Of a stretch of 64,000 nt of DNA, positions 1-64,000 are shown in pieces. The stretch comes from Octopus vulgaris (taxonomy: Eukaryota). The notes below the pieces were generated by a model. The model was given only the letters and a program-made list of their open reading frames with translations. It had not been told where the DNA came from and ran no database searches. The number at the start of each line of letters is the position of its first letter. The first letter of the stretch is position 1. The DNA lies in assembly GCA_951406725.2 (NCBI GenBank), contig OX597826.1, positions 17,670,001-17,734,000 on the forward strand, written 5' to 3'. A program made the translations under genes and the position numbers.

Positions 1-348
1 CTGGGGCACCACCATGAAGAATGAATTGTCCCTAGGATTTATTATTATTTTTTAAATCCTGGCACTTATTCTATCGATCTCTTTGCTAAACCACTAAGTG
101 ACAGGGATGTAAACACACCAGCACTAGTTGTCAAACAGTGGGGTTAGGGTGGGGGGATGAGGACAAACAGACACAAAAACATACACACACATATATATAT
201 AAACAATGAGTTTCTTCCAGTTCCTATCAACCAAATCCACTCACAAGACTTTGGTTGGCCTGAGGCGATAGAAGACACTTGCTTAAGGGACTGAACTGAG
301 AACAATGTGGTTGGGAAGCAAACTTCCTACCACACAGCCATGCCTGCA
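1..348 (-). mobile_element. tRNA-derived SINE family A (partial)
   Basis: Matches many other copies in the window; pol III A/B-box-like head on the minus strand, (CA)/(TA) linker. Confidence 0.75.
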
Positions 349-635
349 TCTGATCATACATTCTTTCGAAGTTGGGGAGGGCCTTAGCTACAGAATGAGA
401 GTCATGGTAATGAGCTGATGTAGCTTGGCATAGAGGTTGACTCTGCTGAGTGAGAAGAGATTGGAGGTTGGAAAAGTATTCTGAATCACTGGGAGTGAAA
501 CAGCATCAATAGCACTATGTAGAGGGTTATATCGAAAAGTTCTCTTGAAGTTGGATTGTAAAGGTAAAAGAGGTAAAGAGCTCCTTCGATCATGAAAGGC
601 CATGGGATAAGTTACTCTCCGAAGCATAAGTCCAG

Positions 636-893
636 ACAGGTTGTTTATGGAAGATCCACAGTTGCCCATGCATACTGATTTCTCCTCTTCACCCCACCTA
701 TGTTACCCAAGGGAACAGCAAAGGCCGATGCAGCTTGGCACCAGTGACATTGCAACTCATTTCTGCAGCTGAGTGAACTGGAGCAACATAAAATAAAGTG
801 CCTTGCTGAAGAACACAACACACAACCCGGGCTGGGAATCGAACTCCCCACCTCATGATAGTGAGCTCTAACTATTGAGCCATGCACTTCCAC
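636..893 (-). mobile_element. tRNA-derived SINE family C
   Basis: B-box-like GTTCGATTCCC head on the minus strand; homologous to 51626-51966. Confidence 0.75.
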
Positions 894-2347
894 ATTGTAG
901 TCTTCTTGCTTTAATGTGGTAAGGTGGATGGATGTGTATAGTGTCCCAAAATGTGATGGGGGGTATAAATAAACAGAGTATGTTTATAAGAGAAAGAAAC
1001 GAAGAGGAAAAAAAGAAATACAGAGATATAACGAGGAAAGAAAAGAAACAGGTGACAATGAGGTGGCTAGATATAATAAATAAATACGGAAACATTTTAT
1101 AATGAAATATGTTTAAGGTAAGAAAGTTCTGATTTTGCTTCTGACCAATCATAATCTTTCAAATTTAACTGAGAATTTGTTAGTCAGATATGTGCATGTT
1201 GAACACCTTTCAAAACATTCTCTCCTCTCCCCGTCAGGTTAATATATGCGGCATGTTTATAAGAAAGAGGTGGAGAAGAAAGGAATGAAAGAGGCAGTAA
1301 AGTGAATAAAATGGGGGTAGATAATAGACTACATAGAGAGACTTTAAAACTGAGAGAAAGTCACACCGTCAATGGTAATGAGGATATTTGCTCATTAATC
1401 AAGTCAAACCTTCTTTTATCTTTCTTTGTATTTTTCTTCCTTTTTCTTCAGTTCTTTTGCTTTCATGTTTGCAGGAAGGTGAATATATGGTGGCTATTAA
1501 AGTCCTTGGCAACTGGTTCATTATTCTAGAGTTGAAATCTGGCTTGTACTATTTAAAAGCACCATAGCATTTGTTGTTCTACTGTTATCAGTTGGTTGTG
1601 TTGCAGCCACATCCATTCTAAGACACACACACACAGACAGACAGACAGAGCCAATGAATGAGCTTTTATGTAGTTGCTTGACCTGCAAAAAATAGCAATC
1701 CAGTTTACTTGCTTAGCACCTTTCCTTCTCAAAAAGGTAAGGGCACAATGGACAATGTAGGGATGGTAGTGTCTTGGTCTGCTTTAATCATAGGCATGAT
1801 CAGTCAGGGCAAACCCGGAGATAAGCAACAACAACAACAACCGGGGCCACCGCAAAATGACATCAGTTTTTTTTTAGCTGTGAACACAGCACAGACAAAA
1901 TATAACTGAATCACTTTCCTTTTATGGTGTCAAGCCACGAAACTTCTAGAGTTCAAACTGAACCTGGACTGTATTAATCCCACCCAGGAGGTGGGAAACA
2001 GTTACAGGTACTGCACCTCTTCTGATGACTAAATAATAAAAACATTCCACATACCCTAAAAGAAAATAGATTGAAGACAAAATACGGAATGGGAATCAGG
2101 GATTTGCAATCATCTCATCAAAATCATCACCATCATCATCCTTTAACATCCATTTTCCATGCATAGCATAGGTTGGATGGTTTGACAGGAGCTGGCAAAC
2201 TGGGAAGCAGCACCAGGTTCCAATTGTCTGTTTTGAGATGATTTCTACGGCGGGATGCTCTTCCTGATGCCAACTACTTTATAGAGTGAACTGGGTGCCT
2301 TTTACATGACACCAGCACAGGTACTTATGTAACACACAAACACACAC

Positions 2348-3220
2348 AGGCACAGATGTGACTGTATGGTAAGAAGCTTACCATACTGATGGAGCAGTGT
2401 GTGGTCCCTTCCTGTGAAGAGGAGGTGTTTCTCCTCCTTTACCACGAGGGAGGGACGGTGAGTGAATTTATGGATGGCTTGGGTGACCGAGAACGTGTGT
2501 ACTCGTTCTGCTCAAGTAGTCCGATATGGTCTCCGCAGGTGGCTGCGGAGGTAGTAACTGAAAGAATTTTGTCAAAGGTCACAGCGACCTTTAACAAGGA
2601 AGAATTTGCTTTCCTCTTTGCAGGCCCCGACTTGTCGATGCAGAGTTGTCTGCAGGTGGAAAGTCACTTAGCTTGGGGGACCTGACAAAGAGAATTGTTG
2701 TAAGAAACTTTGTATTCGAGGGTTTGTCGGTCGGTGGGCGCCGACATCCCTCTCATCTGTATCATTTCGTTTCATTTCATCTCATCTTGTCCATGTCCAG
2801 CCCACAAGCTTCTATCTGTGTACTGCCCTTGTGGAAAATTGAATGAAATAAAGAAGCTTGCTTCTCAACCACATGGTTCCGAGTTCAGTCCCACTGCATG
2901 ACACCATGGGCAAGTGCCTTCCACAATAGCCTTGAGCTGACCAAAGCCTTGAGTGGATTTGGTAGACAGAAACTTAAAGAAGCTCATCATATGTCTCTCT
3001 CTCTCTCTCTCACTTTCTATCTGTTCCTCACAATACTTGATGTCTGGGGCTGGTGTGTTTATGTCGCCATAACTTAGCAGTTCAACAAAAGAGGCCGATA
3101 GAATAAGTACCAATCTTAAAAGAATAAACGTACAAGGATTGATTCCTTCAGCTAAAAATTCTTAAAAATAGTGTCCCAGCATGGCTGCAGTCAACTGATT
3201 AAAACAAATAAAAGATAAAG
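2348..3220 (+). mobile_element. SINE family A, interrupted by a 471-bp insertion
   Basis: Head sequence ...ggtaagaagctt is broken at 2379 and resumes at 2851. Confidence 0.75.
2380..2850 (+). mobile_element. Inserted element, probable 3' end of a non-LTR retrotransposon
   Basis: Flanked by a 9-bp direct repeat AAGAAGCTT (2371-2379 and 2851-2859). Higher GC than the flanks, A-rich 3' end. Family not identifiable. Confidence 0.55.
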
Positions 3221-3515
3221 ATACTCATATATATATCATCATTTTGATGTTCACATTTCTACACTTGGATCAGTCAGATGGAATTTGCTGAGGCAGATTT
3301 CTCTATGGCCAGACACTCTTCTAGTCACCAATCCCCTTCCTTTCCCAAGCAATGTAAGACTTTACCCATGACCAGGCATGAGTTCATGGAAAACTGGAAA
3401 CAAACAACATTGCACATATGACAGTGATGCTCATTTAGAGCTACTATGCAATGTCAAGACAAGGTGATGCTAAGATACACATATACACACACATAGATAT
3501 ATATACATACACAAT

Positions 3516-3986
3516 GGCAGCGAGCTGGCAGAAACGTTAGCACGCCGGGTGAAATACGTAGCCGTATTTCGTCTGCCATTACGTTATGGGTTCAAATTCC
3601 GCCGAGGTTGACTTTGCCTTTCATCCTTTCGGGGTCGATAAATTAAGTACTTATTTCTTTACTACCCACAAGGGGCTAAACACAGAGAGGACAAACAAGG
3701 ACAGACAATTGGATTAAGTCGATTTTACCGACCCCAGTGAATAACTGGTACTTATTTAATCGATCCCGAAAGGATGAAAGGCAAAGTCGACCTCAACGGA
3801 ATTTGAACTCAGAGCGTAACAGCAGACGAAATACAGCTACGCATTTCGCCCGGGGTGCTAACGTTTCTGCCAGCTCGATAAATTAAGTACCAGGTACGCA
3901 CTGGGGTCGATGTAATCGACTTAATCCATTTGTCTGTCCTTGTTTGTCCCCTCTGTGTTTAGCCTCTGGTGGGTAGTAAAGGAATA
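3516..3986. mobile_element. SINE family B (+) with a second family-B copy (-, 3651-3877) inserted inside
   Basis: Outer copy split into 3516-3650 and 3878-3986; target duplication (tcg)ataaattaagtac on both sides of the inner copy. Confidence 0.88.
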
Positions 3987-4420
3987 TATATACATACACA
4001 TGCACATAAATATGACATGCTTATTTCAGTTTCCATCAACCAAATCCACTCACATGGCTTAGGTTGGCACAGAACTATAATTGAAGATATTTGCCCATCA
4101 GAGATAGATATATACTAACATACATACATAGACATACAGACGTTTGTAGAATATCCATCTACAAACAGTCATATTCTCTTGTCAATTTTGATTAATTGTT
4201 CCTTAGGTTCATTAAAGCTACTGCTGCTGCTACAAGCTTTTCACTGATGCACAAAAGGACACTGAGGTAAAAAAAAAAAGTTATTGTAAGTGCCAGCTCT
4301 ACAACAACAATAATGGTGAGGATGCTGACAACAATAACAACAACAACAATAATGGTTGCAAAAAGAGTGTTTGTCAATGACAGAATATTTCAATAAAATT
4401 TGTGAGTAAAGATAACTTAC

Positions 4421-4576
4421 ATTAACTTTCCAGTCGAAATTATGAAGTTCCCTCTCTGAGATGCTGTCTGTCTTTGCAAGCAGCTGTTCCACAATGTCAT
4501 CCCTACGGCAATTTATCACCTCAAAGATACTTTGCTTGTACTCATCTGGAACTGTGTCACCAACATAACTAAATAC
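4421..4576 (-). CDS. COMMD8: COMMD8 coding exon 3 (VFSY...CRRDDIVEQLL...LHNFDWKVN), start of the COMM domain
   Basis: Acceptor ttcttctgcag|, donor AAT|GTAAGT, 156 nt, phase 0-0. LxxFDWxV COMM signature (human SRKDEIKQAL...LQDFDWQVK). The remaining exons were not found in the window. Confidence 0.92.
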
Positions 4577-5523
4577 CTGCAGAAGAAAATTAAAATAGGA
4601 TTTAACATAGCATCCACATAAAGGCACTTTATTTGGGGGCTGAACTATTTAAAACTTCATGGGTTGGATGAAGAAATGTAGTAAGAATGTAATAATATTA
4701 GCATTGATCTTAGTTTGGTCATTTCTATGAAATGATGCTTAGAGACATGGTTCTATAGGCTCATTCAATTTACATTGTCATGAAAACTGAAAACTTGGGA
4801 CATATAATTGGTACACACACAAACACATTATCTTAACTATTTTACATGTATAATTCAACCAATAGTATGGATTATATGTAAATCCGTAGATGCATTTTAA
4901 TTCCAGAAGTGCTTTCAAAGTCCAGTGCTAAATTAACTGCAGCCTAATGACATGAAGTGAATGAAAGATAAATTTCCTGCTCAATAAGACACTGGCTTAT
5001 TGAAGGTAATAATTGCAGTATGATCAGGTACCGATTCCAGAGGAGTTTAATGAAGTGAGGAAAAGTGAAACAACAAAACGCAGTGAATCTGAATCCAGAG
5101 TCATTGAGGATATAGTTTAATACCTTAAGTATTCAATCATTTTTGCCTTCACATATGGGTCATAAGGGTCCTAATTTTCAAATAAGTGTATAAAGAGGGT
5201 TTCCTCACATAAATATTTAGGAAGTAGGAAGGTATGATGTTCAGGCATTTTTCAGAAACATTAATTGAAGTGGGATAGGAAATGAAATTTAATAACGAAT
5301 TCAGTTGCTAAAGAGTTTAGAGACAAACTACTGCAGTTGCTACAACAATTAGATATTCTTGCTGCCATTAGCCAATTTACCAAGAATGGGAGTAACAACT
5401 ATTGTCATAGGCAACCAGAGGTAAGCAAACTAATGCAACAGTACCATAAATGCTCAGAGTCGCAGAACAAATGACTACGTAGTCTTGTTTGAACTTGTGA
5501 CCATGACTGACTTTCATATTTAT

Positions 5524-5736
5524 CCCTTTAGCATTTAAACTGGCCATGTCCAGCCAAATTATTCTACATCTTTTATGTTCAAAGATCTGGCCTCTTCCAT
5601 CTACCCTGTAATGTCATTCTAAAAATAAACAATCACAGCAGCAAAATCTTGAAGCAACAAGATAATGCTTGATTAGTTCAAAACAATATGAATAAATAAG
5701 TATTAGATTTGACAGAATAATCTAAATACTAAAGGG
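5524..5736. mobile_element. piggyBac-like MITE
   Basis: CCCTTTAG...CTAAAGGG termini with TTAA on the right; further copies at 24326, 49681 and 53665. Confidence 0.7.
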
Positions 5737-5778
5737 TTAAAGAAATAAATATAAAACAGAATGATTCCGTTTCCTCAC

Positions 5779-5940
5779 CTGGTCTTTTGTCCAAGACTCT
5801 TTACCAGCAGTTAGTACCAACTCTTCACAGCTATCACACACCTGCCAATACTGTTGTATATTCCACACACTACTATAGTCTTTGTAATGCAATATATGAC
5901 GACTGTCTTTATACAGTTGGCTAATGATACCATGAAGAAG
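5779..5940 (-). CDS. COMMD8: COMMD8 coding exon 2 (LLHGIISQLYKDSRHILHYKDYSSVWNIQQYWQVCDSCEELVLTAGKESWTKDQ)
   Basis: Acceptor tttttttcag|, donor CAG|GTGAGG, 162 nt, phase 0-0. Aligns by eye with human LLHKIIDG...YQDYHTVW. Confidence 0.9.
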
Positions 5941-6734
5941 CTGAAAAAAACAAAACAATAAATTTCAAGAAAATAGAAGAGACGATGATGATGATAATTA
6001 TCCGGACTGCCAACACATGATGAGAAATGAAAGAGCTTCTCTCTCTAGTTGCTCAAACCGAAGCTAAATTCTCTCAAATCCCACTCTAATGTATTAAAAA
6101 TTGCACACTGTGCAATATAGTCCTATAGTTAGAAAATAATGAGATGGTCATAGCTGGAATGCTTTTGGTTATTAGTCGACTCAATCAGGGTTGACTCGGA
6201 GCTAAACAACAGCATGGGCAACTCACTTTGGTTTACAGAGAGTTCTTTATGTTCTGGTTGCCAACACATAAATGTTTTTTTCTTACAAGAACAAATAAAA
6301 GGAGGAACCAGAAGTAATACAAAACATTTGTGGAACAGATATCAACTGATGACAGAATCATTGTTAATAACTACATCCAGGGTTTTGAAACAGTTGTATC
6401 TCACAATCATAAAAAATTAAATCTGGTAATTCTACACCAGCATTCAGGTTCCTCCAGCAGAATATGAGGCATTTGTTTGCAAGTGAGATATAACATTCTC
6501 AGTCAATTAGAGAGAAAGAAATTTGGTGAAAAAGTGTCTTTTCATGAATGTCAGGCGTAGATGATTGCAGTAATATGGACACGTATTGTGAATCAATGAT
6601 AAACACTAGGTGAACAAGAGGTATGCTGGAGATGAAAGATAATAGAAGAGACAATAAGGGAAATAGTGAGTAGGGTAATAATGATAATGAATCTGGAATG
6701 TCAAACTGACTGGTTAAAGAAAGTTGGTTAAAAC

Positions 6735-7240
6735 TGACGGTAACTTGAATAGTGCCAAAATACATCCAGTTACTGAAGGACAATTTGATACCAGACTTGG
6801 ATGAAGGTGAGATTTTTCAGCATGATGTAGCTCCATGCCATAGATCATGTTCAACACAACAGAGTCTGGCTGATGAAGGTGTTACAGTATTGAAAGATTG
6901 GCCAGCTCAGACTTAAATATCATCAAGCAAATGTGGACAGAGCTAAAGAGAAGAGGTCATCAAAAGAATCCACACAAATCTTGAAGAGTTGTGGGAGCTT
7001 AGCAACAGACAATGGCATCTCACACCTGTGAAGCTGGTGAAGGATTTGTATGGATCTCTTCCCAGGCGTATTAAAGCAATTACTCAAGCTAAGGGAAGCA
7101 ACATGGAATATTAACAATGTATAGCAACTTCTTGAAATGAACATTATGTAATAAATTTCCATTATAGACATTTTTCAGTTTTAAAACACTGTATCTTGAC
7201 TGGTTTATGTGAGGTGGCTGAAAACTTTTGCATGGTCATT
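6735..7240 (+). mobile_element. Tc1-like transposase C-terminal fragment
   Basis: Degenerate translation ...LLKDNLIPD...IFQHDVAPCH...DWPAQ-DLNIIKQMW; remnant terminal repeat (aaaacttttgcatgg) near 7220-7236. Confidence 0.75.
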
Positions 7241-7549
7241 TTTTGTAGTCATCTCAAATCTTCCCCTCTCATTTGAAACCCCTACTACAAAATATAATGA
7301 TTAAGTATGGAATTGACTCCAACAAGGCCAATGTTTCATCTGAAAAAACCACAATGTGAAACATCCACTTATAAGTTGACAATTAGTAGAAATTTACAAT
7401 AGTTTACAGTGCTGTATACATATAAATTTACAGCATTGTATACATATAAAACAACTACATGTGCATATAAACAAACCTACATATTTTATATTTTTTTAGA
7501 AGCATTGAATGTGTAGTGTAGGATACAGACAAGGCGACATTAATAATTT

Positions 7550-8387
7550 ATTTACTTAAGTTTTAACATCATCTTCGAAATACTCCTCTTGCACAGCAAT
7601 ATTCCGGTCCCAGCATTTCCACCAGTTTTGGAATCTGGCCTGGAAGTTGTTTACTGTAAAGGAGTTGAGGTCCTTCTGTGATTTGCTCTTGATCTTGTCA
7701 ACTATGCAAAAATGGTGACTTTTGAGCTGCATTTTCATTTTGGGGAGGAGATGGAAGTCTGCAGGTGCTAAATCTGGCAAATAGAGTAGGTGCAGAAGCA
7801 ATATCATGCTGTTTTTAGTGAGAAAATCCCAAGTGAGAAGAGCTCGGTGTTAGGGTGCATTGTCATCGTGAAGAATCCATTTCTTTGCAGATGTTAGGAT
7901 TATGTGCATGGACCCATAACGACAGACCAACAACATCAGAAACGTTGCTGATTGTCCTCTGATAATCCTCATACATGGAATGATGAATTTTCTCCACATT
8001 TCCAGGGGTGATGCTTGTGGCAAGTCTTCTAGGAATGTTCTTCCACTTTCGAAGCACCCATGCCACGCAAAACATTGTATACAACCCAATGCATCGTCAC
8101 CGTAAGCTTGCTAAAGCGTGCTCAATGTCTTTGTAGCAGACTTCCAAAGTTTCACACAAAATTTCACATTAGCTCTTTGTTCCAACTTCCTGTCCACAAT
8201 AAAAATTGCAAACTACAGCATACATGTGATCACAAAAACACAAATTTTACAACTTGCAAAGCGACAGTACTTTGCACATTGCCTCATGAAGAGCACTGCT
8301 AACTCTCTCTCTACATGCAACCATGTGCTGCCATCTGTTGGCATGCTACAGATCTAGTCCAGGAACTTTTTGATATCACTCCATGTA
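7550..8387 (-). mobile_element. mariner remnant
   Basis: WILHDDNAP and PDLAPADFHLLPKMK motifs on the minus strand; TIR-like end ccaggaactttttgatatcactccatg followed by TA. Confidence 0.8.
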
Positions 8388-8403
8388 TATATATATATAT
8401 ATA

Positions 8404-8615
8404 CAGTAATCCCTCACCATGTCGCAGTTCACCTATCATGGTTTATTATTTAAGCTTACGTCAATCCCTCCATGGTGTTTTACATTTATAATAAAATATA
8501 TACAAATCATAAAAGTAATAAAAAAAATATACAGTACAGTAGTTTCTACTTCATGGATTTTCACCTATCACAGGGGTTTTGGAACGTAACACCTGTGATA
8601 GTCAAGGGATTACTG
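8404..8615. mobile_element. pogo/Tigger-like MITE
   Basis: Terminal inverted repeats CAGTAATCCCT...AGGGATTACTG, 212 bp, next to a TA run. Confidence 0.7.
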
Positions 8616-8626
8616 TGTATATATAA

Positions 8627-9045
8627 TCATTGTTTAACATCCACCTCCCATGCTGGCATGGGTTGGACGGTTTGACTGAGGACTGGCAAGCCAGGAGGCT
8701 GCACCAGGCTCCAATCTGATCTGGCAAGGTTTCTACAGCTGGATGCCCTTCCTAATGCCAACCCCTCTGAGAGTGTAGTGAGTGCTTTTTACGTGCCACT
8801 GGCATGAGAGTCAGTCAGGCAGCACTGGCATCAACCATGCTCAAATGAAGCTTTTTACGTGCCACAGGTACAGGAGCCAGTCAGACTGCACTGGCATCAA
8901 CCATGCTCAAAGTGCTTTTTACATACCACCAGCACGGGAGACAGTCAAGCGGCGCTGGCATCGACCACACTCGAATGGTGCTTTTTATGTGCCAGTCAGG
9001 TGACAATGGCATCGACCACACTCAAATGGTGCTTTTTAGTGTCCA
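8627..9045 (-). mobile_element. RTE-LINE 3' tail with about 4 tandem ~66-bp modules
   Basis: Same tail as that directly following RTE ORFs at 14.2 kb and 47.3 kb; repeated gtgctttttacgtgccac module. Confidence 0.75.
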
Positions 9046-9355
9046 TCCACCAAATCCACTCACAAGACTGTGAAATACCCAAGGCTACAGTAGAAGACAC
9101 TTGCTCAAAGTGCCACACAGTGGGACTGAATCATGTAATTGGTAAGCAAGCGTCTTACCACACAGCCATGCCTGCACCCATGCAAGGAACAAGCTAATGA
9201 TCTCGTTGCAATACATCTGCAACAGTTTCCTTGGTAATTAATGCACAAATGGGCTTTCTAAGATCTAATTTTCTGGATAAGAGATTACTAGAACATATCA
9301 TCATCATCATCATTTTAACATCCACTATGTCATATTTGCAAGTGTTGGACAGAAT

Positions 9356-9581
9356 TTACTCTTTTACTTGTTTGTCATATTTGAATATGGCCATGCTGGA
9401 GCACCACCTTTAGCCGAGCAAATTGACCCCAGGACTTATTCTTTGTAAGCCTAGCACTTTTTCTATCAGTCTATTTTGCTGAACTGCTAAGTTACGGGGA
9501 TGTAAACACCATCATCAGTTGTCAAGCGATATTGGGGGGGGGGGCAAACACAGACACACAAACATATACATACACTCATTC

Positions 9582-9642
<61 letters not shown>

Positions 9643-9811
9643 TATATACGATGGGCTTCTTTCAGTTTCCATCTACCAAATCCACTCACAAGGCTTTGGT
9701 CGGCCCGAGGCTATAGTAGAAGACAATTGACCAAGGTGCCATGCAGTGGGACTGAACCTGGAACCATGTGGTTCGTAAGCAAGCTACTTACCACACAGCC
9801 ACTCCTACACC
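9356..9811 (-). mobile_element. SINE family A, near full length, with internal (TA)n
   Basis: tRNA-like head with A/B boxes on the minus strand; matches the other copies. Confidence 0.85.
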
Positions 9812-11040
9812 TTTGTTGAGATGGATTTTCTATAATCAGAAGCCTTTCCTGTTACTAATTCCAACCTGCTTGTTCACAAGATTAGAAACAAATGACACTG
9901 CTTACAACTCTCATATGGTGTCAAAGCAGGAAGACAGTTAAAAGACGCACACACAACAGACTTCTTTCAATTTTCGTCTACCAAATCCATCCACAATGAT
10001 TCAGTTGGTCCAAGGCTATAGTAAAAGACATTTGCCCAAGGTGCCATGCAGTGAACCAAACCCGGAACCATGAGGGTAGGAAGCAAATTTCTTACAACAC
10101 AGCTATACCTGCACCAAATATTATAATTTACATTGTTTGAATTCTTTAAAAATTACCAAAAATTATTTTTAAATGACCAAAATCTCAATTTTTAAAAAAT
10201 CATTTAAAGATTAAAAGACATAATTACAGCTTAGTGCTCAATCTTGACTTTGTTTCCTCATGCATAATTTTCAATGAAATTTTGCAGAGACACATTGTTG
10301 AAGATGTAAATTACAAATATGTTGATAAAATTAAAATAAAGAAAAATTCATACCCTTTTAACCACCCAATAGCTTGCTCAAAATTATTGTACAACTGTAT
10401 CTATGGCATTCTCTTAATTGATATTATCATTGATAATAAAAAAATAAATAATAAAGTAGGCAGATATCTTTTAGCAGACAACAGTACAAATTGATTGTAA
10501 TCAATACAAATCAAAATGATTTGTATTTGTAAGCCATATGTGAAATGGGAAACTTTTTCATGCTTTCCAATTAATGTTGACAATAACATCAATCAGGATA
10601 ATGGCATAGATTTTTACCTTGATTTTTTTTCCTGTTTATTGTTGCTGTGCAATGATTTTGAGCAAGTTATTGAATGCTTAAAAAAAGAAAAAAAGGTATG
10701 GACTTATTCCTCTTTTTGAGTTATAAAATGTTAATGCAACAAAATTCCACTAACAATTGTAATCTACATCTTCAAAAATACATCTCTACAAAATTTCATA
10801 AAAAATATGCATTATTAAGGAAGTTATGAAGAAATAATGTTGGGGAGAGGAGGGGATGACACAAAGCTGGAGTTATGCAGATTAAAAAGTGTTTTGCATT
10901 GTGTACTCATCATTGTAAATGATTAACAAAAGAAAATCACAAGACCCGCAATGTCCTGTTTCACTATAGCTTCATGTATCAATAACGGAAGGCTATTGTA
11001 ATTGTAAAAAGCATGCATTATACATTTGGAAGTAGAGCTT

Positions 11041-11087
11041 TTTCATTAAATATCAATCCAGTATTGTTGGATTGATATTTAATGAAA
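11041..11087. repeat. Perfect 20-bp inverted repeat with a 7-nt spacer
   Basis: tttcattaaatatcaatcca / tggattgatatttaatgaaa. Confidence 0.95.
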
Positions 11088-11339
11088 CTCATCATCATAA
11101 TAGCTTTGAGAGTGACATAAAAATCACAGATCTTTTCCTTTGCCACTTGAATCTATTGATCAATAATTAAATATTTCTAAAAAAAGAAAATTGTTGTCAT
11201 CCAACTGTATGGCTTGGCTACAAAATCCATTATATTTCCATTTAGTGTTCAGCAACACCCTCAGAGCATATTGTGGCACTAACCTCAAGGACTGCTATTC
11301 ACAAGAAAAGTTAGCAAAAGTTAGAAAATTGTACATGGT

Positions 11340-11835
11340 CATGATGATGATGATCATCATCATCATTTAACATCTGTTTTCCATGCTGGCATGGACTAGA
11401 CAGTTTGACTGGGGACTGGCAAGCCAGGAGGCTGCACCAGGCTCCAATCTGATCTGGCAATGTTTCTACAGCTGGATGCCCTTCCTAACGCCAACCACTC
11501 TGAGAGTAGTGGATGCTTTTTACATGGGAGCACTGGCAGTGGCCACATTTGGATGGTGCCTTCTATGTGCTCCCAGCACAGGAGCCAGTCAGGGCAGGGG
11601 GCTGGCTTTGACCTCATTCAGATGATGTATTTTACATGCCACCAGCATGGGGAGCCAGTCAGATGGCACTGGCAACGACCTATGCATGGTACTTATTGTA
11701 TGCTACCAGGCAGCACTGGCGTTGGCCATAACTACAATTTCCATTTTGATTTGACTGTGATTTTGATTTTTGATTTTACTTGGACTCAATAGGTCTCCTC
11801 AAGCACGACATGTTGCCTGATGATTCAAAGGTACT
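11340..11835 (-). mobile_element. RTE-LINE 3' tail with tandem modules
   Basis: (CAT)n tail, ggatgcccttcctaacgccaaccac motif, several gtgccaccagcac-type modules. Confidence 0.7.
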
Positions 11836-13004
11836 TTTTATATGTACTTCGCAAAATACATATTTCTAAAAAATGCAATCAGAGAAAGGAGAGTCATTTG
11901 TTAACCTAATGATGTTCAAGTAAAATGTTGAATGAAATAAATTTTGCTGATTACTATGCTGAGAAAAAAACAAAAAAAACTATGGCTGTGACATAATTGT
12001 TGTTCTTTACCCACATTTATGGCAAAACTTGAGTGCTAAGGGTGCTGTTTTATTCTATCTCTGAATGCAGGAGTCAATGTCTCACCAGATGGTGAAGCAA
12101 CTCTGTAGGCGTTTCAGCCTTTTCCATTGCAACACAAGAACTGCCCGAGGCCACCCACTGATGCAGGCAATAAAAGGAGAGAAAATAGTAATTCAGTGAA
12201 GTAGAGTAATAGCCATGACTGAGAGGGAGTGAGAGAAAGTAATAGAAAGAGAGGAAATGGCAAAGAGAGGATCGTGAATCTTCTATAATAATACTCTTGC
12301 GTTTTTCTCCGTCACAACAAATGAAATGATAGATGAATAAAGAAGGAAGGGGTGGAAAAAAAAATCAAACTGTATTTCAACAGTGTGAGTATATGTGTGT
12401 GTATTTAAAAGGGAGGTATGTGAATGTGTGTGTGTGTGTGTGTGCAATGGAAGTGGGATGGTAAACATTCAATGCTGAAAAGAAAAATCAAAGTGTTTCA
12501 ACTCTGTGTGAGTATAAGTGTGTATATGTGTGTCTATACAAAGGAAGTATGTGAATGTATGCGTGAACCAGTGCTCTTTCAGTAACTATTCATAAACTAA
12601 CCAGTGTTATTTCAGTAATTAATGATGATCGATGTCACATCTCAAAAGACAACCATTAGATAACATTGATAAGTGTATTAATTTGATTTACCATCCATAT
12701 TCTATCTGATGTGTTACAAATAATTATTACAATCACACACTCTACACAAACATATACAAACTCATTAGAGAAAATAATTACTGCCTGAGTGAATCAAGAA
12801 TATAAAACGACTGCAGTTGAAAAGTATATTATAAATATACATTTAACAGTTCATACATGTGCCTAATTTATTTATATTGAGAAATTTATGTAATAAATTT
12901 TGAATAGGGGAGTTTTTACAATATCAACCCTAAGTCACGGACTGCTTTTTGTGGCTTTAAATCGTATGAGTTTAGGTTGGTTTCAGTAATGGAGAGCACA
13001 ACTG

Positions 13005-13200
13005 AAAGGAAACATCGCTTCGAAAAAGTTGGTATCTACTTGCCAGCTTTTGTAATTAGTCAAGGCCAACTTTATGTGACCTTAAGTCACACAAGAAGGA
13101 AGGAAAGCTTTAAAATTCTTTTAAAGGAAACAAGCAACCAAAGGATATTAGTTGCGGGTAGATTTTTCACAAAAGATTTGGTAATAAAAGAATTTAACTT
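13005..13200 (+). mobile_element. Helitron Pif1-like helicase C-terminal fragment
   Basis: FEKVGIYLPAFVISQGQLYVTLSH...FTKDLVIKE resembles the Helitron consensus FxKVGIYLPxPVFSHGQLYVALSR...TxNIVYKE. Confidence 0.75.
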
Positions 13201-14183
13201 AAAACTTGGTTTTGTAACTTATTCATATATAAAATTTCTTAAACTGTTGCTGTTATTTGGTCAAAACAAGCCCTTAGGCATTCCAACCATGATCATCATC
13301 ATCATTTAACATCTGTTTTCCAAGCTGGTATGGGTTGGACAGTTTGACTGGAGTTGGTAAAGCCAGGGGGCACTCTAGGTTCCATTGTCTGTTCTGACAT
13401 GGTTTCTACAACTGGATGCTCTTCTTAATGCCAACCACTCCACAGAATGTACTAGGTGCTTTTTAAGTAACATCAGCATGAGTGCTTTTAATATGGCACC
13501 AGCATTGGTATCAATTCTGCTGTGGCAGACTTTTTGAGTACAGCAAGGTGCCAAATATCTGTCCTTAGTCATCTCCTGATCTTAGGCATATTTGGCTACT
13601 GTTTCTAGAAGTTTAAGCAACTCTGTAGAATCTTTCCCAAAGACTTCTTTAACTAATGTAGTCCAAATATTCAATTCAACAGATTTCAAGAAATATGAAA
13701 AATAGGAATCACAATGTTCATCTTTTACCAAAAACCTTATCAAAATCAATAAAACAGCTGCAAAAAGAAATCAAATCTGAATGGCCGATGAAGTTTGCCA
13801 AGAGATTACTAAATTATACAACTTAGTACCCTACATACTTTTGTTACAGGTAGAGAATTGTGATAAACTGGCTGTTGGATAGTATGTGATTTTAAAATAA
13901 ATATTGATTAAATACTATCAACAAATTAACATCTAGGGTTTTCAACATAAAATGACACTACCAGGTATGATAAAAACTAATTTGAGACATGAATAAAGTG
14001 TAATAAATCTTACAAATGTGATGGTTGTACTGAAGTAATGCAGAAGCAGGCGTAACCTTATTTAACTGATGTAGGTCATTCAAATTGCACAAGTCGACAG
14101 AGAAACTCTTCCTCTATAGAAAGATAACCAACAGTCTTCATCACACATAATAAATTTGCATCATAACTGATCTCAATTCTCAA

Positions 14184-15880
14184 ATCATCATCATTGTCGT
14201 TTAATGTCCACTTCCCATGCTGGCGTGGGTTGGACAGTTTGACTGATGACTGGCAAGCCAGGAGGCTGTACTAGGCTCTAATCTGATCTGGCAAGGTTTC
14301 TACAGCTGGATGCCCTTCCTAACACCAACCAATCCGAGACTGTGGTGGGTAATTTTTACGTGCCACCAGCACGGGACCAGTCAGGCAGCACTGGCATCAA
14401 CCACACTCAAATGGTGCTTTTTACATGCCAGTCAGGCGGTATTGTCATCAGCCACAACAATGGCTTCACTTGACTCAACAAGTCTTTGCATATGCAGTTT
14501 ATTGCCCAATGATTGAAAGGTACTCATAAATGGGCCAGTTTTGCTGCACTGGCATAGGTCACGGTTATGGTCTCACTTAGTTTGTCAGGTCTTCTCAAGC
14601 ACAGAATATCTCCAAAGGTCTCAGTTGCTCATCATTGCCTCCGTGAGGCCCAACATTCAAAGGTCATGCTTCACCACCTCATCCCAGATCTTCCTGGGTC
14701 TACTTCTTCCACAGGTTCCCTCTACTGCTGAGGTGTGACACTTTTTCACACAGCTGTCCTCATCCATATGCAACACATACCAGTGCTGTCATCTCCCTTG
14801 CACACCACATCTGATGCTTCTTATGTCCAACTTTTCTCTCAGAGCGCTTACACTCAGTCGTGTATGCACACTGACATTACATATCAAGCATAAACTACTA
14901 GCTTCATTTCTTGCAAGCTTATGCATGTCCATGTTTCACTGCCATGTAGCATGGCTGTTCGCACACACGTCATACAGTCTACCTTTTACTCTGAGCGAGA
15001 GGTCCTTTGTCACCAGCAGAGGTAGAAGCTCTCTGAACTTTGCTCAGGCTATTCTTATTCTAGCAGCTACACTCTCAGAGCCTCCACCCCATCTACTGAC
15101 TTGGTCACCTAGGTAATGGAAGCTATCAACTACGTCTAGTTTTCCCCCCTTGTATGTGACAGAAGCTGTTTTCTGCACATCTTCAGTGTTTATTGCTCCT
15201 GAGCATTTGCCACACACAAAAACTATCTTCCCAGTTAGCCTTCCTTTGATACTGCTGCACCTCTTATGTGTCCATCGCTTACACTGGGTACATCTTATGG
15301 AGTCTCTACTCATGTCTTTTATACAGATTGAGCAGGGCCGTCTACCTGAAGGGATTTGTGATTTGTCTGCCTACCTACTTACTAAAACTTTGGTTTTTGC
15401 TAGGTTAACACTAAAGCCATTTGATTCTAGACCTTGCTTCCACACCTGAAACTTCTCGTCTAGTTCTGATAGTGACTCATCTATTAGAGCAAGGTCATCA
15501 GCATAGAGAAGCTCCCAAGGACATCCTATCTTGAATTCCTCTATTACTGCCTGGAGAACTATAATGAATAAGAGGGGGCTGAAGACTGATCTTTGGTGGA
15601 CCTCTACCCCTATCCAGAATTCTTCACTATACTCATTGCCAACCCTCACCTTATTTACAGCATCCCTGTACATGGCTTGTACAGCTCTTACTAACTACTC
15701 ATCTATCCCTAATTTCTGGATTGACCACCAGATAAGGGATCTGGGAACCCTGTCAAAGGCTTTCTCTATGTCAATGAAAGCCAAGTACAGAGGTTTATCT
15801 TTTGGCTAGGTACTTCTCCTGCAGCTGTCTTACCAGAAATATAGCACAAACCCAAGCTTCATCTTGTCTAAACTAACTAA
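14184..15880 (-). mobile_element. RTE-clade LINE, 5'-truncated and decayed
   Basis: FIDIEKAFDRVP, VHQRSVFSPLLF, ELLYADDL, a CxxC zinc-finger-like region and SFHYLGD, followed by 3'UTR and (GAT)n tail. Confidence 0.92.
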
Positions 15881-15889
15881 ATATGCACT

Positions 15890-16700
15890 GTTATACCTAC
15901 ATCTTCACAGTCACTTTCATCCCAACTGTGTATTCAAATCATTGTCCTTGATGATTGTCCCTCATTGGATCAAAAAGGTGGAAGTCAGAGAACACCAAGT
16001 CTGGGTGGTACAGTGGGGCCCAATTTGCCAATGATGTGTGAAGTCATGCACTGTCTTAGTGAATGAAGATCATTTTTAAATTCTTGATCAGCTTCTTCCA
16101 CCTAATGGCTTCTCTAAGCTTTTGCAGCTCTCAATGTACCACTTGCTGTTCACTGTACTGCTATGTTTCAAGTCAAGGAGACAGATGCCCTATCATTCTC
16201 AAAAACAGTTACCATGTTTCACCTCATGTCACCAGACTGGAAAGAAACAGGTCTTCATTGACTTCAACTGCCTTGAGTACATCAGAACAGATTTCAACCT
16301 TTCTGTCCTTCAAATCAGATGTCAACAGCTGAGGTTCCCATTTTGCACACAATTTCTGATACCCAAAGTTTTACACCATCTTCTGTAATATTACCATTCA
16401 TTGTGACTCATCTGCCTATGTGAATCAATTCATCCACTTGCTGGCAATTAGAGTCAGTGGTCACAGCCAGTGACCTTCCACTGTAGGTTCTGTCTTCAAT
16501 GTTGGTTTTCCTTTCTTTAAACTTCATCTATCCATGCTCATTGCCCTTGTTAGTGATGTGATCTCTGTAAATAACCTGTAGCCCTTTGTGGATGTCAGAC
16601 AGCCTGCAACCCTCTTTCATCAAGAACTCAATGATAGCATGCTGCTTCAGCTTGGAATCCATTATTTGTCAACAGTGAAGAACAAGAAGAATTACTCTGC
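15890..16700 (-). mobile_element. mariner remnant
   Basis: N-terminus MDSKLKQHAIIEFLMKEG (ATG at 16662); C-terminal PLYHPDLVFSDFHLF (YSPDLAPSDF-like). Confidence 0.75.
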
Positions 16701-18754
16701 CAATTTGAATGATCTATGTTAGCAAATACAAAAATTATGCTACTTTTGATATAATCTTTCATTATAAAACTTTTAAGAATCAGTATTACGTTATTAAATA
16801 AATCATTAGTAGTATTAAAAAGGGAAAGAGTATAAGAAAAATAGTTTTATAGTATTTCACTCCAAAACAAAACGTCATTGTTTGGCTATATTACTTCAAT
16901 ATAAAATGTAAGTAAAAACATGTGAATTTAGTAAGTATGATAATTGTGCAAAAAATGGATGAATTCATTGAGAAAAAGTCATGCATTATGAGAATAAAAT
17001 TATAGTAGTCAATTGACATGACAAACTTGAAAGAAATGGTGCAGAAATGGATCCAGCTGAACAGCAAGCAGGACATCTACAGAAAACCTCTACAATGACC
17101 ACCAGTTTAATTAACCCTTTCAAACTAGTGATTATAGACAATAGATGTTGTGGTTGCATTTCTAATTTCATACTTTTATCTGATTCTGGGTGATTGGCTA
17201 AGAGAAAAATATGTTACTCATATAAAGACATTGGTCATTTTGCAAGTATATGCAAATCAACCAGTCCCACAACTTCAGTAAAATATCTGTTCACATTAAT
17301 ATACACAGCAATTAGCATAAATAATCAACGTCGTAATTGTGTTAACATCCACTTTTCCATGCTTACATGGATAAGATAGAGTTTGTTCAGATAGATTTTC
17401 AACAGTTGGATGCATTTCTTGTCACCAAGTGTCACTTATTTCCAAATAAGGTAATATTTTCCTATGACATGTTTTCATAGAAAACTAGTAACAAATGGTA
17501 CCTATTGCAAAAGAGCAACAGTGACATAGGTTTAAACTATCATGTGATGCCCAAACAAGGAGGCATGAACACATATATACATATGCACATAGTATATATA
17601 CATCTTTATTATTTAATGTCCATTTTCCTTGCTGGCATGGTTTGGACAGCTTGACAGAAACTGGCAAAGACCACAGGCAGTACCAGGCTCCATACCCTGT
17701 CTTGGCTTGGTTTCTACAGCCCTTCTAAACCCAACCATTTTGGAGTGTACTGGGCGTTTTGTACATGACACTATCACCAATGCTTTTTACATGGCCATCA
17801 CTAGGCACATCATTTTGAGATTGGCCTTCAGTACTTCATCCCATGTCTTCTGGGGTTTCCCTCTTCTACAACTATATATCATCATTGTTTAATGACTACT
17901 TTCCTTGCTGGCATGGGTTCAACAGTCTGACAGGAGCTGTCCAGACTCTGCCTGTTTTGGCATGGTTTCTATGGTTTGATACCCTTCCTAATGCCAACCA
18001 CTTAACAGGGTATGCTGAGTACCTTTTATAAGTCACCAGCATGGTTGCAATTACATGCCACCAGCACTAGTGCACCTTATGTGGCACTGGCATGAGTGCA
18101 TTTTACATGGCACCTGCACGACAAAGACCTCCCAATTGTTAGAGGGAGTGAGGGCATGGCCATAAAGGACATGCCTGTATGGATGGATGGTCATGATTTT
18201 GCTTAGCTTGCAGTATCTTCTCAAGTACAGCAAGTCGTCACAAGTACCTGTCCCTCATCATTTCCTGAGTGAGGCCCAACATTTGAAAATCGTTTCTCAC
18301 CATTTCATCCCACATCTTCCTGGATCTACCCTCACCCGTGTGTGTGTGTGTATGTGTGCTAACAATATTCTGCGTTTTCTAAATTTATACCCTTGTAACA
18401 ATGTAAGAAATGATGGTTAATAATATTTATTATTAGGATTGATTACAGTTGTGTTGTTTAGATTTAAAAAGATAATTGCTATAAATATATTACATTCATA
18501 TATATAATTAAGTTGACCTCTGTTAATTTAAACACATGATGCATAATTCTGATTTACAGCTGAGCAATATGAAGATCACTGAGCCATGATGGCTTAGGCT
18601 ATTAATATGTATGATCACTTCAAACCACAAAGAGAAAGAGTTTTATGAACTTCAACCATTCTAATCAGAGCTATTATCTCTATACAATATCATTTTTAAC
18701 ATATGCTTCTTGATTTGTTGTTTTATTATTTATATGTATCTATATCTGTATGTG

Positions 18755-18794
<40 letters not shown>

Positions 18795-18796
<2 letters not shown>

Positions 18797-19440
18797 CATC
18801 ATCATCATCATTTATCGTCCATCTTCCATGCATGGGTGGGATTGTTGACAGGAACTGGTCAGGTAGAAAAACTACCCTAGGCAACTGTGTCTGTTCTGGC
18901 AGAGATTTTACGGCTGGATGCCCTTCCTAACACCAACCACTCCACAGAGTGGACACAGTGCTTTTTACATGACACTAGCACAGGCAAAGTTAGTTTTGGC
19001 ATGATTTTAACAGCTGGATGCCCATCCAAATGCCAACTACTTAACAGTGTGGACTGGATGCCCTTAACACGGCACCAGCACTGGCTGGCAGGGTAATCAA
19101 GTAACTAGCAAGACAAGGAGCTATGAGAGGAGAAGGGCATTTGAGGAGGGGAGCTTGTGTTAGAAGATCAAAAGTTGAAGTGTGACAAAGAGACAGAAGC
19201 AGGTGTCTTGCCACAACAGAGGGGGCATTAGAGGAGGAGGTGATCCAGTATCAGATGATGAAAGAATAGAGAGTAACAGAGAAATAGTGAGGCAGAAACA
19301 AGTGTTTTGCTATAGAGGAGGTGCATGGTTAGAGAGAGAGAGAGAGTGAGAGAGGAAGAGGGGAGAGAGAGGTACAAGAAAGAGGACAGAAACAAGTGTG
19401 CTGATGTAAAGGAGATACTTAGTTACCGAGCCAGAAACAC
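18795..19440 (-). mobile_element. RTE-LINE long 3' UTR/tail fragment
   Basis: (CAT)n tail, duplicated ggatgcccttcc motif, purine-rich segment; inverted homologue of about 21230-21851. Confidence 0.7.
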
Positions 19441-19789
19441 TTCCACGTTATATAACACTTAACTGTTATATGGGCATGTAAATATGTTTGCAAAATGTTT
19501 TTGTTAAATGTTATTCTGTGTTCTGAATACTTTTATTTTAATAAATGTTGCTTACTGCAAGTTATGGATGATTCTTTTATGACTTCATTGCTTTCAGGTT
19601 TAGCTTAAGGTATTTTCATGCCCGACATCACAAAATGCATCTGAATAAACATTGCCAGACAGCAAATAGAGACTCGGACATTGCTAAGAAAATATTTTTC
19701 ATTTTTAACCTCGTATATCGTACACACTAGGGATTTTGACCTTTAAATTTTGGGGAAAAAATGCAGATTATACTTGAGGATTTATGGTA
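19440..19789. mobile_element. Possible pogo/Tc2-like DNA transposon end
   Basis: Terminus aaaaaatgcagattatacttgaggatttatgg followed by TA resembles pogo-type TIRs. Confidence 0.4.
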
Positions 19790-19849
19790 TGCTACAAAAA
19801 GTATGTTTTGCACCTGTATTGGCTACATTTCATTTTGCTTGAACTTCAT

Positions 19850-21851
19850 GGGTATACGTTTTGCTGAAGAATGTACACCCCAACATAGGTTACTAGTTTG
19901 TAACTTCAGAATTATAGAGAGACTTGGAGAAATAACCCATGCTAGAAAAGAAGATTATGGAAGCTCAATGACTCAGTAAATCAACAGGAATCTAGAGACA
20001 TTCTACTGGAAGCCTATGATGATAGAGAGGAGGAAGAGGAAACATATAGCTTAGAAGACAACTGGAAGTTCCTGTGGGACAATTTACTGGGTGCCGCTGA
20101 CCAAATCTGTGGCTGGTGCAAAGTCCCAGCTAGGCTGAGAGTGACATGGTGGTGGAACAAGGAGATGGATAGCACTATAAAAACAAAGAAACAGGCCTGG
20201 AAAGATTGGAAAAATGGTGGAAGCAGAGCATTATATCAGGGAGTCAGAAGGGGAAGGTAGCAATCAGATTTACATAGCAAAACGAATAGCAGAAGGTAAG
20301 GAGTTTGCCAATGAGGATCAGAAGCATGAAGTGTTCAGGATTGCAAAGCAGTGAATCAGAGAGAATAGAGATGTGGTAGGTGAGAAATGCGTGCGAATGG
20401 ATAATGGTATACTTGTGCTTAGTGGAGATGCCATTATGAAAGGTTATTAAATGTGGAGAATGATGAGGAGGAGAGTCTTTAAAATATCAAACCAATTGAG
20501 GGACCAGCCATCAGAGTAGATAAGGCAATTAAGGATATGAAGGCAGGGAAAATATCAGGCAATGTGGGATACAGCTTAATCACTCGCATAGTTAATCAGG
20601 TTATTCAGGAAGGCATCATCCCCAAAGAGAGGTGTAGTAGTGTTATAGTTAGCTGCTACAAGGGTAAAGGTGATGCCTTAGATAGAAACAACTACAAAGG
20701 TATCAAACAGCTAGACCAGGTCATGAAAATTACAAAGTGAGTTATAGCCCAACTGATTAGGAATAGAATTAAACTAGATGAGATGCAGTTTGGTTTTGTT
20801 CCTGGACGAAGTACCACAGATGTCATCTTCCTAGTGAGACAGTTGTAAGAAAACTATTTGGCCAAAAGTAAACCATTGTACTTAGCCTTCATCAACCTGG
20901 AGAAAGCTTTCGACAGGGTTCCCACTCTCTTATCTGGTAGGTTCTAAAGAAGCTAGGCATAGAAGAGTGGTTTGTCAGAGTTGTACAAGCCATGTACAGT
21001 GATGCTGTTCATAAGGTGGGAGTTGGTCTTGAATACAGTGATGAATTTAGCATACAAGTTGGAGTTCACTAGGGATCAGTTCTTATTCCACTCATCATAG
21101 TTCTCCAGGCCATAGCAAACGAATTCAAAACTGGATGCCCATGGGAACTGCTATATGCTGATGGCCTTGTTCTCCTCTACGGCAGCACACTTGTTTCTGC
21201 CCTTCATTCTTGATCACTCTCTCTCCTTCTTTTGTTTTTTTACTCCTGACTAGGTATATAAGTATCTCCTTTACACCTGTTTCTGTCCTCTTTTTTGTAT
21301 CTCTCTCTTCTTCTCCTCTTTCTCTTCTCTCTCTCTTGCTGGGTAACCATGTACCTCCTCTATAGCAAGACACCTATTTCTGCCTCTCTATTTTTCTGTC
21401 ACACTCTAACCTTTCATCATCTGATACCGTATTACCCCATGCAATGCTCCCTCTGTTATAACAAAATACCTGTTTCTACCTCTCTGTCACATTGTAACCT
21501 TTCATCATCTGTCATAAGTTCCCCTCCTCAAATGCCCCCCCCTCTCTCAAGATTCCATGTCTTGCAATTACTTGGTGACCCTACCAGTGCTGGTGCCATG
21601 TAAAAAGCATCCAGTCCACACTGTAAAGTGGTTGGCATTTGGAAGGGCATCCAGCTGTAAAAATCATGCCAAAACTAACCTCACCTGTGCTAGTCCTACA
21701 TAAAAAGCACTGAGACCATTCTGCAGAGAGGTTGATGTTAAGGAAGAGTATCCAGAAGTAAAATCTCTGCCAAAACTGACACAGTAGTCAGGGGTAGTCT
21801 TCTACCTGGCCAGCTCCTGTATGGAAGACAGACATTAAACAGTGATGATGA
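19850..21851 (+). mobile_element. RTE-clade LINE, decayed, with internal deletion
   Basis: ECTPQHRLLVCNF (end of the endonuclease), YKGKGDALDRNNYKGIK, QFGFVPGRSTTD, NLEKAFDRVP and ELLYAD, then a pyrimidine-rich 3'UTR and GAT tail. Confidence 0.9.
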
Positions 21852-21854
21852 TAT

Positions 21855-22360
21855 AGGACAGGCTTCTTTCATTTCTGTTGGCCAAATTCACTCACAAAGC
21901 TTTCGTTGGCTTAGTGCTAAAGCAGAAGACACTTGCCCAAGTTACCATGCAGTGGGACTGAATCTGAGACTATGTGAATAGGGAGCAAAATCCTTACCAT
22001 GCACCACACCTACACACACAATGTGGCTGTATGCTAAGAAGCTTGCTTCTCAACCACATATAGTTGTGGATTCAGTCCCACTGTGTGGAAACTTGGATAA
22101 GTGTCTTCTAAAACCTTGGGCCAACCAAACCCTTGCGAGAGATTTGGTAAACAAAAACTGGAAGCCCATCATGTGTATGTGTGTGTGTGAATATGTGTGT
22201 CCCCTACCACCAGTTGATAACTGGTGTTGGTGTATTTACATCACTGTAACTTAGCAGTTCAGCAAAAGTCTGATTAAACTAGGCTTAAAAAAAATATAAG
22301 TCCTGGGGTTGATTTGTTCAACTTAAACCCTTCAAGACTGCAGCCAAATTATTGAAACAC
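21855..22360. mobile_element. Two SINE family A copies, head to head
   Basis: Minus copy about 21855-22012, plus copy about 22020-22360. Confidence 0.7.
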
Positions 22361-24325
22361 GTAAAAGATATCTTAAATCATTTATCAGGAATACACAGCA
22401 GATCTGCAACTGATACCTGTTTACAGATGGGTATCCTATCAAAGAGGATATATACAGATTCCACCAAAAGAAATGTAGACACACTTCAGGAAAGGAGACA
22501 TCTGTATAAATATTTAACCTGTATAAGTACCTCTATAAATATAAATACTTCTTTCGATGTTTTATCAAACCGTGACAACACTGATACAGTTTTTTCATAA
22601 TGATTCTATTTTTACCTGAAACCTATTTTCATTCTTTATGAAAAATAAAAATATAACTAAACAAATAAAACACTTCTATATCTACCTATGGATGACCTAT
22701 TATATGTGCTTTACTGTATGAAAGACAGTGAAAACTAGTCATCAATAAGAAACAATAACCACACATTTTAGAAAATATTTTCTCTGCTAAAGTTGGGGCT
22801 AGATTTGCAGGTCTCATCATACTCTTGTCACCTTTTTGAATCAGTTTTTAGGGTTGACTATTTTCTTATTACCAACCATTTTAGTCTTTTTTTTTCATCA
22901 TACACTGACATACAACATTCCTCTTCTAAAGCTACAGTAAGAGAGGTGCTTTAATGAGAACTTCCAGGTGATATACCTGATCTGTCACTCAGTTTAACAT
23001 CCTTATCTGGCTCTAGAGAGGTTTTTTTGCAAGCATTGAAACTAGCAACCCATGAGTCATGATTTCTTCTTCACTTTCTTCCAGTTGTAACAGAGATCTG
23101 GCAGAGGTCATGGATGTTGCTCTTTCTCCCCTGACTAAGAAAAAAGACAACAAGAATAGACATTATTTAACATAAGTTACACAGCAGGAAAAGAAGCTAT
23201 CTGGTGAAAATTAGGCAGTAGCATAATTTATATCAAGCATTTTGCGAACAACAATGCCAGAGGTTAAACATTTCTAACGAGCTGATCACAGGTTCATTGC
23301 ATTTCCAGTGGCAAAAGTGTCTCTCTATAACAAAAGAGTGTATCTGTAATTTGGGCAGAATAAATACGAATTAATTGCCAATCACTTAAAGTGGAGTGAA
23401 GTTGTGGAAGAAGGAGAGCAAGGAAGACATGGGACAAAGTATTGAAGATCAATCACAAAGCACTGAGCTTTACAAATGAGATGAGAGAGGATCAAGATAT
23501 GTGGTACATTGCTGTATTCAAGAAGACTCACCCACCACAACAGAGCTGAGATCCTAAAACTAAGGTGCCACAAGAAAAAAACAAAAAACAAAACATTGGT
23601 ATGGGTGCTGGTGTCATGTTTCTGCCCTTCATTCTTGATCACTCTCTCTCCTTTTGTTTTTTTACCCCTGACCAGGTATATAAGTATCTCCTTTTCATCA
23701 GCACACCTGTTTCTGTCCTCTTTTTTGTATCTCTCTCTCTCCCTCGCTCTTCTTCTCCTCTTTCTCTTGCTGTGTAACCATGTACCTCCTCTATAGCAAG
23801 ACACCTATTTGGACAGTACATTCTGTAAAGTGGTTAGTGTTAGGAAGGGCATCCAGCCAGAGAAACCAAGCCAAAATAAACTATGAAAGCCAGTGGCCCC
23901 TGGCCTTGCTGGTTCCTGTGTGTGTTACTATTTTTTTGTCTTGACACAGCATGATACTTCTAAACGAGCATCACTGTCATATAAGTGGTGTCATTTTGTT
24001 TCCACTCTTTGATAAAAGTGTCTGGTCATGGGGGAATATTATGTTGCTTGGAAACAGGTGAGAGATAGTGAGAGGAAGGGCATCCAGCCATAGAAAATCT
24101 GCTACAATGAAATCCAGTTCACCTTTGCAAGCATGAAAAATGGAAGCAATAATGGTGATGGCTGCTGACTTGTACAACAAGATTCAAAATCCATCATAGG
24201 TTTTAGACATGTCTCTAGGTTGGATACACTGACTCCATCCATCTAGCTTGTCTGTAAAGCAGCGATTACAATGATTCATATCTTATCAAGCAGGGAATGC
24301 TTTTCTCTCCTCTATTTAACATTAA

Positions 24326-24873
24326 CCTTTTAACATTTAGATCATCATCATCATCATCGTTTAACATCCGTTTTCCGCGCTAGCACGGGTTGGATGGTTC
24401 GACCGGGATCTGGGGAGCCAGGGGCTGCACCAGGCTCCAGTCTGATCTGGCAGAGTTTCTACAGCTGGATGCCCTTCCTAACGCCAACCACTCCGCGAGT
24501 GTAGTGGGTGCTTTTTACGTGCCACCTGCACAGGTGCCAGGGGGTCCGGCATCGGCCACGATCAGTTGGAGCTTTTAATGTGCCACCGGCACGGAAGCCA
24601 GCCAAGGTGGAGCTGGCAACGGCCACGTTCGGGTGGTGCTTTTTATGTGCCACCGGTACAGAAGCCAGTCGGGGACTTTGTCAAATGTTCTGCTTATTTA
24701 TTCACATTGTTTTGAATTAATCATGCATTACTGCATAGCTTTGAAACTTTGAGGATGTGATTATTTCTAGAGTGACATCAGAGAATACATGCAAGAGGCA
24801 GGATTTGGTCAGTTTGAACATAAAATAGGGTAGAATATCTGGGCTGGATGTGGCTGGTTTAAATGCTGAAGGG
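24326..24873. mobile_element. piggyBac-like MITE split by an RTE tail insertion (about 24342-24675)
   Basis: TTAA-CC...GGG-TTAA ends; the inserted RTE tail is CpG-rich (probably young) with three modules. Confidence 0.7.
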
Positions 24874-27599
24874 TTAAAATGATCTGAATTAAAAATCAGC
24901 CTTATGAATCCTGCAATTTGTCACAGGGACTCCACTATGCAAATAAACATTCACTGCTATTGTAGCAACAGAGATATTTGTAAGAGACAAGTGTTATCAG
25001 TTATAATATTTAAGGAGTCTCAAACTGAATGTATTTAGATAACATAATTACCATTATGAGCAATAAAACAGTTGCTATAGCCACAGGAAATAGGTGTTAT
25101 GTTAATGGAGAATTGATCCAAGCTGAGAGATAGTTAGCTATTTAATGGTAGAGATCATACTAGAATCCAATACTCAGTTTGTCAGAATTGTTTTTGTAAG
25201 CAAGCAGTTACATAGGAAGCTGCAACAGTTGAACTGCAGGGAAGAGAAGAGTATATTTTGAATGTGTCTAAGTGGATTGAGGAAACAGAGGCAGGAGGCA
25301 GTAAAAAGTGATGATGAAATTGTGAGTACAACAGTGATAAAGAAGACAATGGTGATAAGCGTGAGTCATGGATGGAACAATCTTGCTGAGAAATAACACT
25401 TCATCTCACAATCAGCACCTGCTGATTAGTTAGGGTTCAGCAACTATGAGATAGAAATGCTGGGAAAAACTATGAGCTTGCCACATATACAACTAGTAAA
25501 TGAGTTCTGTTAACAATTTCGATACCAAACTGCACCTAGTTCTAAGAATACAAAATCAATCATTTTAAAAATGTTCATCTTGAAATTTTGTGAGGTCACC
25601 AAGTAACTTACAAGTTCCCCCACCCCCGCTCAACTGAATGTGTGTTGGGGAGGGGGTAGTGGCTTTATGCTAGGTGTTGAACTGTTAAAAAGGGACAGGA
25701 ACAGGTGTTTTGCTGAAGAGGAGATACAGGCTTCCTCTGCTAGAAAGAGAAAAAAAGAGATGGTCTACCCTCAAGATAGATGGAGAGAAGAGGGATGAAA
25801 AATCAGAAAGGTTAATGAGATAAGGTCATGAGCAGGTGAAAGAAGAACGACAGATGATTAGAGATGGGGACAGAATTGGATTCAGTGAACAGGGTGGAGT
25901 GGGGTGGCACATGTGTGGAGGTAGGGCCAATGGTGAATATAGTTTCTTGGGGAATAGGAGTGAAGGAAAAAGGATTGGGCAAAGAAGTTGGATGGAATAA
26001 GGGATAGGGAGATGATATGAAGTGTAGAGGGATAAATGGCACCTAAATGAGTAGAGCCATAATCAATCTTACGAAAATCAACACAATCTTAATAAAGAAA
26101 AAAAAAAAGGAATGAAAAATTGCATTTATGTATTTGTTTTGCAAGATTATTGATGTGAAAATATATGTTGAAACATATTTGTATACTTGGGGATGGTCAT
26201 CTTTTGGCAGTTAAGCATTTATTTGGTCTTTGCTTTAGTTTTATTATTATTATCATTATTAGTTTATTTGTTTGTCAAAGTTCTTTTGTAACACATTCTG
26301 TGACCTCTTCAGCAAATCTCCGTCCCTTGTGTCTCCTCTTGTCCGGCCTTTTTCATTCTGTCTTTCGGTGGTATGAAAGAACATTGACAGGCAAATAGAT
26401 TAGAAATAATAAATGACAATAAAACTGAAGTGAAGATCAAATAAATAGTGTGAATGTTTAATTGACAAAAGATGACCACCCCCAAGTATAACAATGAATG
26501 AAAAAGTAGTTTTTATCAAGTCTTCCAAATTCTAGGTTATTTTAAAATTTAAATGAAACATAAGCAATGTATTTCATTATAAAAATACCTTCGAAAGAGG
26601 AATGAGCTTATCACAAAGCTGAAAGTTCTGCTAGGAGGAAAGATATTTATGATAAAGAATAGGGGTAGGGCTACACTAACTATTTCCCATCCATAACCAC
26701 TCCTCTGAAAATCAACAGAAGTGGACCAACAAGTGAGTCTATACACAGTTGCTCAACTGTTAGAAATAACATTATCCTAAATCACACTTGGTTATCTCAT
26801 AAAAGAATCGGAAAGACAGCACTGGATATACTCATCTTCACCATCATTTAAACTGTTTTCCATGCTGGCATGAGTTGGACAGTTTGATAGAGGCTGGCGA
26901 GGCAGGAGACTACATCAGATTTCACTGTCTGTTTTGACAAGGTCTTTTTTGTTATGGCAGGATGCCCTTCTTAACACCAACCACCATACAGAGTAGACTG
27001 AGTGCTTTTTATGTGGCACCAGCAAAGGCAAGGCCTGTTTTGGCATGGCCTTTTACAGCTAGATGCTCTTCCAAACACAAACCACTTTACAGTGTGGACT
27101 GGACGCACCAGCACTGGTGGAATCACCAAGTAACTTGTAAAAATCCTTGAGGGAAGAGGCATTGAAGGCAGTGGCCATGTGCCATGGGAAGAGAGGTTAG
27201 AGTATGACAGAGGGATAGGAACAAGTGTCTTGCAGTAGAGGATACATGGTTACCCAGTCAGAGAGACAGAGAGGGTATTCAAGAACAAGAGAAAGAGCAG
27301 GAGAGAAGTGGTGGTGAAGACAGATGGACATGGTTGGAATGCTTATTACTATTGGTCAACTGAATCAGAACTAACCTGGGGCTAAACAACAATAACCAAA
27401 CGAAGCATCAGACTTCATAACCAGTTGATGAGTGGGTAATTAAGGGGATATAAGAAAACGCAGACTGCTTCAGTGGTGTTACCTGGCAGAGAGGTGGGTG
27501 TAACGAAATCTTAAACATAAACAAACACTGTCATGTCTAACGGAAATTTTGTTGTAAATCGTTGTCACCTTTTCAGAAAAATCACATATTAGCTTATTT

Positions 27600-28300
27600 A
27601 TTATCTTTCATCTACTTGTTTCAGTCATTTGACGGTGGCCATGCTGGGGCACTACCTTAAAGGGTTTTAGTAAAAAAACATCAACCACCGGATTTACTTC
27701 TTTAAAGCTTAGTACTTATTCTATTGGTCTCTTTTGCCAAACTGCTAAGTTACACATACATAAACACATCAATACCAGTTGTCAAGCAGTAATGGGGAAC
27801 AAACACACACACAGGTATATTCTTTTATTTTAGTCATTTGACTGTGCCCAAACTGGAGCATCACCTTTAGTCGAACAAATCGACCCCAGCACTTAATTTT
27901 TGTAAGCCTAGTATTTATTCTATTGGTCTCTTTTGCCAAACCGCTAAGTTACAGTGATGTAAACAAACACACCAACATTGGTTGTCAAGCATTGGTAGGG
28001 GACAAACATATACAACCCCCACCCATATATGTATGACAGGCTTCTTTCAGTTTCCGTCAACCAAATCCACTCACAAGGCTTTGGTCGGCCCGAGGCTATA
28101 GTAGAAGACACTTGCCCAAAGTGTCATGTAGCGGGACTGAACGAGGTACCATGCGGTTGTTAAGCAAGCTACTTACATCACAGCCACCAAATCCACTCAA
28201 AAGGCTTTAGAAGAAACTTACCCAAGGTGCCATGCAGTAAGACTGAACCTGGAACCATGTGGTTGGGAAGCAAGTTTCTTACCATAGTTATGCCTGCACC
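27600..28300 (-). mobile_element. Cluster of SINE family A copies
   Basis: Three tandem partial or complete copies in the same orientation. Confidence 0.75.
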
Positions 28301-29161
28301 TATTTAAATATCTTTGCAAATCATTGTTAAAAATTAATTTCTTCTTACAACTAGTTTCAAAATATGACTCATCTTAATGCTGGTACTTAATCTCATCAAC
28401 ATGACCACCACTACCTGAGGCTATAAAAGGAGTCTCTAGACTAGACTTCACTATAGCAACTGTAAAACTAACAATGCAAACACCTGTCCTTAATCCTAAC
28501 CAACCAGACTCACGTGAAGGAGATCTTCTACAACAATCCTCAACACAACTTACACAAAAGGTGACAATACTGGAAGCAGCTGCTTCTGTGGTAACACAGG
28601 TTACATCACTTTTCCAATGTAAATAACAAAGCCATCAGATATTAAACTGATATATTTCACACTGTTGGTAAAATAAGTTGAACAATTAAAATCATTTCTA
28701 ATATAAAGACAAGGTGACATATTTCAGAAGAGAGAGAGAGAGAGAGTGAAATCACCACTACTAGTATTTTATTGGTACTTATTTTATCAACTCAGAGATA
28801 GCAAAAGCCAAAGTCAATTTTGACAAGATTTCATCTCAAAATGTAAGGAGAAATAATTAAATGCCACAAAATATTTAGTCCAACCTTATCATCTCTGTCC
28901 TCAATAATAATAATTGTTTACAATGTAGTCACAGAACAGAATTTTATCTTTTATTTCAGTCATTAGACTGTGACAATGATGGGGCACTGCTTGGAGGAAT
29001 TTTAGTTGAAATAATCGACCCCAGTATTTATTTTCTTTTTAAGCCTGGTACTTAGTCTATCAGTCATTTTCCCCAAACTGCTAAGTTATTGGAATGTTAA
29101 CACAACAACACCAGTTGTCAAGCAGTGGTGAGGAACAAACACAGTCACATATACATATATA

Positions 29162-29709
29162 TGTTGTGAATCTTGCAGGCATGAAGTAGATTTGATCCTA
29201 GATAGCCAAATATAAATTAACACTTCAACAGCACTTTTCTCACAGTAAAACAATAGTTTTTCTGTAACAGCAGTTTACATTTGTCAGATGCATTGCTAAG
29301 CAAAACAATGTCTTCGCCACTTGGCCCTTCTAACCTCTTATAAGCCACCAAAAGCTAGAATTAAAATAACAAGTACCACCAATGAAATCTACTGTTGTCA
29401 ACAATATGTCTATTCTTCTGGATAGTTATAAAAACAAGAACCCCTTGGCAAAAGTCAGTTGGTGAGTTAGTGAGAATGGAGTCTGGTTGACTGGCTGAAC
29501 AAAACACTGTCACAAAAGGACAACTATGGTAACTCACTAATGAAGCAGTTGTTTCATTACAACTTGAATCACTCTTCTTTCATCTTTACATAATGGCAAT
29601 CAACTAACAACAAACTATTACAATTGGTGATGACCCTTGACTTCAACGAAGAACCAATCCTTACAAATTGGCTACTCAACCGTTACACTAATTAACTTCT
29701 ACCATTCCA
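29162..29709 (+). repeat. 5' LTR (lacks about 200 bp present in the 3' LTR)
   Basis: TG...CA ends; colinear with 31293-32089. Confidence 0.8.
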
Positions 29710-31292
29710 AATTGGTGATCCTGACGTTGCACCATAACAGGCATCAATTACAAATTGGTGACCCCGTGTAAAAAGAATTGCTGCCTTCTAAAGCTACATT
29801 AGCTGCTATCTTTTCCTCACTACCTCAGCTTAAAAACAGAACAACAGTCTTCATATCAACAGTTGTTAGACCAAAGGAAAAATAATGACAACCTTTGTCT
29901 CCACCAAGATGCATCCTCCTTTGAACTGCAACAAAAAGCTCAATACTGCGATCCACTTCTCAACAATGCAACACTGCCAGTGAACAAGGAATTTGCCGAC
30001 CACGGAAGCCAATAAATGCATCATTTTGACAGCTACGTGCCCAGAAACTTATTGAATAACACTATGGAAGTCCACACGTGCAACATTTTCAACAGCCATA
30101 GACTTGAACTTTCTTTGTATGCACCTATTATTGCATTTCAAATGCTACTTTTTAGCTTTTCAGGACCAGAACACTTTCTAACCAAGTTTGTCATTTTAGC
30201 TTAATTAATTTTGTTGTTTGCATTGCACACGCATTGTTCACCTGTTCTTATTACATGGTTTCTGCTAAATGTCTGTAATTTCTTTCTTCGCATGCACCTT
30301 TCCTAGGCACCTGGCCTTGCACATGCATCTGCATACATGGCACATTGTTACACACACACACACACATGCTGTCACATCCATGCCCCACACATGCCTTTCT
30401 CGTTTGTTTTTCACGCTCCCTGTGCCCTTCTAGACACAACTAGTCTCTGTAAGACACTAGGTCGGTCATACATACATAGAGAAAGTTGTTTGTCCCTTAC
30501 AATGCACCAGCATGTCACACATTCGCTCCTGTACAATCAAGGCATATAATACCTCATGCACTGGCTGGTATATTCAGCACTGCCTTAATCTCTGGCATAT
30601 TCAATACCGTACATTGTATTTGTAATCAATGCACTAGCATTACTGCCTCAGCCTTGCAAGCTCTGTTGTACACATGCACCTCTATTATGCCTCTACTGCC
30701 TTGTTTTGCAACATATCTGTGTCAGCTCAACACTTTTCCTGACTCAATTTACGTGGATGTTCACATGCTCTACACTCATGTTTAGACATAATTTGCCCCT
30801 GTTAGGTCACGAAATTAACAGAGAAAATTATCTGTCTCATGCATCACTCCAGCATGCTTACACTGTTGTCCTTGCTAACCTCAGCTAGTACCCACAACAA
30901 CAGCACCAGACATATTTCACTTCCGAAAAACCTTCAAGGCATTTCATAAACTGCAACCCTGCAGGAGGATCTTCCATATGATGGACTGAGAATACACTCG
31001 CTCGCTCACCTGAGCTTATTTTACCGTGAATTTCAAAACATGCACCTGCCCTTGTGTATACGCCCTCATGCGCACTCACATGCTCATTTTCTTTTCTGCC
31101 TAGTCATGACTGCACTCATTTTGGCATGCAAAGCGACACTGCTATTCAAAATTATCCAAACAGAAAACTGTCCCATATACACTTCAATGATCCTCTCTCC
31201 TAATATGTGAAGGTTCTCCTCAAGCATAAATTTCTTTCTCTTCCTCAATTGTTCGTCCCCCCCCCCCCCGAAGCTCTCTGGTGGGGGAGTTA

Positions 31293-32089
31293 TGTTGTGA
31301 ATCTTGCAGGCATGAAGTAGATTCGATCCTAGATAGCCAAATTTAAATTAACATGTCAACAGCACTTTTCTCACAGTAAAACAATAGTTTTTCTGTCACA
31401 GCAGTTTACATTTGTCACATGCCTTAGCTAAGCAAAACAATGTCTTTGCCACTTGGCCCTTCTAACTTCTTATAAGCCACCAAAAGTTAGAATTAAAATA
31501 ACAAGTATCACCAACGAAATCTATTGTTGTCAACGATATGTCTATTCTTCTGGATAGTTATAAAAACAAGAAGCCCCAGGCAAAAGTCAGTTGGTGATTT
31601 AGTGAGAACAGAGTCAAGCTGACCAGCTGAACAAAACGCCATCGCAAAAGAGCACAAAAGGACAATTATGGTAACTCACCAATGAAGCACTTCTTTCGTC
31701 CCACACTCTCTCACTAGCTCACTTTATTTTCTCTTACAACATCACTATTTCTATCTGTAATTACTACTACACAATGATGAGATCACAAACACAAACTATA
31801 CAAGGAAAATCTATGACATCTATCTTTACTTTGCATGCTTTACGATTTTATCACCTGCCTGTTGAGGCAAGGTATTTTACAATGTAACGGTACAATAAAT
31901 ATTTTCTTCAATCACCGTTCTTTCATCTCCACATAATGGCAATTAATTAACAACAAACTATTACAACTGGTGATGACCCCGAAGTTCCATACTACTGTTT
32001 ACAAATTAATTTCAACCGTTACAAAAATAAACTTCTACTGTTACAAATTGGTGACTCAACCGTTACACTAATTAACTTTTACCGTTATA
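31293..32089 (+). repeat. 3' LTR
   Basis: Follows the PPT; contains AATAAA near 31894; ends accgttata (CA to TA) in a TA run. Confidence 0.8.
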
Positions 32090-32095
32090 TATATA

Positions 32096-33241
32096 TCAGG
32101 TTATGCCATTAGAAATGTCCAGATTTTAAATAAGGAAAGCAAGTGGTCAAACCTCACATTTTAATGGAACTTCATTGTCGATCTAGTTTCCTTGATTATC
32201 TATGACATCTTTCTATCTACTCGTAAGCTTTTTAATCTCATTAGTGAAAAACTCTTTCAGTTTTGAAGAGAAGAATTCTGAAAGGCCAGTTTCAACTTCC
32301 TCAGTTGTTTTGAGAGTTAATCCATCCAAATCATTCTGTAAACTACAGAAGAAATGGTAATCTGGGGAATAAGGTGGATGAGCAATTTTCTCCCAGCCAA
32401 GTTCTTTGATCTTTGCAGTGTGGGGTCTTGCACTGTCCTGATGAAACATCAGTCCCTTTTGGTTCACTACAGCAGGCATTTTTTTCTTCAAAGCAGTTTT
32501 CAAACACTCAAATTGCTGACAGTAGATTTGAGCACTTATCATTGCATTTGTTTGTAGCAACTGAAAGTGGATGATTCCTTTGCAATCCCACCGAACAGAG
32601 AAAACCTTCTTTGCATGGAATTCCCTTTTTGGTTGTGGTTGGGCCTTTTCCCCTTCACCAAGCAAATGTCTATTACACTTAAGATTTTGATAAAAAGCCC
32701 ATTTTTCCTCACCAGTCTGTCCAAAAAGAGTGAGATGAGTTAACAAGAATGAAAAGAGATGTTCACTTGGAATTTGCAGTTGGCTACAGACAAATCACAA
32801 GGCACCCGCTTTGGGACCTTTCCAAGCAAGTTCTACCAAAAGTAGCTTGTCATCAAACTCAACTAGATGTTCTGTCCGGGCCTCATCTTCAAGGCTGAAA
32901 TCTTCTCTTCTGAATTTTACAAATCTTCTTCTGCAAGTTCTTCCATTCAGGTACTCTTCTCCATAAGCTGAGTGAAAATTTCAAGTCACTTCAGCTACAG
33001 AGTTTCCTTTTTTAAACTCATAAAGTATTATGTACCTCAAATACTCCTTAGACACTTTCATGTTTGAAGAGCTATAATTAGTGAAATTTCAATTAGATTA
33101 TCCTGCAAAAACGAAATTTAATTAGTTTAAATATGTCCAAATACATATATTACTTGATGCCATTGAACATTCTAAAATACTGTTAAAGCATTTACAAATT
33201 GAAAATATAGAAGTCCAGATATTACTTATGGGATGACCTGA
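32096..33241 (-). mobile_element. mariner element, near full length, decayed
   Basis: Degenerate ~28-bp TIRs starting TCAGGT at both ends, TA flanks. Transposase remnants MKVSKEYLRY..., FHQDSARPH, HPPYSPDYHFF. Confidence 0.88.
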
Positions 33242-33245
33242 TATA

Positions 33246-34430
33246 TCAGGTTGAGTCAAAAGTAAGCAATGTTTTGAACCACGAAGAATTTGTACTGGAT
33301 TTTTGTAGAGTTTGGAATTTTTTTTAAACATTTTTTTGCAATTCTCTGATAATACAGACATGGGCTTACCCAAATGCATCAATAAATTGATATCTTTTTC
33401 ACTGTTGTTACAAACATCTGAAATGGAACTGTCAAAGTGCGATATTTGAGCAATTTTGCTAGTCAACTTCAAAAAAGGATGTAAAAAAGAAGCTGAAACT
33501 GCTCGCAAATGTTTGGTGAGGAAATGACCAGTGAGTGGTCAGCTCAAAAGTGGTTTAAACAATTTTGCAGAACTATGTGGTTGGAAAATAATAGGTTAAA
33601 CAATTTTGAAGCTTGTGAGTGCAGTGGACACCCATCTGTGATCTTTGATGGTCAATTAAAGACCATCATTGAGAAAGATCCATGTAAAACCACTCAAGAA
33701 CTGGCAAAAGAACTTCAAATTCGCCAGAAAACTACTTGCAACCATTTGTGTGTGATTGGAAAATCAAAAATGCTTGACAAATGGATACCATATGATTAGA
33801 ATGAAAATTAGAAAATGCGCGGATATGCTCATCGCTTCTTCTCCATAACCAGACTGGTCCATTTCTTGACTGTATTGTAACTTACGATGAAAAGTGGATT
33901 CTGTACAATAATAAAAAAAGAAATGTTCTTCGTAGTGGTTGGACCAAAATGAAGCACTGAAGACCTTCCCTAACTAAACCTGAGCTCTATAAAGAAAGTT
34001 CTGGTGACTGTTTGGTGGTGTATGCTGGACTCAGCCACTATAACTTCTTAAAACCTGGACAAACCATTACTGCAGAAACATATTGCCATGAAATTACCAA
34101 AATGAATGAAAAACTGCTACTCCTTTGTCCCAGACTAGTCAACAGAAGAGGGCCAATCATTCTTCATAACAATGCTCGACCACACATTTCACTATGAAGT
34201 TCTTTCCCACCCGCTTATTCCTCAGACCTTTCTTCTACCAACTACCACTTTTTCAAGCACCTTAATGGTTTCCTGTGAGAGAAGGATTTCAAAAATCAAA
34301 CTGATGCTGAAAATGCATTGAAAGAGTTCATCAACTCCAGATTTTTATGTTACTGGAATAAACAAACTTATAACGTGTTGGCAAAAATGTGTTGATTGTA
34401 ATGGTACTTACTTTGATGAATAAAATTCCT
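33246..34430 (+). mobile_element. mariner element, decayed, right end lost
   Basis: TIR TCAGGTTGAGTCAAAAGTAA. Motifs KWIPYD, VTYDEKWILYNN, HNNARPH, PAYSSDLSSTNYHFF. Confidence 0.88.
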
Positions 34431-34930
34431 GCCAGTGTTGCGTTAATGCACCCATGCCAGTGGCACATAAAAAACACCTAGCACACTCTGTTAAGTGGTT
34501 GGTGTTAGGAAGGGCATCCAACTGTAGAAGCCATACCACAACAGACAGATGGGGTCTGGACAGCTCCCTGCTAGCCAACTCCATTTCAAACCATCCAACA
34601 CATTCCAGCATGGAAAGCAGACATTAAATGATGATAACCTAATCAACTGTGAAAGTAATGTTAGAATAACACAGCTGCCAGAGTAAAAATAGGATGAAAA
34701 AAGTTTCAGGAGCTATCAACTTAATTGATAACAAAGGCCTTCCCTCTCCAAGTAATAGGCAAGCTATATAATACTAGCATATGATGGGCAATATTTCACC
34801 TCATAGTCCAGCCATGACTAAAAGTACTGAATGTGGAGGATGTGCAAAGACTAATGTCAGCATGCATGAATGAAAGGGCATAAATGTGCTGAGACAGAAA
34901 TTGGGCACTAGAGGTAACACAGTATGTCCA
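34430..34930 (+). mobile_element. RTE tail plus RTE ORF fragment
   Basis: ggcacataaaaaacacc / aggaagggcatcc tail to about 34635, then decayed RTE C-terminal sequence. Confidence 0.6.
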
Positions 34931-35189
34931 GAAATAACCACCATGATCTGAAGCATTTTACTTAACTACATCATCCATCTAAGATTGCCGTTGTTGTTGA
35001 GCCGACCATTCCGTCACATTAGAGTTATCAAAGATTACGTGTCCTTCCTTCCTTATTTAAGACGGTAGGGGTGTGATTTGAAAGAAACTGGCTGCTACTT
35101 CCAGCAAATAAGAGACCACTTGGAAGTTTCCTGCAAGGGTTTTGATGATACGTATTGGATTTAACATATTCAACTTTGGACACCGTGTA

Positions 35190-36440
35190 AATTAGCGAAA
35201 GAAAATTGGGCTTATGTTTCGATATGACTCTGTCTCAGGAACTTAAAAACCTTATTCAAAAGTACAGTGAAAATAATGGCTATGAAAAGATTGCAAAAAC
35301 TTTAGAATTGCCCCTAAGCACTGTTAAAACTGTAGTTAAGAAGTGGTTAGTGCACAAAACCACTGCTACCCTATCAAGATCTGGGAGACCAAGCAAACTT
35401 ACCAGAAGAGCAAAATCAAAACTGGTCCAGGAGGCCACCTCCAACCCTAGTGCAACACTGGAAGACTTGAAAGCTTCAGTTTCCAGTACTGGGACAGATG
35501 TCCATGCATCTACAATTTCCAGAGTATTGCACCGGTCTGGCCTGCAATGGAGGGTAGCTAGAAAAAAGCCCCTTCTGAAGCCTATGCACAAGCAAGCTAG
35601 GCTAAACTTTGCAAAAATTCATATTAATGATTCCATGACTATGTGGCGAAAGACTTAGTGGTCAGATGAGACCAAAGGCGAGTTATTTTGGAAAAATACA
35701 AAACGCTACGTTTGGTGGAAAAAGGCACTGCTCACCAACCTTGTTACACCATCCCCACTGTAAAGCACGGCGGTGGCTCGATCATGCTTTGGGGCTGTTT
35801 TTCAGCTGCAGGACCTGGAGAGTTGGTAACCATCCAAGGTATCATGGACAGTGTCAAGTACCAAGAAATATTGGAGGCAAATCTGCTAAAGCTCTGCGCT
35901 TGGGTCGCAATTTCAAGTTTCAACAAGATAACGACCCACAAGCATGTGTCAAAAAGCACTAAAGCTTGGTTTGCTAGCAAGAAAATCACAGTTTTTGAGA
36001 GGCCCAGCTAGTCTCCAGACCTTAATCCTATAGAAAATCTATGGCGAGATCTAAAGCTGGCAATGCACCGACGTTCCCCATCCACTCTGACACAGCTCAA
36101 GAAGTTCTGCCATGAAGAATGGCGAAAACTGTCAGATGACCACTGCAGCAAGCTCCTGGAACCCGGGGCGTCTGCAGGCTGTAATTGATGCAGCAGGATC
36201 ATCTACAAAGTAATAACTGAAGATATTCCAAAGGGGGTGTAGACTTGAAAAGACATTTTTCATTATCTTTGTTTAAGAACCAGTTAAAAAATTTTCAAAT
36301 GTATTTTATGTATTAAATAAAAGTGTGATAGATCTGCTTATTAAAACAAATCATTGGAGTTCAAAATATTAATTGTTCCTATCAAAACAAACAAAATACA
36401 TTCAGTTTCCGAGCGGGGCGTAGACTTTTGCAAGGCACTG
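35190..36440 (+). mobile_element. Tc1 (DD34E) transposon, IR/DR type, left end missing; transposase pseudogene about 35223-36213
   Basis: Paired-like HTH, GRPSK, WSDETK, TVKHGGGSIMLWGCF, FQQDNDP and SPDLNPIENLW. Right TIR ...cttttgcaaggcactg followed by TA. Inner and outer direct repeats at 36226-36246 and 36407-36427. Stops and frameshifts present. Confidence 0.93.
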
Positions 36441-36779
36441 TAACAGCTGAGCAGCACGCACAGGCCTTCGAGTCAAAACTAAAAATTGCCCCAAATTATT
36501 TACTTAATTTCTTCCTATTTAATTCGGTAAATGCCCACCAGAATATTAAGACATAAAAATTGATACACTGAAATATGTTTGTATTACGTGAACACGCCAA
36601 TGCTTGTGTTTGTCTACACATGAACAGAAATCTACACACTGCAGGTGAACACCGGAAAACACACCAATCTTCACACAGTCCTTCGTTATGATACAATACT
36701 AAATACACGTGTAAGCAGTACCAAAACACGGTACCTGTCACGAGACACCAAAATAAACTATTCACACTAGAACATTCCG

Positions 36780-37260
36780 TAATTGCACTCAGTTACAAAC
36801 AACAGAAGTTTTCTCGGCGAAGGTAAAGACTACGTCCACCCGGTGGCTAGGTTAGGGTTTACGATTAGGGTTTTTGTTACGCTGAAAAGAGGAGGTGTGC
36901 GTATTCTTTACCTCCGCCGTTTTCTCTTTAAAGAACATGAGAATGTTTCAATACAAGAAGTCTTTATGGTGAGTTTTTCTCAAAGTGCACACGACGTGTA
37001 ATGAAACAACAAAACTAAAAGGCGTCATTATAGTATTAGAAAAAAGATTAGTTACCGTTTTGAGCAGAGGTAATTTCGCCTTTACAACTAGATTCCATAC
37101 GGCAGGATCGCGATGTTGTGGTACGTCAGCCATTTTGACAACAACGAATCACGTGACAGTAATTAGAGTACCAAGTGCGGGGTGGGGGCTTAATTGCTTT
37201 ATTTTCTTCACTCGGTAATCGAGTTTGACTTACCATTTCATGTGTCCGCGACCAGTTAGA
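36780..37260 (-). promoter_or_regulatory. CpG-rich COMMD8 promoter/first-exon region
   Basis: Local CpG enrichment. E-box TCACGTGAC at 37149-37157. YY1-like GCCATTTT over the start codon (37129-37136). G-rich GC-box-like GGGGTGGGGG at 37179-37188. Confidence 0.6.
37056..37133 (-). CDS. COMMD8: COMM domain-containing protein 8, coding exon 1 (MADVPQHRDPAVWNLVVKAKLPLLKT)
   Basis: ATG in caaaATGGC context within a CpG-rich stretch. 78 nt ending in a phase-0 donor ACG|GTAACT, which joins in frame to the LLHG exon. The W-x-L pattern resembles the vertebrate COMMD8 N-terminus. Confidence 0.72.
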
Positions 37261-37265
37261 ACTAT

Positions 37266-37266
<1 letters not shown>

Positions 37267-37315
<49 letters not shown>
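37267..37315. repeat. (TA)n microsatellite upstream of the COMMD8 start
   Basis: About 24 TA units. Confidence 0.95.
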
Positions 37316-37316
<1 letters not shown>

Positions 37317-38166
37317 CCAGCACTTCCCACTTTATTTATCTATTTGTCCTGTGTTGTCCCATTCTGTATAAGATCGTCCTGATCATAATAAAGATTCCAC
37401 TTTATTTATTTTATCAATGCCGGTATTACTGTCACAGTCAATTATTATTTGCGAAGGATTGTGCTGTTATTTCTAGCTAGCTGTACGAGCGTATAGAGCA
37501 GATATTTCCAACCACTGTGTTACGTATGATTTACAGGTGCCACGAATCGGAAAATTCTAAGATATTGAAAAAACTCAAATGTTTTTAAAACACCACACTT
37601 TCGAAGCATGCGTATTTATTTTCGGCAAATTGCAATGCATACGCCCATCTGTTTGGGAACGATTTTATATTCATTTCTATAATAATAAAAAAAGGTTTAA
37701 AAGAGCTAATGATGCGATATAACACGTAGCACCTTATTCAGTGTGTCGTGGAGGAAAAGCTAAAATTGCTGATTCGAAAGTTGGTTTGTAGTTGTGAGTG
37801 TATGAGCATGTGTACAGGTAATGTAAATGGTTCTTTGTCTGGCCATGTGACAGAGAATATGCATGTACTGGGGGCGTTTCTTTGTATATGTTGCTGTTTT
37901 TTTTTTCTGCCAGTATATACACAGCATGTGCATATAGAAACAACGCACTCATAGCTATTAGTTTATGTATGAACTTAAAGCACCCTTAAGCCAAGAATAC
38001 TTACTCGTGAATATTTAGATATGTATTAAAGCATAGTTACGAACACCGTACACTCAATTATGATATAATATAAACATACACATATATAATGTACATATAT
38101 GCTCATATGGGACGATAAACGACCGGAAAGCCTTTAATTATGTTTACTCCATCAGGGTTAACCAGG

Positions 38167-38357
38167 GATGGCAGAAACGTTAGCACGCCGGGCAAAATGC
38201 TTAGTGATATTTCGTCAGTCTTTACGTTCTGAGTTCAAATTCCACCGCGGTCGACTTTGCCTTTCATCCTTTCGGGGTCGATAAATTAAGTACCAATTGC
38301 TTACTGGAGTCGATCTGATCGACTGGCCCCTACCTCAAAAATTTCGGGCCTTGTAGG
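38167..38357 (+). mobile_element. SINE family B between the two promoters
   Basis: Homologous to 3516-3650; B-box-like gagttcaaattcc. Confidence 0.8.
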
Positions 38358-38639
38358 CCACGAGCAAATCACTACACCGGTCCCAATAGTACTTACTGGG
38401 CACAATAGCACTTACTGGGACTAACAGCGGACTACAACGTACATAGGTCAGAATTGGGCCCCTGGGCAACTGCCGAGTATGCCCATGCCTTAAGACGGCT
38501 TTACGTGTAGTATTTAGTTGTGGCCACTCACATTCGAAGTTCAAATCTCGCTGAGATAACAAAAAAAAAAAACCCAACCAAACTGCATACAAGTCAATAA
38601 CTGAACATATTTCTATAATCAATATATCAACGACTTGAA

Positions 38640-39360
38640 TGAAATTATAGTAGAAGACTACACTTGAGTCTTCCGAACATCTCTCCTTCTTTCGTTCTCT
38701 CCAATATACACTTTAGATGATTGGCTAAACTCTATACCAATGAAATCACTTTACTATAGTTTTTCTTTTCCTGTCTTTCACACCGTTCCACGTTTGTTAT
38801 TGTTTTTTTTACTTTTATATTCTCACTCAATTTCCTCTTTTTCTGTCCTGCCGTCGCCGTTTCTATCTCTATTTTCTCACTCATTCATTGCTCTCATTAT
38901 TCCGCTTTTTGTTCCATTCTCTTCTTTCTGCCACTTATAGTTATCCTCCCCACCTTCCTCTCTCACAACTTTACTGCTTCACATCCCCCCCCCCCTACTT
39001 TAGCTGAGACACGTCATGACATGTAGAACAACAACAACACTTGGCAGCGGTACTTCCTACTGCTGTGTGTGAGGAGATCGATCGTAGCTACTAACGCTGC
39101 AAAGGCACTGTTGTGATTTCTGGGACTCTGGGATAAACAAAAGGAAAACTAGCCAAGTATTGAACTATAATCGGCACATGTTCCAGCAGTTCGTTGTTGG
39201 AAAACAGGGAAGTCGAATTGTCACGAGAAACTTTCTCCGTCGTCCTTCTTATATATATATATATATATATATAAAAGAGTGAAGAGTATGTGTTCCAGTT
39301 ATTGAAGTACGGCCGTGCTGGAGCTCTACACTAATTTATCTGTTCTTCGTTAACGAGCGT
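38640..39360 (+). promoter_or_regulatory. Probable promoter/5'UTR region of the ATP10 gene
   Basis: Non-repetitive, CpG-containing segment with a pyrimidine tract and a GTCATGAC palindrome (39013-39020), 1.2-1.9 kb upstream of the ATP10 exon. The TSS cannot be determined. Confidence 0.35.
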
Positions 39361-40532
39361 TTTGATATAAATGCTGAAAAGAAAATTACAACATAAATGA
39401 AAATGATGAATTTTTTTTAGACAATAAGAAATTTGTTTTCATCTTGGTGAACAGTCAATATAAATAGCAACAACATCATCGAAAAAAGTCCATTGAAAAC
39501 TATTTGAGCTGGCTAAGAAGAGGAAACTAAAGCAGAAGTAGGAAGCCAGGAAGTGGAATGTTACTTCACACAACTTTTTGTTGTTCAATGATGAAAATAT
39601 GCTGAAGTGTGCAGTTAGAGATTATGAATCTAATGAGCTGTGTGACATCTATTCTTTACACGAGCTAACTGCAGAAATGGATTGGAAGTGGACCACACCG
39701 GACAATGTATGCTGTCTGTTGATCCGTTCGAAATGAAGAACTGTAGAACCGCTAATTTCAAAGGAAGGATTTCCAAATGTTCGGAGTATCAGAGATGACA
39801 AGATGGTCAGGTTGGAAATTACCTAAATACTAAAGAGTAAAAAGAATACGCACGCTTTAAGTGCGAAAATCTTACACAAACTCGAAAACCTGTTTGTCTT
39901 TCATTGTTACCCACTTAACGCCATCCACTGCTACTTAGGTAATAAGTTTCGTGTTATTCGGATACTTGCTAAAAACATCTGCCAGTAGTGAAAGCTTAAG
40001 CCATCCAAGTGTATTTGTATTAATATTATCTTTGGAATCGTAAGAAATCTGTTGCCGAATAGTTAATTCCAGCACAAATACTAAATTTATCACTGTAAAT
40101 GCAATTAACTTGTTGATTTGATCCAATCTTCGATTACAGCAGGTGCTTTATATATATATATGGTTTTACACTCCACAATTATTTTTACATACCTTTCTCT
40201 TATTAATTATCAATAGTCATATCATTGTATAATATATTATAACTATTACTACTATAAATTAAAGAAAACGTTAAGGCTAATCCCATGTGTATTCCTTTTT
40301 TACTTGCGGATTAGTTTGTCAAGGTATTTATTACTTGTTAGAAGCAGCACGTTGACAGCCCTTTAAATACTTCATAATTATTATGGGTTTAATGTAATTA
40401 CTTTTCGAATATGATTATGCTTCACGTTTAATATATATTTAACGTATCAACAATGCTTGAGAATTTATTTAGTTGATTGTATAATATATAACTGTGCTCG
40501 TCATATATATATATATTACCAATATGTGTTTA

Positions 40533-40921
40533 ATGGACTTTATCTCGCGTCTTCTTCAAAGCTCATCTCCTCGACGCACCAGTCGCCGTATTGTCCCCAA
40601 TCACACTATAAACAAACGACTTTCCGATAAAGACCACCCAAATCATGCTTATAAAACCAACAGAATAAAAACTACCAAATATAGCATTTTAACGTTTATA
40701 CCTAAAAATCTTTTTGAACAGTTCCACCGTTTAGCTAACATTTTTTTCATACTTGTGGTGATTCTAAATTGGATTCCACAGGTACAGGCTTTCGGTAAAG
40801 AAATAGCCATGGTACCTGTGATATTTGTTCTTGGAGTAACTGCTGTTAAAGATATATTTGAAGATTTCCGGAGAGGATTATCAGACAGACAGATCAACCA
40901 GAAAACGTGTCGAGTTTTGCG
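40533..40921 (+). CDS. ATP10: P4-type phospholipid-transporting ATPase, ATP10 class, first conserved coding exon
   Basis: NRIKTTKYSILTFIPKNLFEQFHRLANIFF...NWIPQVQAFGKE...KDIFEDFRR is typical of ATP10A/B/D. Phase-2 donor CG|GTATGT at 40921/40922. The 5' end is uncertain: ATG at 40533, or a splice acceptor ...cttcttcaaag| before 40562. Confidence 0.9.
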
Positions 40922-42108
40922 GTATGTAATTAATTTGCTCTTTAATTTATTATATTTTTTAAAGTGTTTACAAGTGTCGTTGCATTATTACTGAAATTTT
41001 CTTTACTGTATCTCACCACTTCTGAAAGATTTTACCACATGCTAAAATAACAAATATTGGGTAAATTTCTTTCTCTATTGTCGACGCCGTGCCTTCACCG
41101 ACACCTTGGTCACCTGTGATAATTGGTTACCACTGGCTACCAGTGACTGTTTATCAGTGACAATTAGCTCGCTGCACAAGTCGGAATTCTGTAAATCCAG
41201 TGAGAAGTGTGTATGTGGTGGGACTTTCAGCCAACTTGAAAACTTAGAGGAGTACGAGAAATTGTATGAATGCCAAAAAGGAAAATAAATAAATAAATAA
41301 GGATTTTAAAATTAAAACAAATGAAGAAAATAATCAATAGCATTGCCTTATCACAGAACTATTTAGTTTCTTATGTTCCACATTCTTGGCAATGAATTAC
41401 CTACCTATGATAGGCAATGAATTATCTATGATACCTATGAATTTTCTTCTAAAGGGTAAAAACATTTTTTATGCTATATGATATTAAGAAACTGCAAATG
41501 TCACACTTTTTAACCGACCGATCTCTTTTGTATACTTTAATATATGCCTTATATAAATGAAATATTTAATTCTGGGATAAGGTATTCCAGACGTGTTATA
41601 TTTATATATCATTTTACCGGCAAATAGCTGATTCATCATCGTTTAATTAGGACAGCAGATTATTTATTTCACGTTAACTTTTCTGCCTTATTTCTCAGCT
41701 GAGTCAATATGACAAGCGCTCAAGTATCAAGTAGGCTCAAGCGTTCAACGTATCAAGTAGGCTCAAGCATGGCTGTGGTAAAATGTTCGCTTCATAACCT
41801 CGTGGTTCTAGGTTCGATGTGTCATCTATTATAGTTTATTGTTGGAATTTGGTAGACGCCTTTGTGTGTATATGAGTGTTTTTGCATCGTGCCCCTATAT
41901 TCCTTAACCTAGCAACTGGACAATTAACGATCAATAAAATAAATGCCTGACTGAAATAAGTAGCTGGATCTCGATGTGATCGATCATTGATTGGAGACGG
42001 ATTCGCAGTAGCCTTGAATCATTGGACGATAGTTCAATGAATGAAACCAGCAAAAACCAGAAATGAAATTTGTGATATCATGTACCGAATTTTCTTAGTA
42101 CAAACTCT

Positions 42109-42512
42109 GGATCTTTTCGGTTTGAACGGCAGTTTTTAACATAATTTCTAGGTAACTAAACAATTTTAAACTTCGTATACTGGTAGAATGTGTTTATAAA
42201 ACATCTTTTTCTCTTGGCTTTATTGAGAAAATTCTATGGTTTGTAAGATATTTGTTGTTGTTTTTTTCTGCAATTTCAACCAATCACTGACGTCTATTGA
42301 GGTAAAAAACATTTTGTGCCGTATGAATATGTCCCTCGTTTAAGAAACAGATTGGGTTTATTTACATTTGTGAAGAAAAAAAATATACCCTTCACCCCAC
42401 CCTAACCCTAAAACAGATTGAAATGCAATAGATCGATACTAGGGTCATAATTATGGGTGACAATTTCATATGACACCACTAGAAAAAACTGCCGTTCAAA
42501 CCGAAAAGATCC
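42109..42512. mobile_element. MITE, Merlin-like (GG...CC ends, 8-bp TSD)
   Basis: Perfect 29-bp TIR GGATCTTTTCGGTTTGAACGGCAGTTTTT; TSD CAAACTCT at 42101-42108 and 42513-42520. Confidence 0.9.
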
Positions 42513-42739
42513 CAAACTCTTATTCTGAACCTAGTCTATATACTTCTCTGCTTGTCAATTTAAAAGACTCTGAATTGTTATATTATTCAATCCATGTCAA
42601 ACACTGTTGTACGGAATATACACTGTACATGTCTAAATTTCATTAACCAGAAAATATCTTATGAAACTCTAAGAGCCATTTTCTTTCCTTGGAGTCAACC
42701 CCAATTCCTTGATTTGTAGCTTCGTTATATATAGATATT

Positions 42740-42950
42740 GGTTTCAAATTTTGGCATAAGGCCAGCAATTTTGAGGGACGAAGTCGATTGCAACAACCCG
42801 AGTACTCAACTGATACTTATTTTTATTGACCCCGAAAGAATGAAAGTTAATGCTGACCTTCATAGTATTTGAACTCATAACGCAAAGACAGGTGAAATGG
42901 TGCAAAATATTTTACCCAGCGTGCTAACGATTCTGCCAGTTTGCCACAAT
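42740..42950 (-). mobile_element. SINE family B
   Basis: Reverse complement of the family B head and body. Confidence 0.7.
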
Positions 42951-43027
42951 GTGTGCATATGTGTGTGTGTATACACACACACATTCCTGACGTATAGTTC
43001 AAAGGTCGTGTTTCACCACCTAAAGTA

Positions 43028-43260
43028 CGAAGGTGGTTAAGCATGACCTTCGAACTTTAGGTCTCACCGAGGAAATGACTAGAGACCGAGACCTTTGGAA
43101 GTATTCTGTGCGTGAGAAGACCCGGCAAGACAAGTGAGACCATAACCCGTGGCCTCTACCTGGGATGTAGCCAGTCCACTTATGCATACCTTTCCTTCTT
43201 GGAACACAAAACTCTACTTGTGAAGACTTGTTGGGGCAAGTGAAAATCAAAATCAAAATA
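43028..43260 (+). mobile_element. RTE 3' end, variant ending in (AAAATC)n
   Basis: End of RT C-terminus plus 3'UTR; second copy at 43898-44046. Confidence 0.7.
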
Positions 43261-43271
43261 TATACATGATA

Positions 43272-43482
43272 TACTCTTTTACTCTTTTACTTGTTTCAGT
43301 CATTTGACTGTGGCCATGCTGGAGCACCACCTTTAGTCGAGCAAATTGACCCCGGGACTTATTCTTTGTAAGCTCAGTACTTATTCTATCGGTCTCTTTT
43401 GCCGAACCACTAAGTGATGGAGACGTAAACACACCAGCATCGGTTGTTATGCAATGCTAGGGGTACAAACACAGACACACAA

Positions 43483-43515
<33 letters not shown>

Positions 43516-43720
43516 CATATATACTTATACTTTGATAGGTTTCGCCATTATTGACAGGCTTGACAGGCTTTCAGTTTCCGTCTACCAAATCCACTCACAA
43601 GGCATTGGTCGGCCCGGGGCTATAGCAGAAGACACTTGCCCAAGATGCTACGCAGTGGGACTGAACCCAGAACCATGTGGTTGGTTAGCAAGCTACTTAC
43701 CACACAGCCACTCCTGCGCC
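43272..43720 (-). mobile_element. SINE family A, full length
   Basis: Head GGCGCAGGAGTGGCTGTGTGG...GGTTCAGTCCC on the minus strand. Confidence 0.88.
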
Positions 43721-43758
43721 TATATGTATATATATATGACATATGTATATATATATGA

Positions 43759-43808
<50 letters not shown>

Positions 43809-43897
43809 ATTTATAATACAAAGTAAGATAGGGGTTATGGGTGTAACCCACTATGGGATAGTATTTATCCAATATACTGCTGGTGAAGTACCCAGAT

Positions 43898-44147
43898 GGA
43901 AGTTATGCTGTGCGTGAGAAGATCCGGCAGGACAAGTGGCCTCTACCTGGGATGTAGCCAGTCCACTTATGCATATCTTTCCTTCTTGGGACACAAAACT
44001 CTACTTGTGAAGACCTGTTGAAGCAAGTGAAAATCAAAATCAAAATATATACATGATATATGTATATATATATATGATATATGTATATATATATGATATA
44101 TATATATATATGACATATGTATATATATATGATATATATATATATGA
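43898..44147 (+). mobile_element. Short RTE 3' insertion with a 62-bp flanking duplication
   Basis: Direct repeats at 43836-43897 and 44148-44209. Confidence 0.7.
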
Positions 44148-44494
44148 TATGGGTGTAACCCACTATGGGATATCAATTATCCAATATACTGTTGGTAAAG
44201 TACCCAGATTCTTAATACATAAATGTTTTTAATTGCAATGCAATTAACTCACTTATTGTATTAAATGGGTGAAGGTAAAGAAATACTTTTACTGTAAATT
44301 TATAATACAAATAAGAAAATGGAGAAACAAGTTTAGTTTGTTCATCAACTTTCGGATATTAGAACGTTGGATTATTTATTCATTCAATAAAATGAGAACC
44401 TCAATATTATACATATATATCATATAATTCAATACATATAAGATAATAATACAAGTTATAAAAATCAATACAAATTATTGAAATCATTAAAATC

Positions 44495-44611
44495 ACTTCT
44501 TACAGCTGTTTCAGCCTATGGCTAAAAGTAGTTATTTTTATTGCCTATATTTGTCAACATAATGATGTTGCAGGCATTTAATATGGTACTTATATATATA
44601 ACCATAGGCCC

Positions 44612-44612
<1 letters not shown>
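44495..44612 (-). ncRNA. Truncated hammerhead-ribozyme-like motif (Penelope pLTR type)
   Basis: Minus strand GGCCTATGGTTA...TAGCCATAGGCT-GAAAC-AGCT-GTA; the CUGAUGA box is not intact. Confidence 0.4.
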
Positions 44613-44616
<4 letters not shown>

Positions 44617-44688
<72 letters not shown>

Positions 44689-44765
44689 GTATATTGGAGC
44701 ATATAAACACATCTATGCTTATGACCAGATAAATAATAGTCAATTATTAATAATAATAATATTAA

Positions 44766-44803
<38 letters not shown>

Positions 44804-44982
44804 ATTGTTATTATTACTATTATGTATATCAATAATAACAATATTATAACATGTCTATGCTTATGACCAGATGAATAACAATCAACTATTAATAATAATG
44901 CTGTTATTATCAATATATATGTGTGTGTGTGTATATATATATGTATATTATATAGATGATATGTGTATGACATATATACGTG

Positions 44983-45013
<31 letters not shown>

Positions 45014-45030
45014 GTACATGACATGTATGT
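44617..45030. repeat. (TA)n, (TAA/TTA)n and (TG)n low-complexity block
   Basis: Directly visible. Confidence 0.95.
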
Positions 45031-45162
45031 GTGTGTGTACACTGACATTACACATCTAGCGTATTATGCTAGCTTCATTTCTTTCAAGCCTACGCATGTC
45101 TTCAGCAGTAATGGCCCATGTTTCACTGCCATGTAGCATGGCGGTTTGCACACATAATTCAT

Positions 45163-47504
45163 TCAGATTGCCAGAAGGGATGCTATGAAACAAGTACATC
45201 TAGCCAAGGGAGAAGCAGAAAAGAAGTTTGCCTATTTTCAGCGATGTGAGGACCAAAGAACTGAAGTGTTTTGGATTGCAAGACAGTGTGCGAGAGAGAA
45301 TCGTGATGTCATAGGAGAGAAATGTGTCTGTATGGATGATAGTGTACTTGCATGTAGTGATTCTGCAAAGAAAGAGGCTTGGAAATGACATTATGAAAGA
45401 CCACTGAATGTTATGAACGAATGGGAGAAAGAGAGGCTGCCAAATGTAGACCCAACTGAGAGACCAGCTATCCAAATCGACAGTAGCCTGGTAGATAAAG
45501 CAATTAAAGATATGAAGACAGAAATCACTGTTGAGATGCTTAAAATATCTGGCAGTGTGGGTTATGGTCTAGTCACCCATATTGTAAATCAGGTGGTTCA
45601 CAAAGGAGTTATACCCAATGACTGGTGTAGCAGCACTATAGTCAAAAGGTAAAAAGAGGTGCCTTAGGCTGAAATAATTACAGAGATATCAAATTACTGG
45701 ATCAGGTGATGACAGTTATGGAGAGAGTCAAAGCCCAACTGATTAGGGAGAGAGTTAGCTTAGATGTGATGGAGTTTGATTTTGCTTCAGGTAGAAGGAC
45801 CACTAATGCTATATTTCTTGGAAGGCAGCCGCAGGAGAAATGCATAGCCGAAAATAACCTCTGTACTTGACCTTTGTTGACTTGGAAAAAGCCTTTTTCA
45901 GGGTCTCCAATTCCCTTATCTGGTGGTCAATGTGGAAACTAGGGAAAGATGAGTGGTTGGTGAGAGCTGTACAAGCTATGTATGGGGATGCTGCCAGTAA
46001 AGTGAGGGTTGGCATTGAGTACAGCAAAGAATTCAGGGTACAAGTAGGAGTTCACCAAGGATCAGTCCTCAGCCACCTCTTGTTCATTATAGTCCTCCAG
46101 GCAATAGCTGAGAAATTCAAAACAGGCTGCCCCTGGGAGCTCCTCTATGCTAATGACCTTACTCTTATAGCTGAATCACTATCTGAAAAAGAGAAGTTCC
46201 AGGTATGGAAGCAAGGTCAAGAATAAAAGGGCCTTAGAGTTAACCTAGTAAAAACCAAATACTTAGTGAGTAGAAAGGCAGACAAATCACAAATCCCTTC
46301 AGCTAGATGGCCCTGCTCAATCTGTAGTAAAAGTGTAGGTAGAAACTCCATAAGATGCACCTGGTGTAAGCTTTGGACAAAATAAAAGGTGCAGCAATAT
46401 CAGAGGAAGGTTAACAAAGAAAGTAGCTTTTGTATGTGGAAGACGCACTGGTACAATAAATGCTGAAAATGTGCAGAAAATAGACTCCATCAGCTGCCAA
46501 TAGGGTAAGGTAGAAGTGGTAGACAGCTTCCGTTATCTAGGTGACCAAGTTAGTAGTGGAGGTGGTTGCTCCAAGAGCGTTGCTGCGAGAACAAGATTAG
46601 GCTGGGCAAAGTTCAGAGAGCTCCTACCACTGCTGGCAACAAAGGGCCTCTCTCAGAGTGAAAGGCAGATTGTTTGATGTTTGTGTGCAAACAGCTATGC
46701 TGTATGGTAGTGAAACATGGGCTATGACAGCTAAAGACATGCTTTGGCTTGAAAGAAATGAAGCCAGTATGCTTTGCTGGACGTACAATGTCAGTGTGCA
46801 TGTTCAACAGAGTGTAAGCATCTTGAGAGAAAAGTTAGGCATAAGAAACATCAGATGTGGTGTGCAAGAGAGATAACTTTGCTGGTATGGTCATGTGATG
46901 CATGTGGATGAGGACAGCTGTGTAAAGAAGTGCTGATCTCTAACTGTGGAGGGAAACTGTGGTAGAGGTAGACCCAGGAAGATGTGGGATGAGGTGGTGA
47001 AGCATGATCCTTGAACTTTGAGCCTCACAGAGGCAATGACTAGTGATCAAGATCTTTGGTGATGTGCTGTGCTTGAGAGAACCAATCAAGCCAAGGGAAA
47101 TCATAGCTGTGGTAACTGGCACCGTGCTGGTGGCACATAAAGAACACCTTTTGAGCGTTGGGCCTCACGGAGGCAAAGTGGCTGAGTTCCTTTTGACTTT
47201 TGGCATTATGTTGTGCTTGAGAAGAAGACGCATCAAGCCAAGCAAAATTGCAGTCATGGCTGATACTGGTGTCATGCAAATTGCATCTGTGCCAGTAGAA
47301 TGTAAAAGCACCCTGGTGTCATGCAAATAGCACCCCTGCTAGTGGCATGAAAAAGCACCCATTACACTCTCAAGAGTGGTTGGTGGTAGGAAAGGCATCC
47401 ATGCCAAATCAGACTGGAGTCTGGTGTAGCCTTCCAGCTTGCCAGCCCAGTCAGACCGTCCAACCCATGCCAGCATGGACAATGGACGTTAAATGATGAT
47501 GATG
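45163..47504 (+). mobile_element. RTE-clade LINE, 5'-truncated and decayed
   Basis: FVDLEKAF, VGVHQGSVLSHLLF, ELLYAND, FRYLGD, AMLYGSETW, RGRPRK; 3'UTR and (GAT)n tail. Confidence 0.93.
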
Positions 47505-49680
47505 AAAGTGCAATAGACAGGGGAAAGCAACTGGTTAGAAAGCTAATTAATTTGCAGTAATTATGTGAATACTGTAGTATTTTGGAGCAAAATGCTGTCA
47601 TAGTATATTGTAAAAGATTGGGAGTAAAATATTCTTTTGTTTGTTTCTCTGAACCATTTTCTGAACTGCTAAGTTGTAGTAATTCCAGGTGTATCAGTTT
47701 TCTCAGACTGGTTTGTCAGCATCTTTGTTAAGTGGTTAGTGTTATGAAGGTCATGCAGCCATAAAAATCATTACGTCAAAAAGGGAATGAATAAGCAAGA
47801 CGTGGTCCTCCATTTCCTGTAGAAGGCAATGACTTGGACTATCAACTGACTCAGAGCTTTTACTCAGACACTAACTCCAAATATGACTTGACTCAGCAGG
47901 GCAAGTGGACATAAAATCTTAGTAATGAACGAGGCTCTTCTACTCTGAGAGCTTTTCTTTTTTTTTTTACTTCCTCCTGAGATGTTTATTAGTATTCATA
48001 GGTTTAAACTTCTGCTTTTGATTATTCTCTCTCAGTCATTTGTCTTGGGTCTTTTTGTGAATGTGGACAAACATGCTCCAGTTTATGATAGCCATGACTG
48101 TATTTCATTAAAAAAAAAGGGGGGGGGGTGAACCAGTAACTTTCATATTTCATGTCACAGCTTAGTTATTATGGTTGAATGTTTCTTTCTGTTAATTGCT
48201 TGTTATTTTGTGATTGTATTTTGTTAAATTTCTTTTGGATTGGTATTGTTATTTGTACAGTTAACATAAAACCTAACGTTTTGCTTTTGCTCTACCAGGT
48301 TTTTTTATTGCTTACTTCCTTGCTGTTGAGTTTTGCAGGATATTGATCATAGCCCGTGTTATCTCTCTACCTTTACTAGATGTTTTGGTTTATCTTTTTT
48401 ACGACATTTTCTATTGTTATGCTTTTTTATCTAAACCATTTTTCTCCAATGCAATTAGCTCCTAGTGTATACTTCATTGCATATAAAGGTTGTTTTCCGT
48501 GTGTCTTTTCAGTTTATCCTTCCTTGTTTCTGAATATTTTTCTAGAAATTGTTTAATTGTAACATACTCTATATTTTGGCAGAACTTTTTCCTTCTTGTG
48601 CACACAATGTTATACTATATCAACTACAGTTTGGGATACAAACAAGTAAATCATTAGCTTTCCTTTCTCAGCTGTTACAATCCATTTTTCTTCCTATATA
48701 TTATATTGAATCTATAATTTATAAATGGGATGACCAGTGTATTTGTGCTGATTATTTGTTTTTTAAAATTAAACTGAAATTTTTAGTGTTTTATTCTGAC
48801 TTTGCAGTTGTACTTTTTATAATTGTTCCCTTCATTGATTTTATCTCCTCCTCCATATGGACAATTCTGATCTAATTCTATGACTTTACTGTCTAGATCT
48901 AACTTGAGGGTAGTTTTGACATAGTTGTCAAAATTCCTGTTACTGTTGAATTTATTCAGTTTCTAGCAGGTTCTAAATTCTCACTGTATTTTATAGTTTG
49001 ACCCTTAGGATTGATAGAGCAGACTTATGATCCAGTCGTAATCATCATATATTTTATTCAGACAGTGCTTATCCTTTCAGGTTGGGAGGGTGTGGTTTGT
49101 GAGAGATTTAGCTGCTATTTCTAGCAAATTCCACTGCCAAAATTGGAGCACTTTTGTTAAATTACCCTTGTTATAGTAGCCATTAGTAGTTTGATTGCAT
49201 AGATTTGTTAATGGAATCAAAGTTAGACAGAAAATGAGGATAAAGAAAATTCTTACAGGGATATGGCTGGTTTTTATTCTTTCCTTATCATGCAGTGTTA
49301 ACTTTTTCATTTTGGGATGATGTGCTTATAATATTGGGGGCTGCTTAGTTTGTGTATAGTTTTGTTTATCCACAAGTATGGTGTGATGTAGGAGGCTTTT
49401 ATCCTCAGTCCACACCATATCTAGATTTTTGTTTGTTTTTTTTTTTTTTTCTCATTTTGCTCCCTTAAAATTCTAGCTTTGTTTACAAATAGCTGTTTTA
49501 TAGATTCATAAAAACATCTCCAAAGCCATTTCTGTTTCTATAGTAAGATATTAATTTCCAGATAATCTACCAACTTTGTCGGAGATTATAAATGACAGGG
49601 TTTTGTATTGTTGGTAAAAAGGTTATTAGGCTATCAGTTTCAAGTTCTTGGTGTTTTTATTTTGAGGAGAATAATATTAA

Positions 49681-49898
49681 CTCTTTAGCATTTAAACTGG
49701 CCATATTTGGCCCAAATATTTTATGTTTATCATTCAAACTGATTAGATCTGACTTCTCACACCAACCCTACAATGTCATTCTAAAAGTAAACCATCACTT
49801 CATTGAAATATTGAAGCTACAAGATAACGCATGATAAATCCAAAACAGTGTGAATAATTAAGTATTACATTTGATAGACTAATTTGAATGCTAAACGG
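49681..49898. mobile_element. piggyBac-like MITE
   Basis: Same family as 5524-5736; TTAA on the left. Confidence 0.7.
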
Positions 49899-50259
49899 TT
49901 GATATTGGTTCATGTACACAGGTTAAATGTCTAACTGGAATTGATGACTTTATCAATTCTGAAAGGTTATGATTCTTGAGGTTGGTAAATTACTTTCTAG
50001 TTTTATTATGCCATGTTTGTGGTTACTTTATTTCTCTGCCATTCTTTGCTAATTCCTCATGCATCCCTATTATGAAGTACTTTATTTTATTCCTTTTCCC
50101 AGTGTATTTGTATTTATGTTGTCATTAGTGTACACTGCAGTGTAATGTAGTTTTATTAATGAATCTTTTAATGTGTCTTTTGTTACTAATCCTAATTTTA
50201 TCCTTGGTTCTTTTATGGTTGGTAAAATGAGTACCAGTCAAGAACTGAGGTCAGCTTGA

Positions 50260-50482
50260 CCCTTTTGTTACCATATTTCTGTTGAAAATACTCTACCTTT
50301 GTTTCAATTAATTTAGAATATAATGAAGAATTTAGCAAAGTAACTTAGTTATTATTAATTTGGTGTTTACAACATAAATTAACCAGAAATTTTGGTTGAT
50401 GGTCCTAATTTAGATCTTTTTAAAACATGAGTTTTCTATCATACAACTGGGGGCAGTCTCAGGCAGGTTGGTGTAAGAAGGG
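50260..50482. mobile_element. piggyBac-like MITE, second family
   Basis: CCCTT...AAGGG termini with TTAA on the right. Confidence 0.5.
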
Positions 50483-50664
50483 TTAATAGACTATGTCCTG
50501 CAAAATGTGTGGCCCTATGCCTGTTTTGAAATCATTATAAGTACTAATACAGAGCCTATTGTTTTACAAATGGAATTAATAATATTCTGCTTCATTGGAA
50601 TATAATTTTTTTTTTTTTAATGACAATAAAATGCATATCTTATTTTTTTACTTTTGAAAGCTTA

Positions 50665-52280
50665 GTTAATAGAATAAGAACAGGTTGGGAAAACTTCAGA
50701 GAGCCTTTGTTGGTAAGAAAGGGTTTTTCCCTCAGAGTGAAAGGCTGATTGTATGATGCCTGTGTATGGACAGCTATGCTGCATGGTTATGAAACTTGGG
50801 CTCTGACTGCAGAGGATATGTGAAGGCTTGAAAGAAATGAAGTCAGCATGGGTGTGCAATGTCAGTGTGCATATACAACAGAGTGTTAATGTTTCAAGTA
50901 AAAAATTGGATATAAAAGGCATCAGATGTAGTGTTCATGAGAAAAGACTGCATTCGTATGCTCATGTGATGCATATAAGTAAGGACAGTTGCATAAGGAA
51001 TTGCCAATCTCTAATTGTGGAGGGAATCTGTGGAAGAGGTGAGATGAAGTGGTGAGAAATGATCTTCAGATGTTGTGTCTCACAGAGGAGACGACAAGAG
51101 ACTGAGACTTCTGGTGATTTGCAGTGCTTGAGAAGTCAAGTCAAGCTAAGTAAAGTCGTGCCCATCCATACATACAGATATGTCCTTTACAGCCATCTCC
51201 ACCTCCACACACATGCACACATAATCTGCCCTCTCTCAAAACTCACCTACAACCCTATCTTCACAACCACCCCCATTCCACTACTCGTGGTCACCAACTA
51301 CTGCAGGCTCCTCCACTCTAACATATCTACCATACCCCACATCCAGCCACTCCAATTTCTCTGACCATCACTTGCTACAGTCACCTCTTTCCCCCGTCTC
51401 TGAACATTTCCTGTCACACTCTCATCTCATGAAATATCCCCTTCTATCCCCTCTGTACCACTTATACTCCCCCCCATGTTCCCTGTGGGTAGGTCCTGAT
51501 GCACCTCCAACACCATCTCTTTCTCTCTCTCCCCCTCTCTCTCTCTGACTGCCTTTCTATCTTTTTCTCTGTTTCTCCTTCCTCTGGTAGCCAAGTATTT
51601 GCTCTTCAGTAAGATACCTATCTCTCGGGATCCCCTTCGGTCATGGCACTGACCATGGGATTGCACCTAGAAAGTTACCCTCCTAGTCACAAGTCTGGGC
51701 AAGGTTGTTTATGGAAGACCAGCAGTCACCCATGAATACCGGCCTCCCCTCTCCACGCTACCGATGTCATCCAAGGGAAAGGCAAAGGGGCCGATACAGC
51801 TTGGCACCCGTGACGTCACAACTCATTTCTACAGCTGAGTTAACTGGAGCAACGTGAAATAAAGTGTCTTGCTCAAGAACACAACACGCAGCCCGGTCCG
51901 GGATTCGAGCTCACAACCTCACGATCATAAGCTCGACACTCTAACCGCTGAGCCATGCGCCTTCACTATCTCTATCCTTCTATTATACTCTCACCTCTCA
52001 CCTGGCACAAAGCCACTACCCTTAGTTCCCCTCCATCTCCAAATTGAGATGTCTTCATCTTGCAAGTCACTTGGTGACCCCACTGGTGTTGGTGCCATGT
52101 AAAAAGCACCCAGTACACTCTGTTAAGGGGTTGGAATTAGAAAGGGCATCCCCCCATTTAAACTTTGCCAAAGCAGACATTGGAGCCTGATGCAGCTCTT
52201 TGGCTTACCAGCTCCTATCAAACTATCCAATCCATATCAGCATGGAAAATGGATGTTACATGATGATAATGATGAGGATG
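50665..52280 (+). mobile_element. RTE 3' portion (ORF end, long 3'UTR, tail) carrying a SINE insertion
   Basis: AMLHGYETW and ICGRG remnants; pyrimidine-rich UTR; GAT-like tail. Confidence 0.75.
51626..51966 (-). mobile_element. SINE family C, full length, with TSD
   Basis: tRNA-like head GTGAAGGCGCATGGCTCAGCGG...GCTCGAATCCC; TSD TATCTCT at 51619-51625 and 51967-51973. Confidence 0.85.
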
Positions 52281-52712
52281 GTTTTTATATATATGCCTCT
52301 AAGTCCAGGTACAGAAGGGAACAAGGGGGCCCTACCCCTATTGATACATAACACCTACCTTAATGTAATACTGATCCCATGTATTGTATCTTGGGCATCT
52401 AAATGTGGCAGAGTTCGTTACTTTCCAAGTATCATAGCTGATTTCTTCTAGTGAGAGAAAGTAAAGGAGAAGTAACAGCTAGTATTTATCGGCCCAAAAG
52501 GAATGCAGAGTACACACACACACACACACACGCACACTCACACACACACATACATATAGAGAGTGAGATTTGTATAGTTGTGTTAAGAAATAGAATGGTC
52601 AGTGAAATACGACATCAAATATTTTATAGAAACATTTGTGTGCTTGGGGTATACCTGAGTCTGCGTACGTGACAGGCTAACACACCTGTAATCATTATTA
52701 TAATAGACTGAC

Positions 52713-52930
52713 AAGGTAGTGAGCTGACAGAACTTTTAGCACACTGGGCAAAATGCTTTGTAGCTTTTAATTGATCTTTACGTTGTGAGTTCAAATTGTT
52801 GCTAAGGTTGACTTTGCCTTTCATCTTTTCAGGATTGATAAAATAAGTACCAGTTGCACACTGGGGGTCAATGTAATCGACTATCCCCTTCCCCCAAATT
52901 TCAGGCCTTGTGCCTACAGCAGAAAGGATT
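52713..52930 (+). mobile_element. SINE family B
   Basis: Homology to the other family B copies. Confidence 0.7.
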
Positions 52931-53664
52931 GCTATAGTAGATTGACACCATTACTGATCTTTATATTTTGTCTTGTTGGAACTATTGTTATTATTATTCG
53001 GTGAGACCTATTAAGCTGTTAGTTTAGTTATAGCATTTAGAACATCTGATACAAAATGTGAATCTGATTGATTGCTGATGACATTGTAACACAATTTCTT
53101 GCCTCTATCTCCTTCGTACAATGTTTTCTTTTATAGCGCAGAACACGTGTATGTTTAATGAATCAGAATTTTTTCTAAACCCTGCCAGCTCTATTGTGGT
53201 CTTGGATATTGATGTAGATATCAAGCAACAATTATTTGTGCGTCCATGAGTGTGGGTGTGTATGAGAGAGATAGAGAGAGTGTCAGCAAAGTAGAGAGCG
53301 CATATATATATATACATATACACACACACACATACTTATACACATATACATACATACACATGCAACATTCAAGTGGTACTTGTTTGGCAAGTGACTTGAT
53401 CTGAGAACTTATGTTGAAAGTGAAACAATTATAAAGAAGTATTATTTCAGTTATTTCTGAAGACACAAAAGACATGTTTATTTACCATTTGTTAACAGTA
53501 AAGTCTGATAAAAAGCATTAAAAATGTCCATTGCACTGTTGTGACCTGGTCTCTGAAACAATTCAGATGTCATGTTACCATATGAGTGACCAGATCAGAA
53601 AAGTACAATGAAGTGTTATCGATCCTTTCAAACAGACTGCACTACAACTCACAGTGTGATTCAA

Positions 53665-53884
53665 CCCTTTGGCATTCAGATTCTTCTGTAAACTTTAATA
53701 TTTATTTATTCACAGTGTTTTCAATTAATTATGCATTATCTCATAGCTGTGAGACTTTGATGATGTGATTGCTTATTTTTATTATGCTACTGTAGGGTAG
53801 GTGTGAGTGGTTTGATCAGGCTGTTTAGAACATAAAACAAATCAAATATTCAGGCCGGGTATGGCTTGTTTAAATGCTAAAGGG
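53665..53884. mobile_element. piggyBac-like MITE (opposite orientation)
   Basis: CCCTTT...AAAGGG-TTAA ends. Confidence 0.7.
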
Positions 53885-54439
53885 TTAAGTATTGAATAGA
53901 ATAAATCTATAACATATGATGAGATCAATGTTGCTTTTCATCGTTTTGAGATTGATGAAAATATATCAGTGTTGGGTGGTGGATTAGCGGAATTGAAAGA
54001 GTGATGGTTGAGATTGCCTTGTGGTTTAGCAAAGTATTGCAGGTTCAAATTCAACTTACTTTCATGAAAAAAAAAAAAAAGTTGCCCCATTGAGGAATGG
54101 CAAAAGTGGTTGTATGCTGAGGAAGTCTTCAAGCAAGTGTCTAAACATTTTTGGTTTTCACTCTCAATACCAGTACTCCAGCTTACACAAAGGAATGCAT
54201 ATGGCCTTTTGAGTTTTGTGCAATTGACTGAAAATAGAGGAATAAATGAGAGGCACACACAGAGATGTATTGTTAAAAATTTTAATTTGTGACCACATGG
54301 TTTCAGGTTCAGTCCTACCATGTGGAATCTTGAGCAGGTGCATTCTACATTAACCAGCCTTGTAAGTGAAGTTTAAGAGATGAAGACTGTACTACTGCAT
54401 AATGTTTGTGTGTATATACTGATATATGTTGTATATTGT

Positions 54440-55650
54440 TTACATTATTTACATTCAATGGATATTTGTCCTCATCTTGTTTGTTGTTAACATATTCCGG
54501 CTGATATACCTTCCAGCTTTCTTCAGGTGTCTTGGGGAAATTTCAAACCTGGGTTCTCATCCCTAAGGTATTTTTCGATGTTATTATTATTATTATTATT
54601 ATTATTGTTCAGGTCACTGCTCAGAATCTTGGGGTTAGTAGCCTGCACTCTTAACCACTATGCCATATGCCCATGGGTAATTATGGAGTGAATTTTAGGG
54701 CTTATAAATCTAATATTTTTCTATCTTTCCTTAATATTGGTTCCCATATGCTGCTCATATCTGCACTCGGTTTGCTTAGGAGGGTGTTGTGTCCTAGCAT
54801 ATGTACTGCTTCTTTTAGTTTTCGTATTTTCCAGTGGTGTTTTCTGTCTATTATGCATCGGTAATAGCCAATATATACATGAAATACTTTGCCTATTATT
54901 CACCGGTAATAGCCAATATATTACATGGAATACTTTGAGAATTTGTCTTAAGGATCATCACCACTAAAACCAACACTATGGCTACGATATGTTGATGACA
55001 CCTTTATTCTCTGGCCCCACCAGGAAGATGTCCAAGTGCTGTTAGATCATGTGAACTCAATACAGCCATCTATACAGTTCACAATGGAAAAGGAAAAAGA
55101 CAATCAGCTGGCATTCCTGGATGTATTAATAACACGCACCAAGTATGGATTCAGGACATCCATATACTGCAAGCCAACCTTCACTGGAGGATACCTCAGC
55201 TTCAATTCCCACCATCCATAGAGTGTAAAGAGAGGGATTGCTCAGTGCCTAAAACATCATGCAAAGAATATATGTAACGATCGTGATACACCCCACGAAG
55301 AAATGATCAAGCTCAATAACAATCTGTTAAGCAACAACTACCCCAAAAGTATACTATCCACTCCAATTATGAAAAGGAGAGAAGATGAGGCCAAAAAACT
55401 GTCCACAGTCTGTCTACTCTATGTGAAAGGCCTCTCCAAAAAGATACAAAAGATACAAAATAAATTCATGAATTTTTTCAACATATAAACATTCACGTTT
55501 TTGGTTCGACCTTTAAACATTACAAACTTGCTCTCTCATGAAATATAATTTTCTTACTATAACACCATACGCTATTTTAAACATTACAAACTTGCTCTCT
55601 CATGAAATATAATCAGGACAGTATTCAAGAGTAATACAACACTTCGCAAA
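54440..55650 (+). mobile_element. Penelope-like element fragment (Penelope/Poseidon type) with inverted pLTR
   Basis: WLRYVDDTF...IQFTMEKEKDNQLAFLDVLI...KPTFTGGYLSFNSHHP; continues RTVFKSNTTLRK after an insertion. A degenerate hammerhead lies upstream on the minus strand. Confidence 0.85.
54489..54531 (-). ncRNA. Degenerate minimal hammerhead ribozyme
   Basis: Minus strand GACAC-CTGAAGA-aaGCTG-loop-CAGCc-GGAA-t-ATGTT; GAAA is mutated and stem III is damaged. Confidence 0.5.
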
Positions 55651-55659
55651 CGTTACAAC

Positions 55660-58600
55660 TAATGAAGTTGATAACCAGACTCCATTTCACCTGACCATGT
55701 AGCAAATTCCATGGGCAAATTCAAATATGACCCTGAAGAAGGAGTAACCTTCGAGGCTTACTTTCAAAGATTTGAACAAATTTTTTAAAAAGAATGTCAA
55801 GATTGCACAGATGGAATGAAAACACATCTAGTTTTTTAAAAACTAGTGACAGCAGAGCATGAGAAGTATAGTAGCTTCATATTGCCCAAAAAAGCGTCCG
55901 GCATAAATTTCACCTACGCACTTGGCATTCTGTGCAAAATGTTTAGTGAAAAGAGCTCACTGTTTTATACTAGATAGGGATGTTTAAACATAGAAAAGAG
56001 CAAAGATGAAGACTTCACTACTTACACAGACAGAGTCAACAAAGAATCTGAGAGATTTAGGCTGGATATGCTTACTCCAGATTCTTTCAAGTGTTTGGTT
56101 TTTGAACAAGGATTGACAAATGAAAGGGATGCAGAAATCCAAACAAAAATTCTAGCAAAACTGGAAATGAACCAGGATTTGACATTGCAGAAACTGTTGG
56201 AAGAATGTGACATGATATTGAAATTAATGCATGACGTGGAAGAAATTCAACGGAAAGAGTGTTTTCACATAAGACCAGTGCAAAAAAGTTGTAAGACAAA
56301 TAAAGTGTTACAGGAAAAATCGAAAAGATATTGGGATGTAGACCCATGTACAGCATGTGGTAGGATGCACCTGAAAAAGATTGTCCGTATAAATAAGCAA
56401 AGTGTTTTTGCTGCAGGTTTACAGGACATAAATTCATACTGCAAGACTAGAATGATAGGAAAATGGAACAAACAAAAAAAAATAATAATTTGTTAGCAGG
56501 AAACGTTGTGACTGCAACAAACAGAATATACGTGAATGTGAGAATTGAAACCACTAGTGTCAGAATTCAATTAGACATGGGAAGTGACATCACAATCATA
56601 AATGAGAAAACATGGGAACGGGCAAAATAGCGTATGGTGTTATAGTAAGAAAATTATATTTCATGAGAGAGCAAGTTTGTAATGTTTAAAGGTCGAACCA
56701 AAAACGTGAATGTTTATATGTTGAAAAAATTCATGAATTTATTTGGCACTGAATGTATGGAGAAATGTGATTTATGGGATCCACCCATAAGCACTTCGTG
56801 CAATAATGGAAACTGAGTAGTCAGACAATTGAATGAGGTTGATAAACTGAGACAAAAAACAAAAAAATTACCTAAAAGATTTTTCAGAAGGTTTAGGCTG
56901 TTGCACAAAAACAAAAGCAAGGATTGCTATCAAAGAAAATTCAACACCTATTTGCTGGACCAAATGGAACATGCTGTTTGTGTCGGTAGACCAGATCAGT
57001 GAAGATCTAGAAAAGTTAGAATGCCTGAATATGATTGAAAAGATTGACCATGCAGAATGGGCAGTACTGGTGGTCTATGTAAAAAATAATGATAATAAGC
57101 TAAGAGTGTGCGCAGACTTCTCAACTAGGTTAAACAACTGCTTGCTTGCACACAGTTACCCACTACCAAACCCTGGAGAAGTACTTGCTAAACTAAATGG
57201 AGGGAAAATTTTCTCAAAGTTGGGCCTCCCAGAGGCGTAGCTTCAAATTCAGTTAGAGGAAGATTGAACACATCTTACTAACAATCAAGATGCACCATGG
57301 ATTGTACAAGCTCAAACAACTGCCATTTGGAGTAAAAGTGGCACCCATCATATTCCAACCAAATAATAGAGTGATGTTAAGTGACTGCAACTTTGCCATC
57401 ACATACATCGATGACATTTTGATAAAAAGTGAGTTTTGGGTGTAACACATAAAGAAAGTATTCAAAGAACTAAGTGAATATGGACTGAAACTGACTGAAG
57501 AAAAATGTGAATTTTTGATGGAACAATTAAAATACCTAGGTCAGGTAACTGACGAAAGTGGATGCAGACCAGACCCATCAAGGGCGACGGCAATACAAAA
57601 TATGCCACCCTTGACAGATGTGACAATGCTACAAGCATTCCTAGGCTTTGTAAATTATTACCAAATGTACATCCCAAATATACATAAGGTAAGGGCACCA
57701 CTTAATGAATTATTAAAAAAAAAACAAATACCAAATGGGTTCTGATAGAGAAATGCCAGAAAGCATTTGAGTTAAAAATTGTGTTAACTTCAGACTTGTA
57801 TATCTTACACATTTCAACCCAAAGTTAGAAATAATACTAGCTACAGATGATAGTTAGTATAGGATAGGAGCCGTACTCCTACATAAAGACAACAATGGCA
57901 TGAGAAATGCCGTAGCTCACACATCGAGGACATTATTGCCGGCAGAAAAGCGGCATTGGTTTATTATATTTGGCATAAAAAAGTTCCACAGGTTCATTCA
58001 TGGCAGAGGTTTTTGGTTGCAAACTGATCATAGACTTCTTATAATGATATACAGACCCAAGAAAAGAATCCCAACACATGCGGCAAACAGACAGTAGTGG
58101 TAGGGTACCATTCTGTTAAACTACAATTATAGAATGGAATATCTGCCTTCAAAAAAGTTGGGACATGCCGATGGTTTGTTTAGGTTAATTCAGAGAAATA
58201 ATGAACCACTGGAGAACACTGCAATAGCAGTGCTAAGAGTGGAAGCGGAAACAAAAGAAGTGATGTGGAACATTGTATGTGAACTATGAGTAACTTTGGA
58301 AGAAATAAAAAGAAATGCAACAAATGGCAAATTTATTAATGAGACAAAAAGAAAACTGTGGTCGACAAAAGTAAATAAAGAAAAGTCTGATGCAAATAAC
58401 CGCCAAGATGTGAGCTTGTACTGTATATGTAATGGCGTACTAATGTACGCTTAGAGGGTGGTCATACCACAGACATAACAGAAGAGAATACTAAAAGAGT
58501 TCCATGTGGGACATCCAGGCATCTCTAGAAGGAAAGTGCTGATGCGAAGTTTCATATACTGGTTAAGCATGGACAAGGAAGTTGAAAACCTGGTAAAAGG

Positions 58601-59833
58601 CTGCAGAGGATGTGTGCAGGCAGTGAAACTACCTACTACAAAATGTGAACTTTAGCCAGAAGTGAAAATACCATGGTCCCAATTGCATATCAATTCTGCA
58701 AGCCTGGTAAATGGATATTGTTACTTAATAGTATTGGATCACTACACAAAATGACCTCAGGTTGCAAGGTGTAAACGACCAACCTCATATATGGTAATAA
58801 ACTTCTTACATGAGCTGTTCACAAGATTTGGTGTACCAGATATAATTGTCTCTAGTAATGGAACACAGTTTGTATCCTGTGAGTTTAAAAGATTCTTTGA
58901 AATGTTTATGTTAGAACATAAAATTATATCACCTTAAATCGAATGGAAGGTCTGAACAGGTCATGGACACTTTTAAGAGAGCTTTAAAGATAGCTAATAA
59001 GGAAGCCATGGACAAGGTCATGATCCAACAGTTCTTAAGGGTATACAGGATAACTCCGAACCCAGATGCACCAGAAGGAAATTCACCCACAGAATTAATG
59101 TTTGCCAGAAAGGTGAAGTCACTTACCATTGAAGAAAAGAATATGTGCTAGTAAAGACATGTTGAAATTCTTTAGAATTGGTGATAAGGTATTTGTAAGA
59201 ATGTACAAAAGTGGCAACTAATACTGGGAAGAAGGGGAAATCGTAACATACATAGGGAGAATGATGTATGGTGTAAGAAGCAGAAATGGAATGGAAAAGA
59301 GACATAGAAAACCGATTATGGAAAGAGTCATGGAAAAGGAACCAACAAGAGTACAAATACAGATGGATTGGCTCTATGACACTTTTCAGGTCCCAACACC
59401 ATTACAAGAAGTCAAAACCCCATGTACAAGGAAAAGAAAGAACATTGAATTCTTGAAAGTAGACCCTAAGAAGCTAAGATATTGTATAGATAAAAAAAAA
59501 GTCGGAGGTGGGGTGAATAAAAGAAATTGATTGTTAAATAGAATAATTAAAAGGGGAGATGTATTGTGAAACTGTATACCCCTCCTGGTAAAAAGTGTTA
59601 GGAGTCAGCTATTATAAATAGATCAATGGTTGGTCGTCAAGAGTAGGTCAAGAGTCAACAGCTCTAGTCGGTGGGTTGTGGAGCTATCAGCGATAATAAG
59701 ACAGAAGACTTTAGTGTATTAATATTCTAGTACAAAGAGATACAATGGTATCCGATGACTAGTGACTATTGTGACTAATAGCGTACAACGGCAGTCACAC
59801 ATCACACCAGTGGGAGGAACCCACTTTACAACA
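55660..59833 (+). mobile_element. Gypsy (Mag-like) LTR retrotransposon, decayed, 5' LTR missing
   Basis: gag FKYDPEEGVTFEAYF; protease LDMGSDITII; RT RVCADFS, LPFG, YIDD; RNase H LQTDHR; integrase HxxHPG...CxxC, SNGTQF. Domain order PR-RT-RH-IN. PPT aaaaggggaga. Confidence 0.93.
59560..59833 (+). repeat. 3' LTR of the Gypsy element
   Basis: TGTA start right after the PPT, TATAAATA at about 59613, ends TACAACA. Confidence 0.7.
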
Positions 59834-60474
59834 ATATATATGTATAAACACACATACATATTTACACACTTCTCCATAGCCACCTGCTGGCAACTTTTTT
59901 CCATCTTCTAAGGGTAAAAACCCAATCATTCTCAGCTGTTTTCGTAGCTATACAGTGTTCGAAATTTACTTTTTTGTCTGTAAAATACCAACATATTCAA
60001 AGCTTCCAAAGTTTGTTTATATATAAGCACAAAGTGTGTAGTATGAAGTTTACTTCCCAACTAAATGGTTTTGTATTCAATTCCACTGCACGGCAACAGT
60101 TTTCTGTTATAGCCCCTGTCAACTTACACATTATCAGTTGATTTGTTTGAAGGTAACTGAAAGAAGAGCCTGTTTTGTGTGTGTGTGTGTCTGTCTGTTC
60201 GTCCTTGTCTTGACTTCACGTGATCGTTGTAAGCGAGTGTCACCGTCATGCAAGTAGTGTCCTTCATTTTCAGTCTTCCACGGAATAATTTTTTGGTGAT
60301 GGGGAAATATTACATTATTTGGAAACAGATGAGGATTGGCAACATGAAGGGCATGTGGCCATAGAAAATCCACCTCGACAAATTCTGAGTGACCCAATTG
60401 ACCATGGAAAAGTGGACAATAAAACAATGATGTTGATGATGATGATAACAAATGTCTTGCAAACAAGATAACAA

Positions 60475-60661
60475 ATATTTACTTGCTTCAGTTATTAGAC
60501 TGTGACCATGCTGGGGCATTGAAGAATTTTTAATCAAATGATTCGATCTTAGGACTTATTGCTGTTTTCTTTAAGTCTAATACTTGTTCTATCAGTTCTC
60601 TTTTACAGGGATGTCAACACAACAACACCACCTGTTAAGCAGCAGTGGGAGACATCCTCAT

Positions 60662-60713
<52 letters not shown>

Positions 60714-60870
60714 CAGGCTTCTTTCAGTTTTCCTCTTCCAGACCCACTCATAAGGCTTTGGTCAGCCTGAAGATATAGACACTTGCCCTAGGTGCTATGC
60801 AATGGGACTGAACCCAGAACCATGTGCTTGGGAAGCAAGCTTCTTACCACAGAGCTGCACGTGGGGCCTG
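60475..60870 (-). mobile_element. SINE family A with (CA)n
   Basis: Homology to the other copies; (CA) tract at 60663-60712. Confidence 0.75.
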
Positions 60871-61277
60871 TATCTCTAAACCTATGTATAATTTAGTACA
60901 TGTCTACCTTCCTATAGAAATAGATCCTATGGTTAATCTGCCTACTCCTCTGTTTAGTGTGTTTGTGTGTGGGTTCAATGCCATTGCATGGCACCTTGGG
61001 CAAGCGTCTATATCTTCTAAAATTTTACTCCATCCATGAATGAACTCAGTGGTCTTGATAATGAGTTACCAAGCAATATGGCCATTAGCTCCTGGGTGGA
61101 TTACTTGAATAATTGGTTAGCATTTAGTATGCTTGGTGTTATTGATATGCTACAGGATGTTACAGATGTTTTGCTGTCATCATTCCTTCATTTAAATATA
61201 AGCACAAACAACTGACTCAACACCAGCCAACTTCATTGTTAGCATGCATAAATATGTGTATATTTGAGAACAGTGTG

Positions 61278-61310
61278 TGAGAGATAGATAGAGAGAGAGA
61301 GAGGGAGAGG

Positions 61311-61346
<36 letters not shown>

Positions 61347-61363
61347 GAGAGAGAGATAGAGAT
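61278..61363. repeat. (GA)n microsatellite
   Basis: Directly visible. Confidence 0.95.
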
Positions 61364-62097
61364 AGGTATCATATGTACTACTATGAGTAATGAAAAGGGT
61401 GAAAGTGTCTTGCTTGACTAAATGTTCTTCTACCTTGAATGAAGTTTGTTCCTTCTTCTTTCTCTCTTGCCCCTCCTGTCCTGCTGCTGTTACTGGGGTG
61501 AACTATTTATATTTCTTTTATCTTTTACTTTTTTTCAATCCTTTGACTGCACCAAGAACATTTTTCTTTTAGACTAGTGCTTATTCTATCTGTGTCTTTT
61601 GCCAAACTACTAAGTCATGGAGATGTAAAAACATCAACACCAGTTATCAAGTGGTGGTGAGGGACAGACACAGACACAAAGAAACACACACACACACATA
61701 CACACACACACACACACACACGCCACGCACACACACACATACATAAAAGTGAATTTGGAGGAATATATTACTCAGATGTATTAGCTTCAGTTAAGTCCCA
61801 GTCAACTGCTAACCACTTCAATCAGTATTTAATGTCTGGGACTACAATTTGTTGCTTGTCAAAAGTTTAAAATAAAACACTACATACTTGTTAATATATC
61901 ACCACTACAAGCTATAATACTAAATTACCAGTAACTAATATAAACATTAAGTTTCATTAAATAAAAACTAATAAAAGTACTTATAATTAACTATTATTAT
62001 AAACCTTGCTATGTTTAAAGACAATTAAAACTGTTTAAAAGATAAAACTACAAGTGTACGCTGTGTACGCTTCACTGGATGGAAAAAATTGTCTGGA

Positions 62098-62651
62098 GTC
62101 ATCATCATCATCATCATCATTTAGCGTCCGTTTTCCATGCTAGCATGGGTTGGACGGTTCAACTGGGGTCTGGGAGCCCGAAGGCTGCACCAGGCCAGTC
62201 AGATCTGGCAGTGTTTCTACAGCTGGATGCCCTTCCTAACGCCAACCACTCCGAGAGTGTAGTGGGTGATTTTATGTGCCACCGACACAGGTGCCAGACG
62301 AGGCTGGCGAACGGCCACGCTCGGATGGTGTTTTTATGTGCCACCGACACAGGTGCCAGACGAGGCTGGCAGACGGCCACGCTCGGATGGTGTTTTTATG
62401 TGCCACCGACACAGGTGGAGGCTGGCGGACGGCCACGCTTGGTGTTTTATGTGCCACCGACACAGGTGCCAGACGAGGCTGGCGGACGGCCACGCTCGGA
62501 TGGTGTTTTTATGTGCCACCGACACAGGTGCCAGATGAGGCTGGCGGACGGCCACGATCGGATGGTGTTTGTTACGTCCCCAAAGCACGGAGGCCAGTCT
62601 ATGCGGTACTGGCTACGGCCACGTTCGGATGATTTTCTTGTGTGCCACCGG
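62098..62651 (-). mobile_element. Young RTE tail with a ~59-bp tandem array (62266-62651)
   Basis: (CAT)n tail. About 6 units of tttatgtgccaccgacacaggtgccagacgaggctggcggacggccacgctcggatggtgtt, CpGs retained. Confidence 0.85.
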
Positions 62652-62769
62652 CTATTATTAATAGTAAAGAGTATGGAGAGTTGTACATCCACAAAATTTA
62701 TTTTATAATCTTATACAGCATCTCATAATGGCCTACACTGAGTTCACTTCGAGGATGACCAAATGGATG

Positions 62770-62855
62770 GACCCTGATGAAGCTACACTGGCAGTAATGC
62801 AAGGTGGCATTTGCCACAGTGAGTAGTAGCTTCAGCAGAAACACATGTGTAGGTC
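62770..62855 (+). ncRNA. Type I hammerhead-ribozyme-like motif with extended stem II
   Basis: Stem I GACC/GGTC. CTGATGA at 62774-62780, GAAA at 62838-62841. Palindromic stem III ACACATGTGT. GUA cleavage triplet at 62849-62851. Confidence 0.62.
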
Positions 62856-62949
62856 ATTATAATGTGTGGCATAAGATTATTGAATAAATTTTGTGCATGT
62901 ACAAGTTTCCATACTCTTTAATAATAATAATTATAATAATATATATATA

Positions 62950-63302
62950 TTCTTTTATTCTTTTGTTTCAGTCATTTGACTGTGGCTATGCTGGAGCACC
63001 ACCTTTAGTTGAACAAATTGACCCCAGGACTTATTCTTTGTAAGCGTAGTGCTTATTTTATCAGTCTCTTTTGCCGAACTGTTAAGTTACGGAGATGTAA
63101 ACATACCAACATCGCTTGTCAAGCGATGGCGGGGGAACAGACACACAAACATTATATATATACACACACACACATACGACAGGCTTCTTCAAATTTCTGT
63201 CTACCAAAGCTATTGTAGAAGACACTTATCCAAGGTGCCATGCAATGGGACTGAACCCAGGACTGTGTGGTTGGTAAGGAAGCTACTTACCACACAGCAA
63301 CT

Positions 63303-63305
<3 letters not shown>
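62950..63305 (-). mobile_element. SINE family A (internal deletion)
   Basis: Homology to the other copies. Confidence 0.8.
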
Positions 63306-63350
<45 letters not shown>

Positions 63351-63509
63351 TAGGTGCAAAGTAGTGTTTAGGTATGAGCAGAATTTAGTACCAGTAAAGA
63401 GATTTTTTCTCTGTGACAACTGCAGTGTATTTGCCTTTAGCAGCTGAAATATATGACAAACATATTTCAACTATCCTAAAGTCTGCATATATATATATAT
63501 ATATATTGG

Positions 63510-63985
63510 TAGACTTTTATCTTTCTTCATGTGAGTTCCTTAAAGACCTATGTGCTAGGAAAAAGATGGGTTTGCTTAAACAACTTGATGGATGCTGCAG
63601 ATATATAGATGATATATTTATACCTAATCATGGTTTCTTTGAATTTTTACTCAGAAAAATATACCCGAGTGAGCTTATAGCCACCAGAAATGGTAACAAT
63701 ATCAGAAATATTAATTATTTAGATGTCAATCTAGTAATTAAGGATAATAATGAAATATGTCCTGACATTTATAATCAAAACAGAAGATTTTGGTTTCTAA
63801 GTAGCTTCAATGTTCGGTAGTAAAATCCCTTCTTTTGTTGGTTATGATGTTTTTGAAGGGCAAATTGTTAGATATAGTACTATTATTAATAATTTTTTGA
63901 AAAGAATAAATAAGCTGTTAAGACATTTAGTAAAACAAGGGTATAAATATGGTAAATTGGCTCAAACTTTTAATTGCTGTTTATA
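63510..63985 (+). mobile_element. Penelope-like RT C-terminal fragment, Naiad-like
   Basis: RYIDDIF...KIYPSEL...NYLDVNL...DIYN; flanked by (TA)n and (TAA)n. Confidence 0.65.
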
Positions 63986-64000
63986 ATAATAATAATAATA

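What the first reader, a model, noticed from the sequence alone, without database searches (positions are those of the whole stretch)
37056..40921. COMMD8 and an ATP10 flippase sit head to head, as COMMD8-ATP10D do in human
Seen: the COMMD8 start (37133, minus) and the first ATP10 coding exon (about 40533, plus) diverge across about 3.4 kb, although both genes have introns of 23-31 kb. Recalled knowledge: human COMMD8 and ATP10D are adjacent and divergent on 4p12, and coleoid genomes are known for breaking ancestral microsynteny. Inference: this may be an ancient bilaterian gene pair held together by a shared regulatory region. Both products act in membrane trafficking (the Commander/CCC endosomal recycling complex and a P4-ATPase lipid flippase).
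Basis: partly seen in the sequence, partly recalled or inferred. Interest (0 to 1): 0.72.

Follow-up and report, generated by a model that had tools for sequence, protein, structure and literature searches.

The report
Ancient back-to-back COMMD8–ATP10 gene pair
In an octopus genome, the genes for the sorting protein COMMD8 and the lipid flippase ATP10 start back to back less than 2 kb apart, and the same two genes appear to be neighbours in snails, mussels and vertebrates, so this is likely one of the several hundred ancient animal gene pairs, probably kept together by a shared promoter region rather than by a shared job.

Summary
The minus-strand exon 37056-37133 is COMMD8 exon 1: spliced contigs of two runs join it to exon 2 across a 31.1-kb intron. 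The plus-strand exon to 40922 starts a complete ATP10 gene. Transcript-like contigs reach 37149 and 38822, so the 5' ends lie at most about 1.7 kb apart, not 3.4 kb. Both sit inside the only CpG-undepleted domain in 264 kb. Accession numbers are consecutive or nearly so in 7 of 13 testable species (octopus, two snails, four mussels). Published tables list the genes as neighbours from shark to human. Scorpions and other arthropods lack the pair. In three other animal groups ATP10 faces a different housekeeping gene (UQCRQ, Rab GDI, Nup205). That favours a promoter-architecture constraint over a trafficking partnership. Orientation outside octopus, amphioxus or annelid intermediates, and co-expression were not testable. 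This is most likely a real bilaterian-age head-to-head pair of a well-described class. Interest is modest.

The parts
37056..37133 (-). COMMD8 coding exon 1 (26 aa, ATG 37133, GT donor)
   Evidence: spliced to exon 2 in contigs of X8 and X11
37134..37149 (-). COMMD8 5' UTR as far as contigs reach
   Evidence: X8 record covers 37056-37149; X11 covers 37056-37125
5941..37055 (-). COMMD8 intron 1 (31,115 bp, rich in transposon remnants, CpG o/e 0.23 over 5941-36250)
5779..5940 (-). COMMD8 exon 2 (54 aa)
   Evidence: Pfam COMMD8_HN E 2e-8
4421..4576 (-). COMMD8 exon 3 (52 aa); exons 4 and 5 lie about 13.3 and 28.7 kb before the window start
   Evidence: best PDB hit is COMMD8, E 0.018
37150..38821 (.). 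Gap between the furthest 5' contig ends (1.67 kb): candidate shared promoter region, CpG o/e 1.01
37149..37156 (.). Palindromic E-box TCACGTGA at the furthest COMMD8 5' end (a single motif; weak evidence)
   Evidence: 3 matches in the window, 0.35 expected from shuffles; 4 in 264 kb
37343..37404 (.). Short interspersed repeat remnant inside the gap
   Evidence: 42 other matches listed in G000
38169..38350 (.). Very high-copy, SINE-like repeat inside the gap (ends approximate; 'SINE' is my label, not tested)
   Evidence: summed contig depth of 55,000-340,000 and many loose ends in this bin
38822..40523 (+). ATP10 5' leader (about 1.7 kb, 29 upstream ATGs), continuous with the first coding exon
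   Evidence: single contigs 38903-40922 (X1) and 38960-40922 (X11); tiled pieces in X5 and X8; no splice joint listed; unique in G000 at 38780-39240
40524..40922 (+). ATP10 first coding stretch (ATG 40524 or 40533; GT donor after 40922)
40923..64000 (+). ATP10 intron 1 (continues to about 78,300 in window numbering)
36251..42250 (.). CpG-undepleted domain covering both first exons (o/e 0.95 against 0.23-0.32 in the flanking introns)

Best explanation
COMMD8 and the single ATP10 flippase gene of this octopus genome start back to back within about 1.7 kb inside one CpG-rich domain, and they are likely an ancestral bilaterian gene pair kept together because their two promoters probably share one unmethylated, open region. 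Shown: both gene structures, the divergent layout, the short gap and the CpG domain. Inferred from accession numbering: adjacency in two gastropod lineages and in mussels, hence in the common ancestor of cephalopods, snails and bivalves. From published tables: adjacency from shark to human. Inferred: both go back to one bilaterian pair; CpG retention marks germline hypomethylation; breaks or large insertions in the gap would damage one promoter or both, while the methylated introns on either side were free to swell to 31-37 kb. The constraint is probably on promoter architecture (ATP10 facing a housekeeping gene), not on a joint biochemical task. The products likely do what their relatives do: COMMD8 as a Commander/CCC ring subunit, ATP10 as a CDC50-dependent flippase predicted to move glucosylceramide and/or phosphatidylcholine.
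For: Splice join and 5' extents. Only 3 of 132 two-kb bins in 264 kb have CpG o/e of 0.85 or more; they are contiguous at 36001-42000 and the next highest is 0.69. No host gene was found among 132 filtered flank frames, most from the 71 kb 3' of COMMD8; only transposon domains hit. Accessions, COMMD8 against ATP10: O. vulgaris CAI9731629/630 vs 631 (positive control); Bulinus KAH9489278 vs 279 on the same 726,659-bp scaffold; Pomacea C0Q70_06173 vs 06174; Mytilus galloprovincialis XP_076117824 vs 822/823, M. californianus XP_052078162 vs 160/161, M. trossulus XP_063413280 vs 278, M. edulis XP_071125455 vs 450-452. Vertebrates: adjacent rows in human, chicken, turtle and elephant shark (PMC8851819 supplement 4); order GABRB1-COMMD8-ATP10D in cattle and salmon tables. 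Rough model with assumed inputs: 0.9-7.1 chance head-to-head pairs against about 325 ancestral head-to-head pairs in human (593 pairs and 54.8% from PMC3514665). Octopus ATP10 falls in the animal ATP10 clade (FastTree 0.99) and keeps the TM4 Pro-4 glutamine.
Against: Only two major lineages are positive, molluscs and vertebrates. Both Centruroides species have the genes on different scaffolds. 0 of 79 metagenome loci had a COMMD8 hit; most are short, and many are plant ALA-type rather than animal ATP10. In a non-protostome animal group ATP10 faces UQCRQ at about 360 bp (7 loci). The sea star COMMD8 is listed in a block with SREBF2, SQSTM1, TTC29, OTUD4 and ABCE1, with no ATP10 listed (file cut when stored). 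Crassostrea angulata accessions are 633 apart on the same chromosome (inconclusive; O. sinensis is 56 apart). Orientation outside octopus was not seen. The gap tolerates two repeat insertions, and the human gap is about 20 kb (recalled), which argues against one core bidirectional promoter. No expression or chromatin data were available.
Confidence: 0.6

Rival explanations
1. Ancestral but passive: the pair is old, and survives only because a short gap flanked by two essential promoters is a small target for breakpoints. There is no shared regulation.
For: Repeats have inserted in the gap. The pair is lost in scorpions and other arthropods. The human gap is about 20 kb (recalled). Flanking vertebrate neighbours are not kept in octopus: no ligand-gated-channel, Fz or NIPA domain near C13:17.7 Mb.
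Against: The gap stayed at about 1.7 kb while the neighbouring introns grew to 31-37 kb, and one CpG domain spans both starts. Conserved head-to-head pairs are reported to be more co-expressed than matched controls (PMC3514665).
Confidence: 0.2
2. Convergence: molluscs and vertebrates brought the two genes together independently, helped by both lying on one ancestral chromosome and by ATP10 readily acquiring head-to-head housekeeping partners.
For: Different partners in other groups: UQCRQ, Rab GDI, Nup205. No invertebrate deuterostome or annelid shown to have the pair. The human block is labelled 'Vertebrata novel' in PMC8851819, though that survey needs three genes or more. A NIPA gene and ligand-gated channel genes lie on the same octopus contig 22-62 Mb away, consistent with shared chromosomal ancestry.
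Against: Chance adjacency on a shared linkage group is about 2/(N-1), 0.1-0.7% for assumed N of 1500-300, and chance pairs are far fewer than ancestral ones.
Confidence: 0.12
3. Functional coupling: the pair is kept because Commander/CCC recycles ATP10, or ATP10 shapes the endosomal membranes that Commander uses, so their doses must match.
For: Both act on membranes of the endocytic route; ATP10B is described as late endo-/lysosomal (search listing). One alternative partner, Rab GDI, is also a trafficking gene.
Against: 0 papers hold 'Commander complex', 'flippase', 'endosomal recycling' and 'ATP10' together. A Commander structure and interactome paper has 0 occurrences of ATP10 or flippase in its main text. 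COMMD8 is one of ten ring subunits. The other partners, UQCRQ and Nup205, are unrelated to trafficking.
Confidence: 0.08

Closest known systems
Conserved ancestral microsyntenic pairs (CAMPs), head-to-head class (Irimia et al. 2012, PMC3514665; abstract and Results parts 1-2 of 3 read)
   Same: Two unrelated genes, adjacent in distant phyla, 5'-5' oriented (54.8% of human CAMPs), short gap, no developmental regulator.
   Different: Their rule needs four major lineages; only molluscs and vertebrates are shown here. Their pair list (Supplemental Table S2) could not be read, so the pair may already be in it.
Vertebrate GABRB1-COMMD8-ATP10D-CORIN block (blocks 3522 and 8055 in PMC8851819 supplement 4, searched by term; cattle, chicken, salmon and human tables in PMC7764440, PMC10976558, PMC8102513, PMC13680535, passages)
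   Same: COMMD8 next to an ATP10 gene.
   Different: Labelled 'Vertebrata novel' there. Octopus keeps only the two-gene core. The octopus gene is the single pro-orthologue of ATP10A/B/D (inference), not ATP10D in particular. The gap is 1.7 kb at most against about 20 kb in human (recalled).
Metazoan microsyntenies retained in coleoids (Schmidbaur et al. 2022, PMC9023564; abstract and Results part 1 of 4 read, 7 supplements searched by term with no hit)
   Same: Ancestral linkage surviving the coleoid reorganisation; 275 such blocks reported in squid.
   Different: Those are blocks of three or more genes; a two-gene pair falls below their definition.
Classical bidirectional promoter, e.g. HSPD1-HSPE1 (as described in PMC3514665)
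   Same: Divergent starts in one CpG-rich region.
   Different: The gap may exceed the 1-kb convention, holds repeat insertions, and the products are not known partners.

Membership tests
COMMD8 orthologue | COMMD8 helical N-terminal domain plus C-terminal COMM domain | tested here: met
   PF22838 on exon 2; PF07258 and PF22838 on P0002; best PDB hit COMMD8; relatives named COMMD8
COMMD8 orthologue | Exon 37056-37133 is part of the transcript; single copy | tested here: met
   splice join in 2 of 2 RNA-like runs laid; all 4 genome matches at this locus
ATP10 (class V P4-ATPase) | Full P4-ATPase domain set; groups with vertebrate ATP10, apart from other P4-ATPases | tested here: met
   PF16209, PF13246, PF00702, PF16212 and VA/VB/VD names among the top 120 of 420 hits; animal ATP10 clade support 0.99 (thin outgroup: plant ALA-type loci, L061 and a 48-aa paralogue). 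PDB alone gave ATP8B1 first, with no ATP10 chain among its 20 hits.
ATP10 (class V P4-ATPase) | TM4 Pro-4 glutamine needed for glucosylceramide transport | tested here: met
   FQAVIP in P0006; motif defined in bioRxiv 10.1101/373712 (passages)
ATP10 (class V P4-ATPase) | Measured lipid-flipping activity | not testable with these tools
   prediction from sequence only
CAMP (Irimia 2012) | [quoted passage not shown] | tested here: met
   none between them in octopus; consecutive locus tags in Pomacea and consecutive accessions in Bulinus
CAMP (Irimia 2012) | Linked in at least four major metazoan lineages | tested here: inconclusive
   two positive (molluscs, vertebrates); arthropods negative; no ATP10 record obtained for amphioxus, nemerteans, chiton, corals or sponge
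CAMP (Irimia 2012) | Conserved 5'-5' orientation | not testable with these tools
   shown only in octopus; human orientation recalled; accession numbers carry no strand
CAMP (Irimia 2012) | Co-expression above matched neighbour pairs | not testable with these tools
   only assembled contigs were available; they cannot rank expression
Classical bidirectional promoter | Start sites less than 1 kb apart | tested here: inconclusive
   contig ends 1.67 kb apart, an upper bound; contigs do not show starts
Classical bidirectional promoter | One CpG island covering both starts | tested here: met
Genomic regulatory block | A developmental regulator with a bystander gene | tested here: not met
   neither gene is a developmental transcription factor or signalling gene
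Microsyntenic block of three or more genes (Schmidbaur 2022, Robert 2022) | A third shared orthologue within five genes | tested here: not met
   no Neur_chan_LBD, Fz, NIPA or zf-NF-X1 match near C13:17.7 Mb; tested only for these vertebrate neighbours

The most novel reading that the evidence does not exclude
ATP10 has an obligate head-to-head 'promoter slot': across animals it borrows a housekeeping promoter from a divergent partner that can be swapped (COMMD8 in the bilaterian ancestor, molluscs and vertebrates; UQCRQ, Rab GDI or Nup205 elsewhere). The COMMD8 pairing, labelled a vertebrate novelty in one survey, would then be older than 550 million years and reflect a true Commander-flippase dosage link.
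Probability: 0.12. Interest if true: 0.6.

Novelty: new member of a known kind. Interest (0 to 1): 0.32.

Why it matters
It adds a concrete two-gene linkage that likely predates the mollusc-vertebrate split and survived the coleoid reshuffle and genome expansion. Surveys that need three genes miss it and file the human block as vertebrate-new. The compact 1.7-kb octopus gap is a tractable place to test whether such pairs are held by shared regulation or by small breakpoint targets. Partner swapping at ATP10 is a natural experiment on that question. As a class it is well known (about 600 pairs), so the gain is incremental.

Tried and rejected
(1) Metagenome scan for animal contigs carrying both genes: 79 loci, 0 COMMD8 hits by HMM or tblastn. 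The control finds octopus exons 2-4 but not exon 1 with non-cephalopod queries, so loci with short upstream flanks are uninformative, among them the bivalve-like L023 (2.6 kb). (2) An exon-1 scorer meant to read orientation in L023 failed its positive control (true exon ranked 4th of 52) and was dropped. (3) Third accession look-up: none of 10 COMMD8 clusters matched a species with a listed ATP10. Haliotis had no species in common. (4) Sepia pharaonis: different scaffolds, but its ATP10 record is only the C-terminal half, so uninformative. (5) Literature: COMMD8+ATP10D gave 5 papers, 4 opened, all gene lists; COMMD8+synteny 0; long names of both 0; ATP10D/GABRB1/CORIN/paralogon 2; COMMD8+bidirectional 18, none on this pair by title or abstract. 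Supplements: Irimia 2012 unavailable; no hit in PMC6292497, PMC13508932, PMC9023564 (some may use gene ids I could not search). PMC13652810 passages do not use 'head-to-head'. (6) No run was on record as RNA; the runs are treated as RNA because they end at splice donors, join exons 31 kb apart and leave flanking intron bins empty. (7) Atlas searches did not give the taxon of L051. (8) Earlier scan notes: nothing relevant. (9) The careful COMMD8 tree timed out; the quick tree was used only to choose look-ups. No fold or complex prediction was run, as no binding claim is made.
Full report
1. Setting. The window is G000:C13:17,670,001-17,734,000 in a 2.8-Gb genome. Proteins identical to its exons are labelled Octopus vulgaris by their source. 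Coordinates below 1 or above 64,000 continue the window numbering into neighbouring stretches.

2. COMMD8. The minus-strand frame 37133-37056 gives 26 codons and ends on a GT donor. It is the N-terminus of the 191-aa P0002. Exon 2 (5779-5940) matches Pfam COMMD8_HN at E 2e-8. Exon 3 (4421-4576) has COMMD8 as its only PDB match (E 0.018). Exons 4 and 5 lie at about -13,300 and -28,700. In both RNA-like runs laid (X8, X11) a contig ends at 37056, and its 30 loose letters equal window 5911-5940. This shows the 31,115-bp splice directly. The gene is single-copy in G000.

3. ATP10. The plus-strand frame 40524/40533-40922 matches PhoLip_ATPase_N. It begins P0006 (1229 aa), whose pieces run in order to about 155,450, with exon 2 at about 78,300. 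Named top hits are ATPase VA/VB/VD or unnamed P4-ATPases (120 listed of 420). A tree puts the octopus gene with molluscan, arthropod and vertebrate ATP10 (support 0.99, thin outgroup). TM4 keeps the Pro-4 glutamine that ATP10D needs for glucosylceramide transport; substrate is therefore predicted, not shown. The genome search gave one other P4 match at 50% identity.

4. The gap. In one search, X1 and X11 each have one contig from 38903 or 38960 to the donor at 40922. X5 and X8 tile most of that stretch. The furthest 5' pieces start at 38822-38903 in the four runs, and no splice joint is listed inside the leader. COMMD8 contigs reach 37149. Contigs cannot fix true starts. CpG o/e is 0.95 over 36251-42250 against 0.23 and 0.32 in the two first introns. 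The three 2-kb bins there are the only ones of 132 at 0.85 or above. By established knowledge of invertebrate gene-body methylation, this marks one unmethylated promoter domain (inference). The gap holds two repeat remnants and an E-box at 37149 (weak). On the 3' side of COMMD8, 71 kb yielded only transposon domains among the filtered frames scanned (139 frames in all, 132 from the flanks, of 149 flank candidates).

5. Other species. No tool gives coordinates for other animal genomes, so I used accession order and record length. The control works: the O. vulgaris accessions are consecutive. Of 13 species with both genes, 7 are within 5 numbers and on a record of equal length (O. vulgaris, Bulinus truncatus, Pomacea canaliculata, four Mytilus species). 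Three share a record but not nearby numbers (O. sinensis, O. bimaculoides, Crassostrea angulata); this is inconclusive, as RefSeq numbering need not follow position. Three are on different scaffolds (Sepia pharaonis, only a C-terminal ATP10 fragment; two Centruroides scorpions). The molluscan positives are not independent of each other; they date the pair to the ancestor of cephalopods, snails and bivalves. In vertebrates the two genes are adjacent rows in human, chicken, turtle and elephant shark (PMC8851819 supplement 4, cut when stored). They follow each other in cattle, chicken, salmon and human gene tables. Divergent orientation and a gap of about 20 kb in human are recalled, not checked.

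6. Results against. No COMMD8 in 79 metagenome loci. Upstream frames of 10 loci were scanned (105 of 208 frames from 11 loci). A neighbour was found in six, and L061 was dropped because it falls outside the animal ATP10 clade. Of the other five, four face an opposite-strand housekeeping gene: UQCRQ in L051 and L057 (7 loci carry it; ATG to ATG about 360 bp in L051), Rab GDI in insect-like L026 (4 loci; about 750 bp), Nup205 in arthropod-like L029. L024 has an AASDH-like gene on the same strand. L051 and L057 lie outside protostomes; their taxon was not established. If they are cnidarians the pair is a bilaterian gain; if deuterostomes, they are a loss or a point for convergence. The sea star COMMD8 is listed in another block without ATP10. 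The vertebrate neighbours tested are not nearby in octopus.

7. Chance. With assumed linkage groups of 300-1500 genes, 0.9-7.1 human pairs would be head to head in both lineages by chance, against about 325 ancestral head-to-head pairs (using PMC3514665 figures). The inputs are rough, but ancestry is much the likelier reading (my estimate about 0.85 after the negative lineages).

8. Mechanism. Best reading (0.6): an ancestral pair held by a shared unmethylated promoter domain. Rivals: ancestral but passive (0.2), convergence (0.12), Commander-flippase coupling (0.08; no support). Partner swapping points to promoter architecture rather than a joint task.

9. Comparison and verdict. It works like a head-to-head conserved ancestral microsyntenic pair (PMC3514665). 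Formal membership, four lineages, is not shown. That paper's pair list could not be read, so the pair may already be recorded. Searches found no paper on its invertebrate conservation. One survey labels the human block 'Vertebrata novel' under a three-gene rule. Retention of ancestral linkage in coleoids is common.

Noticed in passing
window 38822-40523: The ATP10 leader is about 1.7 kb, apparently unspliced, with 29 upstream ATGs and four uORFs of 20 codons or more. It may impose translational control, or hide a rarer spliced form.
   Followed up: partly
P0006 residues 351-358 (TM4; beyond the window end): The usual PISL motif (recalled; seen in the one fish row) reads PLPL or PLAL in all molluscan ATP10 rows and PLSL in the arthropod, annelid and lizard rows. 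This changes the hydrophobic-gate region (role recalled).
   Followed up: partly
L051 4065-4352 (-), L057 2488-2889 (-); also L052-L056: UQCRQ sits head to head with ATP10 at about 360 bp in a non-protostome animal group.
   Followed up: partly
L026 923-2269 (-); L025, L027, L040; L029 1566-7721 (-): Rab GDI (insect-like contigs) and Nup205 (arthropod-like contig) lie head to head with ATP10.
   Followed up: partly
window 37343-37876: One run (X1) has a 1231-nt contig whose last 534 nt match the gap with one difference, and it lists no contig on COMMD8 exon 1. Possible upstream transcript, alternative first exon, or a join through the repeat; unexplained.
   Followed up: no
window 36815-36919: Small repeat with 26-nt inverted ends in COMMD8 intron 1, many copies in DNA-like runs; MITE-like (my label).
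   Followed up: no
window 35191-36011: Tc1/mariner-like transposase remnant about 1 kb inside COMMD8 intron 1, at the edge of the CpG domain (frames; family recalled, not scanned).
   Followed up: no
G000:C13:70.5 Mb, 39.5-42.3 Mb, 79.5-80.1 Mb: A NIPA gene and several ligand-gated channel genes are on the same contig as the pair, echoing the vertebrate GABR-ATP10-NIPA regions at chromosome scale only.
   Followed up: partly
P0024/P0054 and P0031/P0039: Freshwater mussels Sinanodonta and Potamilus each have two ATP10 copies with nearby locus tags, duplicated before their split.
   Followed up: no
P0325 (second O. vulgaris model): An annotated 165-aa COMMD8 isoform shifts frame after exon 3 and loses most of the COMM domain; alternative acceptor or annotation artefact.
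   Followed up: no
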